NCBI GenBank assembly: GCA_001275005.1
Contig: JWZX01003286.1
Span: 1-63,380, forward strand
Origin: Chrysochromulina tobinii
Lineage: Eukaryota
Direction of reading: 5' to 3'
DNA: 63,380 nt
Part shown: piece by piece, positions 1 through 63,380 of the stretch
Numbering within the stretch: position 1 is the first letter of the stretch
Layout of the letters: every line of letters starts with the position of its first letter
Translations under genes and position numbers: made by a program
The notes under the pieces: generated by a model
The model's database searches: none
The model's input: only the letters and a program-made list of their open reading frames with translations
What the model was told of the DNA's origin: nothing

Positions 1-3000
1 AATGAGCAGGATCTTGCGCACGCATTCGAAGATCTCGAACCAGTACATGCGGAGCTCGTAGCCAGCGGTTAGCTTGCGCTGCGTCGTCGGCAGCTCGTCA
101 CGTAGCTTTGCGAGGACTTTACCGGTGGCCTCGTGCGCTTCCACGGCCTTGCGCACCATCGCATCCGTCTCTTCTGGGGTGGCAGCGGCCTTCGCCTCGA
201 GCTTCGCGAGCGCAAAGTCCGTCTCCCGGGTGAGCTCGATGTGGCGCATCTCCTGGAGCTGGTGGCGCTCAAGGTGGAACATGAGCCCATAGAAGAGGGG
301 CACGCCGATGGGGTAGAGGATGAGCATGACGACGGCGTACACGGTGAAGCCCTGGTAGAATTCTCCCTCGCGGTCAATGGATCGGTCGGCTCGCATCAGG
401 TCCATGTACACCTCCCCGGGCTGGTTATAGGTCTCGCGCATGAAGAACATGAAGGTTATGGAAGAGCAGCTCGGGTAGACGAGGAAGATGATGAAAAACC
501 ACAGATCCGAGCATGCATCGGCGAGGAACGTAGCAGAGCATGCGCGCAGGACTGTGCTCGCGAAGGATAGCAGCAGCACGAGTATGATAGGCGTGGCCGT
601 CTTCAGAACGAGATCGAAGATGAAGTTATCCAGCAACGGAAGAACACATCCAAAGGGCAGCAAGTTGACTTGAATGTTGATGTTCTTGAGGCCCTCAAGG
701 ATGGTGGTGTAGAAGGCAGGGTACGATATGTCAAAGATCACGTCCAGCTGCGAAACAACCTGGCTCAGCGAGATCAAGATCCGGATCTTGACTCCAAGTG
801 AATTCACGACTGACGCGACCGTAGCGCCGACCGTAGCGCCAACCGCCGCCAACGTCGCCAGGTTATTGGCTTCTGTTATTGTGACCGTCCCAGCTGCCCC
901 TTGAATCGTGCCTTTGACCACCCCTTCGGTGACGGCCTTCTGAGCCAGGTGTTTAGCCCCTTGGTACTTTTCAACCCCCGCTTCCTCCTCCTTCTTGGGC
1001 GCGGCAGGGACCTTGGCCCCTCTGCGCTTCCAGAAGGCCGTGGCCAGCACGAGGGCGAGAAGAACGACCACGCCGCCGATGATGTAGAAGGTGATCGTCT
1101 CCATGGGATCGCCCGCGTCGGAGCACGATTGGCAAGGCTCTCCACGGCCGCCAAAGTGCAGCGGATCCTTCACACACAGATCGCACAGCGGCCCAGTGTG
1201 ACCGTCCGCGCACGATGCGTCGCCAGCGAGCCCGCCGCCGAGACACGCCTCCTCCAAGTCGCACATTCGAACGTACAGCGCCCTCGGATTTTGGCGCCAG
1301 TGGCCCGGCATGACGGGGATGGTGTCGAGCGTGACGCCCGGCGCGGTGCAGTTGGTCATCTCAGCGTTGGCATTCTCATGAAGGCTCACACAGGTCACAC
1401 ACTTGAAGGCATCTGGTGCGACGCGGCTGCTGTCGTTGGTAGCCCGCATCATCTCGGCGCGCGTGAGGTTGGCGAACGTGTTTGCCTTGCACACGCATTG
1501 GGAGACCGAGTCGGCGCCTTCCTGCACCGTGGTCGTCCCAGCCACAGGGCAGTCGAGGCACTTTTGGGGTTTAAGAGGGTTGCGGTCGGCGTTCTCGCCC
1601 GTCCAGTCCTTGTACGTGCCTATCTTGCACGCGTCGCAGCGCACGCCGCCGACGAGCTCGCGCCCAGCCGCACAGACGCATTGGGACACATTGCCCGCTG
1701 CATTGAGCTGCTGCACGAAGCTCTGCTCGCACAGGCATTGGCTGACGTTCGTGGCTGCGGTGCCATTGGTAGTTGAGAACTCGGGGCAGCGCAAGCAGGC
1801 TGTTTGGCTGGCGGCGTTTGTGGTCGGGTTGTAAAACCCCTTTTCACACGGAACCTCAATCCCGGCAGTGCACCAGAAGCCCCTCGGGCACACGCGTTGT
1901 CGAATGACAGTCTCGGTCTGCTGGACCACGGTTGCGGTGGGTGCCACGAGGTTGGTCACAGACACACCGAGAGCGGCGCCGAGGACCGCGGGATCGAGGT
2001 TGATGAGAGTAAAGGATGGGGCCACGATAGGCGGACCGCTCGTGGTGACATTGCTGGTGGGGTTGCTGGTGGTAGGATTGGTGATCACCGTCCGAACGAT
2101 GATGGTGTATGTCACGATGGTGGAGCCCGTCTGAAGCCGGCGCCCAGCTGCTGGTGGAGACGGCGACGCCGCCGAAAAGTTGAGCTGAAGGTCCTGCCAC
2201 GGAACGCCGAGCTGTGCGGCGATCGTCTGGCGATACTGAATCTGCAGGGAATCATTGTTCGAGAAGGACGAGAGTGGCGCGTTGAGCGAGAGAGAGCCCG
2301 TGATCGTCTCGACCGTTCGCGTCTCGACCGCGACCACCGGGTTCAGGCCGCCCGTTGGGAGAATGATGGGCTGGGAGCCGAAAGTCACGTTGTCGTTGAT
2401 GTACCCAGGGCACGAGAAGCCCGAAGGGCACGGGATGGGAAACACGCTCCCCGTCGGAGCCCAATAGCCAAAGCCGACCGGCACGCAGCCCGCCTCGGAC
2501 TCGAGACCCGTCCGATTGTTGAACTTTCCGCCAGGGCACGGCACAGGGGTGGAGGCGCCCTCGGCGCAGTAGTAGCCGGGCGTACACGGCTGGCAGGCCG
2601 TGTTGCCCGACATCGACGTGAACTTTCCTCTCGGGCACAGGTCGCACGATTGCGTCCCGGCGGCTGCGCTGAACGAGCCAGGTAGGCAGGGCCTGGGCGT
2701 GGCGGAGCCGACGGAGCAGCTCGTGCCCGCAGGGCAGACGATGCACTCGCTAAGGGAGCCGAGGTAGCCGGTGAGAGTGAGCACGGTCTGGTTCGCGTGG
2801 GTGCCGCCCGGGCAGGGCTGCGGCGCGCTCGCGCCCTCGACGCACAGGAAGCCCGGCGTGCACGGCTGGCAGGCCGTGTTGCCCGACGTCGACGTGAACT
2901 TTCCTCTCGGGCACAGGTCGCAAATGGACATGCCGTTTTGCGCAGCATACGAGCCGGGAAGGCATGCTTTGCAAGCCGAGGCCGCAGTCGATTGGGGCAC

Positions 3001-6000
3001 GGGGTTGGCTGTGCCAGCGGGGCAAGAGTGGCACGAGGTATTTGTCGACGATCCCTCGACAGGGTTGTAGGTGCCCGCAGGGCACTGTGAGAAGGTCAGG
3101 CTCAGGGCAGCAGCGCCAGCCATGGGGCAGAAGCCGCCGCGAGGGCAAGCCGAGCACGCGACCGAGCGCAACGTGGACGAATAGGTTCCTGGTGCGCAGG
3201 GTGTGCATGCGGTCGCACCAGACGTCGGGTTGTATGAGCCCGGGAGGCAGGGCAAGCACGTAGATGGATCAAAGAGGCCCTGGAAGCTCACGTACTCCCC
3301 CGGAGAGCAGGGGATGCAGCTGGTGCCTGTGGCCGCGTGGCGCTTGCCCGCGGGGCAGCGCGTGCACCGGGCTGCGCCGAGAACGCGCTCGCTGCCCTCC
3401 GTGCAAGCGACGCACGCGCCAGAGGCATCGCGCTGGGTGTGCTCCTCGCACTCGTAGCAGACGTCGGAGACGTCGTCGCGGCGTGAGGATGGAGACGGGC
3501 AGCGCACGCATCCGTTGCCGTAGCGGCTGCGTGCGGTGCCAGGGTCGGAGCACCTGATGTTGGGCAGCACTAGGCTGGGACTGGCGTCGTTATCCAAATA
3601 GTTTCCAAGCAGCACGTCGAGGTCGCCGTCGCCGTCGACATCCGCCGCCGCGATCGAGTACGTGGACGCGATGCCTAGCTCGATGCTCGTCGGGAACGTG
3701 CCGTCGCCCGCGTTGAGCAGCACTCGGCTTTGACTGAGACTGTTCCCAAGCAGCACGTCGAGGTCGCCGTCGCCGTCGACATCCGCCGCCGCGATCGAGT
3801 ACGTGGACGCGCTGCCACCGGGCAGCGCGATGCTCGTCGGGAAGGTGCCGCGGCCCGCGTTGAGCAGCACTCGGCTGGGGCTATTACTGCCATAGATCCC
3901 AAGCAGCACGTCGAGGTCGCCGTCGCCGTCGACGTCCGCCGCCGCGATCGAGAACGCGGTCGCGTAGCCGCCTGGCAGCTCGATGCTCGTCGGGAAGCTG
4001 CCGCCGCCCGCGTTGAGCAGCACTCGGCTGGGAGGGCCATAGTTCCCAAGCAGCACGTCGAGGTCGCCGTCGCCGTCGACGTCCGCCGCCGCGATCGAGT
4101 TCGTGTACGCGCTGTCACCGGGCAGCTCGATGCTCGTCGGGAAGCTGCCGCCGCCCGCGTTGAGCAGCACTTGGCTGGGACTGAGATAGTTCCCAAGCAG
4201 CACGTCGAGGTCGCCGTCGCCGTCGACGTCCGCCGCCGCGATCGAGTTCGTGTACGCGCTGCCGCCGGGCAGCTCGATGCTCGTCGGGAAGCTGCCGCCG
4301 CCCGCGTTGAGCAGCACTCTGGAAATGCCATAGTTCCCAAGCAGCACGTCGAGGTCGCCGTCGCCGTCGATGTCCGCCGCCGCTATCGAGCGCGTACCCG
4401 CGCTGCCGCCGGGCAGCTCGATGCTCGTCGGGAAGGTGCCACCGCCCGCGTTGAGCAGCACTCGGCTGGGACTGTTAGCGTTCCCAAGCAGCACGTCGAG
4501 GTCGCCGTCGCCGTCGACGTCCGCCGCCGCGATCGAGTACGTGTACGCGGAGCCGCCGGGCAGCGCGATGCGCGTCGGGAACGTGCCGCCGCCGCCCGCG
4601 TTGAGCAGCACTCGGGCTGGACCGATAAATGAGCCCATCTCCTTCCCAAGCAGCACGTCGAGGTCGCCGTCGCCGTCGACGTCCGCCGCCGCGATCGAGA
4701 GCGTGGACCTGCCGCCGGGCAGCTCGATCATCGTTGGGAACGTGCCGTCGCCCGCGTTGAGCAGCACTCGGCTGGGAATGTCATTGTTCCCAAGCAGCAC
4801 GTCGAGGTCGCCGTCGCCGTCGACGTCCGCCGCCGCGATCGAGGCCGTGTTCGTGCTGCCGCCGGGCAGCACGAGGCTCGTCCAGGAGGTGCCGCCGCCC
4901 GCGTTGAGCAGCACTTGGCTTGGATTGTAACGGTTCCCAAGCAGCACGTCGAGGTCGCCGTCGCCGTCGACGTCCGCCGCCGCGATCGAGTTCGTGTACG
5001 CGCTGCTGCCGGGCAGCGCGATGCTCGTCGGGAAGCTGCCGCCGCCCGCGTTGAGCAGCACTCGGCAGGGACTGCCATTGTGCCCAAGCAGCACGTCGAG
5101 GTCGCCGTCGCCGTCAACGTCCGCCGCCGCGATCGAGTACGTGTACGCGACGCCGCCGGGCAGCTCGATGCTCGTCGGGAAGCTGCCGCCGCCCGCGTTG
5201 AGCAGCACTCGGCTGGGACTGCCCTCGTTCCCAAGGAGCACGTCGAGGTCGCCGTCGCCGTCGACGTCCGCCGCCGCGATCGAGTGCGTGTTCGCGCTGC
5301 CGCCGGGCAGCTCGATGCTCGTCGGGAAGGTGCCGTCGCCTGCGTTGAGCAGCACTCGGCTGGGACTGCCATAGATCCCAAGCAGCACGTCGAGGTCGCC
5401 GTCGCCGTCGACGTCCGCCGCCGCGATCGAGTACGTGGACGCGCTGCCGCCGGGCAGCTCGATGCTCGTCGGGAAGCTGCCGCCGCCCGCGTTGAGCAGC
5501 ACTCGGCTGGGACTGCCACTGTTCCCAAGCAGCACGTCGAGGTCGCCGTCGCCGTCGACGTCCGCCGCCGCGATCGAGTACGTGTTCGCGCTGCCGCCGG
5601 GTAGGACGCGTTCCGCAAACTGAAGCACTGCCCCAGTGGTGCCCAGTGGTTCGTTCCCCGTTCTCGCCATGGGCTTGGGCAGGCGCAGGCATCCGGTCTC
5701 ATTGCTCAAAGAGGAGCACGCTGGCGGCAAGAGCGCCGCTCGGGCTCCCGGTGCGGGCTTCGCACGCGCGGGCCTGGGCATGGCGACACAGCCCACTTGC
5801 CCCGGTGCCGAGCAATTGGGCGGTGCGAACGCTGTCGGGCGGCCGCCAGGCTGGAGGTCCCGCACATAGTCCCGGGGGGGAGGGTACTGCCGTCGACCTT
5901 GGGTTGCCTCGAGAGCCCAGCCGGGCAGAGCCGGTCTGGGCGGCTGTGCTGGCGGTGCTGGTGGGCGTGCGGGTGGCAAGGGCGGCGAGGGCGGGGGCAG

Positions 6001-6789
6001 CGGGGGGCCCCAAGGTGGCGGTGGCGGCGGTGGGAGCGCAGGTGGACGCGGCGGCGGTGCCATGCCTGGTGGATAAGGCGGCAACACTCGAGGGCCGCAG
6101 TCGGTGCAGTCGGTGCCGTAGGTGCAGTACGAAAACTCGGATCCGGGTCCACCGTCGTTGCAGATGCCATTTGAGGCTTCAATGCACATCTCCGTGCAGG
6201 CCTGCGCGCTGGCGAAGCCCACCATCAGGGCGAGGAGGAGGATGCGGGCGAGCTGAGGTGCGGACCCAAAGCGGCCCGCAGAGCCGCGCCGAGCAGAGGG
6301 TCGGCACGAGGGAGAGGGCGGCGGCGGCCCGTGCATAGTGACGAGGACCGAGGCGCCAAGGTGCGCCGCAAACGCCTGGACGGCACCGTACAGAACCACA
6401 CAGAGCAGACCGAGCATCGCCAGCAGGCCGGGAAGAATGGCCGCGGCCGTCGCGACAAGGTTGGCACCCGTCGTGGACGAGCGCGCGTACGGCATGGGAC
6501 CCGGAGCCGTCTCGTGCGCCACCTCCGAGATTACCTCCGAGATTACCTCCGAGAACGGCATGGAACCCGGAGCCGTCTCGTGCGCCACCTCCGCGATGTT
6601 GACGTTGCTCTTTGCCTTGAAGGCATCAAGCAGCCCGCCCAGGTACCTGATGATGGAGACCATCAGCATTGTCTGGATATCGTCGAGCGTCGGGTGCATC
6701 TTCGCGCACTTCATTGGAGAGCGACTTCGTCGAGCGGCCGGCCAGAAGGTCTTGTCTTGCGAGGGCTGCGCGCAGGCACGAGAAACGTG
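1..6789 (-). CDS. Giant surface receptor/adhesin, C-terminus beyond the window. Architecture: Cys motif, Pro-rich linker, 14 FG-GAP/VCBS blades, ephrin-receptor/TNFR-like Cys-rich repeats, SEA-like stalk with RRLQ, multi-pass TM domain
   Basis: Manual minus-strand translation is open from 6789 to base 1 (absent from the ORF track because no stop lies in the window; first Met 6714). Motifs: CTEMCIEASNGICNDGGPGSEFSYCTYGTDCTDCGPR; SIAAADVDGDGDLDVLLGN x14; CLPGSY/CPAGTY/CPRGKF repeats; GHTGPLCDLC; KIRILISLSQV; YELRMYWFEIFECVRKILLI. Confidence 0.88.
3565..5610 (-). repeat. 14 tandem ~141-162-nt coding repeats (FG-GAP blades; probably two 7-bladed propellers)
   Basis: The core agcacgtcgaggtcgccgtcgccgtc recurs at about 3610, 3751, 3904, 4051, 4198, 4342, 4489, 4651, 4795, 4942, 5089, 5236, 5383 and 5530. 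Confidence 0.95.
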
Positions 6790-6924
6790 TCAGCTGGGGC
6801 ACGGGCGTTGGAGTGGAAGCGGGCTGTGCGAGTGGCAGGCAATGGTGTGTGCGGTGTAGATGCAGGTGAGTGCTACACGGGTGAGTGGGCTGGCGTCGTG
6901 CGGGAGGCGGTGATGTGGTGGACC

Positions 6925-7847
6925 CGTGCCGAGAGGCGGCGCCGGCGTGGAGGCCGCGGTGGTGCTTGCTGTGGCTGTCATGGCGCCGATGACCAGGACG
7001 GAGTCGACGGGGCCGTTCTCGATGGCGAGCGGGTCGAGCAGTGCGCCGACGGGGCCGCTCCCTCGAGGACGACCGCGCCCGGCTCACAGGCACATGCGCC
7101 GCCTGGGCCAAGCGGCAGAGCCCGCGGGCGTGACGGCAGCCGGATCATCGTGACCGTGGTGTCGACGTCGCGCCTGCCGGTCGTGGCGCAGATTTCAAGG
7201 GCGCGGTGGCCGTCGAGCCCGACCGCTCGCAGCTGCGGCTGCCTGCACCGGGGGAGCAACGCGCAAGCCGTCAGCAAAACAGGCGAGGAGGCGCGCTAGC
7301 AAGTGCCGATGGCGAGCGCAAATTGTGTCGCGCGGAGGCTGGCGCGCCTCTCGGCGGGCTCGTAAGTTGGGGGGCAGGCGCGGCAGCGGACGGCGCGCGC
7401 GCGCGCGCGTGCACCTGCAGCATGTGCGCCGGTCTTGCGCGCCCGCGCGCAGCGGCAGGGCCGACCGAAAGCTGCGCGCGCTGCATGCGTTGCTGCCGGC
7501 CGGGCCGGGGGGCACACCTGCGTGCGAAGGGTTGGTGTCCCTGGGCTCGAAGAGGTTGGTGACGAGGTTGATCGCGGGGTGGGCCGTCTTGCCCGTGCTC
7601 TAGCGCCGCGGCGCGTGCATGGTGATGTGTGCGCGTGGGTGTTGTGCGTGCGCGGAGTGGAGTGGAGGGGCTGTTGTGTTGTCTCTTGTGGCGCGGCTGG
7701 GAGAAGAGGGCGGGACTCGGGCAGAGATTGCACCTCGAACTGAAGCGAATTTTGCACCTCGAACTGAAAGGCGTTGGCCTCCTGCTCGTCGAACGCCGCC
7801 GGCAAGGCGACGACGAGTGGTAATGCGACGATCAGAAGGCGCAGCAT
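6925..7847 (-). CDS. Putative upstream exons of the receptor gene, or a separate secreted protein
   Basis: Signal-like start MLRLLIVALPLVVALPAAF at 7847. Coding-like segment ACACEPGAVVLEGAAP / VGALLDPLAIENGPVDSVLVIGAM needs a 1-nt shift near 7055. Exon structure is unresolved. Confidence 0.35.
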
Positions 7848-8590
7848 GATCTCGAGGCTCTCGGGTTTGGTGTCTTGTAGTGTCAGCGAGGATGTAGCCT
7901 GCGTAGGAAGGCGGGCAGGCGGGTGGCGCGCGATGAGGCGCGCGAAGTCGATCGCAAGCGTGCGGCCACTGGGTTGGCTCGCTTACGTTCCAGCACAAGA
8001 AGGACCAGCAATGTGTTTCATGTTCTGAACAGTACAGTGCCGGTACCGGTACTGTACAGAAATCGCTACCATACAATACTGACCCGAGCGGCGCTGCGCT
8101 GAGCGCGCGCGCGCGCGCGCCGCGCGCTGCAGCTCTCATATAACGCGTGAGGAGTCCCTAACGCGTAAGGATTCAGTATGACCCTGTTACATGTATGATG
8201 TATCCCGACTCCGAACGCATGCGCACACAAGTGCGCACATCACGCTTACAACGCACGATGGAGTGCCACGTTGCAGGCTAGTTGCAGGCTGTTGCAGTCA
8301 AGTTCGCAAGATGACGCAGTACCTTCAACTAAGTGTGAAATAGTATCAGCAGAGGTATCAGAGGACCACCCGGGGCGGCATACGGTGGAGCCCAAAGGGC
8401 ATTAATTAAGTTACACCCCGAATCTATTCCTCTGTTGAAGGCCCACGCCCCGCCTCAACTTGCCTCAACACCTACATGTAATCCTGCTGCCCTCCCAATG
8501 CTACGCCAACCCCGGACCGCCGTACCGGTACCCTTCCATTCACACGTTCACGAGTTCGTTCACGCATCCCGTCCGCGCCAACGTTGGACA

Positions 8591-9270
8591 ATGGCGGCGT
8601 GGATCACGAGTGCCATCCAGGAGACGGCGCTGCCAAATACGCCATGGAACCTGGTGGAGGTGGAGATGCTTGAGCGACTGGCCGCCATCCTCGCCGAGGA
8701 GCACCCAAAGTGGTGCGCGAAGGCGCCAGGCGAGATGTCTGCCGAGGAGTTGCTCAAGCCAGCGGCGGACGGCGCGAAGGCGATTCTGGCAGAGCAGGCC
8801 AAGCGCCTTTCTCGGCATCGTCAGACGTTGGAGAATATGGCAGTGCTCGCGTTGAGCGTCCACCGTACGAAGAACAGGCTCAAGAGCCAGGGTGCCAAGA
8901 ACTTAAAGGCGCAGCTCAAGCTGGCAGCGATCGCACGAGAGGAGGAGCGCGAGCGGGGGCAGGCCAAGGCGGACGAGGAGCGCAAGGCGCGGGCCGAACG
9001 GGCCAAGGCAAAGGCTGAGACGAAGGCAGCCAAGGCCGAGGCCAAAGGAAAGAAGAAGAACAAGGACGATACGGATGACGACGATGACGACGATGACGAC
9101 GATGATGACGACGACGACGACGACGATGACGATGACGACGACGACGACGACGAGGAGGAGGACGACGAGGACGACGACGATGACGACGATGACGATGACG
9201 AGGATGAGGATGAGGATGAGGACGATGAGGACGATGATGACGACGATGACGACGATGACGACGACGACGA

Positions 9271-9303
<33 letters not shown>

Positions 9304-12300
9304 AGACGACAAGGACGACGAGGACAAAGATCAGCTCAAGCCGCTCAAGCACGTGAAGCACCACGACGGCGCGCCCAATGCTGCGCTCACGATCGAGCAG
9401 AGCCGCAAGGATAGGCTATGGGTGAGCATCGTCACTGGTTACCAGCGAGCTGTTGATGTAGAGCGTGCGGCCTTTGCGCCCGGATGGTTATCCAAGATGC
9501 CTGAGGCTTACCTCAAGGGCCTCGAGGAGGCCGATGCGGCGCGCGCCAAGAAGGCGGCAGAGATGGCTGTGCCGGCAAAGTCGGGCAACGTGCAGGCCAA
9601 GTCGGGCAAGAAGGCAGCAGAGACGGCCGTCGACCTCAATGTGGACCCGAAGCTGCGTGGAGAGTTTCAGACTATCGAGGGCAACTTGTTGGCCATTGGG
9701 CAGCGGCTGAGTAAGAGGCGGTTCGTGCACGTGCGCCGACATCCTGAGGTGATGGAGAACCTGCAGCTCCTGTTTGCCTCTTATTGCCCTGATGACCTCT
9801 GAGTGTCCTGATTGCCTCTATTTGCCACTAATTGCCCTCTAATTGCCTCCTCGAGGCAGGTGTTAGAGAATCTGGAGCCGGTGGTCCGACGCGCCGTCGT
9901 GAGCAAGTCGGCCGTGAAGATGCTCACTGTGTTGCAGATGATTGACCCACCCGAGCTGACCGCGGAGGAGGCCGAGGCTCAGGCGGCGGCCATAGCGGCC
10001 AAGCCGGCCATCGGCTCAAAGTGGAAGAAGGTGTGATGGCCTCTTGATGGCCTCTTGATGGCCTCTTGATGGCCTCTTGATGGCCTCTTGATGGCCTCTT
10101 GATGGCCTCTTGATGGCCTCTTGATGGCATCTGATTGCATTTGAATTGCCTCTTGATGGCCTCTTGATGGCCTCTTGATGGCCTCTTGATGGCCTCTTGA
10201 TGGCATCTGATTGCATTTGAATTGCCTCTTGATGGCCTCTTGATGGCATCTGATTGCATTTGAATCGCCTCTTGAGTGCGCCCCGGAGCGCCCATAATCG
10301 CCATTCGAATGCCTCTGGTTCCACAGGTGGGCATTGGGTACTTGATTGCACTTGAGTGCATCCCTGATCGCCTTCGAACCCCTGTTTCCACAGGTTGGCA
10401 AGCGCAAGCCCGGAAAGGGGAAGGAGCTTGTGTGCGAAGTGCTCGCGACGGCGCTTAAGGCCAAGCAGACGTTCACACGAGAAGAGCTCACTCAGATGAG
10501 GCTCAAGGACCTCAAGGTCGACAGCTTCATCAAGGTGATTGCGATTGATTGCACTGGATTGCACCCAAATTAGGCTCAAGGTGATTGCGCTTGATTGCAC
10601 CCAAATTAGGCTCAAGGTGATTGCGCTTGATTGCACCCAAATTAGGCTCGGATGGTTTGTAGCCTTCGATGGCCTCCGATTGCAGGGCGGCGTTCAGTAC
10701 TTGATTGCACTTGATTGCACTTGATTGCACCTGTTTGCAGGTGGGCAACGAGTACTTCGAGCAGGCGGTCCCTCCGGACACAACATCCACTGATGCGGCC
10801 GGCACGGCCGGCACAGCCGGCGCCGCGCCCCTTTCATCCCAACGGCTACTGTTCGAGGCGCATGTGAAGCTCGTCGTCCAGCGGGCTCTCTGGCAGGAGG
10901 CCCGAACCAGGGTCCTCGCGCAGCAGCAGCAGCAGCAGGCGGAGGCGGCGGAGGCGGCGGCACTGGGCTTCTTGACAGCAACTGCAGCGACTGCAGCGAC
11001 TGCAGCTACAGCGACTGCAGCTGATGGGATGATTCGGCGAGGCACTGAGATGAAGACGACCTTCCACACCCTCAAGGGGCTGATCGGCGAGGCGGTGGCT
11101 GCTGGTCTCGCTGCGGTGATTTCACCTGCGTGTGATCCTGATCGCACCTGATTCACATGATGGCCTCCCTCATCTGGCACCCCTTGATTGCCTCCCTTGA
11201 TTGCCTCCCTTGATTGCCTCCCTTGATTGCCTCCCTCATCAGGTACCCTCGTTCAAGAGCAAGCTCTTGTCGATCAGCGGCATCGAGCTGCCCTCATCGC
11301 TGCGCGCCCAGGTGTGGCAGACGACGCTGCTCTTGCCCACCGAGCTCGAGCACTGCGAGCACCGATTGCGCGGCTCGACGCTCGCGGCGCTCGCGGCGGG
11401 CCACACGAGCTCGGGTCACTCGAGAGCCCTCTCCACCGCCGAGATGGCTGTGAACACCGCCGAGATGGCTGTGAAGCTCGAAGCCTCGACGGACCTCCCG
11501 ATGAGGATGCTCGCGCGCGGCCTGGCGATGTTTGACGAGCCCGCCCGCGCCGTCGTGGGCACAGGCGTCGTCGTGAGCGCCACCTCGCCGGCTTTGTTGA
11601 GCGGCAGCAGCGGCACCTCGGCGTCGCTCAGCAGCCGCAGCAGCTCCGACGCCATACGTGAGGAGACGGAAGGTCGAGCGTGCGCGCTCCTGCTGCAAGC
11701 TCATGAGTGCTCCGCCGCTGTCCCCATATCGTTGGGCTCGCTCGCCATCGCCATCGCCCTCGGCGTCCCCGCCCCGGAGCATCCCCACAAGGGGCAGCCG
11801 CTCGCCGATCGCCCCCGGCCGCCCCCAAAGCTCGCGCCGGTACAGCGCCCTCTCGAGCCCCCCTCCGTGGCGATGCTGCTACGTGCCCATTCCTTCGGCG
11901 TCGCCGAGTCGCGGCGCGCGGCGCAGCATCCAGAGAAGGGCGTGCAGGCCTTGCTTGAGCAGCGCTGGCCGCGCCTTCTCAAGCACCTGCATGCCATCTG
12001 CGCTCGGGAGGACCTGGCTGACGTGCATCGGCGCGCGAGGGCCATCGAGTATGGCGTGCAGGCGCCTCGGACCGAATTGCAGAAGGTGATTGACGAAGAG
12101 TGGCTGCTGCATGGCTTCGTGGGCGCCCTGCCTGTGAACGCGATGCTGTGGGCGTGGGACCAGTTCGCTCTCCAAGGGTGGTCCTTCGCCGCCGAGCTCG
12201 CCGCGTGCTGCTTCTGGCTGGTTCGGCTCGAGGTTCGACGGCTCGACCACGCGGGGGCCGGTGCGACAGAGCTACGAGGGGTGATGCGCACGCAGCTACG

Positions 12301-12436
12301 ACAGGAGGAACACACTCTCCATCAGCTCATGACGCTCCTCGCCCGCTCGAGTGAGCAGACGAGGTCGTCTACACCTGGGCAGGCGGTCGGTGCGCCCCCC
12401 CAGGTGATGATCCGCGTACCCTACTGCTTTCAGTGA
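8591..12436 (+). CDS. 5-exon protein with a long Asp/Glu tract and a C-terminal Rab-GAP TBC-like domain
   Basis: Exons 8591-9748, 9860-10030, 10394-10534, 10741-11115 and 11243-12436 join in frame via GT-AG introns. TBC-like motifs: LPSSLRAQVWQ, LLEQRWPRLLKHL, EWLLHGFVGALPVNAMLWAWDQF. Confidence 0.7.
9063..9330 (+). repeat. (GAY/GAG)n coding microsatellite encoding ~85 acidic residues
   Basis: Direct gacgacgat... run inside the CDS. Confidence 0.95.
10034..10275 (+). repeat. Intronic 11-nt tandem array (TGATGGCCTCT)n with interspersed ATCTGATTGCATTTGAATTG units
   Basis: Visible directly in intron 10031-10393. Confidence 0.95.
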
Positions 12437-12601
12437 GGGCCGCGCCGCGCAAGCAGCAACGATCCGATCGCGCAGCGGGTCGGGCCCGAGGGCTCAGAGT
12501 CGCACTGTGTGTAGTTCAACGTATCGACACGCATACGAACTAAGTTCTGAGACTTTGTATTCTCGTAGAAGTAGAAACTGGAATTTGGTCCTACGCTCGG
12601 A

Positions 12602-14206
12602 CTAGAGGGCGCGGGCAGCGTGAAGACGCATACGGTCTTCGAAGTCACCAAGGATCGCCTCCCAATCCCTCTCCATGTCGACGGCAAACCGCCGAGGGCT
12701 CGGGAGCACAGGGAGAGGCGGCAAAGATGACGGCGGCGCCATCGTTTTGAGGCCCAGATGAGGCACCATGTGAGTTAGCAGATGAGGAGCCTTGGCACTC
12801 AGCACTGGTTTCGCTGCCCCTTGGCCATGGAGCATGGCGGCTCGCTGGTGCCGTATTATCCTCTGGCGGGTGGTGGCTTTGAACGGCGCTTGTAAGTCGA
12901 CTTCGTGTGCATGCGAGGGCCGCATGTACCAGGTGTCTCGCTCCTGATACGGCCTCGGCGAGACTGCAGGCATACGGGGGAGACGCTTGGTGACGGCCAC
13001 CATGGGCAGCCTTTCGTCCTCATGTGACTGTGACTTTTCTTTAGGAGGCAGCTCCCTTCGCACCCTGCGCCCTTGGATGCCGGCGCGGGCGCGGGCCGTG
13101 ATGAGCTTCGCGGCCTTCCTTCGCTTTTCGACCTTACGCGCCCCGAATTTCCGCCGTCCATGAGCCTGGATCCGCGTGGCTGCCTTTTGGCGCTCCACCG
13201 CTTGGGCGTGGCGCTTGGCGCGGCGGCTCTTGGACTTCCGAGATTTGCGCTCGGACTTATCTGACGTGAGGGCCGGGTCGAATGTGACCGAGTCGAGCGA
13301 GCAGAGCTTGCCGCCCGCTTCGAAGCAGCTCGCCAGCAGGCGACGCAGAAACTCGGCGTATACGGCAGCGTCGATGATCGGTGTCCACAGGTCAGCTAGC
13401 TCGAAGAGACTTGCGAAGAAGACTTCCTGCGGCATGCCACCGCTCCTCTCGCTGTCGCCGAGGTCCTCTATCCAATCCTCCGCGACCGTCGCCTTCGCCT
13501 CGTCGTAATTCCACGTGTCAAGGAGGAGCTTGTGGAATCGAAGGAAGATGATCTCGTACCCCTCTCGCCGGAGCACGGGCTCTGCCGCGTCTTCCGTGAG
13601 GAGCCCGTTCGCTTTAACCGCCGCCCACCACGCGTGCAGTGCCGCACGCACGCTCTCGTCAGACTTGAGGTGGTGGCGCACCTTCAAGTTCTCCGCAGTT
13701 GAGAGGTCCACGTCTCCCTGCTGCCAGAATTCCACAGCGTTGAGCTCGGCCTCGGAGGAGGCTTGCACCACAACGCGCCCTGCGGCTATTTTGGCGCGGA
13801 GCTCCTCTTGCGTCGTCTCGATCCGCTTGTCTCCGACCACCCTCGCTACTTGGGCTCGGGTCAAGACCCCGACTTTGAGCTTGTGCAAATATCCGGCGTG
13901 CTGCTGATGGCCATCGCAAAGCGCAGCGTCGATCGCCTTGGCAAAGCAGTTGGACACGGCCAGCTGCAGCCTCACCGTCTTCGATACGCGGGACCAGAGG
14001 AGCCGTGGACTTCGTAGGTGTGTCTTTCCGGGCTGGGCCGAAGTCTCCCCAGTCTCCGTCGGAGCCGCGCCGAACCTGACGCGGAACCTGACGCCGCCCT
14101 CCATGCAACCGCTTTCGAGGATGTCGTCCTCTAGTCTCTTCGCCGCGAAGCGCACAATCAGAAAGCCGCACCTCTGTGAATCAGACTTCGGACTGTGAAC
14201 ATACAC
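12602..14206 (-). CDS. Hypothetical protein with an IQ-like calmodulin-binding motif
   Basis: 534-aa ORF. Globular core (EAKATVAEDWIED...FFASLFELADLWT) and AATRIQAHGRRKFGARK. Start uncertain. Confidence 0.65.
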   Translation of the reverse strand: MYVHSPKSDSQRCGFLIVRFAAKRLEDDILESGCMEGGVRFRVRFGAAPTETGETSAQPGKTHLRSPRLLWSRVSKTVRLQLAVSNCFAKAIDAALCDGHQQHAGYLHKLKVGVLTRAQVARVVGDKRIETTQEELRAKIAAGRVVVQASSEAELNAVEFWQQGDVDLSTAENLKVRHHLKSDESVRAALHAWWAAVKANGLLTEDAAEPVLRREGYEIIFLRFHKLLLDTWNYDEAKATVAEDWIEDLGDSERSGGMPQEVFFASLFELADLWTPIIDAAVYAEFLRRLLASCFEAGGKLCSLDSVTFDPALTSDKSERKSRKSKSRRAKRHAQAVERQKAATRIQAHGRRKFGARKVEKRRKAAKLITARARAGIQGRRVRRELPPKEKSQSHEDERLPMVAVTKRLPRMPAVSPRPYQERDTWYMRPSHAHEVDLQAPFKATTRQRIIRHQRAAMLHGQGAAKPVLSAKAPHLLTHMVPHLGLKTMAPPSSLPPLPVLPSPRRFAVDMERDWEAILGDFEDRMRLHAARAL

Positions 14207-14556
14207 ACAACTCAGGTTGTAGCGCTAAGGAAAACAAGACCTCGCCCATCCACCACTGCGCACTCTGGTCCCGCCTCTCGGGTTCCGCACTCCCCTGCGT
14301 CCCTGTCCGCGGTCTGGAGGACTCTCGGCTACTCATCGGCACTGCCGCTGGTCGCCTGGTCCGTGGTCCCGTAACGGTCCCATGGTTATCTCTGGTCCCG
14401 GTATGAGTAGTGTACCGCCCCCCCCCCCCATTTGGAGCGTGGCCTGATGAGATCCCTCAGCCGACCTATCGGGCAGCTTTCACCGCAGCTCACGCACGCG
14501 CCGCCATAACATGCAAACAATCAGAGTGCTCCCCTCCATGGGCACATTTCATTAAG

Positions 14557-17500
14557 TCAAGCGCCTGCGCGAGCGCATGCACAGCTCACCTCAATGGGCA
14601 CGTCCGCCGTCTTGAGCGCGTTTCTCAGCTTCTCCTCCACGGCCGCTAAGCGCGGATTGGAAGTCGCCCCCCGGCTTACGGCACCCGCACCGACTCGCGA
14701 CCGAAGGCAGTTACGCATGCCAGCCAGAGCCCATGGGTTGTCGGGGAAGAGCTGCAAGTCTTCTTCGTAGACCTTGAGCGCGCGGTCGTAGAGTCCTTGC
14801 TCGGTCAGCAACGCCCCGAGCGTCTGGCGCACCTGATGAGGGAGGGCCATGTGGTCCAACCAGATGCACACAGGAGGGGCATATGATGCAATCCGGATGC
14901 ACTCCGGAGGGCCGCGAGCGTCTGGCGCACCTTAGGAATCATCATATGGCAATCCGTCGCGCAATCCGTCGCAATCAGTCCTCATTACCGACATCAGCCA
15001 TCCGTGCGGCTCGTCATACGGCAGGGCATCAAAGAGGCCAATGCCCCCTTCGAGGGCGCCAAATGCGTCTTCGAAGCTCGGCTCCTCCGCTGCCTCGCTG
15101 TGATTCACACCAAAGTAGCCCGCTGCGCGCAACTCAGCTTCGTCGAAGCCCTGTGGACGAGTGGAGACGATCAGAGGCCAGATAAGTGGCCAGCAGAGGC
15201 CATCAGAGGCCATCAGAGGCCATCAGAGGCCATCAGAGGCCATCAGAGGGGTCGTCGAAGGCCATCAGAGGGGTCGTCGAGGAGGCGCACCGCCAAACGT
15301 GCCTCCTCGAGTGGCACTCGCGCGCCCAAGAAGACGCGAGCGGAGTAGCCGGCCTGCTTGAGGTCATCGTCCGAGTAGCCGTTGGCACGATCCTCGAGAA
15401 GAGAGGCTATCTGGCGCGCCGAGATCTCCGCGGCACGATAGAGCAGCTCACCTTCGAGGGCGCAAACAAAGGGCGAATTAGGTCAATCAGAGGCAATCAG
15501 AGGGCTGATTAGGGCAATCAGAGGCAATCAGAGGCAATTAGGTCAATCAGAGGCGATTAGGTCAATCAGAGGCAATCAGAGGCGATCAGAGGCAATCAGA
15601 GGCAATCAGCTGACCTTCGAGCACGCGCTCCGCAATCGCCGCCATCTGGGTCAGGTCCACATTGTGGTGCTTGCGATCCCCGAACCGGATGGCTGCATTG
15701 CATGCAAGGAACCTTTGCTGCTCCACCTTGGCCTCGGCGAGCGTGTGTGCCAGGGTGGAGCAGCAACTCGGCATCGCCGGCTCCGCGCGCCCTTGTATGG
15801 CAGGTGACTTGGGATCCGCCTTTCTTTTTATGGAAGCGAGTCCCGTCCTCCGTCCCGCCAACACACCATGCGCGAGCCCACGCGCGAAGTGCGAGAAGAG
15901 CGTCTTGGTCACGTAGAGCGAGGGGTCGGTTGGCAGCGGCATGGCGAGGACCTCTTCCCAACAACCAAATCGCACGAGCACCATCAACGGCACGGCGGCG
16001 TACGCTTCAAAGAAGGTGGCGAGCATAGGGTGTGAACGGAGCCGCGCCTCTGTGAACAATTTGTCGATCTCGGCCGCCGCCTCGCGCGCCGTCGCCTGGT
16101 TGCCCGCGTACCTGATGAGGGAATCCAACCCACGCGCTCGATGAGGGAGGCAATCCCGTGCAATCCGAGGGCCCTAATGAGGGAGGCAATCCCGAGCAAT
16201 CCGAGGGCCCTCCGCCCACGTACATGGCCGCCCACACGCAGAATTCGAGGTTGTGCACCAAGTAGCCCGTGTAGATCGAGAAGCGCTCGGGAGAGCGCGC
16301 GAGTAGCGCGAGGTCGGCCTTGTACCTGATGAGGGAGGGCAATCGCTGACCATCCATGGCAATCAGTAGTCATCAGTGCGCGAGCAGCCAAGGTTGGTCT
16401 TGTACCCGAGGACGTTACAGCGCATCGCCATCAGTGGCCATCAGTGGCCATCATTGGTCTCAATGCCTTGTACCCGAGGACGTTACAGCGCATCGCTTGC
16501 TCATAGTTGCCCACTTGGATGTCCAGATGGGTGGGCATGTGCACCAGGTGCCCTGCACCGGTAGCGTCTCCACGACGGACGACTTCGGCCGCACGCCAAT
16601 CAAAGGCGCTCACCTGCAATCAGCCGGGGGGTCAGTCAGCGGGGTCAGTCCATGTGGCAATCAGTCCCATTCAAAGGCGCTCACCTGCAATCAGCCGAGG
16701 GTCAGCCGGGGGCAGTCAATGTGGCAGTCAGTCCCATTCAAAGGCGCTCACCGGCCCCATCTCGTTCAGATGGATCTTGAGGTGGCAGAGCCAGACGTGC
16801 TCGAGACATGCGCCAAGGCCGCGGTCGATGGCGTCCTTCGCGCGCAGTCCAATCGGCTTGAGCTTCTTGTCCGCAGAGTACCTAGCGGACAGGTGCACAG
16901 AGAGGTCATCAGGGGTCATCAGGGGTCATCAGGGGTCATCAGGGGTCATCAGGGGTCATCAGAGGTCATCAGAGGCCATCAGAGGCCATCAGAGGCCATC
17001 TGCCCGCAGAGAGGCACTCAGGGCAGAAGAAGACCGGTGAGGGTTCGTCACGCCGGCTGTGTACCAGTTAGGCGTCGCCACGCCAGCGTTCTTCGTGTAC
17101 AGATCCCAAGGGGCCAGGCACATGCAGGCCTCTGCATAAATGGCCTGCACGTCCGCATCGCGCGGGTACGCGTCGGCCACTTGCGCCATCGCGGCCATGT
17201 AGCGCTCCTGTAGTTGCGGCGTCGTATCGAGCGGCGGGTACTCGTACCGCGTGGCGAGAGCCTCAATGAGTGCTCGCTCGCGCGCTGTGCACGGCTTGCC
17301 ACCATCAAGGAGCGCGAGCGCGGTCTGGATCGCCTTGACGGCCACATTGAGGCTCGGGTAGCCCTCGGGCTGCGCGGCGACCGCGAAGTAGCCCGACTGC
17401 GCGCTGAAATTGTAGTCGGGACCGTGGGCAAGTGCCAGGCCCCAGTGCCCCATGGCGCAGTCCGCGTCTGCCACGATCGCACTTGAGAAGCAGAAAGCCG

Positions 17501-17762
17501 CCTCCTCGCGGTGAAAACCCGCGAGCCACACCCAGCCACGGTCAAACCAGCGCTGCGCCACGGCCGAAGACGTGCTCACCGGCTGGTGGTAGGCTCCGAG
17601 CTTGGCAGCGTAGCCGTCCAGCGGTGGAAGATCGGGATTGAGCATCTCGGCAATTGCACGAATCGGGTCGGCTGGCCGCGAGGCGAGCACGCGGTTGATG
17701 GCCTCCTTGATGGCAGCCTCGACATTGTGCGCGGACAGGTACGCGCGCGCGTCCGCCGGCAT
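14557..17762 (-). CDS. TPR-like protein (bacterial/fungal-type family) with an N-terminal Dpy-30/RIIa-like docking motif; ~8 exons
   Basis: AQRWFDRGWVWLAGFHREEAAFCF, HWGLALAHGPDYN, AGHLVHMPTHLDIQVGNYEQA, YDEPHGWLMS|VRQTLGALL, PDNPWALAG. N-terminus YLSAHNVEAAIKEAINRVLASRPADPIRAIAEML. Introns include 17034-16882, 16751-16614 and 15614-15452. Confidence 0.8.
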
Positions 17763-17980
17763 CGATTCGATACTCTTCCGTGTATTCGAGTCGTGAGCGC
17801 TCGCTTCGCCCCCCATATCAGCGGCGGCTTCGCCTTCGTGGGGCACAGTCGTGGTTCGTCAAAATCCAAAGTTTTTGCACGGAAAACAAAAACAGGTGAC
17901 GGAACTCGAATGGCTCGAAGGGTCGAGACGTTTGTGAAGCCAGCCGCCTTGTGGCGGGCACACCGCTCACAGGCATTCAG

Positions 17981-18991
17981 TCACCTCCTTTGATTTTGAC
18001 GCAAAGCTGCACGCGATGCCGCCGTGGCCTTGCGAGAGGGCTTCAGAACAGCCCCATCAGAAAGCATCTGGGCACTTGCGCAGTCACTCAACTCAGTCCC
18101 ATGCTGTGCGTTGGAAGTCGGAAGGGTACTTGTGAGCGCGTCGGGGTTCACAAATGGCCCGCGCCGCGGTGCATGGGTCGCACGTGCGAGTGCGATCAGC
18201 CACTCGCGATTCCCATCCCCACCTGTAATGGGCGACTCCATCGAGCCAACAACGTTGCAGCCCTCCAACTCATTGGAGGCGAAGTCGACAACGCCCTCGA
18301 GTACGCGCAGCTGCAGATCCAAATCGCCGAGGACGCCCTTGCCCTTGTTGAGCGCCGACCGGCCCTCCTCGCCCAGCTGCGAACCCACTTCAAATTGCGG
18401 TTTGACGAGGGCGATGAGCCGAGCCCTTGGCGAAGCGGCATCCAGGAGCGGCCAGAGCGCCGGGAGGACAAGCAGCAAAGAGATAAAGCTGACATCGACG
18501 ACGATGGTCTCGTATGAGGCCAGCGGCAGCTGTTCGGCTTTCAGATGGCGAGCGTTGACTCCTTCGATCGATGCGAGCAAACGATCATCAGAAGCGAGCT
18601 TTGGGTGCAGCTGACCATGGCCGCAGTCAACACACACAGCTCTGGCGGCACCGGCGCTGAGCAGGCAGTCGGTGAAGCCGCCAGTCGAAGCACCGACGTC
18701 AAGGATCGTCGCGCCAGCCACGTCAACTTTAAATGTGTCTAGCGCTGCGCGAAGCTTCTCGCCCGATCTCGAGACGAAGCGTCCCGCAGCAGCACAACTG
18801 ACTCTCAGCTCTGCATCATCGTCACACACGAAGGCAGATTTTGTCACAACCACGCCATTCACGGCAACATGGCCAGCTAAAATTGCCGTCTTTGCCAGAG
18901 TGCGAGAGGCGCAGAGCCCGCGGGATACCAGCGCCGCGTCCAGCCTTTCGGCCACGGCTGTCGCGCAGAGAAGAAGGACTGCTCCCCTCAT
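17981..18991 (-). CDS. tlyA: TlyA-family rRNA 2'-O-methyltransferase (S4 + FtsJ domains), probably organelle-targeted
   Basis: ERLDAALVSRGLCASRTLAK, FVSRSGEKL, LDVGASTGGFTDCLL, DVSFISL, LVKPQFE, ESPITGGDGNRE. Confidence 0.92.
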   Translation of the reverse strand: MRGAVLLLCATAVAERLDAALVSRGLCASRTLAKTAILAGHVAVNGVVVTKSAFVCDDDAELRVSCAAAGRFVSRSGEKLRAALDTFKVDVAGATILDVGASTGGFTDCLLSAGAARAVCVDCGHGQLHPKLASDDRLLASIEGVNARHLKAEQLPLASYETIVVDVSFISLLLVLPALWPLLDAASPRARLIALVKPQFEVGSQLGEEGRSALNKGKGVLGDLDLQLRVLEGVVDFASNELEGCNVVGSMESPITGGDGNREWLIALARATHAPRRGPFVNPDALTSTLPTSNAQHGTELSDCASAQMLSDGAVLKPSRKATAASRAALRQNQRR

Positions 18992-19249
18992 CAAAACTCC
19001 TCGAGCGAACAGCAGTGCGCGACCACGACGACGCGGATTACCGGTACATTGCATGTTCCCTTTTTATGCTTTTATTGGTTTCATACATGGCCACATGAAT
19101 GCTCCGGGGGTCCCGCATGCGAGAGCGCACCTCCAAATCATTTTCGTCTATGAAACCTTCGAGAGCAGAGAGCACAGTAGCCGCACCGCGTCGGACGAAT
19201 CATCGAATCTCCTTAGGGCAGCCTTGCGGATAAGAGAACGAGAGACATT

Positions 19250-21579
19250 TCACCCATGCACTACGCCCGCCCTCACGAGCGAGCGCACCCACCCGTCGCC
19301 CGCAGGCCTGCTGTCCTCAATGGGCCCGTTGCGCAAGATGGCGGCGCACGGGCCGCAGACACGCCGCACCGCCGCGTCGTCCCAGCGAGCGTCCGACTCG
19401 CGCAGCGGTGCGCCCCACACATGACGCTGCCGGCGCACGGCCACGTGCCGGATCGGGTTCGCCAGTCGGGCCAGGGGAAGCCAACGCTCGCACAGCGCGC
19501 ACCTGATGAACGGGGCAATCAGCATGCAATCAGGGAGGCAATCAGCATGCAATCAGGTAGGCCAGGGGAAGCCAACGCTCGCACAGCGCGCACCTGATGA
19601 ACGGGGCAATCAGCATGCAATCAGGGAGGCAATCAGCATGCAATCAGGGAGGCCAGGGGGAGCCAACGCTCGCACAGCGCGCACTCATCAAACTCCCGCG
19701 CTCCTCTTCCAACCAGACTCCCCACAGGGTTCCCCACAGGGCTGGGGTCTCGGCGAGCTCCAATGACGCTCGGCACGGCGCCATCGCCGCTCGGCACGGC
19801 GCAATACGGGGATGGCGGCCGCGCCCTAAACGGGGATGGCGGCCGCACGGCGCTCCACGGGGATGACGGCCGGCACGCTGTCCCAGTGGTGCTCGAGACG
19901 GCGCTCGTAACGGCAGGCGTCCCGTAAGACTCCCCAGTGGCGCCCGGCACGGCGCCCGCGAAGGCGCTCGTAACGGCGCTCCACGGTCCAGACGTACCGG
20001 CACCCCTCGCACGACTGACGAAACTTGCCGAGGGCGCTCCAGTGCTGCGGTCGGTCGCGCGCTGTGTCGAGCGGCTCTCCGGCGTGCTGCTGCTGGCATG
20101 GGGCAGCGCCGCCCCAGCGCCGCCTGTAGCCGGAGCGCGGACTGCATGCAGAACCGGGGAGGCGTCGTCGCCACCCCAGCCGCCGCCGCCACCCCAGCCA
20201 TAGCCGCTACCAAAGCTGTCGCCGCCACCAAGGCTGTCGCCGCCACCAAAGCTGTCGCCGCCACCCCAGCCGCCGCCGCTGCCCCAGCCGCCGCTCTCCG
20301 CTCGAGGCGTGCACACCGCTTCTCGCGTCGGCGCGACGCGCGTGGACGCCGTCCCGGGCGTCTGCGCCGTCCCGGGCGTCTGCGCCGTCCCGGGCGTTCG
20401 CGCCGTCCCGGGCATGGGCGCCGTCCCGGGCATGGGCGCCATCCCGGGCACATGCGGCTCCTCCTCCCAGTACCGGCGACGAAGCCCGGAGATCGCTGCC
20501 AGATGATCCTCGCGACGAAGCCCGGAGATCGCTGCCAGATGATCCTCGAGCTGGGCGCCGTGCCGGGCGATCCCGAGGGAGTCGGCGAGCCCTGCCGCAA
20601 GGGCGCGCTCAGAGTCCGCGGGCGTGCGCGCGAACGGAGTCGCCCGGCACGGCGCCGCTATGCCAGCGAGGAGGGGGCCAGCGACCGCTCCGCCGCCGTG
20701 GACGGCTGCGGCGAGCAGCGGGCTGCCGTTGCAGCTGTTGCTCCGCTGGCGCCGCACCGCCGCCAGTAGGGCCGAAAGGCTGCCCTCGGCCGCCGCGTCG
20801 GCCCACGCCGCCACTGCCCGATCGGCAGCCGCCTCTGCCCAGGAAGCGAGCACCTCGCCCGTGTGGGCGACATGTTGGGCGACCTCGCCCTCGCCCTCAA
20901 CGCCCTTGATCTCCAAGCGCGCCCTGTCGACCGCCTGCTCAAAGGCATCGAGCGCCTGCCAGTGCACCTCCTCCTGCTCGCGCCGCTGCTGCCAGCTCGA
21001 CAGCCGCGCGGCTCGCATCGAAATCTCCGGAGTCGAGGTGGAGCGCAGCCACGGGCGCCACGGTGCGCCCTCCCGCTGGAGAGCGCTCTCGGTCACCGCG
21101 GCCCAGTACGCGCCGTGCTGAGCACCGAGTTCGTGCTCGAGCATCTGCACCCGCCAATGGCGCGCGGACGCGGGCCGAGCACTGGAGCCCGTCACGACGA
21201 AGCGCTCCCGACGACGTTGCTTGGGGCTCGTGGAGACTGCGGCCGAGGCTGCGGCACGTGCGCACGTCGGCGGCCAGGGATCGCGCTCAGCCTCTTCTGC
21301 GGAAGACCCGTCGCCGCGTCCTGCTTTTGCCGAATGGCGCGTGCCCAGGTGTGCAGCCACCCACGCCCGCGCGGTCGGCATCGAATACATTTTCTCCGCG
21401 TGCAGTGCAGAGCGGCATCCGCTCTGCGACATCTCAGCTCGTCCCACGAGGTATGCGTCCATGGTCGCGTGCCGCTGCCGTGCGAGGTCGGCGCGTTTGA
21501 TGTGATCCTCGTGTCGCGCGCGCCGAGCACTCTGAGACCCGCTCATTCTCGCCCGGTCCGGCTTCTGATCCTCTTGCAT
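19250..21579 (-). CDS. Low-complexity hypothetical protein with a C-terminal CxxC...CxxC motif; one intron 19684-19503
   Basis: Long ORF. Splicing joins ...REFDE|CALCERWLP...RRVCGPCAAIL. Confidence 0.55.
19468..19684 (-). repeat. Direct tandem 91-nt units (34-nt exon copy plus intron module) forming the 182-nt intron
   Basis: ggccagggg(a/g)agccaacgctcgcacagcgcgcac occurs 3x, separated by ctgatgaacggggcaatcagcatgcaatcagg modules. Confidence 0.9.
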
Positions 21580-22183
21580 GTGTAGAGCCACCCTTTTTCC
21601 GTTACGTGTGTGAATCATTCTGAGTGTGAATGAATGAGAGCCCTTAGGCCCTTTGTGTGAATCATTCTTTGCGTGGCGCACCCACGGCGCCGCCACCGGA
21701 GGGTCTGGCGACCAGAGTGCAGAGAATGGCCCCCCTGCAGAAGGGTTGAGGTTTACCTTCAGGTCCTCGCACGCCTCGGCGCCACGGCTCGGCGCGGTCT
21801 CGTCTCGATAGACTCAGAAGGACTAAATCAAGTACTACGTAGTTTTGTCATCTGTGTTGTGGCGTTGTGCAGTGGGTCTCGTGCGTCTTCACAGAATTGC
21901 GACGGGCGAGCCAACGTGTTCATTTACACAGAGCACACCGCACGCGAAGACCTCCCGAACCGTCCGTGGAACAAGGTCGCACACGCGAACTCCGAACACA
22001 CGGCACATCCATGTTGGCAGCACCTTTACAGTGCCGTACTGCACACGCATGGGGCGTGTGCGCGAGGCGCGACCGGGACCACTGAGAGGACCTCCGAGAG
22101 GCGCACGAGCGGCCGCGCTGCTCGTGCCAGCGTGCGATGGCAGCGGCCGGCGGCGCCATCGAGGGGCGCGCTCAGAATGGCGC

Positions 22184-23059
22184 TCAGAGCATGAACTTCG
22201 GCTTCGCGCCCCACGCCCCGCTCTTCCACAGAAGGTCTTGCGCCTTTTCGTACGCTCCGAAGAAGACGAACCCGCCGATCGTGATCCAGCCGAAGCGCGG
22301 GACGACGCCTGCGAAGAGCGCGCCGGCGCCGTCCTCGGCGACGATCGTGCGCAGGCCTCGGAGCGTGCCGAGCCCGCTGTAGAGCTCGCCCTCCTTCGTC
22401 TTTCGTCCGAGCATCATGCGCGTCTTGACCACGTCGAGCGGACACGTGGCGACGCCCGCAATGGCGCCGGAGAAGGAGCCGCACAGCGCACCCTGGGTGG
22501 GCGTTGTTTCGTGGCCCTGGGTGAAGGCCAACATGCGTTTGAGCCCTTCATACAGCGGGAACTGAATGAATGAGAACGGGATTTCCCGAGCGACGGTCGT
22601 CCAGTAGCCGATGAAGAAGGTCGAGATGCCCGACTCGGCAAAGATCTTGGGGACCGCCTCCCAAAATGTGGCGTATTGGCCGACCTGCATTCGCTGCGTC
22701 ACCACCTGTGTCGGCACGCGGACCAGGCACGCGGCCACCTCGCCGCAGCTCGCCGAGAAGGCGGGATGCAGACAGTGCTCCTTGCCGCCATTGAACGCCG
22801 CAAGCCGCGGCTTCATGCCCTCGTAGGCGGAGAAGAACATCGCCGCGCCCGGCGCCGCCCCGAGCGCAGTTGCCACCACGCCGCGGTACACGCCGCGAAA
22901 GCCGCCGTTCTTCCAGAAGCCACCCTCTGCTTGGAGCCGTGTCTTGAGCGTGTCGAGCGGAAACATGAAGACGTCGACTGAGGTGCCCGCGCAGCCGCCA
23001 GCGATAAGCGCGAGCGTGAAAGGCGGAGCGACCGCTCGCTCCTTCTCCGACTCGGCCAT
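22184..23059 (-). CDS. Mitochondrial carrier, S-adenosylmethionine carrier (SLC25A26/PET8-like)
   Basis: PLDTLKTRLQ, VPTQVVTQRMQ and PLDVVKTRMM carrier motifs; REIPFSFIQFPLYE; GGFVFFGAYE. Confidence 0.92.
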   Translation of the reverse strand: MAESEKERAVAPPFTLALIAGGCAGTSVDVFMFPLDTLKTRLQAEGGFWKNGGFRGVYRGVVATALGAAPGAAMFFSAYEGMKPRLAAFNGGKEHCLHPAFSASCGEVAACLVRVPTQVVTQRMQVGQYATFWEAVPKIFAESGISTFFIGYWTTVAREIPFSFIQFPLYEGLKRMLAFTQGHETTPTQGALCGSFSGAIAGVATCPLDVVKTRMMLGRKTKEGELYSGLGTLRGLRTIVAEDGAGALFAGVVPRFGWITIGGFVFFGAYEKAQDLLWKSGAWGAKPKFML

Positions 23060-23278
23060 GGATGCAATTCACGGAGCCTTGCGAAAAGGTCAGTTGAATC
23101 GACACACTCGAACGCTCGAGCGACGCGCTGCGCTGGTACCGTGCACCCACTCCAAACGGTGTATGCCGTGTTCATCCGATCTCGTGAAACTTAGTTTCCA
23201 CACCACTGTGACGGCGAGAGCGAGCGCAGAAGTCGCGAGCATGACGAGAGAGATTTTCCCATTAGACCATTATTAGAC

Positions 23279-23444
23279 CATCTGGCCGACTCAGATCGTC
23301 GACCGACACACGTAGACAAGACATTGACCGATTTTGACCGATACAGACGTCTACACATGATCATCTGGCCGACTCAGATCGTCGACCGACACACGTAGAC
23401 AAGACATTGACCGATTTTGACCGATACAGACGTCTACACATGAT
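23279..23444. repeat. Intergenic 83-nt tandem duplication
   Basis: catctggccgactcagatcg...cgtctacacatgat starts at 23279 and again at 23362. Confidence 0.9.
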
Positions 23445-23538
23445 TGCATGCTTGTGTTCATTACATGCCGTCACACTGGCATCGGGTGGCATGATGTTTA
23501 GGACACCCCGAGACAGTGGAACCGCGCCTATGGCCAGG

Positions 23539-25658
23539 TCACGCGGGGGCGCTTGTGCTGCGAGCCTCCTTACAAACCTGCCTATTCCGCACCACCCACG
23601 CGTCGTCCAGCACAGCAGAGTCATTGTTACGCGTCCACGTGAGGCGCATGTGAGTGCAGTTCAGCGCGTCCACCACGTAGAACCCACAGCTGCCCACGCC
23701 GCTCCATGCCACCAGACCCGTCTTGTTGTTCACGGCGGTGGGCTCTAGCATGGCGCCGGCTGAGCCGCTGATGATGTACACGGGCGCGTCCTCCGTGACC
23801 TTGTACTTGTACACGGGGGGCGTGCGCTGAGACTGGTGGATGTGCCCGTTGGCCACGAGGTCGACCTTGTACTTGTAAAATAGGTCCTCCATCCACGCCA
23901 GGTAGCCGTCCTGCAACGGCTGTTCAGCACCCGTGAGGGAGTACACTTCCCTGTGGAACGTGACCACCAGCCACGGCGTCAACGTGCGGTCCACCGCCGC
24001 CAACGCGCCCTCTAAGAACGCGCGCTGGGGTGAGCCCGGCGCCACGCTGTGTTCTGAGGACAGCATCACGACGCTCACGGAGCCTGTGGAGAAGGCGTAC
24101 CAAAAGATCTTGTTCCCATTGGCGGGCGCGCGGAAGCGTCGCTCCGTGCCGACGCCGCACTCGCCTAGCGAGTCCACGTCACCATCGAACCACGACGGCA
24201 TGTCCCTGTGAACGCCGCCGGACACGCCGGACGGGTCGTTCGGGCTAGGATACCTGTAGTCGTACTCGTGGTTGCCCACGCTGACCATGTACGGCACACG
24301 CGAGCCCACGCGCCCCATCATGCTCATCCACGCGTCCCACAAGAAGATGGCGCCCTTTGCGTACCCCAGGTCGCCAAAGTGCAGAACAAAGTCGAGGGGC
24401 TCTCCCGCGTCGATGCGTGCGCGCAGCCGCTGGGCGGTGCCAACGGCGCCCGGCCCGCCATCGGGAGTGTCCTTGTGCGTGTCGTAGGTGAGGGTATACC
24501 CTGTCACGCTCATATCCCCAAATGCGGCAAAGGTGGTCCTCGCGGCGGGCGAGAGCGTTGCGCCTGTGACAAAGGTGATTTCGTCACCCGCAAACTCGCC
24601 AGCCACAGCGCGCGCGTAGTAGCGTGTCGAGGGCGCCAGGCCCCGTATGGTGGCGTGGTGAAACACGCCCGGCCACTGCCAAAAGTCCACCGACGTGGTG
24701 TTTGCGGGCGCGTTGCACAGGTCCGCCGCGCCGTACGTGGTAGACTCAATGTCGGTGGCGTTAAACGAGTACATCCCCGGCACGGTGCCCACCATCACGC
24801 TCACGTACCCTCCGTCCCCGTACATGCTGGAATTGGTCGTGAAGCTCACTATCATCGAGTGCTGCGTGTCCTCGCCGCCGTACGCAACGTGCGTGTGGAA
24901 GGGGTGCGTGGCCCAAGGCAGTCCCGCCCACGTCAGCGGCGCGCTCACACCGAGCGTCTCCCCCGAAGGCCACAGCGGCTGCTTCCCACGATAATATCGG
25001 AATTCGTTGTCGCAGCGCGAACGGAAAATGGTAAAGTTGTAGGCGCCTGCGCCGGACGCCCATCCCTTGAAAAAGTCCACCGGCGCGTACTCGATGTAGT
25101 CCTCGATTGGACTTCCCACACACACTTGCCCCACCCAGTCGGTGGTCTGGTTCACGGCGCCGGTCTCGAATTTCCAGGTCACGGTGACGTTGGCCGGGTC
25201 CGACGTGAGCGGCGTGGAGGGGGTTATAGCAATGCTGACCGCCGGCACCACGGGCAGCGCGGATGGTTTTGCAAAGCCGTCAAAGCCATCCGCCTTCACG
25301 AACCCGCAGTCCACGTTGCGCTTGTAGTAGCCGCTGCCGGTGTCACACGTGGGGCCGTCGCCGCACTTGAAGGAAAAGCCCGCGCAGCTTGCGTTGGCGC
25401 AGCAAACTGCCTGCGCGGAGGCCAGCGCGAGCCCAGAAAATGAGCCCAAGTTGCCCGCGGCGCCGCCGCATGCCTCCCAGTAGCCGCCCGCGGAGCGAGC
25501 GAGGTTGCACGCGCCGCCTCCTGAGCGGGTGAGAGCGGGCGCGGCGGCGAGCTCCGACCGCAGGGTGGCGCGGCGTGCGAGCGCGGCAGCGCCGTCGTGA
25601 AGGCCGCCCAACGAGCGGCGTTCGTGGGCATTGCGAGGGACAGGATCATGAACAACAT
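23539..25658 (-). CDS. Secreted purple acid phosphatase (metallophosphoesterase); apparent 1-nt frameshift near 25612
   Basis: Motifs FGDMS, GDLGY, GNHE, TFH, GHIH and an FN3-like N-domain. Signal-like MLFMILSLAMPTNAA is in the adjacent frame. Confidence 0.9.
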
Positions 25659-26238
25659 CGCAGAAATCCGCAGCGCCTCACATTCACATTAACACATCCA
25701 ATGAGCGAAACTTCTTCAGAGAGCGATGCATTTCGACTCGCGATCCGACGTGCGACGTGAAAGAAATACTGCACGAGCTGAATGAGCTGCACCCAACTTG
25801 GGAGATCGGTGCCAAGGAGGGCAGATGCGCGATAAGAAGCGGCTAACCCTACATGTAACACACAGAAGGGGCGGACCGGACACGGCACACGCGATCGCGA
25901 ACATAGACCTCATAGAAACCATGAGAACACGTGTCAGTCAGACGCTCGGGGCACTCTCGCGCCCAGATACCGGATTACCGGTTCACATACACATGCAAGG
26001 ACGGACAGGGCACAGGGGGACATATACATACCGTCTCGAGACACAACACACAAAGAATAGACAAGAGTCAATAGACCACGGAAAATCGGAATTCGGAATA
26101 GACCCCTCAGGAGTAGAGACTGCGTCTCAGCCCCGCCGTTGCCCCGCCGGTAAACCGATTCGCCTTCACACGGCCACGCACACGTTCTCAATACACGCAA
26201 ATCGCCAAATGGGGATTTACGTGTATACCAGCGAAATT

Positions 26239-27858
26239 CTAACGGCATTGATGCGATTCTCGGGTGCACGCCCGCAGCGCGCCGAGCAAGTTCTGTGCGT
26301 GGGCCTCGGCGAGTGCTCCGAAAGGGTGCTGGTTGCCACAAGGTGAGCTTTTCATGCGAGGCAGCGCCCTGTGCGTCTGCTCTACATCGAGCCACAACCA
26401 GCCGAGTGAGCGGCTAACGTTACGAAAAATGTCGCGAAGCGCCCGGGTCGCGACGAAGTACCGACTGGGCCAGTTGTGTATTGGCCAGCTGCCGTTTGCA
26501 GGCTCGAAAAAGGGACGTCCCAAGAGGTGTCTTGCCAAGACGCCACGGGAATCCGAAGCAGTCTCATTGGACAACGCGCACGGCCAGTTGCCATAGGCGA
26601 TACGCACGGGGGGGGGCTCGCTGCCTGGGCGGTTGGTTGCAAGCGCCGTATCAAGTCGCGCAAGGACTCGCCTGTACCCGTTCACCACGCTGTTGTAGTT
26701 GGGTCCCCTGCTCAGCGACATGGGCCATGCGCCATAGCCGACTATCATAGCGGTGGGCCCGTGTTGCACGGGCAGCAGTGCTGTGCCACCCCCTTCGGCA
26801 CCTTGCGCCCGCTTGAGGATTTCGTCAAGTCGCTTCAGCGCCTGCTCGCTCATCAGTGGCAATTAGTGGCAATCAGTGACTTGACTCTCATTGACACTCG
26901 GTGGCAATCAGTGACCATCGGTAGCAATCAGTGGAAATCAGTGGAAATCAGTGAAGCTCGCCTGTTCGCTCATCGCCTCCGTAGCATACCAGAGGAAGGT
27001 GAGCCGCACGCCTTGCTCACTGGCGCCGTGGCGGTGACGGTGGGCCGTCGTGGCACCCCTCGCGTCGTGCCACTCAAAGTCCAAGATGCACCCAGGCTTC
27101 ACGCCTGCCCTGTCGGAAGCTGAAGTCATATCGTCGCCGACACACTCCCCCCGGACCAGCGATTTGCACCTTGCGTACGCACTGTTGATCGTGTTAGCCT
27201 GGCAAAACGGGCTTTGCAGCGGTATTCGATGGTTTGGCCAGCCCGCGGGTAGGAGGGTGCCCTGTGGAGCGCCGCCGAGGAGGCTGATGAGTGAAGCATA
27301 CAAAAAGCGAGCGCGAGAGTCGCCGACGACGAGGATCCACTGCCCGCGCAGTGCGTGAATGCTGTTCGTGGTCCTCGAGGAATTGGGTGGCACACCTGGG
27401 TCTGCGAAAGAAGGAAGCTCCCATCGCCACCCGTCGGCCGAGGTTGGAGAATCATCGCTTCGCACCCATTTTCCCTTGAACGCGAGGCGATCGAGAAGAT
27501 TTTGGTGCTGGGACTCTCGTGGGCAATTGTGACGATGAAAGGTGCCAGCACACGTGCCAGCTGGTCTGCGACTAAAGTTCGTCGCCACATTCTGGAAGCA
27601 CGGCTCACACACATACTTGTAGCAAGATGCACGCGTGTTTCGGCAACACGTCATCGTGGAGTTCAGCAGCCTGCGCGGAAAGATGGACAAAGAAGATGCC
27701 GGTCGCAGGCATGGCTCGACGTTTTGGGGGCTCATCGACGCTCCATTTTTTTGCCAGAGTGCATCAATCTCGACGTTTTTGCAAGAGTGCTCGCTGAGTG
27801 TGATTACAAGTTGTTTTTGTGAGGCGGTTTGGTCCAAATGCATGCATATTGAAAGCAA
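26239..27858 (-). CDS. SGNH/PC-esterase-like protein; GC-AG intron 26961-26842
   Basis: ILVVGDSRARFLY (GDS motif) and C-terminal CGNQHP. Exons join as TEAMSEQ|ALKRLDEIL. Start uncertain. Confidence 0.6.
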
Positions 27859-28093
27859 ACTTTGGGGCGGTCACCATTCGGCGTGTGGGTGCCGCCGATG
27901 AATTAACCGATGAATTTCTTCGCCGCACCTGCCGGCCTTGACAGCTCTGTAGGAAATTCTTAGGTAGGGAGGCAGAGTGATCAAAGAAGAACATCGCTGC
28001 ATGATCCAGGATGTGTCGTCGTCGAGCTTTTTCTCGCGCTGGCATCGCGGCGGCACCGATTCCGGTGCTGATCAACCCTCTCTACGACGCGCG

Positions 28094-28798
28094 TTACATC
28101 AGTGCGTTTGAGTTGTCGCGTGCCTGATCGCGTGACTTGTATTGGTAGGTTGCGACGGGCAGCGCATCGCACACATATGCTTGGATGGCTCCATCGCGCT
28201 GCGTCCTGCACGCGCTTTTGGGTAGCACACAGACCACGACACCGAGGTTGTCACGGCCACTGCCCTTCAGGCGAGGCCACCAAGGGCTATGGGTTCGGTC
28301 CAGCCGTCGGCAATCTTTGGCAACTGGTGCAAACACAGCTGCTGTGCCCTTGCCAGGCTTTTCTTGAAGCCCGTCCAGAAGAAAGCAGCGCACATGGCTG
28401 GCGCTCTCCGTGCCGTGGTACCCCAATGTGAAGTCATTAGGGCCGAGGTCAGGGTACCTTGCGGAAAATGCGGCCAGCACTGACCACGTGATATCCCATG
28501 GCTGCTCGTCCCGGTCGAAAGACTGTCGATGCTCCGGACGCCACAGGTGCGGGTTCAGACTGAGTAACATGCCGTCGCATCTATCTGCACGTTCAACAGC
28601 CTGCAGCACAGCACCCTGAAATCGAACCATATCGACTTTCATCAAGCCTTCGATGCGGAGCGAGTCGCCCGCTCTCCCTGGGCCGACCGAGGCCGAAAGC
28701 ACATTTATGAAAACGTTTCTGGTCCGAATCGTTACTACATGCATTCTACGGTAACGAACATAAACGAATCGACGACAAAAACGGAAAAGAGATTGCAT
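28094..28798 (-). CDS. Hypothetical protein with an ADP-ribosyltransferase/PARP-like YHGT motif
   Basis: FTLGYHGTESASHVRCFLLDGL, TAAVFAP, GVVVCVL, AYVCDALPVATYQY. Appears lower in GC than flanking genes. Confidence 0.45.
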   Translation of the reverse strand: MQSLFRFCRRFVYVRYRRMHVVTIRTRNVFINVLSASVGPGRAGDSLRIEGLMKVDMVRFQGAVLQAVERADRCDGMLLSLNPHLWRPEHRQSFDRDEQPWDITWSVLAAFSARYPDLGPNDFTLGYHGTESASHVRCFLLDGLQEKPGKGTAAVFAPVAKDCRRLDRTHSPWWPRLKGSGRDNLGVVVCVLPKSACRTQRDGAIQAYVCDALPVATYQYKSRDQARDNSNALM

Positions 28799-29494
28799 GT
28801 TGGAAGAAAACTGGAGTAATTTGCGCTTGTTTAGATACATGTACATGTATTTGTACCTGTGTGTTTCGACAAGAAGGAAGTTCAAGCTTGAGGTGTGTGG
28901 TCCACAGCCCCACACATCCCAATTGACATGTCCACAGCTCGAACGGCTGGGCTTCTGATTACTTCTGATGTCCTGCGCCACTGTAGCACCACTGGATGAA
29001 CTTCATTACTAATCCAAGTGAGCCTGCAGCTCATCCAGTGGCAGGACATACTTTCTGATAATTCTGAAGCCCAGCCGTTCGAGCTGCGTGGTTCCTGTGG
29101 ACCACACCGTTCCCGGCATTCCAAATTCGACTACCGGATCGACTATCCGGATACCCACTTACCCCCGCCCCTATTGATCACCCTTTAGCCTTTTTCGTGC
29201 TTCGCGCTTCGCTGAGGCTTAAGAAGGGGTCAGCGATCAGTTTAACTTCGAGATGATGATGTTGATGAAATCCATGTTGCTACGGTACTACACCCGGTTG
29301 GTGCGCCGAATCCGCTCCGCTTACGTTACTCTCTTGATCGTCCTGCGGACCCACGGGGTACGAACCCCACGTCCGACCGGCGCGCCTCGAGTACGAGCCG
29401 AGCAGTTGCAGTAACGAGGACGTAAACGGTATCGTCGGTTAAAGAAAAAGTTTTGTGAGAATCCTTGTGAACAAACATAACAGATTCAAACCAT

Positions 29495-31040
29495 TCACAG
29501 ACGTAGTCGCGGTACAAAATGGCCACCGTGGACGAACACGCCCGCCTCGTCGTGTTTGCCCTGGGCCAGCAGCAGCCCCCCCAGATTAATCATTGACTCG
29601 AGGGTGTCCCGATGACGATCGCCGAAGCGTCGCACGCCTCGCCGCGAGACACTCGCGGTACAACACGCCCGCCTCGTCGAAATTGCCCTGGTCCTGCAGC
29701 AGACTTGCCAGATTATTGATCGAGGCGAGGGTGCTCGGATGACGTTCGCCGAGCGTCGCACGCTTCGCCTCAAGCGCCTCGCGCAGCACCACGCCCGCCT
29801 CGTCGAGCTTGCCCTGGGCCAGCAGCAGCCCCCCCAGATTATTCATCGAGATGAGGGTGTCCGGATGGCGACCGCCGAGGGTCGCACGGCTCGCCTCGAG
29901 CGCATCGCGGAACAACACGCCCGCCTCGTCGAGCTTGCCCTGGGCCTGCAGCAGCGTCGCCAGCCGATCCTGCAGCGCCGACGTCGCCCGCGCCTTGCGC
30001 GGCATGCGCATGAGCGCCGCGCGGCCCTTCGCCGCGAGCCACTCGCGCAGCGACGCGCACACCGTCGCCGTCACCGCGCCGATGCCGCCCTCGAGCTTTG
30101 CCACCTCGGCCAGGATGTAGTCGCGATCCTCGATCTTGGTGATCTGCGCTTCGGTTGCATCAATGCCATTCACGATGCCCGCAATCTCATCAAAGTTGTC
30201 AGTCAGCAGCTCCTCGAAGCCATCCACGTCCGCAGGCGCGAGCACCACGTGCAGCTTCGCGCCCTTGGCGAGCGCCTTGACGAGCTCCAACAAGCACCAC
30301 GCGCGCGTCATCGCGCCCGGCCCGCGGCGCATCAAGCGTGCGGGCGGCTCGCCGCGCTCGGGCAGCAAAAAGGGCTGGTTGGGCGCGCGCCACTTGGCCG
30401 TGAGCGGCGAGCAGTACAGGATGATCTCGCTGATGGCCGCCATCGCATCGGCAAACACGTGGTCCGTGTCCTCCTTGCGCGCCTTGCGCTCCTCGCTGCC
30501 CCGGGGAGAGCGGCCAGATTCAAACTCGCCCGAGAGCAGCGTCTGCGAGGCCGCAAAGATGTCGATCCACACGTAGCGCGTCACGCCGTCGGCGGCCTCG
30601 AGCTCGGCCAGCCTGCGCTCGATGGCATCGAGCATGTCGCCCAGCTTCGTGCCCTCCCACGAGTACGAGAAGAAGGTGGTCGCGAGACCCACGAGCGCGT
30701 CCACAACCTCGCCACGTGCCTCCGCCGTGAGCGCGAGCGACTCGATGAGCGAGAGCCCCGTCGAGCGCGTGAGCGCGCACACGCTCCATTCGAAGCCCTC
30801 CTTCTTGATCAGGTCGCCCACCAGCATGCCGAGCGCGCCGCGCGCGTGGTAGAAGCGCCGGATGGCGCGCAGCATCTTGCGGGTGATGCCGCGCCGGCCG
30901 CTCGGCAGGCGGCGCGCGTGCGGGCACACCGGCACTTTGAGCGTGCCCTTGGGCACGCGCGCCGCCACGATCGCGTCTAATAGCGCGTCGGCGAGGGAGT
31001 CGGGATCGCTCCGGATCGATGCCGACAATGCACAACCCAT
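29495..31040 (-). CDS. HET/TIR-like domain plus kinesin-light-chain-type TPR repeats; last repeat frameshifted and truncated
   Basis: ATTFFSYSW, YVWIDIFAASQ, TRAWCLLE. 42-aa TPRs (LGGRHPDTLISMNNLGGLLLAQGKLDEA). Extra base near 29626. Confidence 0.75.
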
Positions 31041-32023
31041 TATCCAATAGTATCCCTTGTGGAGACCACGAGACCTCCCAATCTTTTCGGCGAAGATGCA
31101 GTTTTTCGGCCGCTGCGCCTACGCGGCGCCTCGGCACCGCCGCGGCGCCTCACCGTCGCCATGGATTTGGCTTTATGGTTTTGTGTGCGGCGCAACTTTA
31201 AAAGAAAGTCAAGTGACAAGTCGCAGGACTCAATGAAACAACAGACACCGGACGGAAGAATACAATGCACGGAAGCCTTTAAATCGAAGAAATCGAATGA
31301 CTTGACTTGACTTGAATTGACAATTGTAGCCGGTGGAACGCCGAGCGTTAATGTACCGGTACCAGCGGTACTGTAGGAATTTCCTAGTCCGCTCCTAGCA
31401 CTCAGGGTAACTTGGGGTAATTTTTGGTACGGGGTAATGAGCCCTAGTTAATGAACCAGTGAGGCCCCGAGGGTGGGGCGACGTTGAGAGCAACCCCGGA
31501 GCTCGAGCGGTGCGGGTGCGTTACAATGTACATGGTTGCCGAAAGGTGATAGGTGTCTGTCACAATCCTCATGGAGTATCGAGACTATGCGTCTATGCGG
31601 TTGCGGACCACGGTGTATCTACTTGTTGTATGTTAACGGTTGTCGGTTGCTCGGTACTTCGTGCCCGCCGGGGCCTCGCGCTCGCCCGGCGCGCGGCGCG
31701 GCCCCGGGCGGGGGGTTTACGGGGGTCGTTGTTCGGCGTCGTTGTCGTTACGACTATCGACTTACGATTACGTCATGGATTACGTTTAGGTGTTTCCGGC
31801 GCACATTTCCATTTGCATGTACACATGTTCTGAATGTGTTTGAAATGGTTGCATGTACACATTCAAACACAGAGTGGGACCTCCCCACGAATGCGTATGA
31901 GTCACACTGTCTGGGACGGGGCCGGCGACATGGGCGGCGGGGACGTGCAGCGCGCTGCTTGCGCACGTCGCCCTGGCTCACTGCAGAGCCGGCAACGAAC
32001 TCCTGTCGACGGCATCGCCACTC

Positions 32024-32630
32024 TCAATGGGCATCGCCGAGCATCGACTCGAACTCCGTCCACGTGACGACGCCATCGCCATCCATATCAAGCTGCTCCA
32101 GCACGTACCAGTCCCCGCTGCCGCCAGCGGCCTCCAGAAGGCCCTGGAGTTCCGTGTCTATGGCGAGCTTCTTTTTGAGCTCCGCCTGCGAGATTGTGCC
32201 GCTGCCATCGGTGTCGATGCTATCAAACACGCTCTTGAGGTATGCTCGCAGCTGCGGGTTGCCGCCCATCGCCGCCACCTCATCGTCATCCAGGTCATCC
32301 TGGTCATAGCCATTCCCCACCTCGTCGTCTGCTGCCTCGTCAACGTTCGCCGCGATGCCTTTGAAGAAATCGCGCGCAAAATGGAAGACGTCCTCCGGCT
32401 GTTCGACGAGCGCCGCCGAGATGTAGTCGTTGAGCAGCTGCTTGACCTCTGGATGGTCGTCAAGGTAGGCGTTATTCTCCTTGACGATGGCGGCCTCGCG
32501 CGCCTGCGCACGTGCGCCCGGGCAAGAGACACGGTGTCAGCAATCGCACGACGGCAGCACCCTTTACAGCAGCAGCGCGCAGGGCCGAGGTGCAGTGGCC
32601 ACGAACCTCCCGCTCCGCCACCAGGTCCAT
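32024..32630 (-). CDS. RIIa/Dpy-30-like domain plus two EF-hands (possibly flagellar); intron 32606-32504
   Basis: MDLVAERE|AREAAIVKENNAYLDDHPEVKQLLNDYISAALVEQPEDVFHFARDFF; DTDGSGTISQAE; DMDGDGVVTWTE. Confidence 0.82.
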
Positions 32631-32813
32631 GATGGGATGGAAGCCGAAGAGCTCCTACAAAACGCACTTCGCTCGACACGGCGTTTTTGCCGTGAGGAGC
32701 CGGGATACACGTACCTCTCGTTAGCGCGAATCCGTTCGACGAAGAAACGGGGATTCGTCTAGGGGATTGCACGCAAACTTGCACGCCGTGGAATTCTTGC
32801 GCCTCACACCTCA

Positions 32814-35306
32814 ATGTTGGCGGGCTCTGCCGCGGACGCGACGGCCGCGGACGCGACGGCACCGGACGCGACGCTGGTGGACGCGACACTGGGGGACGTG
32901 ACGCTTGCGGGCGCCACGTGCATAGAGGTCAACATAGAGGACAAGCTGTGCATCATCTGCATGGCGGAGCCGCGGGCCGTGCGCTTTGCACCTTGCGGGC
33001 ACGCCAATTCGTGCGAGGAGTGCTGCCTCAAGCTGATCCAGCACTCGCTGCGCAAGAGGCTCCAGTGCCCGGAGTGCAAGCAGACCATCGAGCAGATCGA
33101 GAGCCAGAGGAGGCTTGCGGCGAGCGACACGCCGATCGCCCGCCAGGCCCAGCTTCACCGCCGTCTCCTCGAGCGCCGATCTCGTCACGATCGACGAGTA
33201 TCTCGAGGCGGAGCTCGCCTCGAGCGACTCGGCGCGCGCGGCGCTCGCGCAGCGGGCCAAGGAGCACTGGACCGAGGCGCTCAACCCGAGCGAGCTGCCA
33301 TGGCCGACGGCGCTCTCGGGCGCTGCGGGCCTGATGTTGCCGTTGCGCCCCTGGCCGGTGGCGCGCTGGATGACGGTGGTGCTCGCGCTCGCGCTGATGG
33401 GCGCGTACGTGTGGGGCTGCGTGGCCGTCTTCCTCGCGTCGGACGACTTTGAAGAGTATCTGCGCAAGCACAAGTTCGACCTAAAGGTGACGCAGGTAGA
33501 AGGCTTTGCGGGTCCGGTGACTGCGCTCATCATCCATGGGCAGCGCTGCGGCCTCAAGTTCACGCCTTGCCTCCAGGTGCTGCCCGACCCGACGGCGCAC
33601 CAGCGCTGGTGGGGCCTGGTGCCAGAGAACGTCGTCGGGCAGGTGACCTCGGGCGTGGACGTGCTGCGCCAAACTCGCAAGGGTCTCTTCTACCTCACGT
33701 TGATCATGGGCTTGTCGGCGGTGGCGCAGCCCCTCATCTCGGCGTGCCGCAACAAGCCGCAGGTGATGCATGCACTCGGTTGGCTCCTTTGAGTGGCCAC
33801 TGATTGCATATGATTGCATCTGATTGCATCTGATTGCATCTGATTGCCCCCCTCATTTGGCCACGTGCCCAGATGGTGGGCGAGTTGAGCAACGCAGGCA
33901 TCCACGCGATGGCGGGCATGGCGCTGATGGCTTCCTTATATGGCATGTTCTGGGACCGCGAGCACAACCTGGTGATCATCAACTACGTGCCCGGCGCCGG
34001 GTACGCGTGGTTCATTATATGGATGCTCATCGTGTGCCTACTCCTCGTAACGGCATTTCTCAAGAGGAGCTGGACTGCCCTCCTCGGCTTCGTCACGTGC
34101 GATCTCCCTTGATTGCCACTAATGAGCTGGACTGCCCTCCTCGGCTTCGTCACGTGCGATCTCCCTTGATTGCCACTAATGAGCTGGACTGCCCACCTCG
34201 GCTTCGTCACGTGCGTGCTGTTCCTCTGATGACCACTGCGGAGCTCTGATGGCCTCTTGATTGACACTGATGACCTCTGATGACTCCTCCTCGGCTTCGT
34301 CAGCGCGACGCTCTATTGGCTCTTCTGGCTGATGATCCCTCTACTCGGGTACACGTGGTTCTTTGCGTGGAAGTTCGTCGATACCGTCGCCGCGCAAGAG
34401 GCGCAAATCGAGCACGGCGAGCTCAGGCATGCCCGATGGATGGCGATTGGATAGCGATTGATATCGATTGATGACTGCGAGCTCAGGCATATTCGTATGC
34501 CATTCTCGACCAGCACCACCGGCTCGAGTGCGATTGATTGAGACTGATTGCCCCCTCCTCTCCGCTCGCAGGCATATGCCCTTCTCGGAGGTGTGTGATG
34601 ACCTCTGATGATGACCTCTGATTGCGTCCCTCATCAGGCATATGCCCTTCTCGGCCGACGCCGCCGCGCGCCTCGGCCCCCCCTTCGCCCTGTGTGCGTA
34701 CCTCGGGTTCACTTGCTGGGCGGGCGCGTTGGTCGTCTCGATCCTCTCGTACATGCGACACCTCACGCTGCTCCAGACCGACGACCAGTACAGGCAGGCC
34801 GTCTTCCTCGATGCGATGCGGGTGAGGCATGCTCTCGACGCCTGTAAACTTGCCTGCCTGCATGCACTCGAGCAGGCATGCACTCGAGGCATGCATGTCT
34901 GAGGACACGCGGATCGCTGGCTGCCCTATATAGGACACATAGGGCATGCATGCATGTCTGAGGACACGCGGATCGCTGGCTGCCCTCAGATTGCGGTTGA
35001 TTGCGACTGATTGCGGCTGATTGCGATTGATTGCGATGGATTCGATTGATTGCGACTGATTGCGACTGATTGCGACTGATTGTGACTGATGCCCCCCCTC
35101 ATTCTCTCCGCTCGCAGGCGCGCAGTGGCGCCCCGCAGGGGCAGCAAGTCATCACGCTGATGGCCGTGCGGGAGATCCAACGGGAGATTCAACGGCAGAG
35201 CGAGCGGCGGGCAGCGGCGGCGGCGGTGAGCCGCGGCGGTGTGTATGAGAGGCTCGGCACGCCGAATGACGCACCGAGCGGCGGCGGCCATTCCGAACTC
35301 GTCTAG
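32814..35306 (+). CDS. RING (C3HC4) finger multi-pass membrane protein, ~5 exons; apparent frameshift near 33147
   Basis: CIICMAEPRAVRFAPCGHANSCEECC...CPEC and hydrophobic helices. Introns ~33763-33872, 34097-34303, 34427-34637 and 34822-35117. Confidence 0.7.
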
Positions 35307-36906
35307 AGCGGCGGCGGCCACTGATGACCACTGATGACCACTCCCGACCTCCGATGGCAATTCTGACGGCTCGTGTAGACCGGGGCACAGGGCAGCCCTC
35401 AATCCGCCCCCTCAGTTCAGGGCAGCCCTATCCGCCCCCTCTGTTCACCTCGGTCTCGAGTCTCGAGGTATGGTTCCCCCCGCGGGGCTGATTTGCCCCC
35501 GCAGCAGCCAGGCTCTACTCTGCCACAGAGCCACACCGGCGCGCGGGAGACCCGGCGTGGGACCGACGAACAAGTCGGCGCACGGCGGCGCGGAGAGCGA
35601 CGCAGGCGACCGGCGTCCGGCCGATGTAGATCCGATGTTCGGTTTATTTCTAATTTCATATCAACTTTTTGCATTCGTACCTTATCGCTTATCCTAATGT
35701 TCTATGTTCGCGAGGCCACTGGGTACTTCAAGCACGCAGGCGGTCCGTATGCATGACGAAATTGCCGTATGCAGGCTACACTCGCAGTGCACCATTTTGA
35801 CCCGCTGAGAGACCGCCACTATGCGCGCGACACCTGACCTCAGAGGGCTGGAGGCCGGGTTTACGGAAAAGTGCGAGCGGCCTGCTGGATGGCCGCTCAG
35901 CGTGGTTCGGCACCGACACGCGTGCGCGCGCGCCAATCGCGCCGACGCCGATGCGCGTGCAACATTTTGGGGAGTCGAGCACGCTCGCTCGCTCGTGAGT
36001 TTGGCGGTGGTGGGGCTCTCACACAGACATAGAAGGCGGTGAGCAGCGGCGTTCGGGAGGCATACTCATCCTGGGTTGAAAATGCACGTCCTCTGCTTTT
36101 CTTCGGTGTGGCGATCATTGGGTGGCTGGGACTGAGAGCAAAGGTCAGCAGCAGGGGGCGAGAGCGGCTCGTCGGGGGCTCAGCCAGCGAGCGCGCCGAC
36201 AGCGGCGGTTCCACGTGACGAAGTGACGAAGTGGCTGCCTGGCATCGCCGCCCCGGGCATGCGGCGTTGGCCCTTGAAGCCGCGCGGGCTGGTGCAGGGC
36301 CAGCGGCGATACCAGCGGCGAGGGGGGGAGGGGGCAAAATAGACGTGCGCAGAGAGAGTAGGAGAAGGAGGAGCGATCGCAGGTAGCGGTAGCGGTAGCG
36401 GCAGCGGCGGCGCGGGCGGCGGCGCCGTGAGCGGCGGCGGCGCGGGCGTCGGCGGTGCGCGCACCGGCAGCGCGAGCTCCGGCGTGGCTAATGCCATCAG
36501 CCGCCGGATCACTGATTTGATGAAGCCAACTGTGCGCAAGTTCTCCGAGGAAGCTACATCGCTGGATGCGCGATGCCGCGTCGTACAAGGACGCGGAGCT
36601 GGAAGGTGCGTACGGTCTTCTCGACTAGATTAGACGCTGAAGTTCAGCATCGTGATGGCGGTGGTGGTGATGGTGGAGGCGGCGCGGGAGGTGGTGATGG
36701 TGGCGGCGGCGACGGCGGGGGTTGCAAAGGTGCTGGCCAGGGTGGCAGCGGCGAGGGTGGCGGTTGCGAGGGAGATGGAGACGTCGGAAAGTTAGGGTGG
36801 CAGAGAAAGCCGGGGGCGATGGCGGCGATGGCGGCGGCGAGGTTGAGGAGAGGGGGCAAAGGGTGCCGAGGGAGGCTCGCCGAGCCAGGACGGGAACGGG
36901 GGTTGA

Positions 36907-37299
<393 letters not shown>

Positions 37300-37341
37300 A
37301 TACCCCGAGGTTCGACAACGAGCCCCGACCCCCAAAACCCC

Positions 37342-37362
37342 GGTGTTTTTTAACACCACCCA
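37342..37362 (+). promoter_or_regulatory. Histone 3' UTR stem-loop
   Basis: GGTGTT-TTTT-AACACC (6-bp stem, 4-nt loop) followed by ACCCA, 42 nt after the H4 stop. Confidence 0.88.
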
Positions 37363-37556
37363 TATTCACAGGAAAAGCCCCAACGAAATGCCAACTGTGA
37401 CATTTCACTTTGTACCATTGTAACCTTTCCAAGCGTGTACCGTGTGTGTGCCGGCGCCCCCCGGTGTCTTTTCGCCGGGAAAGCCGACGGGGACGAAAAC
37501 AAGTTCCGCAGTAAAAGACTAGGGAGGCCTTTCTGGGCACGCACCAGTCATCACTC

Positions 37557-40376
37557 ATGGGCGCCTGCTGCTCCAGCGCACCCGCACTGCCCGAGGATGC
37601 CCGAGGATGGTGGATCCTCCAGCGTGGGCGAGGCCGCTTCGTCCGCACCATCTCGATGCCTTTTTGGGGGCGCATCTTCGTGCCCGTCGTCGTGGTCCAA
37701 ATGATAGTGCTCATCACCTTGAACACTGTGGTCGCCGTGCTGCTGAACGACTGCCTCGCAACGATGCTGACGGTGCTGTCGTCCCTCGGGACTGTCTTCA
37801 TGACCTACTTTGCTGTCGAGGCCGTGCGCACGGACAACATCTACCAGTGAGCGCTCGCCCCGCGCCCGACACGTGCCCAAGGCCAGTCTTCGCACCAAAG
37901 CACCAAAACGTGTGTGCCTCGCGCAGGTTGGCCGCGTACGCCGGCGCCTCGATCGCCTTCGTCGCCGCCTACGTGCCTTCGATTATCGGCAACGACGGGG
38001 CCACTCAGTACTTCAACGAGCACCTGCCCAAGACGACAATGAACGAGGTTCACCTTCTCTCGTTCATCTCGATTTGTGTGGCGTGCTCACTGCAGCTGTG
38101 CGCGCTCGCCCTCCCCCCATCCCCCCCCGCCCCCCATCCCCACCCCTGCCGCGCGCTACTCCTCTGCGCCCTGGCGACGCGCACGCGCACGCATGCTCGC
38201 GCTCGGGCGGCGGCCGGGGTGACTGCGTGGAAGAATTATGCGTGAACGGAGGCGTGACACCTGCCTTGCGCGGTGGTGCGCCCGTGCCGTAATTGGGATC
38301 ATCCTATCCAACAGCTGACCGACGCCGATCCGCTCTCCTCACACCCTTCCTCCTCACCTCTGTGATGGCATTCTGCTCCTTCCTAAGCTGACCCCCTCCC
38401 ATGGCTCATCTCGGATATAATCTCGGATATAATCTCGGATATAATCTCGGATGGGCTGTCCCCGCTCCCTCCTCTGTTCCCTCTCGCTCCCATCCCTGAC
38501 GCCCACTCTATCTCGCGCAGGCTCGGCTTCGGCCTCGCCATTCTCACCTACTGCCACCGCGAGCGCGTGCCCGGCTTCGGCATGCGCACGTACAAGAAGG
38601 TGGGCGCCGACCCCGCCCTGCTCGCATGCTACCAGCGCTACCAGCAGTTCTGCTCCTTCCTCAAGCTCGACTGGCTCTTCCAGATAGCTCTCGTTGGGAT
38701 TGCGGTCTTGGGTCTCACCGAGGGCGAGTGGCAGTGGTGGATCACCGTGGGCGTCCAGCTGCCCTACACGCTCCTCTGGTTGCCGTGGGGGTTAATCGCG
38801 GTGCGGCGCGAGTCTTCAGTGCTCATCGGACTCCTTTTGGTCGCCGCGTGCGCACAGCCACCGCTCTATGCCGTGCTACTGGTGACGCATAGGCCGCCGT
38901 TCGAGCCTCCGTCGCCACCGCCATTGCCGCCGTCGCCGCCGCCATTGCTGCCGCCGGTGCTGCCGCCGCCGCCGCTGCCGCCGTTGCTTTCGCTGCCGCT
39001 GCAGCTGCCCTCGGCATTCCCCACAGTCGCCTCGCTGCCCTCTGCCGCAGCTGCCTCGTCGGCATTCCCCACAGTCGCCTCGACGGCAGAGGTGTCGCGC
39101 TCCATCCGCGGTGGCTGGCGCGCCATCCACGCCTCCGCGATTGACGAAATGGACGAAATTGACAAACCTGACGGTGGCTGGGGCGCCGTCGCCGCCTCCG
39201 CCGTCCCCACCGTCGGCGCGGCCGCCGCCACTGCCGGCTTCGGCCAATCGACGGATATGGGCCTCGGCCACCTTCAGTTTCGTCAATTACGTCAGTTACG
39301 CCAATCGACGAATACGGGCCTCGGCCAAACTACGCCGTCCTTGGCGCAGTGCACGTTGCGACTTCGGCGGAGCACATTCCCCTTTGCATCCGTCGGTCTC
39401 GACTTGCTGTACGGGATCGCGCTGCTGAGCCGCTTGCTCACTGTCATCTTCGGGGTCCTGGCGTGGCGCAACTTTGGCAAGGGACTCGCGGTGCGCGTGC
39501 ACCGTGGCCGAGGCGACGACGACGCTCCGTCCGCGCTCCTCCTCAGCCACGGCTCCGCACCAGTGCCGAGTGAGGGCAGTTATATGATGGCGCATCCGGA
39601 CGGCGTGTCGTGCGGCGTGCATCGAACAAGCTCGTGTGGCAGCAGCTACGCCGCCGGCGGTAGCAGCTACAGGGCGTCTTCACTTGTTCGGATGCTCTCT
39701 TGCGGCGCTCTCTCGTCGCAGCCTTCCGAGCTGCGGGACGACCCTCATCGGGACGACTCTGCCTGTCCGGGCGCGCGATCGGATCTGCAGCCGATGCTGA
39801 CGCTAGGGAGTCGGGCGAGCACACGCGGCAGCCAAACCTCCGAGGTGCGCGCCTCCTTGATGGGAGATTTGGTGGAGATGGATGGGGAGAGGGAGATTGA
39901 TTCGGAGATATGGGAGCTGAGGGAGATTGAGGGAGATTGAGGCGCCTCCTTGAGGGCTCTTCGTCGTGCGCCTCAATCTCATGCTCGGAGATCGCATCTC
40001 GAATCTCGAGATCGCATCGCATCCCTCGCAGGTGCGCGGCTCGATCGACCGCAGCGTGAGCTGGGCCAACGGCGACCCCGATGCTCCCCCTGACGCCCAG
40101 AACGACGGGCCCGCCGATGGCCGCACTTCGCTCCGCGATGTTGGTTCCTTCGACCGCGACATGGACCGCGACACGGACCCATACAACGGCGGCGGCGACG
40201 GCTATAGCCCGCGCGCGGCGAGGATGCTCCTGGCGCTTGCCGCCGACGAGGGATCTCCGCAGCAGCAGGGGCTGGCCTCGTTCTACTCCACCCTGCCAAA
40301 CCTAACACAACTCAGCCGAGGAGCGTCGCTCACGGAGAGATTCGACGAGGTGGGACGTGAGCGGTCAAAAGTGTGA
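37557..40376 (+). CDS. Multi-exon multi-pass membrane protein with a Pro-rich loop
   Basis: TM segments in 37557-37846, 37928-~38100 and 38521-39843 (FGMRTYKKVGADP, LKLDWLFQ, AWRNFGKGL). Last exon ~40032-40376. Confidence 0.65.
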
Positions 40377-40455
40377 GGGGGCGATCGCCCTGTAACAACA
40401 CGTTCACACCACAGAAACTACTGTACGTTTCAATCTATAGGGATTTTTGGAGTGA

Positions 40456-41116
40456 ATGCGGGCCCTGGCGATGGCGATCATCATCTCGATCGTCACGGCG
40501 GATACCGACCTGACCTTGCACAAGGCCCTCAAGGCGAGGATGTCCGATGAGGATTTGCTGCAGCTCATCAATCTCGAGGCATGCCAAGCGAAGGACCCAA
40601 ACGGGATGACGCCTCTGCACATTGCGGCAGCGTGGAAAGCGTCCGAAGATGTGATTGCGAAGCTGATCGAGGTGTGGCCGGAGGCGCTGAAAGTTCCACG
40701 ATTCGGTCCTGGGGGTGCTGCCACTACATTTGGCGCCTAGGGACAGTGCGTCTGACGCTGCGGTCCTTCAGATGCTGAAGGCCTACCCGGCTGCTGCCTC
40801 GGAACAGGACGCGGATGGCAACATGCCGCTGCACCGGTCGATTGTCCAGAAGGCTTCGGAGCGCACCATCTTGCGACTCCTCAAAGCCAATCCGGCCGCC
40901 GTCTCGCACCCGAATCACGCGCTCGATCTGCCTCTCCATATGGCCGCTGAGAACAAGCCGTCGGACGTTGTGATCAACAGGTTAGTTGACGGGTTTCCAG
41001 AGGGTCTGAAGACACAGAGCGGCAGTGGCCACGTGCCTTCCGCCCTGGCGCACGATGAGCGAGTCAAGGCAGCCCTGGAGCGGGCCAAGGCGCGACTGCC
41101 AAAAGACGAGGTGTAG
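40456..41116 (+). CDS. Ankyrin-repeat protein with a signal-like N-terminus; apparent frameshift near 40692
   Basis: GMTPLHIAA, GVLPLHLA, GNMPLHRS, LDLPLHMAA. Removing one A from ctgaaagtt fuses the two ORFs. Confidence 0.8.
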
Positions 41117-41590
41117 ACTTGTGAGGACGGAGAGACGGTCTCTGCATTGGCATCGCTGGCGCGACGGCGGCTTGGTTATCCGATACATGACAAGCTTGCT
41201 CTTCTTGCGTCGCAGAGGCCCACTCGAGGCTCTTGTAACTAACTTAGATTCAGGATGTAGGCTGCTGCGCTCGCCTTTTTCAGGGTTATCTATACTTGAA
41301 ATTGATATACTAGCTAGCAGCTCGGTCAAGTCATTAAGCGCAAGTCGCTCAACACTCAGTCAACTATCTCATCTCTCAAGTCTGAAGTCAAGTCAATGAT
41401 ACATGATACACAAGATGTGTGATAAGGGCATCATGCAAGATGGTAGGAGAACAAAATCAAGAGAAAATCTCAACATTTTCTTCAACAGACGCCGCAACCA
41501 TAGGAAGGTCTCACCCACAGAGTGCTGGCCAGCATGCTGGCCAAGAGTGGCCGCTTGCGGGCGGACACCTGCTATCCGCTAGCCTCCCCG

Positions 41591-42955
41591 CTAGCGCATG
41601 CAGCTTCGCGATGCGTTTGGCCATCTTGGATCGCCCTTGTACAACCATCTTGGTTCGATAATGGGTTCCCCTGTCAAATGATTGATAATGGGTTCACCTG
41701 TCGAATGATTGATGGACCACCCTGTCAAATACACGGGGAAGCCTCGCAGAACGAGGGGTACGCTCCGCAAGTTCAACCGGAAAGACTTCAGGCCCTCTGC
41801 TCCAAACGAGGGGCTTCCCGATTGGAACAGAGGACTGTGCATGCGTTTTGTTGGCAACGGCCGTATTCTCATCCGCCCTCTGCTCCAAACCGTATTCTCA
41901 TCGACAGTGCCGTCGCCGAAGCCGGAATTGTTGCAAAGGGCGGCGTACGCAGGGTTTCCAGCGACGTTCGGCTTGTTCGGAACCTCGCATGGCAGATTCA
42001 AGCCGCGAGTGATGTTGGATGAGATCGTCATCAAAATATGGGAAAGCAAGACAGTGTATTCTTGCTCTCTCTCGGAGAGTGTGCGATTTGGGACGGTTGC
42101 CTCGAAGAAACGGTGCTCCGCGAAGTACGCCGCTCCAAAACGCCGTGGTACCAGCGCGAACTGGTCGTCGGGTATCATGAAGCATCCTCCACAGGACGCG
42201 CAGCGCAGGTGGTATGCGGATTGCGCCTGCTCGGAGAACCAAAACGCGTTCGGATCAAAGCACAAATCCCGTGCGCGCAGAGAGACGGCATTGCGCTCGA
42301 GGAGCGCCTCAACGGGGAAGGGCTGGATCCAAAAGAGATCCGGGCGCGCAAAGAGAAAAAAGTCGTAGACACTCGAGCCCGGGGCACATATAGACTCGCT
42401 CCAGCGAAGTGCTGCTTTGCTCGCGTGCTGCCCTCTTTGCAGTAAGGCAGTGACCTCGGCCGAAGTCTGGTCTCGCAGCTTTGGCACGCAAGCGAGCTCT
42501 CGTTGCAGCGCGCGTTGAAAGCATTCGGCTTCTCGTTGGAAGCCTGCAAAGCTTCGGCCTTGCTGGCGAAGCTGGAGATCCCCAACAGCGGACAGATGCA
42601 CCACGCGCAGGCCCGTGAGGACGTTGCTCTTCAACTCTGTGGGCAGATCCTTATCGAGGCACATGATTGTCTCGACCAGCACCCCAGAGGCCGCTAGAGG
42701 CTCAATGAGGTGCTCACGCATGCTCCTCCACGTCTGGTTGAATGAACGGTACGAGCCAAGGACAAGAGCGCACACCTGTAGGGGCTTGCATCTGTGATTC
42801 TGTGCATGGGCCGCGTGATCTGACTGCTTGTGTGCATTGACTGCCGGCCCTTGGTCTAGGGTGGGTGGGCGGGAAAGATAGTCCTCATCGAAGAAAGGGT
42901 TGCCCGGAGCAGGCGCCGGGATGACGACAGACAGAAGTGGGGCTGGAGCAGCCAT
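41591..42955 (-). CDS. Putative glycosyltransferase-like protein (GxxR...YD..RPD family)
   Basis: VCALVLGSYRSFNQTWRSMREHLIEPL, YDFFLFARPDLFW, PDDQFALVPR. Confidence 0.55.
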   Translation of the reverse strand: MAAPAPLLSVVIPAPAPGNPFFDEDYLSRPPTLDQGPAVNAHKQSDHAAHAQNHRCKPLQVCALVLGSYRSFNQTWRSMREHLIEPLAASGVLVETIMCLDKDLPTELKSNVLTGLRVVHLSAVGDLQLRQQGRSFAGFQREAECFQRALQRELACVPKLRDQTSAEVTALLQRGQHASKAALRWSESICAPGSSVYDFFLFARPDLFWIQPFPVEALLERNAVSLRARDLCFDPNAFWFSEQAQSAYHLRCASCGGCFMIPDDQFALVPRRFGAAYFAEHRFFEATVPNRTLSEREQEYTVLLSHILMTISSNITRGLNLPCEVPNKPNVAGNPAYAALCNNSGFGDGTVDENTVWSRGRMRIRPLPTKRMHSPLFQSGSPSFGAEGLKSFRLNLRSVPLVLRGFPVYLTGWSINHSTGEPIINHLTGEPIIEPRWLYKGDPRWPNASRSCMR

Positions 42956-42990
42956 TTTATTTGAAACAACTAACGATCGTAACTCAAATC

Positions 42991-43015
42991 AAGTCAAGTC
43001 AAGTCAAGTCAAGTC
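42991..43015. repeat. (AAGTC)5 intergenic pentamer; shorter copies near 31299 (reverse) and 41385
   Basis: Direct sequence. Confidence 0.85.
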
Positions 43016-43093
43016 CGTGAATTGCATTGCATGCACACACAGAAATGGCAGTGATGCGAAACTGATGCGAAGAAGCACGGTTGCGAACCCAAC

Positions 43094-43975
43094 TTGGAGC
43101 CTCTCTTGTGGACTCTCTCGCATTCTGCGGCTCACTGCGGCATGTCCACATCGTGCGCTAGCGTCTTCTCGCCGAAGCTCGTTGCCCCAAAGGCACGCCC
43201 CATGGACAACATGCGGCCATGTGAGTGCGGTAAAACTTGCCCGGCTCTCTCGAATGATACGGCAACGTCGCTCCTGCTGCCAATGCCGATTGCGATGATC
43301 ATCTCTAACCAGCACAAATGCTTCGAGCGGGCGAGAGCTCAAGCCATCCGCGGCGGCTTTGATGGCAACCGCGTGCATCGCGTGCCTGCTGAATTCGTGG
43401 ACGACAACGAGACGGTCCTCGCATGCTGCCCAAGGGGCAAATGTGGCCAAGGACGAAGGTCGAAGCCGTCGCGCAGATCCCACATCGATGGCATCGCACG
43501 CGCGCATCGGCGGGCGTGGAAGTACGTGGGAGCTGTGGCGATGCCGGCCGTCATATTCGAGGATGATATAGAATACATCGGCGAGCCGGCTGACAGCGCA
43601 TATGCAGTCCGTCGGTGCCTCGTCGCGGGCAGCTGTGACGCCGCATACCTCGGCGTCGCTGTGAACTCGTGGCTGCTCTCGCATGCATACCTGGTCACGC
43701 CACGCGCTGCCTCGCTCCTCCTCAACCTCACCAGGGAGCAATGCAACTTCCACGGGCAAGACTACACGCTTCAGGCCCTCTGCACCGGTGGGGCGAAGCG
43801 CGTGCACCTCGACTGCCATCTCCCACCCCGGGGCGCGTATCGACGAGATATGGTGGGGTGGGGCCTTTTTGTCCAAAACCAGCGCCGAGTGCCCTCGTAC
43901 ATGCGGCTCGTCAACGACGCGCGCGGCCACAGCAATTACTCGCGCGAGCAGGCTGAGAATTTCATGCGGTGTTGA
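43094..43975 (+). CDS. Glycosyltransferase family 25-like protein
   Basis: GIARAHRRAWKY, AVIFEDD, SHAYLVTPRAASLLL, GLFVQ. Confidence 0.65.
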   Translation: MEPLLWTLSHSAAHCGMSTSCASVFSPKLVAPKARPMDNMRPCECGKTCPALSNDTATSLLLPMPIAMIISNQHKCFERARAQAIRGGFDGNRVHRVPAEFVDDNETVLACCPRGKCGQGRRSKPSRRSHIDGIARAHRRAWKYVGAVAMPAVIFEDDIEYIGEPADSAYAVRRCLVAGSCDAAYLGVAVNSWLLSHAYLVTPRAASLLLNLTREQCNFHGQDYTLQALCTGGAKRVHLDCHLPPRGAYRRDMVGWGLFVQNQRRVPSYMRLVNDARGHSNYSREQAENFMRC

Positions 43976-44680
43976 ACACCTTTGATTCGTGAACGGACGT
44001 CGGAAACGAGTACTGCGGAAACGGAATACTGCCGACGATACTAAAACGCGGCTCGCCAGACTTTCGCTTCCGATCTGGATCAAAATGTTGACGACGTGAC
44101 AATAATCAATTTCTTCGTGCGCGGGCAACCCAAGAGCGCGATAACGTAATAGGAATAGCGATCGTGTTAACCTACGGTGGCCGATGCCCCCGTGACTGTG
44201 CCGCTGTCAGTTGCGTTGCGCGGTTGTCCCGCGTCGGCCGCTGTCCGCAGGATCCCGCGGATCCATCATCATGTGGACGCCGATGTTACCGCGGCCGATG
44301 TGCATTTATGATTTAATTGCACCGAGCCGATGTGAACCCCTATAAAACGTACAAATCTCGCAAATGCTCGACCTCGAGGTCGAGCATATTGCTCGGTAAT
44401 GTGTCTTTAGTATTTTTTATAGCAGCTATATCGTTGTTCACGCCAGCGCGTCCTCGTACACCTCGAGTCACCAGTCGGCGTCCACGCGCAAGCCGCAGCT
44501 CAAGCGTGCGGCCGCTCTGGCCCTTTGGCCTAGGTCCGCCCCCCGCGCGCCTCTCTCGTCCGAGATCATCCAAGAACGAAAAAGAACGAAACCTGGGCTG
44601 TATCTCGGCTGCATCTCTGCCTCTCCGTCGAGCTGTGCATGTCCGTGCCACTCCGAGTGCGTGCGCGCTCAGCTGTACGC

Positions 44681-47135
44681 TCAGTCGCAGAAGAGCGTAC
44701 AGCTGAGGCCCGCGTCCGGCGGGCACGCGCAGCTCCATCCATGGGATGCAAAGAGCTGCCCACGCACGCGAAGCAGCCGAGCTCGGTTGCGCTGTGTGGC
44801 CGTCTCCGGAGTGGAGAACGGCCAGGGCGCGCCCGAGGCGGAGGCGCGAAACGAGACCGACGAGCCCGCAATCACGAACTCGATTTCGTCCGTCACAACC
44901 GGAAGGCCCAGCGGCCCAGCGGCGAACTGCGCGGTCACACGTCGGGCGCCGTTGGCAGCAGAGGCCACGCGAATCTCAGTGCCTCCCTCGGATCGAAGCG
45001 CCCTTTGGAGCTGAACCGCCGCGGCGTCCGCGCCAAGCGAACTCGGGACTGTCCAGGGCACCATGTACGCGGTGCGCGCCGCCGTGGCCATCGCCCTATC
45101 CGACTGCAGGCAGCCGGGCTCGCTGGGCTTGCACGCACGCGGCGCGATCGAGACGCCCGACACGGCGCTCGCGCTGCCGCCCTGCGCGCCAGCACCGCCC
45201 GACACGGCGCCGCCCGACACGGCGCCCGCCAACAGCGCGGCCGTTGGCGGCGGAGGCGGCGTCATAAAGTAGGCGGGCGGCGCGGGCGGATTGAAGCCGA
45301 AGAGCCCTCCGAGCGCTTCGAACTGCGCCTTGCGTGCGGACTCGAAGTAATTCTTCTCATTCCGATCGGCACGCGCGCGCTGAAGCGACGCTTCGAGGGC
45401 CGCACTCCCGCTCGATGACGCACCTGCATGCAATGAGGGAGGCCATCAGTGGCCATCAGTGGCCATCAGTGGCCATCAGCGGCCATCAGTGGCCATCAGA
45501 GGACGCACCTGCCCAATTAGCGGGCGGAGGCGGTAATCAGTGGCAATCAGTTGGCAATCATTTGCAATCAGAGGAAGTACCTGCCCAATTAGCGGGCGGA
45601 GGCGGCGGCGACGGAGCGAGGCTACTTGAACGCTTTACAGCGAACGCATCGGGGCGCACGCCGAAAAAGGTACCCACGCCCTCCGCACCAGCCCCTGCCC
45701 GGGGCAGTACTGCCGCCGCGTCCAGCGCATCGGCGGCGGGTGGCGGCAGCGGCGGCGGCTGTGAATAGAAGACCGGAGGTGGGAGCGGCGGTCGCAAACC
45801 CAGCATAGCTCCAACGGCTTCGAACTGCGCCTCACGCGCCGCTCGGAAGTAATCAAAGGGCGCCGCCGGCGGCGGCGGAGTGATGTCGCCTGTGACGAAA
45901 GGGGCAGCCGAAAAGTCAGTGGCTCTCAAGTGCAATCAGCTCAAGTGCAATCAGCTCAAGTGCAATCAGCTCAAGTGCAATCAGCTCAAGTGCAATCAGC
46001 TCAAGTGCAATCAGCTCAAGTGCAATCAGCTCAAGTGCAATCAGCTCAAGTGCAATCAGCTCAAGTGCAATCAGCTCAAGCGCAACGCTGGGCCGTCACC
46101 AGCGACAGAAGGGCCACCGAAGAGACCACCAATGGCCTTGAACTGCGCCCGCCGCGCCGCGTCGAAATAGCTCTCGCCCTCACGCCGTGTGTCCACAGGT
46201 GCCATGATCGCCACCGGCGCCGGCGTAGGGGGCGGAGCCGTCGCTGTGGGCACTGGCGTCGCAGCAGGCACTGGCGTCGCAGCAGGCTTCACGGTGAACG
46301 CATCGGGGCGAACGCCGAAAAAGGTACCCACGCCCTCCGCACCGGCCCCTGCCCGGGGCGGTACTCCTGGCACAGCTGTCGCAGCCAAGGGCGGTGGCAC
46401 GACGCGAAAGGAATCAGGTGAAAGGCCGAACAAGGTCGGGCCTTTTGATGTGGCCTGGCCGGGTGGTGTGAAGGTGGGCGGGCTCGCTTCCGGGGCGGCG
46501 GGTGGCGCGGGCCAGCTAGGAGTCGTGAATGTATCCGGCGACAGCCCAAAGAACGTTGGCGGCGATGGCTTGGGTGAGGGAGGTGTTGAGGGAGGTGTCA
46601 CGGGCGGCGGTGCGAGCTTAGGCATCGAGGGCGGTGATGGCAGAGTCAGCGCAGGCGCCGGCGGTGCGGAAAGCGGTGGCGCATGGGGCGGCGGAGGTGG
46701 AAGCGGCACCTGCGCAGGTGGTGCCACTAATGGCACCGTTGCAACCGTGTCGGCCAGGGCAGCCGGCTGCTTCTTGAGAAGAGTCCGAGCGGCGCGCTCC
46801 GAGTCGGCCTGCTCGTCCGCTGCGCGGCGCCGCCTCTCCACATCATCAAGAATGCGCTTGGTGTCTGGCAAGAGCTCGTCTCCGCCAAGATCGCTCAGAT
46901 ACTCGCGCAGCGAGATGCTGGCAAGCAGCTCGATCGGCAGCGACTGCACGACGACCTCGGACGGCGACGCGTGCGCCGGCAGTATAGGTGCGCCAAGCAC
47001 ACCGACAGATGCCGCGGCGGACCTCAGCCACGTCCGTCTAGACAGGCGAGGGTAGCTGAACGCGCTCGCGCCGCGCAAGCTGAGCACGAGCACCGCCAGT
47101 GCCGCGCCGCGCAGCGGCATTTCCCCTCGAAGCAT
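44681..47135 (-). CDS. Predicted plastid/thylakoid-lumen Pro-rich protein with a C-terminal DUF1499-like domain; introns 46099-45890 and 45580-45424
   Basis: Signal peptide ending ASA-F, then twin-Arg SRRTWLRSAAASV...PAHA. C-terminus TDEIEFVIAGSSVSFRASA...NRARLLRVRGQL. Confidence 0.62.
45925..46080 (-). repeat. Perfect intronic 15-nt tandem repeat, 10.4 copies (sense CTGATTGCACTTGAG)
   Basis: Direct sequence. Confidence 0.97.
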
Positions 47136-47274
47136 GGAGCACGCACACCACACTTTAGAGAGTGTGATGTTGAGCTCTGACTTTGGAGATTATCGATCCT
47201 CGCATGGAAGATTTTCTCGCGCGCTGAGGCGTACGTCGAAAATGTTAAGAACTCACTTCTCCGGGCGACTCCCG

Positions 47275-48162
47275 TCACCCCAACGACCAGCCAAAATGTG
47301 TCTGCGTAGTACTTCTCGGCGATGGTGGCGGCGATTGCGAATCGAGAGAAACGGCCACCACCGTCGCCGTCGCCGCCTCCGCTACCGCCGTCGCCGTCGC
47401 CGCCACCACCGTTGTTGTCGCCACCGTCGCCGCCTCCACCGCCGCCGGCACCGCTGCCGGCGTCGCCTTTCCGTGATGGCACGGCGCACCCATCGCGAGC
47501 GCGCCTTCCTCCTCGGCGCATGCCGCGCACTTGCAGATCTTGGTCTTGGCCTTGCCTTCGCGCTTGCTGCACCATGGGTCACAGCTTGCGAACGATGCGT
47601 TAGCCGGCCCGTCGCTCGCCTTCAAGTTGGACGAGAACGTGTCCGGGCTGCTGGCCGGAGCTGGAGGCTGTGGAGGTACAGGAGGAAGTGGTGGCACTGC
47701 CGCCGGTATTAAGGGGCTGGGGGGCACCATCGGCCCGCAAGCAAGTCCCTTGGCCTGGAGGTCTCCTTGCATGTACCAGCTTTTGTGGCATGGCTCCAGG
47801 CATCGGCACGAGTAGTTCCATTGACCAGTCGCTGCGTCCCTGATGGGGCACATGGTCGTATAGCCGTTGCCACAAGCGAACAACCCCGCACAGTGCCCCG
47901 CCACGGTCATGGTCGAGTTGTCGATGCACCCGAAGCGCCCGCCGCCTTTGGTGGAAAATTGTGCCCGCCCGTCTGGGTAGCAAGGCGTCGATTTGCTCGT
48001 CCGGCGGACCAGACGGACGAAGCAACCCGAATAGCCATTTCCCGTGGCTTCGGACTCCAGGGGTATGATCGAGTGTGCGCTGGTCGGCGGCGATAACCAG
48101 GAGAGCAGCCACCACAGACGAAGCGTCGGCGCTCTGCGCCTTCCTGACGAAGACTCCACCAT
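47275..48162 (-). CDS. Secreted Cys-rich/Pro-Thr-rich protein (DUF3011-like lectin-type segment)
   Basis: Hydrophobic leader LRLWWLLSWLSPPTSA; CFVRLVRRTSKSTPC...FGCIDNSTMTVAGHCAGLFAC; CDPWC...CKCAAC. Confidence 0.5.
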   Translation of the reverse strand: MVESSSGRRRAPTLRLWWLLSWLSPPTSAHSIIPLESEATGNGYSGCFVRLVRRTSKSTPCYPDGRAQFSTKGGGRFGCIDNSTMTVAGHCAGLFACGNGYTTMCPIRDAATGQWNYSCRCLEPCHKSWYMQGDLQAKGLACGPMVPPSPLIPAAVPPLPPVPPQPPAPASSPDTFSSNLKASDGPANASFASCDPWCSKREGKAKTKICKCAACAEEEGALAMGAPCHHGKATPAAVPAAVEAATVATTTVVAATATAVAEAATATVVAVSLDSQSPPPSPRSTTQTHFGWSLG

Positions 48163-48432
48163 TGTACCGGTAGCTTTAGCACCGTAAACGACGCGGCGCG
48201 AAACACGAAATTGCAATCCAGTAGTTTCCAATAAGTTAGCGTCGCGCGTCGTGACCCTTTACTTGTTGCCATGATCTCAAAACCCGAAAATCTCAACCCC
48301 GGTCCTTCTTGCTGACCTTTACGCGTACCTTTCAACTGACCCTTTCTCAAATTTCCCACAAGCGGATAACTTGAGTGCCCTGCAGCCTCGCCCCACGAAC
48401 TCGAGCGGAGGGGGTGGAACACGAGCTGACCC

Positions 48433-49749
48433 ATGGCCGCATCTTCAGTTTCTTCACCTGCCGCCTGGTCCTGGCTCGACGACGGCGACCGATGGAAGCC
48501 ATACGAGGGCGCCTTGGCCGCGAGCATCGAGGCAGCCTTCGGGGACGCAAATCGCGGCACGGTGGACCTGCACGCCGTCAGTACAGGAGCGAGAGTTTCA
48601 GGCAGACACAGCTCCACTTACGTCATCAACTTCGACGAAATGATGCAATACAACATGAGCACAAAGTTCGGTCGGCCCGTCCGTCGCGATGTCCCGGCCG
48701 ATCCGGCCGTCGATGGCACGTGGGAGTGGCAGGACACGGACAGCAGCTGGAAGGCGTACCATCCGTCTGCCTGCGGCCAGATCGCCCTCGCCCATCGCGC
48801 GGGCCGCCAAGGCACTCTCCTGTACGCCGGCCGCTGGAACTACTGGGTGGAGTTTAGTCGTTCGGTGCAGATCAACCAGAGCACGCACACCGAGCGGCCC
48901 ATCCGCCACCGCGCCGGAGGGCAGCACGGGTGGATGGCCCTGCGCGGCGCAGTCCAAGGCATCTCTTCCGTATCGGCGAGGGCAGTGTCACATGCAGCTG
49001 GCATAGTGACTACACTAGGCGCCGCACTGGCGCCACAGGCATCCGGCTCGGCGCGCGACCGGCCGCTGCCCTGGCAACTCGAATTTCGTCCAAGCACGAG
49101 CGGCAGCCTCGACCTGGCGTCAGTGACGCATTGGACTGTTCTCGCGCCCGGAGAATGGGCGGCCGGCGCCACTGATCCGGTCATGTTCACCGAGCTGGGC
49201 GAGGACGATGAGGTGGTGGTGCGCCTGCCGTGCTGCACGGCGGCCGTGCCGTGCATCTTCAATAAGTCGACGCTCGAGGCGGCCTTCCGCACGCAGGGGA
49301 AATGCCCGAGCTGCGGCACGGCGTATGGGTTGCCTGGCCCGCAACCCGCGGGCACCATGTCGGCCAAGCTCGGGGCCTTCGACTGTGAGGGCCACCCGGG
49401 TGTAGGGACCATCGAGATCGATTACACCTTCTCCCACGGTATCCAGCTGCCGCAGCATCCGAACCCAGGCATGCCATACTCGGGCACGCATCGTAAGGCT
49501 TACGTGCCCAATGACGCCGACGGGCGGCGCGCGCTACGGCTGCTCGAGGCCGCGTTCATGCAAGGCCAAACCTTCCGGATCGGCAAGTCAGTGACCACGG
49601 GTGAAGAGAACACGACCGTCTGGTGCATCCATCAGAAGACGCGCACCGACGGCGGGCCCACGCGGCACGGGTACCCTGACCCCGAGTTCCTGCAGCGGCT
49701 GCAGAGCGAGTGCGCGGCCGCTAACGTCAGGGGAGCGCTCGAGATCTGA
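48433..49749 (+). CDS. Deltex-like E3 ubiquitin ligase (2x WWE, degenerate RING, DTC domain)
   Basis: WSWLDDGDRWKPY and WEWQDTDSSWKAY; CPSCGTAYGLPGPQPAGTM; HPNPGMPYSGTHRKAYVP; IHQKT...HGYPDPEFL. Confidence 0.92.
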   Translation: MAASSVSSPAAWSWLDDGDRWKPYEGALAASIEAAFGDANRGTVDLHAVSTGARVSGRHSSTYVINFDEMMQYNMSTKFGRPVRRDVPADPAVDGTWEWQDTDSSWKAYHPSACGQIALAHRAGRQGTLLYAGRWNYWVEFSRSVQINQSTHTERPIRHRAGGQHGWMALRGAVQGISSVSARAVSHAAGIVTTLGAALAPQASGSARDRPLPWQLEFRPSTSGSLDLASVTHWTVLAPGEWAAGATDPVMFTELGEDDEVVVRLPCCTAAVPCIFNKSTLEAAFRTQGKCPSCGTAYGLPGPQPAGTMSAKLGAFDCEGHPGVGTIEIDYTFSHGIQLPQHPNPGMPYSGTHRKAYVPNDADGRRALRLLEAAFMQGQTFRIGKSVTTGEENTTVWCIHQKTRTDGGPTRHGYPDPEFLQRLQSECAAANVRGALEI

Positions 49750-50525
49750 GCGAGAGGCTGTGAGGCATGTGCAGGAGGCTATTTCACATGAGACCGGTAC
49801 AATGTGCTCCCCGGGGTTCGTCATATGCTATTTCACATGAGAGTCAGAGTTGTGTGCTCTCTGCCGGTTCGTCTATGCTCTGTTGCGTGTTGCGTGTTGG
49901 GAGTACTCTGTGCTTACGGTGTGTTCTTGAGCGTGTGTAAGCGTGTCGCGCGACACAGGGTCGCGCATAATCAGGGTGTGTGAAAGTGTGGCTGCGGTGT
50001 AAAAGTGCTGTTTCGAAGTGCGTGTCGCGTGCACCGGCGGGGGGACGCGGGCGGGAGGTGGCCGGCCGGCGGCCGCTTCGCCGCCATGTTCGCCGCTAAG
50101 TAGCCGCTGGGGTGTCATTGTGGGGTTGTGTGTTTTCTGTGTTTATTGGGCATCCTACACCCCACGCCGCCACAATTGCGCCGCCCGACCGCGGTTGTGT
50201 CGCGCCCGGTTACAATTGTATCCATAGCGCATAGGATTTTACCGCGCGAGAGATTCCTCGCGAGTCGGCTGTTCCCGCGGCCTTACCGCCTATACTTGGC
50301 TTTGGCCTTTGCGCTTTATGGGATTATGGCGCTACATGTGCCGGAATGCTGGCGGGGCGCTTTAAACGCGTTGCTTTTTGTCCACATGTCAAAAGCAATG
50401 AAGCCGCCTGAACTCCGGAAGTATTTCGACAACTTGGGGGGTAACAACTTCGGTGAGAGTGTGCGGCTTTTCACGCGGCTTCTCGCCGACTATTGATGAC
50501 GTCGGCTGCAATCGCCGGCTAGCCG

Positions 50526-51176
50526 ATGCATCGCTCGACCTCCTCGCTCGCTGCTGTGCTGCTGACGGCCGCATGCAGCAGTGGCTATGGTGGCAAGACG
50601 CCAGGCGAACGGCAGCTTGAGGCGTTGCGGCGGCAACAGGCGATCTCCGCGAACGGCGAGCAGCAGCCGGTGACCGAGGGTCCACAGGAGCTGTACGTGG
50701 CAGCGGGCTGCTTCTGGGGTGTGGAGCTCGCCTTCGCACGTGTCCCCGGCGTTGTCGCCACAGAGGTCGGGTACGTTGGTGGCCACACACCGAATCCCAC
50801 GTACCGTGACATCTCGCGAGGCGATACCATGCACGCCGAAACCGTCAAGGTGACGTACGATCCTGAGTTGGTGTCGCTCGAGACGCTCTTCAACGTCTTC
50901 TTCGACGTGCACGACCCAACGACCAAGAATCGGCAGGGCAATGACGTCGGGACGCAGTATCGCTCGGCCATCTTTTACAGAAGTGAAGCTATGCGCGCCG
51001 CTGCGCACGCTGCCATCGAGCGCGAGCAGATGAGGCTGGGCGGGAAGGTGGCGACGACTCTCGAAAAAATCGACGGTGCCTTCACCCCAGCAGAGGACTA
51101 CCATCAGGCGTACTTAGCGAAGGGGGGCCAAAGCGCTGCCAAGGGCGAAGAGGCTCCCATCCGATGCTACGGGTGA
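50526..51176 (+). CDS. msrA: Peptide methionine sulfoxide reductase A
   Basis: GCFWG, GYVGG, HAETV, HDPTTKNRQGNDVGTQYRS, AEDYHQAYL, IRCYG. Confidence 0.97.
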   Translation: MHRSTSSLAAVLLTAACSSGYGGKTPGERQLEALRRQQAISANGEQQPVTEGPQELYVAAGCFWGVELAFARVPGVVATEVGYVGGHTPNPTYRDISRGDTMHAETVKVTYDPELVSLETLFNVFFDVHDPTTKNRQGNDVGTQYRSAIFYRSEAMRAAAHAAIEREQMRLGGKVATTLEKIDGAFTPAEDYHQAYLAKGGQSAAKGEEAPIRCYG

Positions 51177-51577
51177 ACTCTGCGGGTGAAGACTGAAGTT
51201 GAGTTAGTTAGAAGTGGAGGTCGAGCGGTGTGGAGCCCCTTGGCGTATCGGATGGCGCCAGCTGTTCCGGTAGCACCCCGGTGTGATTTGGAACATGGGA
51301 AGTTGGACCAAACTAGGGAGCAAAATGCTTTCTCACCAGGTCACCAGCATGATCCATGAATCAAACTCTCGTGATTTCTCGTGAGCATTTTGCAAGCCCA
51401 AATTGCTCTCGTCATCGAGTGGGCGTGCGTGCAGCGGACGCACGACGCGGACGGCGGCCTGACGATGACGACGGCCGACGGCAATTACGGTGGACTTTTG
51501 TGAACTCGTGTGTTGTGAATTCATAAGGTTCTCATGTGTGTGGCCGAGAGCGAGCGAGCCGTGTGCGTGAGCGAGAG

Positions 51578-54430
51578 ATGCGCGTTTTATGCTGGCTAAC
51601 GGCAGTAAGCTCCTCGGCACATGCATTTAGTGTCGCGTCCATGCATGGGCGGCGGTCCATGCACACGTATCGTGATCTGAACTCGCATCGAGTCGCCATG
51701 GACGCGGGTGTGCACGACCGAGTGGAGGTGGGTGCTGCTGAGGAGGGTTTTGCGGCCTGGTGGGAGGATTCCACCGAGGAGGTGAGCGATCGCGCCTGCA
51801 CTGTCGAAGGAAAGCTTCCCGATTGGCTCGTCGGGCGGCTCGTCCGCAACGGCCCAGGCCAGTGGCGCTCGGGCGATGGGTCACGAAGCTACTCACACGC
51901 GTTCGACGGGCTTGCAAAGCTGGTGTGCTTTGACGTAGCTGCGGATGGCGTCGTCCGCTTCTCAACGCGCTTCCTGCGCACCGAATGGCACCGGCAGATG
52001 GCGAATGGTAAGATGCCGCCTAGCGTCACAGTCGGGCCTGTGACGCCGGCCTGGAATCCAGTCGAGGGCCTGACGGCCGCACTGACTGGACCGGACTTCG
52101 ACAACGCACCGGTGAACATCCACCGGCTCGGAGGCAGCGACCGGTGGGTAGCGGTGACAGATGCACCCGCGCTGATCGAGTTCGACCCACGGACGCTCGA
52201 GACACGAGGGCGACTCGATGCCAACGCCACGCCGATCGCCGGAGCCTCGCGGTGGTTTGGGCAGGTGTTGCTCGTTACCTTTGATGGCCTCTCATGGCCT
52301 CTGATGACCTCTGATGACCTCTGATGGCCTCTGATGACCTCTGATGGCCTCTGATGGCTTCTGATGGCTTCTTATGACCTCTTCGATTGCCTCTAATGCC
52401 CTTCACTGACTCGGGCAGATCGTGCCCGCCCTCTAATGATCTCCGATTGCCTCAAATGACCTTCGATTGCTTCTAATGACTCGGGCAGATCGTGCCCGGC
52501 CTTGAGGCCTTCTCAACTGCTCATCCGCAACGGCACCCGAAGACGGGAGAGACGCTGAATTATCACCTCGAGCTCCGGCCGGTTGGTGGGCCCATCGCGC
52601 ATATCGTCGCCACGTCCGCGTCCGACAACCACGAGCAGCCCCTCAGCCGTCGCATCATTGGGTCCATCGAGTTCGAAAAGTGTGGGATCAAGGTGTGACT
52701 GTGATCGTGAATGGTTGGCTGTGAATGGCTGGCTGTGGAAGGGTGATTGCCCCAGGGATTCCACACGCCCATCGCCCTCCTAGCGTCGCCGCTGACGCCA
52801 CCTGCTCTCTCGTCTCGTGGGTCTCGTGGGCAAGGGCATACCTTATGTCCACTCTTTCGGCGTGTCGGAGAATTATGTGGTGCGCTTCCCGCTCACTCAT
52901 CACTGATGGCCACTGATGACTTCTCATGACCTCGGATGACCTCTGATGACCTCTGGTGGCGGCCACTGATGAGCTCTGATGAGCTCTGATGAGCTCTGAT
53001 GAGCTCTGAGGATTCTCTGATGAGCTCTGATGGCCTCCCTCATCAGGTACTCGTCCTCTTCCCGCTCACAATCCCCTTCGAGAAGCTTGCCAACGGTAAG
53101 GGCTTCCTGCCTCAGCTCTGATGACCTCTGATGACCTCTGATGACGTCCCTCATCAGGCAAGGGCTTCCTGCCTCAGCTCTGATGAGCTCTGATGACCTC
53201 TATGAGCTCTGATGATCACTCTGACCTCTGATGACCACTCATAACCTTTGATGACCTCTGATGACCTCTGATGACGTCCCTCATCAGGCAAGGGCTTCCT
53301 GCCTCAGCTCGAGTGGGACGCCTCGGCGGGCAGCCAAGTGGTCGTTTGGGACATCCGTGGCAATCCGCTTCGTCAGGCCAAGATTGCAACCTCGTGGCGT
53401 GCGGAGCCGTGCTGGGCGTACCATGTGATCAACGTGTTTGACGAGAACGGACTGATCACGATCGACCTCAATGCGTACCGCGAGCCCCACATCGCAACGG
53501 GGCCGCATGGATTCGCGTATGTTGAGAGCCTCTGATGGCTCCCGAGTGCCTATGATGGCCTCTCTGAGGACCTTTCTGATGACTTCCCTCATCAGGTACC
53601 TCGAAAACATGCAAGGTGGCCCAAGCGCGCTCGCAAAGCAGATACGCGACGGCGGCTACTTGCGCATGCAGGTGACCTCTGACGACCTCTGACGACCTCT
53701 GATGACCTCTGACGACCTCTGACGACCTCTGATGACCTCTGATGACCTCTGATGACCTCTGATGACCTCTGATGACCTCTGATGGCTTCTGATGACCTCT
53801 AATGACCTCTGATGACCTCTGATGGCTGTCTACTTGCACATGCAGGTGAACGACTTCGGCGATCCCACGCCCACACGGAAGGCCTCATGTTCCTGGCTCG
53901 ATATGGTCGATGAGTTAGGGCTCAATTGGACTTTCGAACTCGTGCGCGTGAACGACGCGTACACTGGTCGGCGCCATCGATACGCGTACGGCTTCACGGG
54001 CTTCAATAATCATCAGGGCCCTGGGGGGGGCAACCGGTTTGGCCCCGGCGGCGCGGTGGTCAAGATGGACACGGAGGCCAACCCACCAGCCGGCCCGCCA
54101 CCAAGCTCGATCAAGCCGCGAGTCAAGGGGCTGTTTGAGGGCGAAGAGGCACGAGGAGAGCAGCCCTCAAGGGCCCGAGCCGCCGCCCCTCCCAAGCCAT
54201 CCGTCAGCTGCTGGTCGTCGGCGACCGTCTTCCCTTCGGAGCCCGTGTTCGTGGGTCGCCCGGGTGCATCTGCGGAGGACGACGGCGTGTTACTCTTCCT
54301 CGGGTACGATACGTTGCGCCGAGAGTCGTTCATGGGCGTGCTGGACGCCGCGGACATGAGCGAGCTGGCGCGGGTGCATGCGGGCTCGCGCTGCTGCGTA
54401 TCCTTTCATGGGCAATGGATACCGGCCTGA
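51578..54430 (+). CDS. Carotenoid oxygenase (RPE65/CCD family), ~7 exons, likely plastid-targeted
   Basis: VEGKLPDWLVGRLVRNGPG, HAFDG, STAHP, YHVINVFDE, PSEPVFV, EDDGVLL, SFHGQW. Signal ending AHA-F. Introns include 52265-52488, 53096-53287 and 53672-53845. Confidence 0.92.
53672..53845 (+). repeat. Intron consisting of (CTGAYGACCT)n 10-nt units
   Basis: Direct sequence, about 15 units between GT and AG. Confidence 0.93.
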
Positions 54431-55052
54431 TCCCTGAACTTAAAATGTGAGGCGTCTGGCGTGTCGAATTTAGAGAGTATACAAGCTCTGCTTTGGTGAG
54501 AGTTCAGAGTATGTGTTCCAAGACAATGCAAAATAATCGATAAACTCCGAGTTACGTCCGACGGACTGAGAATTCCTCTGACGCGGCGAAAGGTGTAAGG
54601 CCAAAGGAGAGTGTCCGGTCATTGTGGGCAATAATGCAAAATCCAAAAAGCGGCCATAACCCTTAACCGAAGACGTAACCGAAGGCAACTCATTAGGAGT
54701 TTCGTCCTTCATCCGTCTCCACGGAACAGGGAAGTGAAGGAGTAGATTCGCGCGTCGTTCCTGCCCCCCCTCCCCGTGTGTGTATGGAAGAGACGGCGAA
54801 GCAGCAATTGAGTAATAGCCCACGATGAAGCCCACGAGAGACGAGTACACATTTCGACTCCGTACTTGATGTGTTGAGCTGTTGACCAGGGTGAGCGGAG
54901 CCGTCTGTTCCAAACTGTAATCCCGTTACGTTTGATGTTTGTGTGTTGTGTGTTTTGGGTTTTCGGTTGAGTTAGTGCCTACGCTCGTCCCAATGTTCTT
55001 CGTTCTCGCGTCCGGCCTTGGGTCCGGACGTTACAGATGCGCCGCGTCTGGC

Positions 55053-57318
55053 TCATGTGTCGTCACGCGGCTTGTTCGTCGGGTTGGCGTAGGTGAGCTT
55101 GGAGCAGCCTCTGACGCCACCGACGTTGTAGAGACTCGGGTGTGGACGGAGCCCGCTCGCCGTCGTCGAGTACCGGTAGAGCCCTTCTGCGAGCATTTGG
55201 CAGATGAAGCCGGTAGGCGCCATGTCGGGCACTTTGGGGCGCACGATGGGCATGACACTTAGCCCGCCCTGGTCCAGGGCTTGGTCTCGGAAGCTCACAT
55301 TCGAGCTCGCCGCGAGCTCATCGAAGAGTTTCTCCGAGCCGCTTTCGAAGCGCACGGCACACGAGCGGAAGACGTCGAGCGCGCGGCCGAACGCGCCGTC
55401 GAGGGCGCGCCGTGGTATCCACACAATCCAGTCGCCCATTCGGCGCGCCGTGTCGAGCGGATGGAAGCAGTGCGGGAGCAGCGGCACGAGGATAGCGAGG
55501 TCCGGTCTCATAAAGAGCACGGACTCAAAGAGCTGGGCGCCGTCGTGGGCGCCACCGGCATCGTCGAACTCGTCCGGGCATCCGAGCTGCTTGCAATGGA
55601 GAGATCTCCGCGCCTCGTGCTCCAAGATCAGCCGGTAGATCGCGTGCCGACTTGCAAGCTGAAGTGGGTCGTGGGTGGGAGGCAGTCAGAGCTGATGAGA
55701 AAGGCGATCAGAGCTTGCTTCATTAATAGATCAGCCGCTAGATTGCGTGCGGGGCGGCTCGCAAGCTGTGTCCGAGAGGGCCATCAATCGAGAGGCCATG
55801 AAGAGGCCGCCATCAGAGGCCATCAGAGGCCAAGCATCAGAGGCCATCAGAGAACCATCAGAGGCCATCAGAGGCCATCAGAGGCCCCATGTTCACCTGT
55901 CCCAGGGCCGTCGGTAGGGCGCACACGTTGATGTACGTGTCGCACGGCGAGCGCGGGGGGACGCGAGGATGACGAATGTACTCACAGTCAGGCACCCTTC
56001 GTATCACATCGACTGTGGCAGTAGCAGGCCCGCGTATGCTCCCATCAAAGTTCATCAGCATGCCATCGCTGTCGACGAGCTCGACATTGTCAGGCGCTGC
56101 CCCGAGCACCTCGAGAGCGACCACAACCCTTCTGTGAATTAGGCTGTGGATGTGATGCTGCTGCTCCGCGGCAGCCGTTGGCGTCGGCGGCGTCGGTGAC
56201 GTCACAGTCGGTGGCGCCTGATGTGTTCGGTGGCCACCGTGCTGCACTGGCCGGTCGTCATGGAGCCGCAGGTGTGCAAACACCGTCGTGCGAGCACCCA
56301 CGGCGTCGATGAGATGGCCGCGCACAGTCGTGTACACGAGCTGATGCGCAAACGTGCGCGCCAGCCCCCCCAGCCCGAGGGCCAGGCGAGGCACGCGCGA
56401 GGGCTTTCCCTCCAGGGTGGTGCACACGGCGCGAGCCATCGCCCTGCAAGAAGCTGCATCCGTCCCCACATCCGTCCCGACATCCGTTCCGTTGACCTCT
56501 GGAGAGATACTCCGTTGAGTGCTCGCCGTGCTCGTCGTGTACAAGAAAGGGCTGTTCGCCCTAGGGCTCGCTCCCCCCGCGCTCACGACACGTGAACCGG
56601 CACGTGAGCCATTATGTGGCCCGTCACGATGCTGCCTATGAACGGCGTGGCCAGCGAGCCGCTTCATTTCGTCTGGAGCGAAGCGCCGTGGAGGGCACCC
56701 GAGCCTCGAGGCGTGCGCGGGGGTCGCATTCTGGAACGCACGGCACTCCGTCTCAGATGGAGGAAGCGGCAGTGCGACCGCGAGCAACGGATCCTGTAGC
56801 ACGGACACTGGGCGGCGCGCTGCCCGTGACGGCGCCTCCTGCGCTGCCCGTGCTAATGGGCGAGATTCGACGCGAGATGTCGAGGCACCGTCACGGGCGC
56901 CAGGGCCGAGTAGGAGAGTGTCTGCGTCGGCTCGAGCATACCAGTGGAAGTGGCCATGGCTGCGAGAACCATCCCACTTGTAGAAGCAATACGGCCAGAG
57001 CGGCTGGGTCCACAGGAGGTTAGGGCTCGTCTGCACGAAGATGGCGTTTACAGGTGTCTTGGTGTGGGCCTCTTGCGCCACCGTAGCTTCGAGGCAAGCA
57101 CGCGCAAAGTCGCGGCCGCTTGCGTTCTGTTCTCGCAATGGCAGCAGTACGCTCCGCACGCCCAGGCTACCGAGCAAGTTGATGCGAGACGAGGCGATGG
57201 ACAGTGGAGACGCTTCAGACGGTATGCACATCGCCACGACTGGGATCGCGAACGACGCGCAAACCGCGCGTGGTGCCGTCTCGCGTGATTCGGCGCCGTG
57301 AGCTGGGAGCGCGGGCAT
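55053..57318 (-). CDS. Glycosyltransferase-like protein (same GxxR...RPD family as 41591-42955); intron 55896-55659
   Basis: HWYARADAD; LALGLGGLARTFAHQLVYTTVRGHLIDAV; FESVLFMRPDL; GDWIVWIPR. Splice ALGQ|LASRHAIY. Confidence 0.55.
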
Positions 57319-57612
57319 GGCGCTCGGTGTCGGCGCGCGCGCGCGCAAGTCGCAGCCTACGCCGCTGAAAACTGCACGCTAGCTGCACGCTTGCTCGGTC
57401 CGCGGAGAGGAGTGATTTTATAGTTCTTTGCATTGCGCCGTTTGGCTCGGCGACGCGGACGGAAAGGAACGAAACTGCAAACTGCATCACGTCAAAAGAC
57501 AAAACGGATATGCATGCTCTTTGCATGCTCTGAATCGAATGCGAACCAAAACAGGGTGGGATCTGGGAAGCATGGCCTTACATACGCTTCAGTGAGAGAA
57601 CGACGCGTTCAA

Positions 57613-58533
57613 TCATAGCTCATCTTGTCGTGTGTGGATGTCGTCCCAAGCGGGTGCATGGCTTGCCGTGGGTTCGTCCTGTGCAGCTTCGCGCCCCGCG
57701 ACGTTGCGCGCCGCCGCAATCTTGAAGCCATCCGAGGTATCCACGAGGCTGCTCGACCCCAGGCCCAGGCTCGAGAGAAGCTCCCACGCCTCTTCCACAC
57801 CAAGGGAGGCGAGTAGATCGTTCAATCGGTGCAAGGTGCCAGGCCGCTGGTCACTCAGGTCCGCTACGAGGTCGTCGTCCTCGGCGCACTTGAGCTGGAA
57901 CTCGTAGGTATCAACCGAGCCCCAGTCCTGGAAGCCGCGATGCACGCGCACGCCCACCACCGTGCTCTCCCTGCGGCAGGTCGCCGATCGTGTCTCCTTG
58001 AGCGCGTCGAAAGGCAGACCCACCACCGAGCGCCACTCTCGATCGCAGCGCAGCTTGAAATTGTACATGTCGCGGCCCTCGCCGCGCCCGCGCATCACCT
58101 GCAAGCCGGTGAGTGCCGTGCCCGCAGGACATACGGCCGCCCCATGCTCGGAGGCCTTCGTGTCGAACCGCATGCCCATCCACCCTGTGAGTGCCCCGTG
58201 CGAGCCACACCGAAGTTGGAAGTCGAACAGCTCACGACTGCCGCTGCGCTTCGTGTGCCCAGATTTGACGGCAAGGCCGGTTACCGCGAGGCCCTCCGGA
58301 CACCTCATCTCTTTCGTTTCGCAGTGCCCGTCGCGCTGCTTCCCATGGCGGCCTGACAGCCACGACTCTGCCCAAGCAAAGAAGGCCACGATCCCAGCGT
58401 GCTCCTGGCAGTCCTCGGAGAAGCGGAGCCCGAGCCGATCGGTCCAACCAGCCCAAGAGTCGTCCGTCATGCCGGCAGCTACTATCACGAGCATGAAGAA
58501 CACGGAGGCCTCGCTTCTGAAGAGACGTCGCAT
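57613..58533 (-). CDS. Secretory-pathway protein with three beta-prism (VMO-I-like) repeats and C-terminal QDEL
   Basis: CPEGLAVTGLAV...FDFQLRC, CPAGTALTGLQV...YNFKLRC, CRRESTVVGVRV...YEFQLKC. Hydrophobic N-terminus; ends in QDEL. Confidence 0.65.
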   Translation of the reverse strand: MRRLFRSEASVFFMLVIVAAGMTDDSWAGWTDRLGLRFSEDCQEHAGIVAFFAWAESWLSGRHGKQRDGHCETKEMRCPEGLAVTGLAVKSGHTKRSGSRELFDFQLRCGSHGALTGWMGMRFDTKASEHGAAVCPAGTALTGLQVMRGRGEGRDMYNFKLRCDREWRSVVGLPFDALKETRSATCRRESTVVGVRVHRGFQDWGSVDTYEFQLKCAEDDDLVADLSDQRPGTLHRLNDLLASLGVEEAWELLSSLGLGSSSLVDTSDGFKIAAARNVAGREAAQDEPTASHAPAWDDIHTRQDEL

Positions 58534-58741
58534 TCGCTCATCAAACTAAATCGGGCAAGTATTAGTGTGGACCTAGGCGTGAGAAGGTGACTCTCGCTGT
58601 AGAGGACCCCCGCCGAATTGCCTATCTTTCAGTGCTTCGTCACCGAACTTCCGACGAATGGATGCAACGTTTGATGCAAAGTCCGGCGCCGCGCCGCAGA
58701 GTCGTGGCGCCGCCGCGTCAGTCGTGCTCGCTGCTCGAAAC

Positions 58742-60331
58742 ATGACGCGGGCCGTGCTCCTGGCTGTGACCTTGGCTGCACCGCTGCGCGTTCACGGCGC
58801 GCCCGTGGTGACATCGAGCGGCGCGGCGACTGCGCCTCGTTCGTATGCTGTCATCTTCGACGGCGGGTCCACAGGCACTCGCGTCCACGTCTTCTCCTGG
58901 CTGAGCGGCCCGCAAGCCGGGCCAACAATTGACGGCCTGCCGGACGTGCGCGCGGAGCCCGGCGGCCACTTAAAGGTGAAGCCGGGCATCTCAAGCTTCG
59001 AGAGCAACCCCGAGGAGGCGGGCGCCTCCATCCTGCCCCTCATCGAGCTCGCCGAGCGCGTCGTTCCGCGCGAGGAGCACAGCCGCACGCTGGTCATGCT
59101 GCGTGCCACCGCTGGCATGCGCCTCGTCTCGCGCCGGCGCGCGCAGCGCGTCTACGCGTCGCTCTACGAGGCAGTCGCGCGCCGAAACACCTTCACTAGC
59201 ACGCGCCGGCAGCACTTCGGGACGCTCTCGGGCGATGACGAGGGCGTCTTCGGCTGGCTGAGCGCCAACTATCTGCTGCGCCGCTCGGGGCGCATCCCAC
59301 AGATGGGCGCGGTCGGCGCGCTCGACCTCGGCGGCGGCTCCACTCAGATCACGCTGCAGGCACCTCCGAGCTTGCATCTGGATCTCCGCTCGCAGATTGA
59401 CCCTCGACACGCGGGCGATAGCCTCGCGCGGCCGAGCACTCAGCGCGAGCCGTCGCCGCCCTCGGTGGCTCTGCCGAGTGGCGAGGTCTTCGTCTTCACC
59501 CACTCGCACCTAGGCTTTGGCAACAAGGCCGTCCTCGCCTCCCTGACTGAGGCGGAGGCAGCCTCGTGCCTCGCCGCGGGTGTGAATACCAGTTGGGAAC
59601 CCTGTAACCTCACCTCGACCAGCATGCAAGTGCTCACCACGGCGCCTTGCCCCCTTCCCCGCAGGTGTGAATACCAGTTGGGAACCGTGTAACCGCTCGA
59701 GAGACTACCAGCGCTTCCTCCAGCGAGGCGCGAGGCCCATCACGCTGCTGGGCAAGGGATCGTTTGCTCACTGCGACGCGGCCGTGCGCCGACAGGTACG
59801 TTGATTGCCACTGATTGCCATTGATTGCCACTGATTGCCTGTCGGGCACGATGGATTGCCCTTGGGCGCGACGATGCAGGTACGTTGATTGCCACTGATG
59901 ATCGGCCTTGCATGCATGCGCTCACCACGGCGCCTCCCCGAGCGCCCCGATGCCTTGCGCCGACAGCTCGCCACCTTTGATTGCCACTGATGATCTGCCT
60001 TGCATGCAAGTGCTCACTGCGACGCGGCCGTGTGCGGACAGCTCGCCACCTTTGATTGCCACTGATGATCTGCCTTGCATGCATGGGCTCACTGCGACGC
60101 GGCCGTGTGCGGACAGCTCGCCACCTTTGACCGCCAAGGCCAACCAGCGGTGCATGCTCCCATTCCCCACAGCCATGGCCTCGCCCCGCAGCCGCCGCGG
60201 TTCGTGGCGATGAGCCTCTTTTTCTACGTGAAGCACTTCGCGCACGTCGCAGGCCACATCCCTGAGCACCAGCCGAGCGGTGGCGGTGCGGTGGATGCTG
60301 CGGCTGCGTCTGCGTCGGCTGCTGGAGCGGC

Positions 60332-60365
<34 letters not shown>

Positions 60366-60998
60366 AGCTCGAGGAGCACGAGCGCGAGCGCCGCGATGCT
60401 CGAGCAGGTACGTTGATTGCCACTGATGATCTGCCTTGCATGCATGCGCTCACCACGGCGCCTCACCGAGCGCCGCGATGCTCGAGCAGGCGGCCTGCGC
60501 GCTGTGTGACGATCTGACTTGCGTGCATGTGCTCACCACGGCGCTCCCATGCTCGAGCAGGCGGCCCGCGCGCTGTGTGAGTATGACGACGCACGGCTCC
60601 GGACTCTCGTCGGGAAGGATCCGCTCACGACCGAGGATGCTCTGATGTGGCGATGCTTTGACCTGACGTACGCCGCGCGCCTGCTCACCGACGGCTACGG
60701 ATTCGACCCGAACGCTCCCGTCATCGACTTCATGGGCGACGTCGACGGCGTCGAGGTGGAGTGGACGCTAGGAGCGTTGCTCAACGAGCTGATGCTCCTG
60801 GCTGAGGCCAACGGCTTTGCCGGCCACGCTAGCCACGGCGGCAGCGGTGCGGGCGGCGGCTTCGGGGCCTCGAAGGTGCTTGCCTTGCTAGCGGCAGCGC
60901 TGGCCGCGTTCTTTCTCTTGCCACGCGTCTGCGGTGAGACGCGCCGCTTGATCCGTCTCCGAGGCGGAGGGCGCGCTCAGCTGCTCAACAAGTGGTGA
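58742..60998 (+). CDS. GDA1/CD39-family nucleoside phosphatase (apyrase); introns 59580-59664, 59796-60116, 60408-60560
   Basis: Apyrase conserved regions DGGSTGTRVHVF, ATAGMR, GDDEGVFGWLSANY, DLGGGSTQI and VEWTLG, plus a C-terminal TM helix. Confidence 0.92.
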
Positions 60999-61398
60999 CA
61001 CGTCGCACTCACCCGAAGTGCGCGTCTTGCATGGGTGCAACGTGGTCGGGTTGCGGTCCGACTGTGCGGCGCGGTGCGGTATAATTAATCGGATTGCTCC
61101 GGTTCCCGCTCCAGACCGCTGCCGTCGCACCCGACCGTCACCCAATTTTTTCTTAAGCGCGCCTACCTCGTACCTGGAGCTGTACCGTGGCATACCGCAT
61201 ACGCCAGCGACCGGCCCGCGCAAGCCGCTGCTGCGCAGCGGGGCCAGGCCCGCGGTTTCGTACGATTTCGTCACGTCACGGATGCCAACACACGCTAACC
61301 GTGTGAAGGCGGCTACACATGCACTTTGACGCCCACCTCCGTTGATTCAATCCTATAGCGCCAAGCTGCTAACGTGCACCATCTGCGGAGTGAAGCTC

Positions 61399-61944
61399 CT
61401 ATCCATCGACGCCGGCCAGCCAATCGAGCCCTTGTCGCTGGCACTTTTCACGGAAGCGTTGCAACCAGCGCTCGAGAGTGTTGAGAGGCATCTCCACTTT
61501 GAGCTCACCCGCCAAATTGACCGTGACGGCAAAGGATGTGAGGTAGTTGTACAGGTCCTGGCCTATGCGCCGGCCCGCCTCCAGCACCTCAGCGCTCACG
61601 CGCTCCGCGGGAAGTGCAGCAAGGGACGCCGTGGGCTCAAGCGAGACGCCAAATTGTACGGTGGTCGGCATGGCGTCACCGGCTGTCCAGACATAGCGCG
61701 TCTTGAACAGTGCGCTCGGCGCTTCTGAGGTCACCGGCCCGAGGTAGTGCCACTTTTCGAAGGGAGCCGAGGCGATGTGGCAGCCGAGCGCCATCCCGGG
61801 CGGCAGCGGCTGCGAGATGAAGCACGCGAGCTCGTTGATCGGCGTAGCGTTCGTGACTTCAATGACCCAACGGTTGGTGTCGACCTGCCGGAAGGCGCTC
61901 GCATTGATGATCGGTAAGCCCGGCACGAAGCAGCTGAAGGACAT
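61399..61944 (-). CDS. Hikeshi/OPI10 (DUF775) family protein
   Basis: MSFSCFVPGLP, WHYLGPVTSEAPSALFK, QFGVSLEP, DLYNYLTSF, LERWLQRFREK. Confidence 0.85.
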   Translation of the reverse strand: MSFSCFVPGLPIINASAFRQVDTNRWVIEVTNATPINELACFISQPLPPGMALGCHIASAPFEKWHYLGPVTSEAPSALFKTRYVWTAGDAMPTTVQFGVSLEPTASLAALPAERVSAEVLEAGRRIGQDLYNYLTSFAVTVNLAGELKVEMPLNTLERWLQRFREKCQRQGLDWLAGVDG

Positions 61945-62269
61945 TAGTCCAGAAACACCACGCGCGACCGTCAACGCGGGCGCGCGCGGCGGCCGCCCGA
62001 CGCTCGTGCGAGAGAGCCCCGAAAGGGAGCTTCTGGACGCGCCGGCGCCGGGCGCCGCCGAAGGGGCGCCCTTTCGATGCATACGCTCGCTTTTCCACGA
62101 AGCCCGTCTGCAAGAAGTCAGCGAAATCCTCCCTATAGGAGAGTTGCATTTTGTGTGTCGCCGATGAAATTTGCAATCACCGACCGCGCCGTTGCACACG
62201 TCGGGTCAGCCTGTTTTCTCGTTGCGAGTCCTCGCGGCGTCTTGCCAAGGTTGCTGACCCAAGGCTCCG

Positions 62270-63138
62270 ATGCCGCCTAAGAAGAAGAAGGCTGCCGAGC
62301 CCGAGCCGGTGGCGGTGGCGGCCCCCGAGACCTCTGGCGAGGAATCCAACGAGCGCTATGTGCCTGGCGCGAACGACTGGGAGCCCGCAAAGATCTACGT
62401 CCGACCAAAGGAGCAGCTGCAGCTCTCTGACAAGGAGCTAAAAGAGGAGTTCACCCGGATCCTGAAGGCGGACAATCCGGAGGTTTGCCTGCGCGGGGAG
62501 CATGGCGTCAAGCAAAAGACGCTCATCCGCTTCTCTCACAAGGAGAAGTGCTACAAGGTGGACGGGACCATTGAGCAGGCGGAGGTGCACTTTGCGCAGG
62601 AGGGCATCCTCCTAGATGTCAAGTCGGACGAGGCGAAGAAGCAGAAGGAGAAGGAGGACGACGAGAAGGCGGCGCAGGCTCGCCAGATTGAGCTGGCCCA
62701 TCAGGAGGGCGGCGACGGCGGCGACGGCGACGAGACGAATCTACGCAACCAGTTCAACTTCTCGGAGCGCGCGTCGCAGACGCTCAACAACGCGCTGCGC
62801 GAACGGGGCACGATGACGGAGCCGCCGCCGTCGGTCGAGTACTCGTCGCAGTGCACGCAGTGGGAGATGTACGACGCGTACATGGAGGATCTCGAACGAA
62901 AGAAGGAGCTAGAAGGCAAAAAGTCGAAAAAGGGTGGCGCCCCTAAGAAGGCGACAAACCAGGCGCAGCAGAAGGGGTCGGAGGACGTGGTGCACACGGC
63001 GGCGATGGCGCACGCTGCCAAGATCCTCGAGCGCATGTGCAACCAGAACACCTTTAGCGACGTCACCGAGGACTTCAAGTTCTGGGAAGACCAGTCGGAC
63101 CTTTACCGTGATGAGGGCACGCTTCTACCTCTCTGGCG
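62270..63138 (+). CDS. DNAI1: Axonemal outer-arm dynein intermediate chain 1 (IC78/DNAI1), first exon; gene continues beyond the window
   Basis: LKEEFTRILKADNP, LRNQFNFSERASQT, TEPPP, LERMCNQNTF, FKFWEDQSD...EGTLLPLW. GT donor at 63139. Confidence 0.9.
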
Positions 63139-63380
63139 GTAAGTGATGCTCGACCGACCGACATCGCACGGCCGGCCGCCCCCGCCCTCCATCGCGACCG
63201 GCTTCGCTGCCCGCCCTTGGTGACCCCCCTTTTGGTCGGGCGCCCACGGCGACGCCTTGCGTCGGGCGCCCACCGCGGCGCCTTAATCGAGCGCCCGCGG
63301 CGGCGCGATTGCTCCTCCGGCCTCGCCCGCCGCCTCGCGCACCCCTCACCACGCCGCCCCCCTCTCACGCCCCCCCCCCT

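Follow-up and report, generated by a model that had tools for sequence, protein, structure and literature searches.

Copies of exon edges and shared filler repeats in the introns of an NTPDase gene and its neighbours in Chrysochromulina tobinii

The window, by which we mean the whole stretch of 63 380 nt analysed from contig JWZX01003286.1 of Chrysochromulina tobinii, a freshwater haptophyte, is eukaryotic, with a GC content of 57-71%, and carries at 58742-60998 (+) a gene for an NTPDase of the GDA1/CD39 family (PF01150), made up of four exons and three introns. Exon 1 (58742-59579, +), which matches PF01150 NTPDases and has its closest named relatives in Prymnesium parvum (52%) and Diacronema lutheri, is defined by its frame and by an RNA contig of run X15 covering 59119-59578; exon 2 (59665-59795, +) by RNA joints and frame; exon 3 (60117-60407, +) by RNA, frame and orthologue alignment; and exon 4 (60561-60998, +) by frame and orthologue alignment. 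When 59580-59664, 59796-60116 and 60408-60560 are taken out, an open frame of 565 aa results, the spliced product of which aligns with orthologues on either side of all three junctions. A preliminary description of this DNA had proposed RNA mapping as a check on the splice sites, and introns 1 and 2 (85 and 321 nt, GT..AG) are indeed spliced out in RNA contigs of runs X14 and X15; intron 3 (153 nt) is predicted from the open frame, an in-frame stop at the intron start and the orthologue alignment, and is unbridged among the listed RNA contigs. The codon ahead of intron 2 (59793-59795) is Gln (CAG), most orthologues having Val, and on this comparison the proto-splice site looks lineage-specific.

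Misassembly of the repeats described below was considered and ruled out: 59501-60700 is identical letter for letter in three of three other assemblies (L012-L014), and single contigs run across each copy (59909-59991, 59962-60066, 60063-60289 and 60438-63380), all of these being short-read data, probably from one culture. The DNA sequencing runs that match the window come from mixed-culture and freshwater samples. To judge from its SNPs, run X15 represents a distinct population.

The three introns alternate local exon copy with a stereotyped repeat module, as the preliminary description had it. In intron 1 (59580-59664, +), the GT donor is supplied by a 30-nt copy of the start of the downstream exon (29/30 matching), and the acceptor comes from the 3′ half of a filler module, module B; a 25-nt module is held in common with an intron in L014. 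Intron 2 (59796-60116, +) takes its donor from filler and its acceptor from a terminal copy of the end of exon 2 (60087-60116, +; 28/30). It also contains a patch (59876-59953, +) that copies 60404-60481 at 75 of 78 positions, with a match across the donor boundary. This source-like region, about 530 nt away, is the unspliced exon 3/intron 3 donor, and the patch includes intron 3's private copy of exon 3; its template was therefore unspliced. Copies of the spliced junction had been placed in this intron, approximately, at 59959 and 60012. The first occupies 59956-59980 (+), matches the spliced junction over 25/25 nt and consists of 11 nt of the exon 2 end and 14 nt of the exon 3 start, with exon-type bases; the second occupies 60011-60055 (+), within a 75-bp tandem unit, and the two are covered by contigs X12 record 13 and X12 record 14, respectively. 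Copy 2 and the 3′ edge of the intron share two private substitutions, absent from copy 1 and from the exon, and there were therefore at least two events, separated by mutation. Intron 3 (60408-60560, +), predicted from frame and orthologues, runs from filler through a junction copy and a second filler variant to a 12-nt exon copy. The junction copy, reported at about 60468-60509, lies at 60467-60509 (+; 23 + 20 nt, 42/43) and falls within single DNA contigs from X1 and X10; the two filler pieces differ at three positions and by one deletion, while the exon copies are near perfect. Module B is found cut at either end across introns 1-3, and microhomologies of 3 and 7 nt were measured at switch points in intron 2.

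Comparable copies occur in other genes of the window. The predicted intron 45424-45580 (-) holds, where one had been reported (45502-45533, minus), an exon-end copy at 45533-45502 that matches over 32/32 nt; the bases downstream of it agree with the start of the intron itself at 40/46 positions, slightly more than with the spliced junction (38/47). In the intron 52265-52488 (+), the splicing of which is seen in X12, X13 and X15 and the gene of which we take, from its translation, to be carotenoid-oxygenase-like, the uninterrupted exon sequence had been claimed for 52413-52428. A copy is present there, but it is one of the unspliced acceptor: it matches the intron's own 3′ end over 12/12 nt and the upstream exon over only 6 nt, and 52407-52428 as a whole repeats the acceptor of its own intron. 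The degenerate copy noted near 55760 was found at about 55783-55728 (-), where 44 of 68 aligned columns agree with the junction and detection needed gaps; it lies in a predicted intron (55659-55896, -) with neither edge formed by an exon copy. The RNA contigs show no joints for this intron or for the one at 45.4 kb. Two 92%-identical versions of this intron, at 55.7-55.9 kb, differ by filler indels. L013 and L014, which agree with the window beyond about 57.1 kb and have different DNA upstream, carry a 92%-identical version of 55055-56673, representing a second haplotype or a paralogue.

Junction copies are also present in the predicted intron 16326-16473 (-), from 16428 (23 nt + about 30 nt, 50/58), an example that the preliminary description does not list, and in the predicted GC-AG intron 34427-34637 (+), at 34477-34492, where a further 17-nt copy of the downstream exon is found. 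In the intron 34097-34303 (+), 18 nt copied from the end of the upstream exon serve as acceptor (17/18), and the changed last base gives the AG. In the gene at 51.7-54.4 kb, RNA contigs show six introns to be spliced out, and the loose end of an RNA contig marks an intron at 63139, in a gene that is presumably dynein-intermediate-chain-like. The latter intron (L013:9704-10010) is pyrimidine-rich, without exon copy or decamer filler, and represents a second intron type. Further likely introns outside the curated set described below lie at 35300-35380 and 38200-38520, one with a 15-nt upstream-exon copy and one, of another type, with a 12-nt repeat filler.

The curated set comprises 36 introns from 13 genes, 30 in the window and six in L013/L014, which are from the same culture. 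All 36 leave the frame open, and RNA support exists for nine (splicing shown for eight, plus the ninth by the loose end) and not for the other 27; most were located via their filler, so the set is biased toward filler-bearing introns. Copies of an intron's own junction, at a score of at least 5 on each side, are present in 6/36 introns, compared with 2/1260 pairings with the flanks of other introns, which is above chance; the degenerate case at 55.7 kb is a seventh, outside this count. Edge copies, in which the intron starts as the downstream exon does or ends as the upstream exon does (score at least 8), were found in 16/36 introns against 3/1260 controls, and in 4/9 of those with RNA support; they are 9-34 nt long and lie at either intron end, the other 20 introns having none at this score. 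Flank copies of at least 11 nt are direct in 15/36 introns and inverted in 0/36. The junction copies are a subset of this wider pattern of exon-edge copies.

The rest of the curated introns is made up of decamer arrays and the longer module B. CTGAT occurs in them 166 times in sense and 17 times in antisense orientation, and TTGAT 46 times and not at all, respectively; these units may resemble a branch-point consensus. The 2013 Emiliania genome paper is said to describe oriented 10-11-bp repeats in introns. Of 24 decamer clusters in the window, 22 are sense and within curated introns (5302 nt in total), a count that is partly circular, and none of the clusters is an antisense array in an intron or an array in clear intergenic DNA. 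The sharing of filler 9-mers is higher within genes (0.079) than between them (0.034; permutation p about 0.001-0.002), and the nearest filler match lies in the same gene for 12/30 introns; filler is also common across genes, the same final 8-mer being found in 12/36. Among the 36 introns, the longest stretches in common measure 9-48 nt and are for the most part repeat arrays; module B is common over only 25-34 nt. The module core at 59622 occurs with other flanks in 40 contigs of one DNA run and, given the loose ends of contigs, module B may form a family of full-length copies in other parts of the genome.

No small-RNA template emerged from an Rfam search of 51500-63380, which gave four matches, all below the gathering score; the decamer arrays at 52962-53011 gave sub-threshold C/D-box snoRNA matches from both box words, probably by chance. 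A scan for the filler pattern returned 0, 1, 1 and 0 loci in the viral contig sets and eight in prokaryote genomes, six of these being bacterial arrays without relation to introns. The six (L003, L004, L006, L007, L008 and L009) are from bacterial genomes of different phyla and are short, apparently intergenic, CACTGAT-type decamer arrays, the likeness of which to the algal filler is possibly coincidence. Four loci filed as bacterial or viral (L005, L010, L001 and L002) have haptophyte-type introns with the same filler and are likely to be contaminant or chimeric contigs; in L001, AT-rich phage-like DNA gives way to algal sequence.

The surroundings of the copies bear on what served as template. 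Among 13 internal copies of a downstream-exon start, the sequence just before the copy is the 3′ end of the same intron in five, the upstream exon in three and neither in five, and AG stands immediately before ten, as in former acceptors. The intron's own unspliced acceptor boundary is present inside six introns and its own donor boundary inside one, so that seven introns contain unspliced boundaries, where an mRNA or cDNA template would leave no intron sequence and would cross other spliced junctions; another intron's spliced junction was found in 0/116 same-gene pairs, a comparison of low power, as copies rarely reach a second junction. In view of the copied unspliced boundaries and of the five of 13 copies that follow the intron's own 3′ end, neither an intact allele nor a spliced mRNA, put forward earlier as one template, is required.

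The junction copies at 59956, 60467 and 16428 are closer to the true exon than to the intron edge as it now stands, and for these three, two successive duplicate-and-fill events or one synthesis on an intact sister give the same outcome. After two such events, the internal junction is the intron's earlier acceptor or donor, and serial duplication plus filler at an edge that is already exon-copied can produce every case. Simple tandem duplication of intron edges, which the preliminary description had set against its own proposal, accounts for three junction copies; the rest call either for two events in succession or for an intact template. Over all switch points, the sign of microhomology is weak: the mean is 1.7 nt, compared with 0.66 nt, and owes its height to intron 2, the points of which are not independent. 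Of 47 points, 13 were testable, five of these having none. The proposed template-switched patchwork is partly supported by the alternation of exon and filler and by the 3- and 7-nt microhomologies of intron 2, but its completion in one event is not needed.

A metagenome scan gave 15 loci, three of which (L012-L014) are from the same culture. L017, L020 and L021 duplicate L016 and L022, L024 and L025 are too distant, and L011 and L018, which read through the three positions, were left out as they may be transcript contigs. The genomic orthologues L015, L016, L019 and L023 (37-45% identity), the proteins of which group with those of the window and P. parvum (quick tree, support 94), are uninterrupted at all three intron positions, the gene in L015 and L016 being without any interruption; the intron-rich L022, read by eye, has its introns at other positions. 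Absence from distant orthologues (37-46% identity in all) fits intron gain, at long distance, and the identity of the copies, rather than a sister strain, suggests that the gain was recent, no intronless conspecific allele having been seen.

A closer comparison is offered by two marine NTPDase loci, L019 and L023, which are identical at 1398/1584 aligned columns (88%) and have one intron in common and four differing (L019:891-978 and 1022-1098; L023:2432-2540 and 2724-2873). These four consist of degenerate CCCTAA/TTAGGG repeats together with a short exon copy, of 4-8 nt in three and of 5 exact nt (about 14/18 by eye) in the fourth, and in two of them TTAGGG-type units come first and CCCTAA-type units follow. 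Gain is the simpler reading of these introns because L015 and L016 are uninterrupted, and the anatomy of exon copy plus filler appears to recur in another lineage with another filler. CCCTAA is the telomere motif reported, in the available part of the paper, for Phaeocystis globosa (PMC11347835); the window filler, a decamer, is unlike it.

Directly seen are the splicing of eight introns (and of a ninth by the loose end), the copies and the fact that they are direct, the sharing of filler and, for several copies, a template that was unspliced. We consider, with moderate confidence, that the introns arose and grew by repeated duplicate-and-fill repair and that the junction copies are former splice sites. 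A lesion in the gene would be repaired with a direct duplication of 9-40 nt, and repair synthesis would switch for a stretch onto another, often nearby, intron, thereby copying filler that is rich in branch-point-like CTGAT units and may bring a ready donor or acceptor. Where the duplicated exon piece starts with GT or GC, or ends with AG, the filler would give the other site and, to judge from the anatomy, splicing would be precise, allowing the insert to persist as a new intron. Later events at the intron edge would be absorbed harmlessly, as neutral changes, and a duplication across the acceptor that copies the upstream exon would leave an internal copy of the exon-exon junction. The lack of inverted flank copies (0/36) is unexpected under ordinary end-joining synthesis. 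A more specific proposal, which we make tentatively as one possibility, is that haptophytes have a gene-coupled, intron-writing repair, in which breaks in transcribed genes would be mended with sequence taken from unspliced RNA or from intron DNA close by; the patches would bring sense-oriented branch-point repeats, of telomerase type in some lineages.

It is doubtful that the whole patchwork was written at once, in a single repair event alternating between an intact sister or allele and filler. The three junction copies that are closer to the true exon than to the present edge, one at 42/43, would be natural products of such an event, and the divergence of the filler pieces of intron 3 beside its near-perfect exon copies agrees with it; iterative synthesis by Pol theta is known (PMC7407515, available part), and the Daphnia paper, in the part available, raises simultaneous formation as possible (PMC4202315). 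It does not explain, however, why copy 2 and the 3′ edge of intron 2 have private substitutions in common, why unspliced boundaries were copied in seven introns or why degenerate copies lie beside fresh ones within one intron. The unspliced boundaries also stand against a reverse-transcribed spliced mRNA as one of the templates, as do, with low power, the 0/116 pairs with another intron's spliced junction, and, although every copy is direct and the filler sense-oriented, as such a template would give, we regard this explanation as highly improbable.

Insertion of a short mobile element, introner-like or SINE-like and retroposed, with a long, variable target duplication and later slippage giving the internal copies, would account for module B and one acceptor being common to several genes and for the 59622 module core with other flanks in the 40 contigs, and an introner has been reported from Chrysochromulina sp. 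(10.1101/2022.06.06.494994, in its available part). We think it unlikely, in view of the lack of fixed ends, duplications of 9-34 nt on either side compared with 3-8 nt in described classes, several unrelated fillers with a local bias, and no antisense or clear intergenic array. Distinctly unlikely is the view that the introns are old and none was newly written, only their edges and interiors having been remodelled by duplication or conversion. Many internal copies are plainly edge duplications, the two 92%-identical intron versions at 55.7-55.9 kb differ in just such filler indels, and the intronless orthologues, being distant, could have lost introns; but the splice sites lie within exon copies of up to 30 nt with 93-100% identity, the three positions are unoccupied in four genomic orthologues and, by eye, in L022, and the sister loci L019 and L023 are separated by four presence/absence introns.

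Repeated duplicate-and-fill repair has parallels in described systems, which are compared here from the available parts of the papers cited. The listed routes of intron gain are tandem duplication, break repair, intron transfer and template switching by reverse transcriptase; for most gained introns the source cannot be traced (PMC3443670). In Daphnia pulex, neointrons at staggered double-strand breaks have exon repeats of 4-12 bp, and internal repeats mark repeated breaks (PMC4202315). The likeness lies in a direct repeat of the exon end that closes the new intron on its far side and, in the alga, flanks the insert in 16/36 introns against 3/1260 controls, and in staggered-then-staggered footprints; the Daphnia inserts, however, are AT-rich with repeats of 4-12 bp (PMC4202315), whereas the algal copies are 9-43 nt and can span the junction, and the algal filler consists of stereotyped repeats that can be traced to other introns. 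Tandem duplication of an AGGT segment likewise derives splice sites from duplicated exon sequence and leaves the coding unchanged (PMC3443670), but in most of the algal introns, those of the NTPDase gene among them, the duplicate provides a single splice site and filler its partner, and GC donors occur; intron 15614-15452 comes near to having both sites from the duplicate (7/8 and 7/7).

Introners recruit splice sites from 3-8-nt target duplications (10.1101/2020.10.14.339549), with a 4-bp duplication in a Chrysochromulina family (10.1101/2022.06.06.494994). Those of dinoflagellates and Chrysochromulina sp. resemble the present introns in taking one splice site from the target duplication and having the other in shared sequence; as described in the parts available, however, their duplications are 3-8 nt and fixed for each family, and their bodies are alike end to end. 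In the algal introns the copies vary between 9 and 34 nt, at either end, modules are cut at either end, no end-to-end near-identical bodies occur at unrelated sites among the 36, and no terminal inverted repeats were evident by eye in the introns inspected. The earlier view that these are not cut-and-paste introners is supported by this lack of a short, fixed target duplication. Pol theta and MM-BIR produce insertions that are templated and involve switching, and SD-MMEJ motifs can be inverted (PMC7407515); the patchwork of short, local, templated pieces, some joined by microhomology, is similar, but the algal introns are without inverted copies and have patches of up to 78 nt. Interstitial telomeric sequences are inserted in break repair (PMC7215372), and the L019/L023 introns, being telomere-type repeats beside a short target duplication, are like them, although in the available part of that source such inserts are not described as introns.

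For haptophytes, many GC donors and much intron retention are reported in Emiliania (PMC4028052, available part), introns come up once in the C. tobin genome paper (PMC4580454) and the word haptophyte is absent from the main text of PMC12130899. No description of haptophyte introns consisting of exon copy plus filler, or containing junction copies, was found in the literature searched, in which subscription journals are thinly covered, and the introner supplements of 10.1101/2022.06.06.494994 and PMC12130899 may list such families.

The footprints described here are a variant, unusually legible, of intron gain by break repair and duplication. How spliceosomal introns originate where no transposon is involved has long been an open question. 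In the present sample nearly half of the introns keep a duplicated exon piece, some also revealing which intron was the donor and in what order the events took place. The duplicated edges make splice mapping and gene models ambiguous in these algae. The alga is in culture, and DNA and RNA runs exist, so that break repair and intron-to-intron copying are countable genome-wide and testable at the bench. If the gene-coupled route is real, introns would seed new introns without a transposon, which would explain why all copies are direct, why filler is in sense orientation only and more alike within genes, and why arrays are lacking elsewhere.
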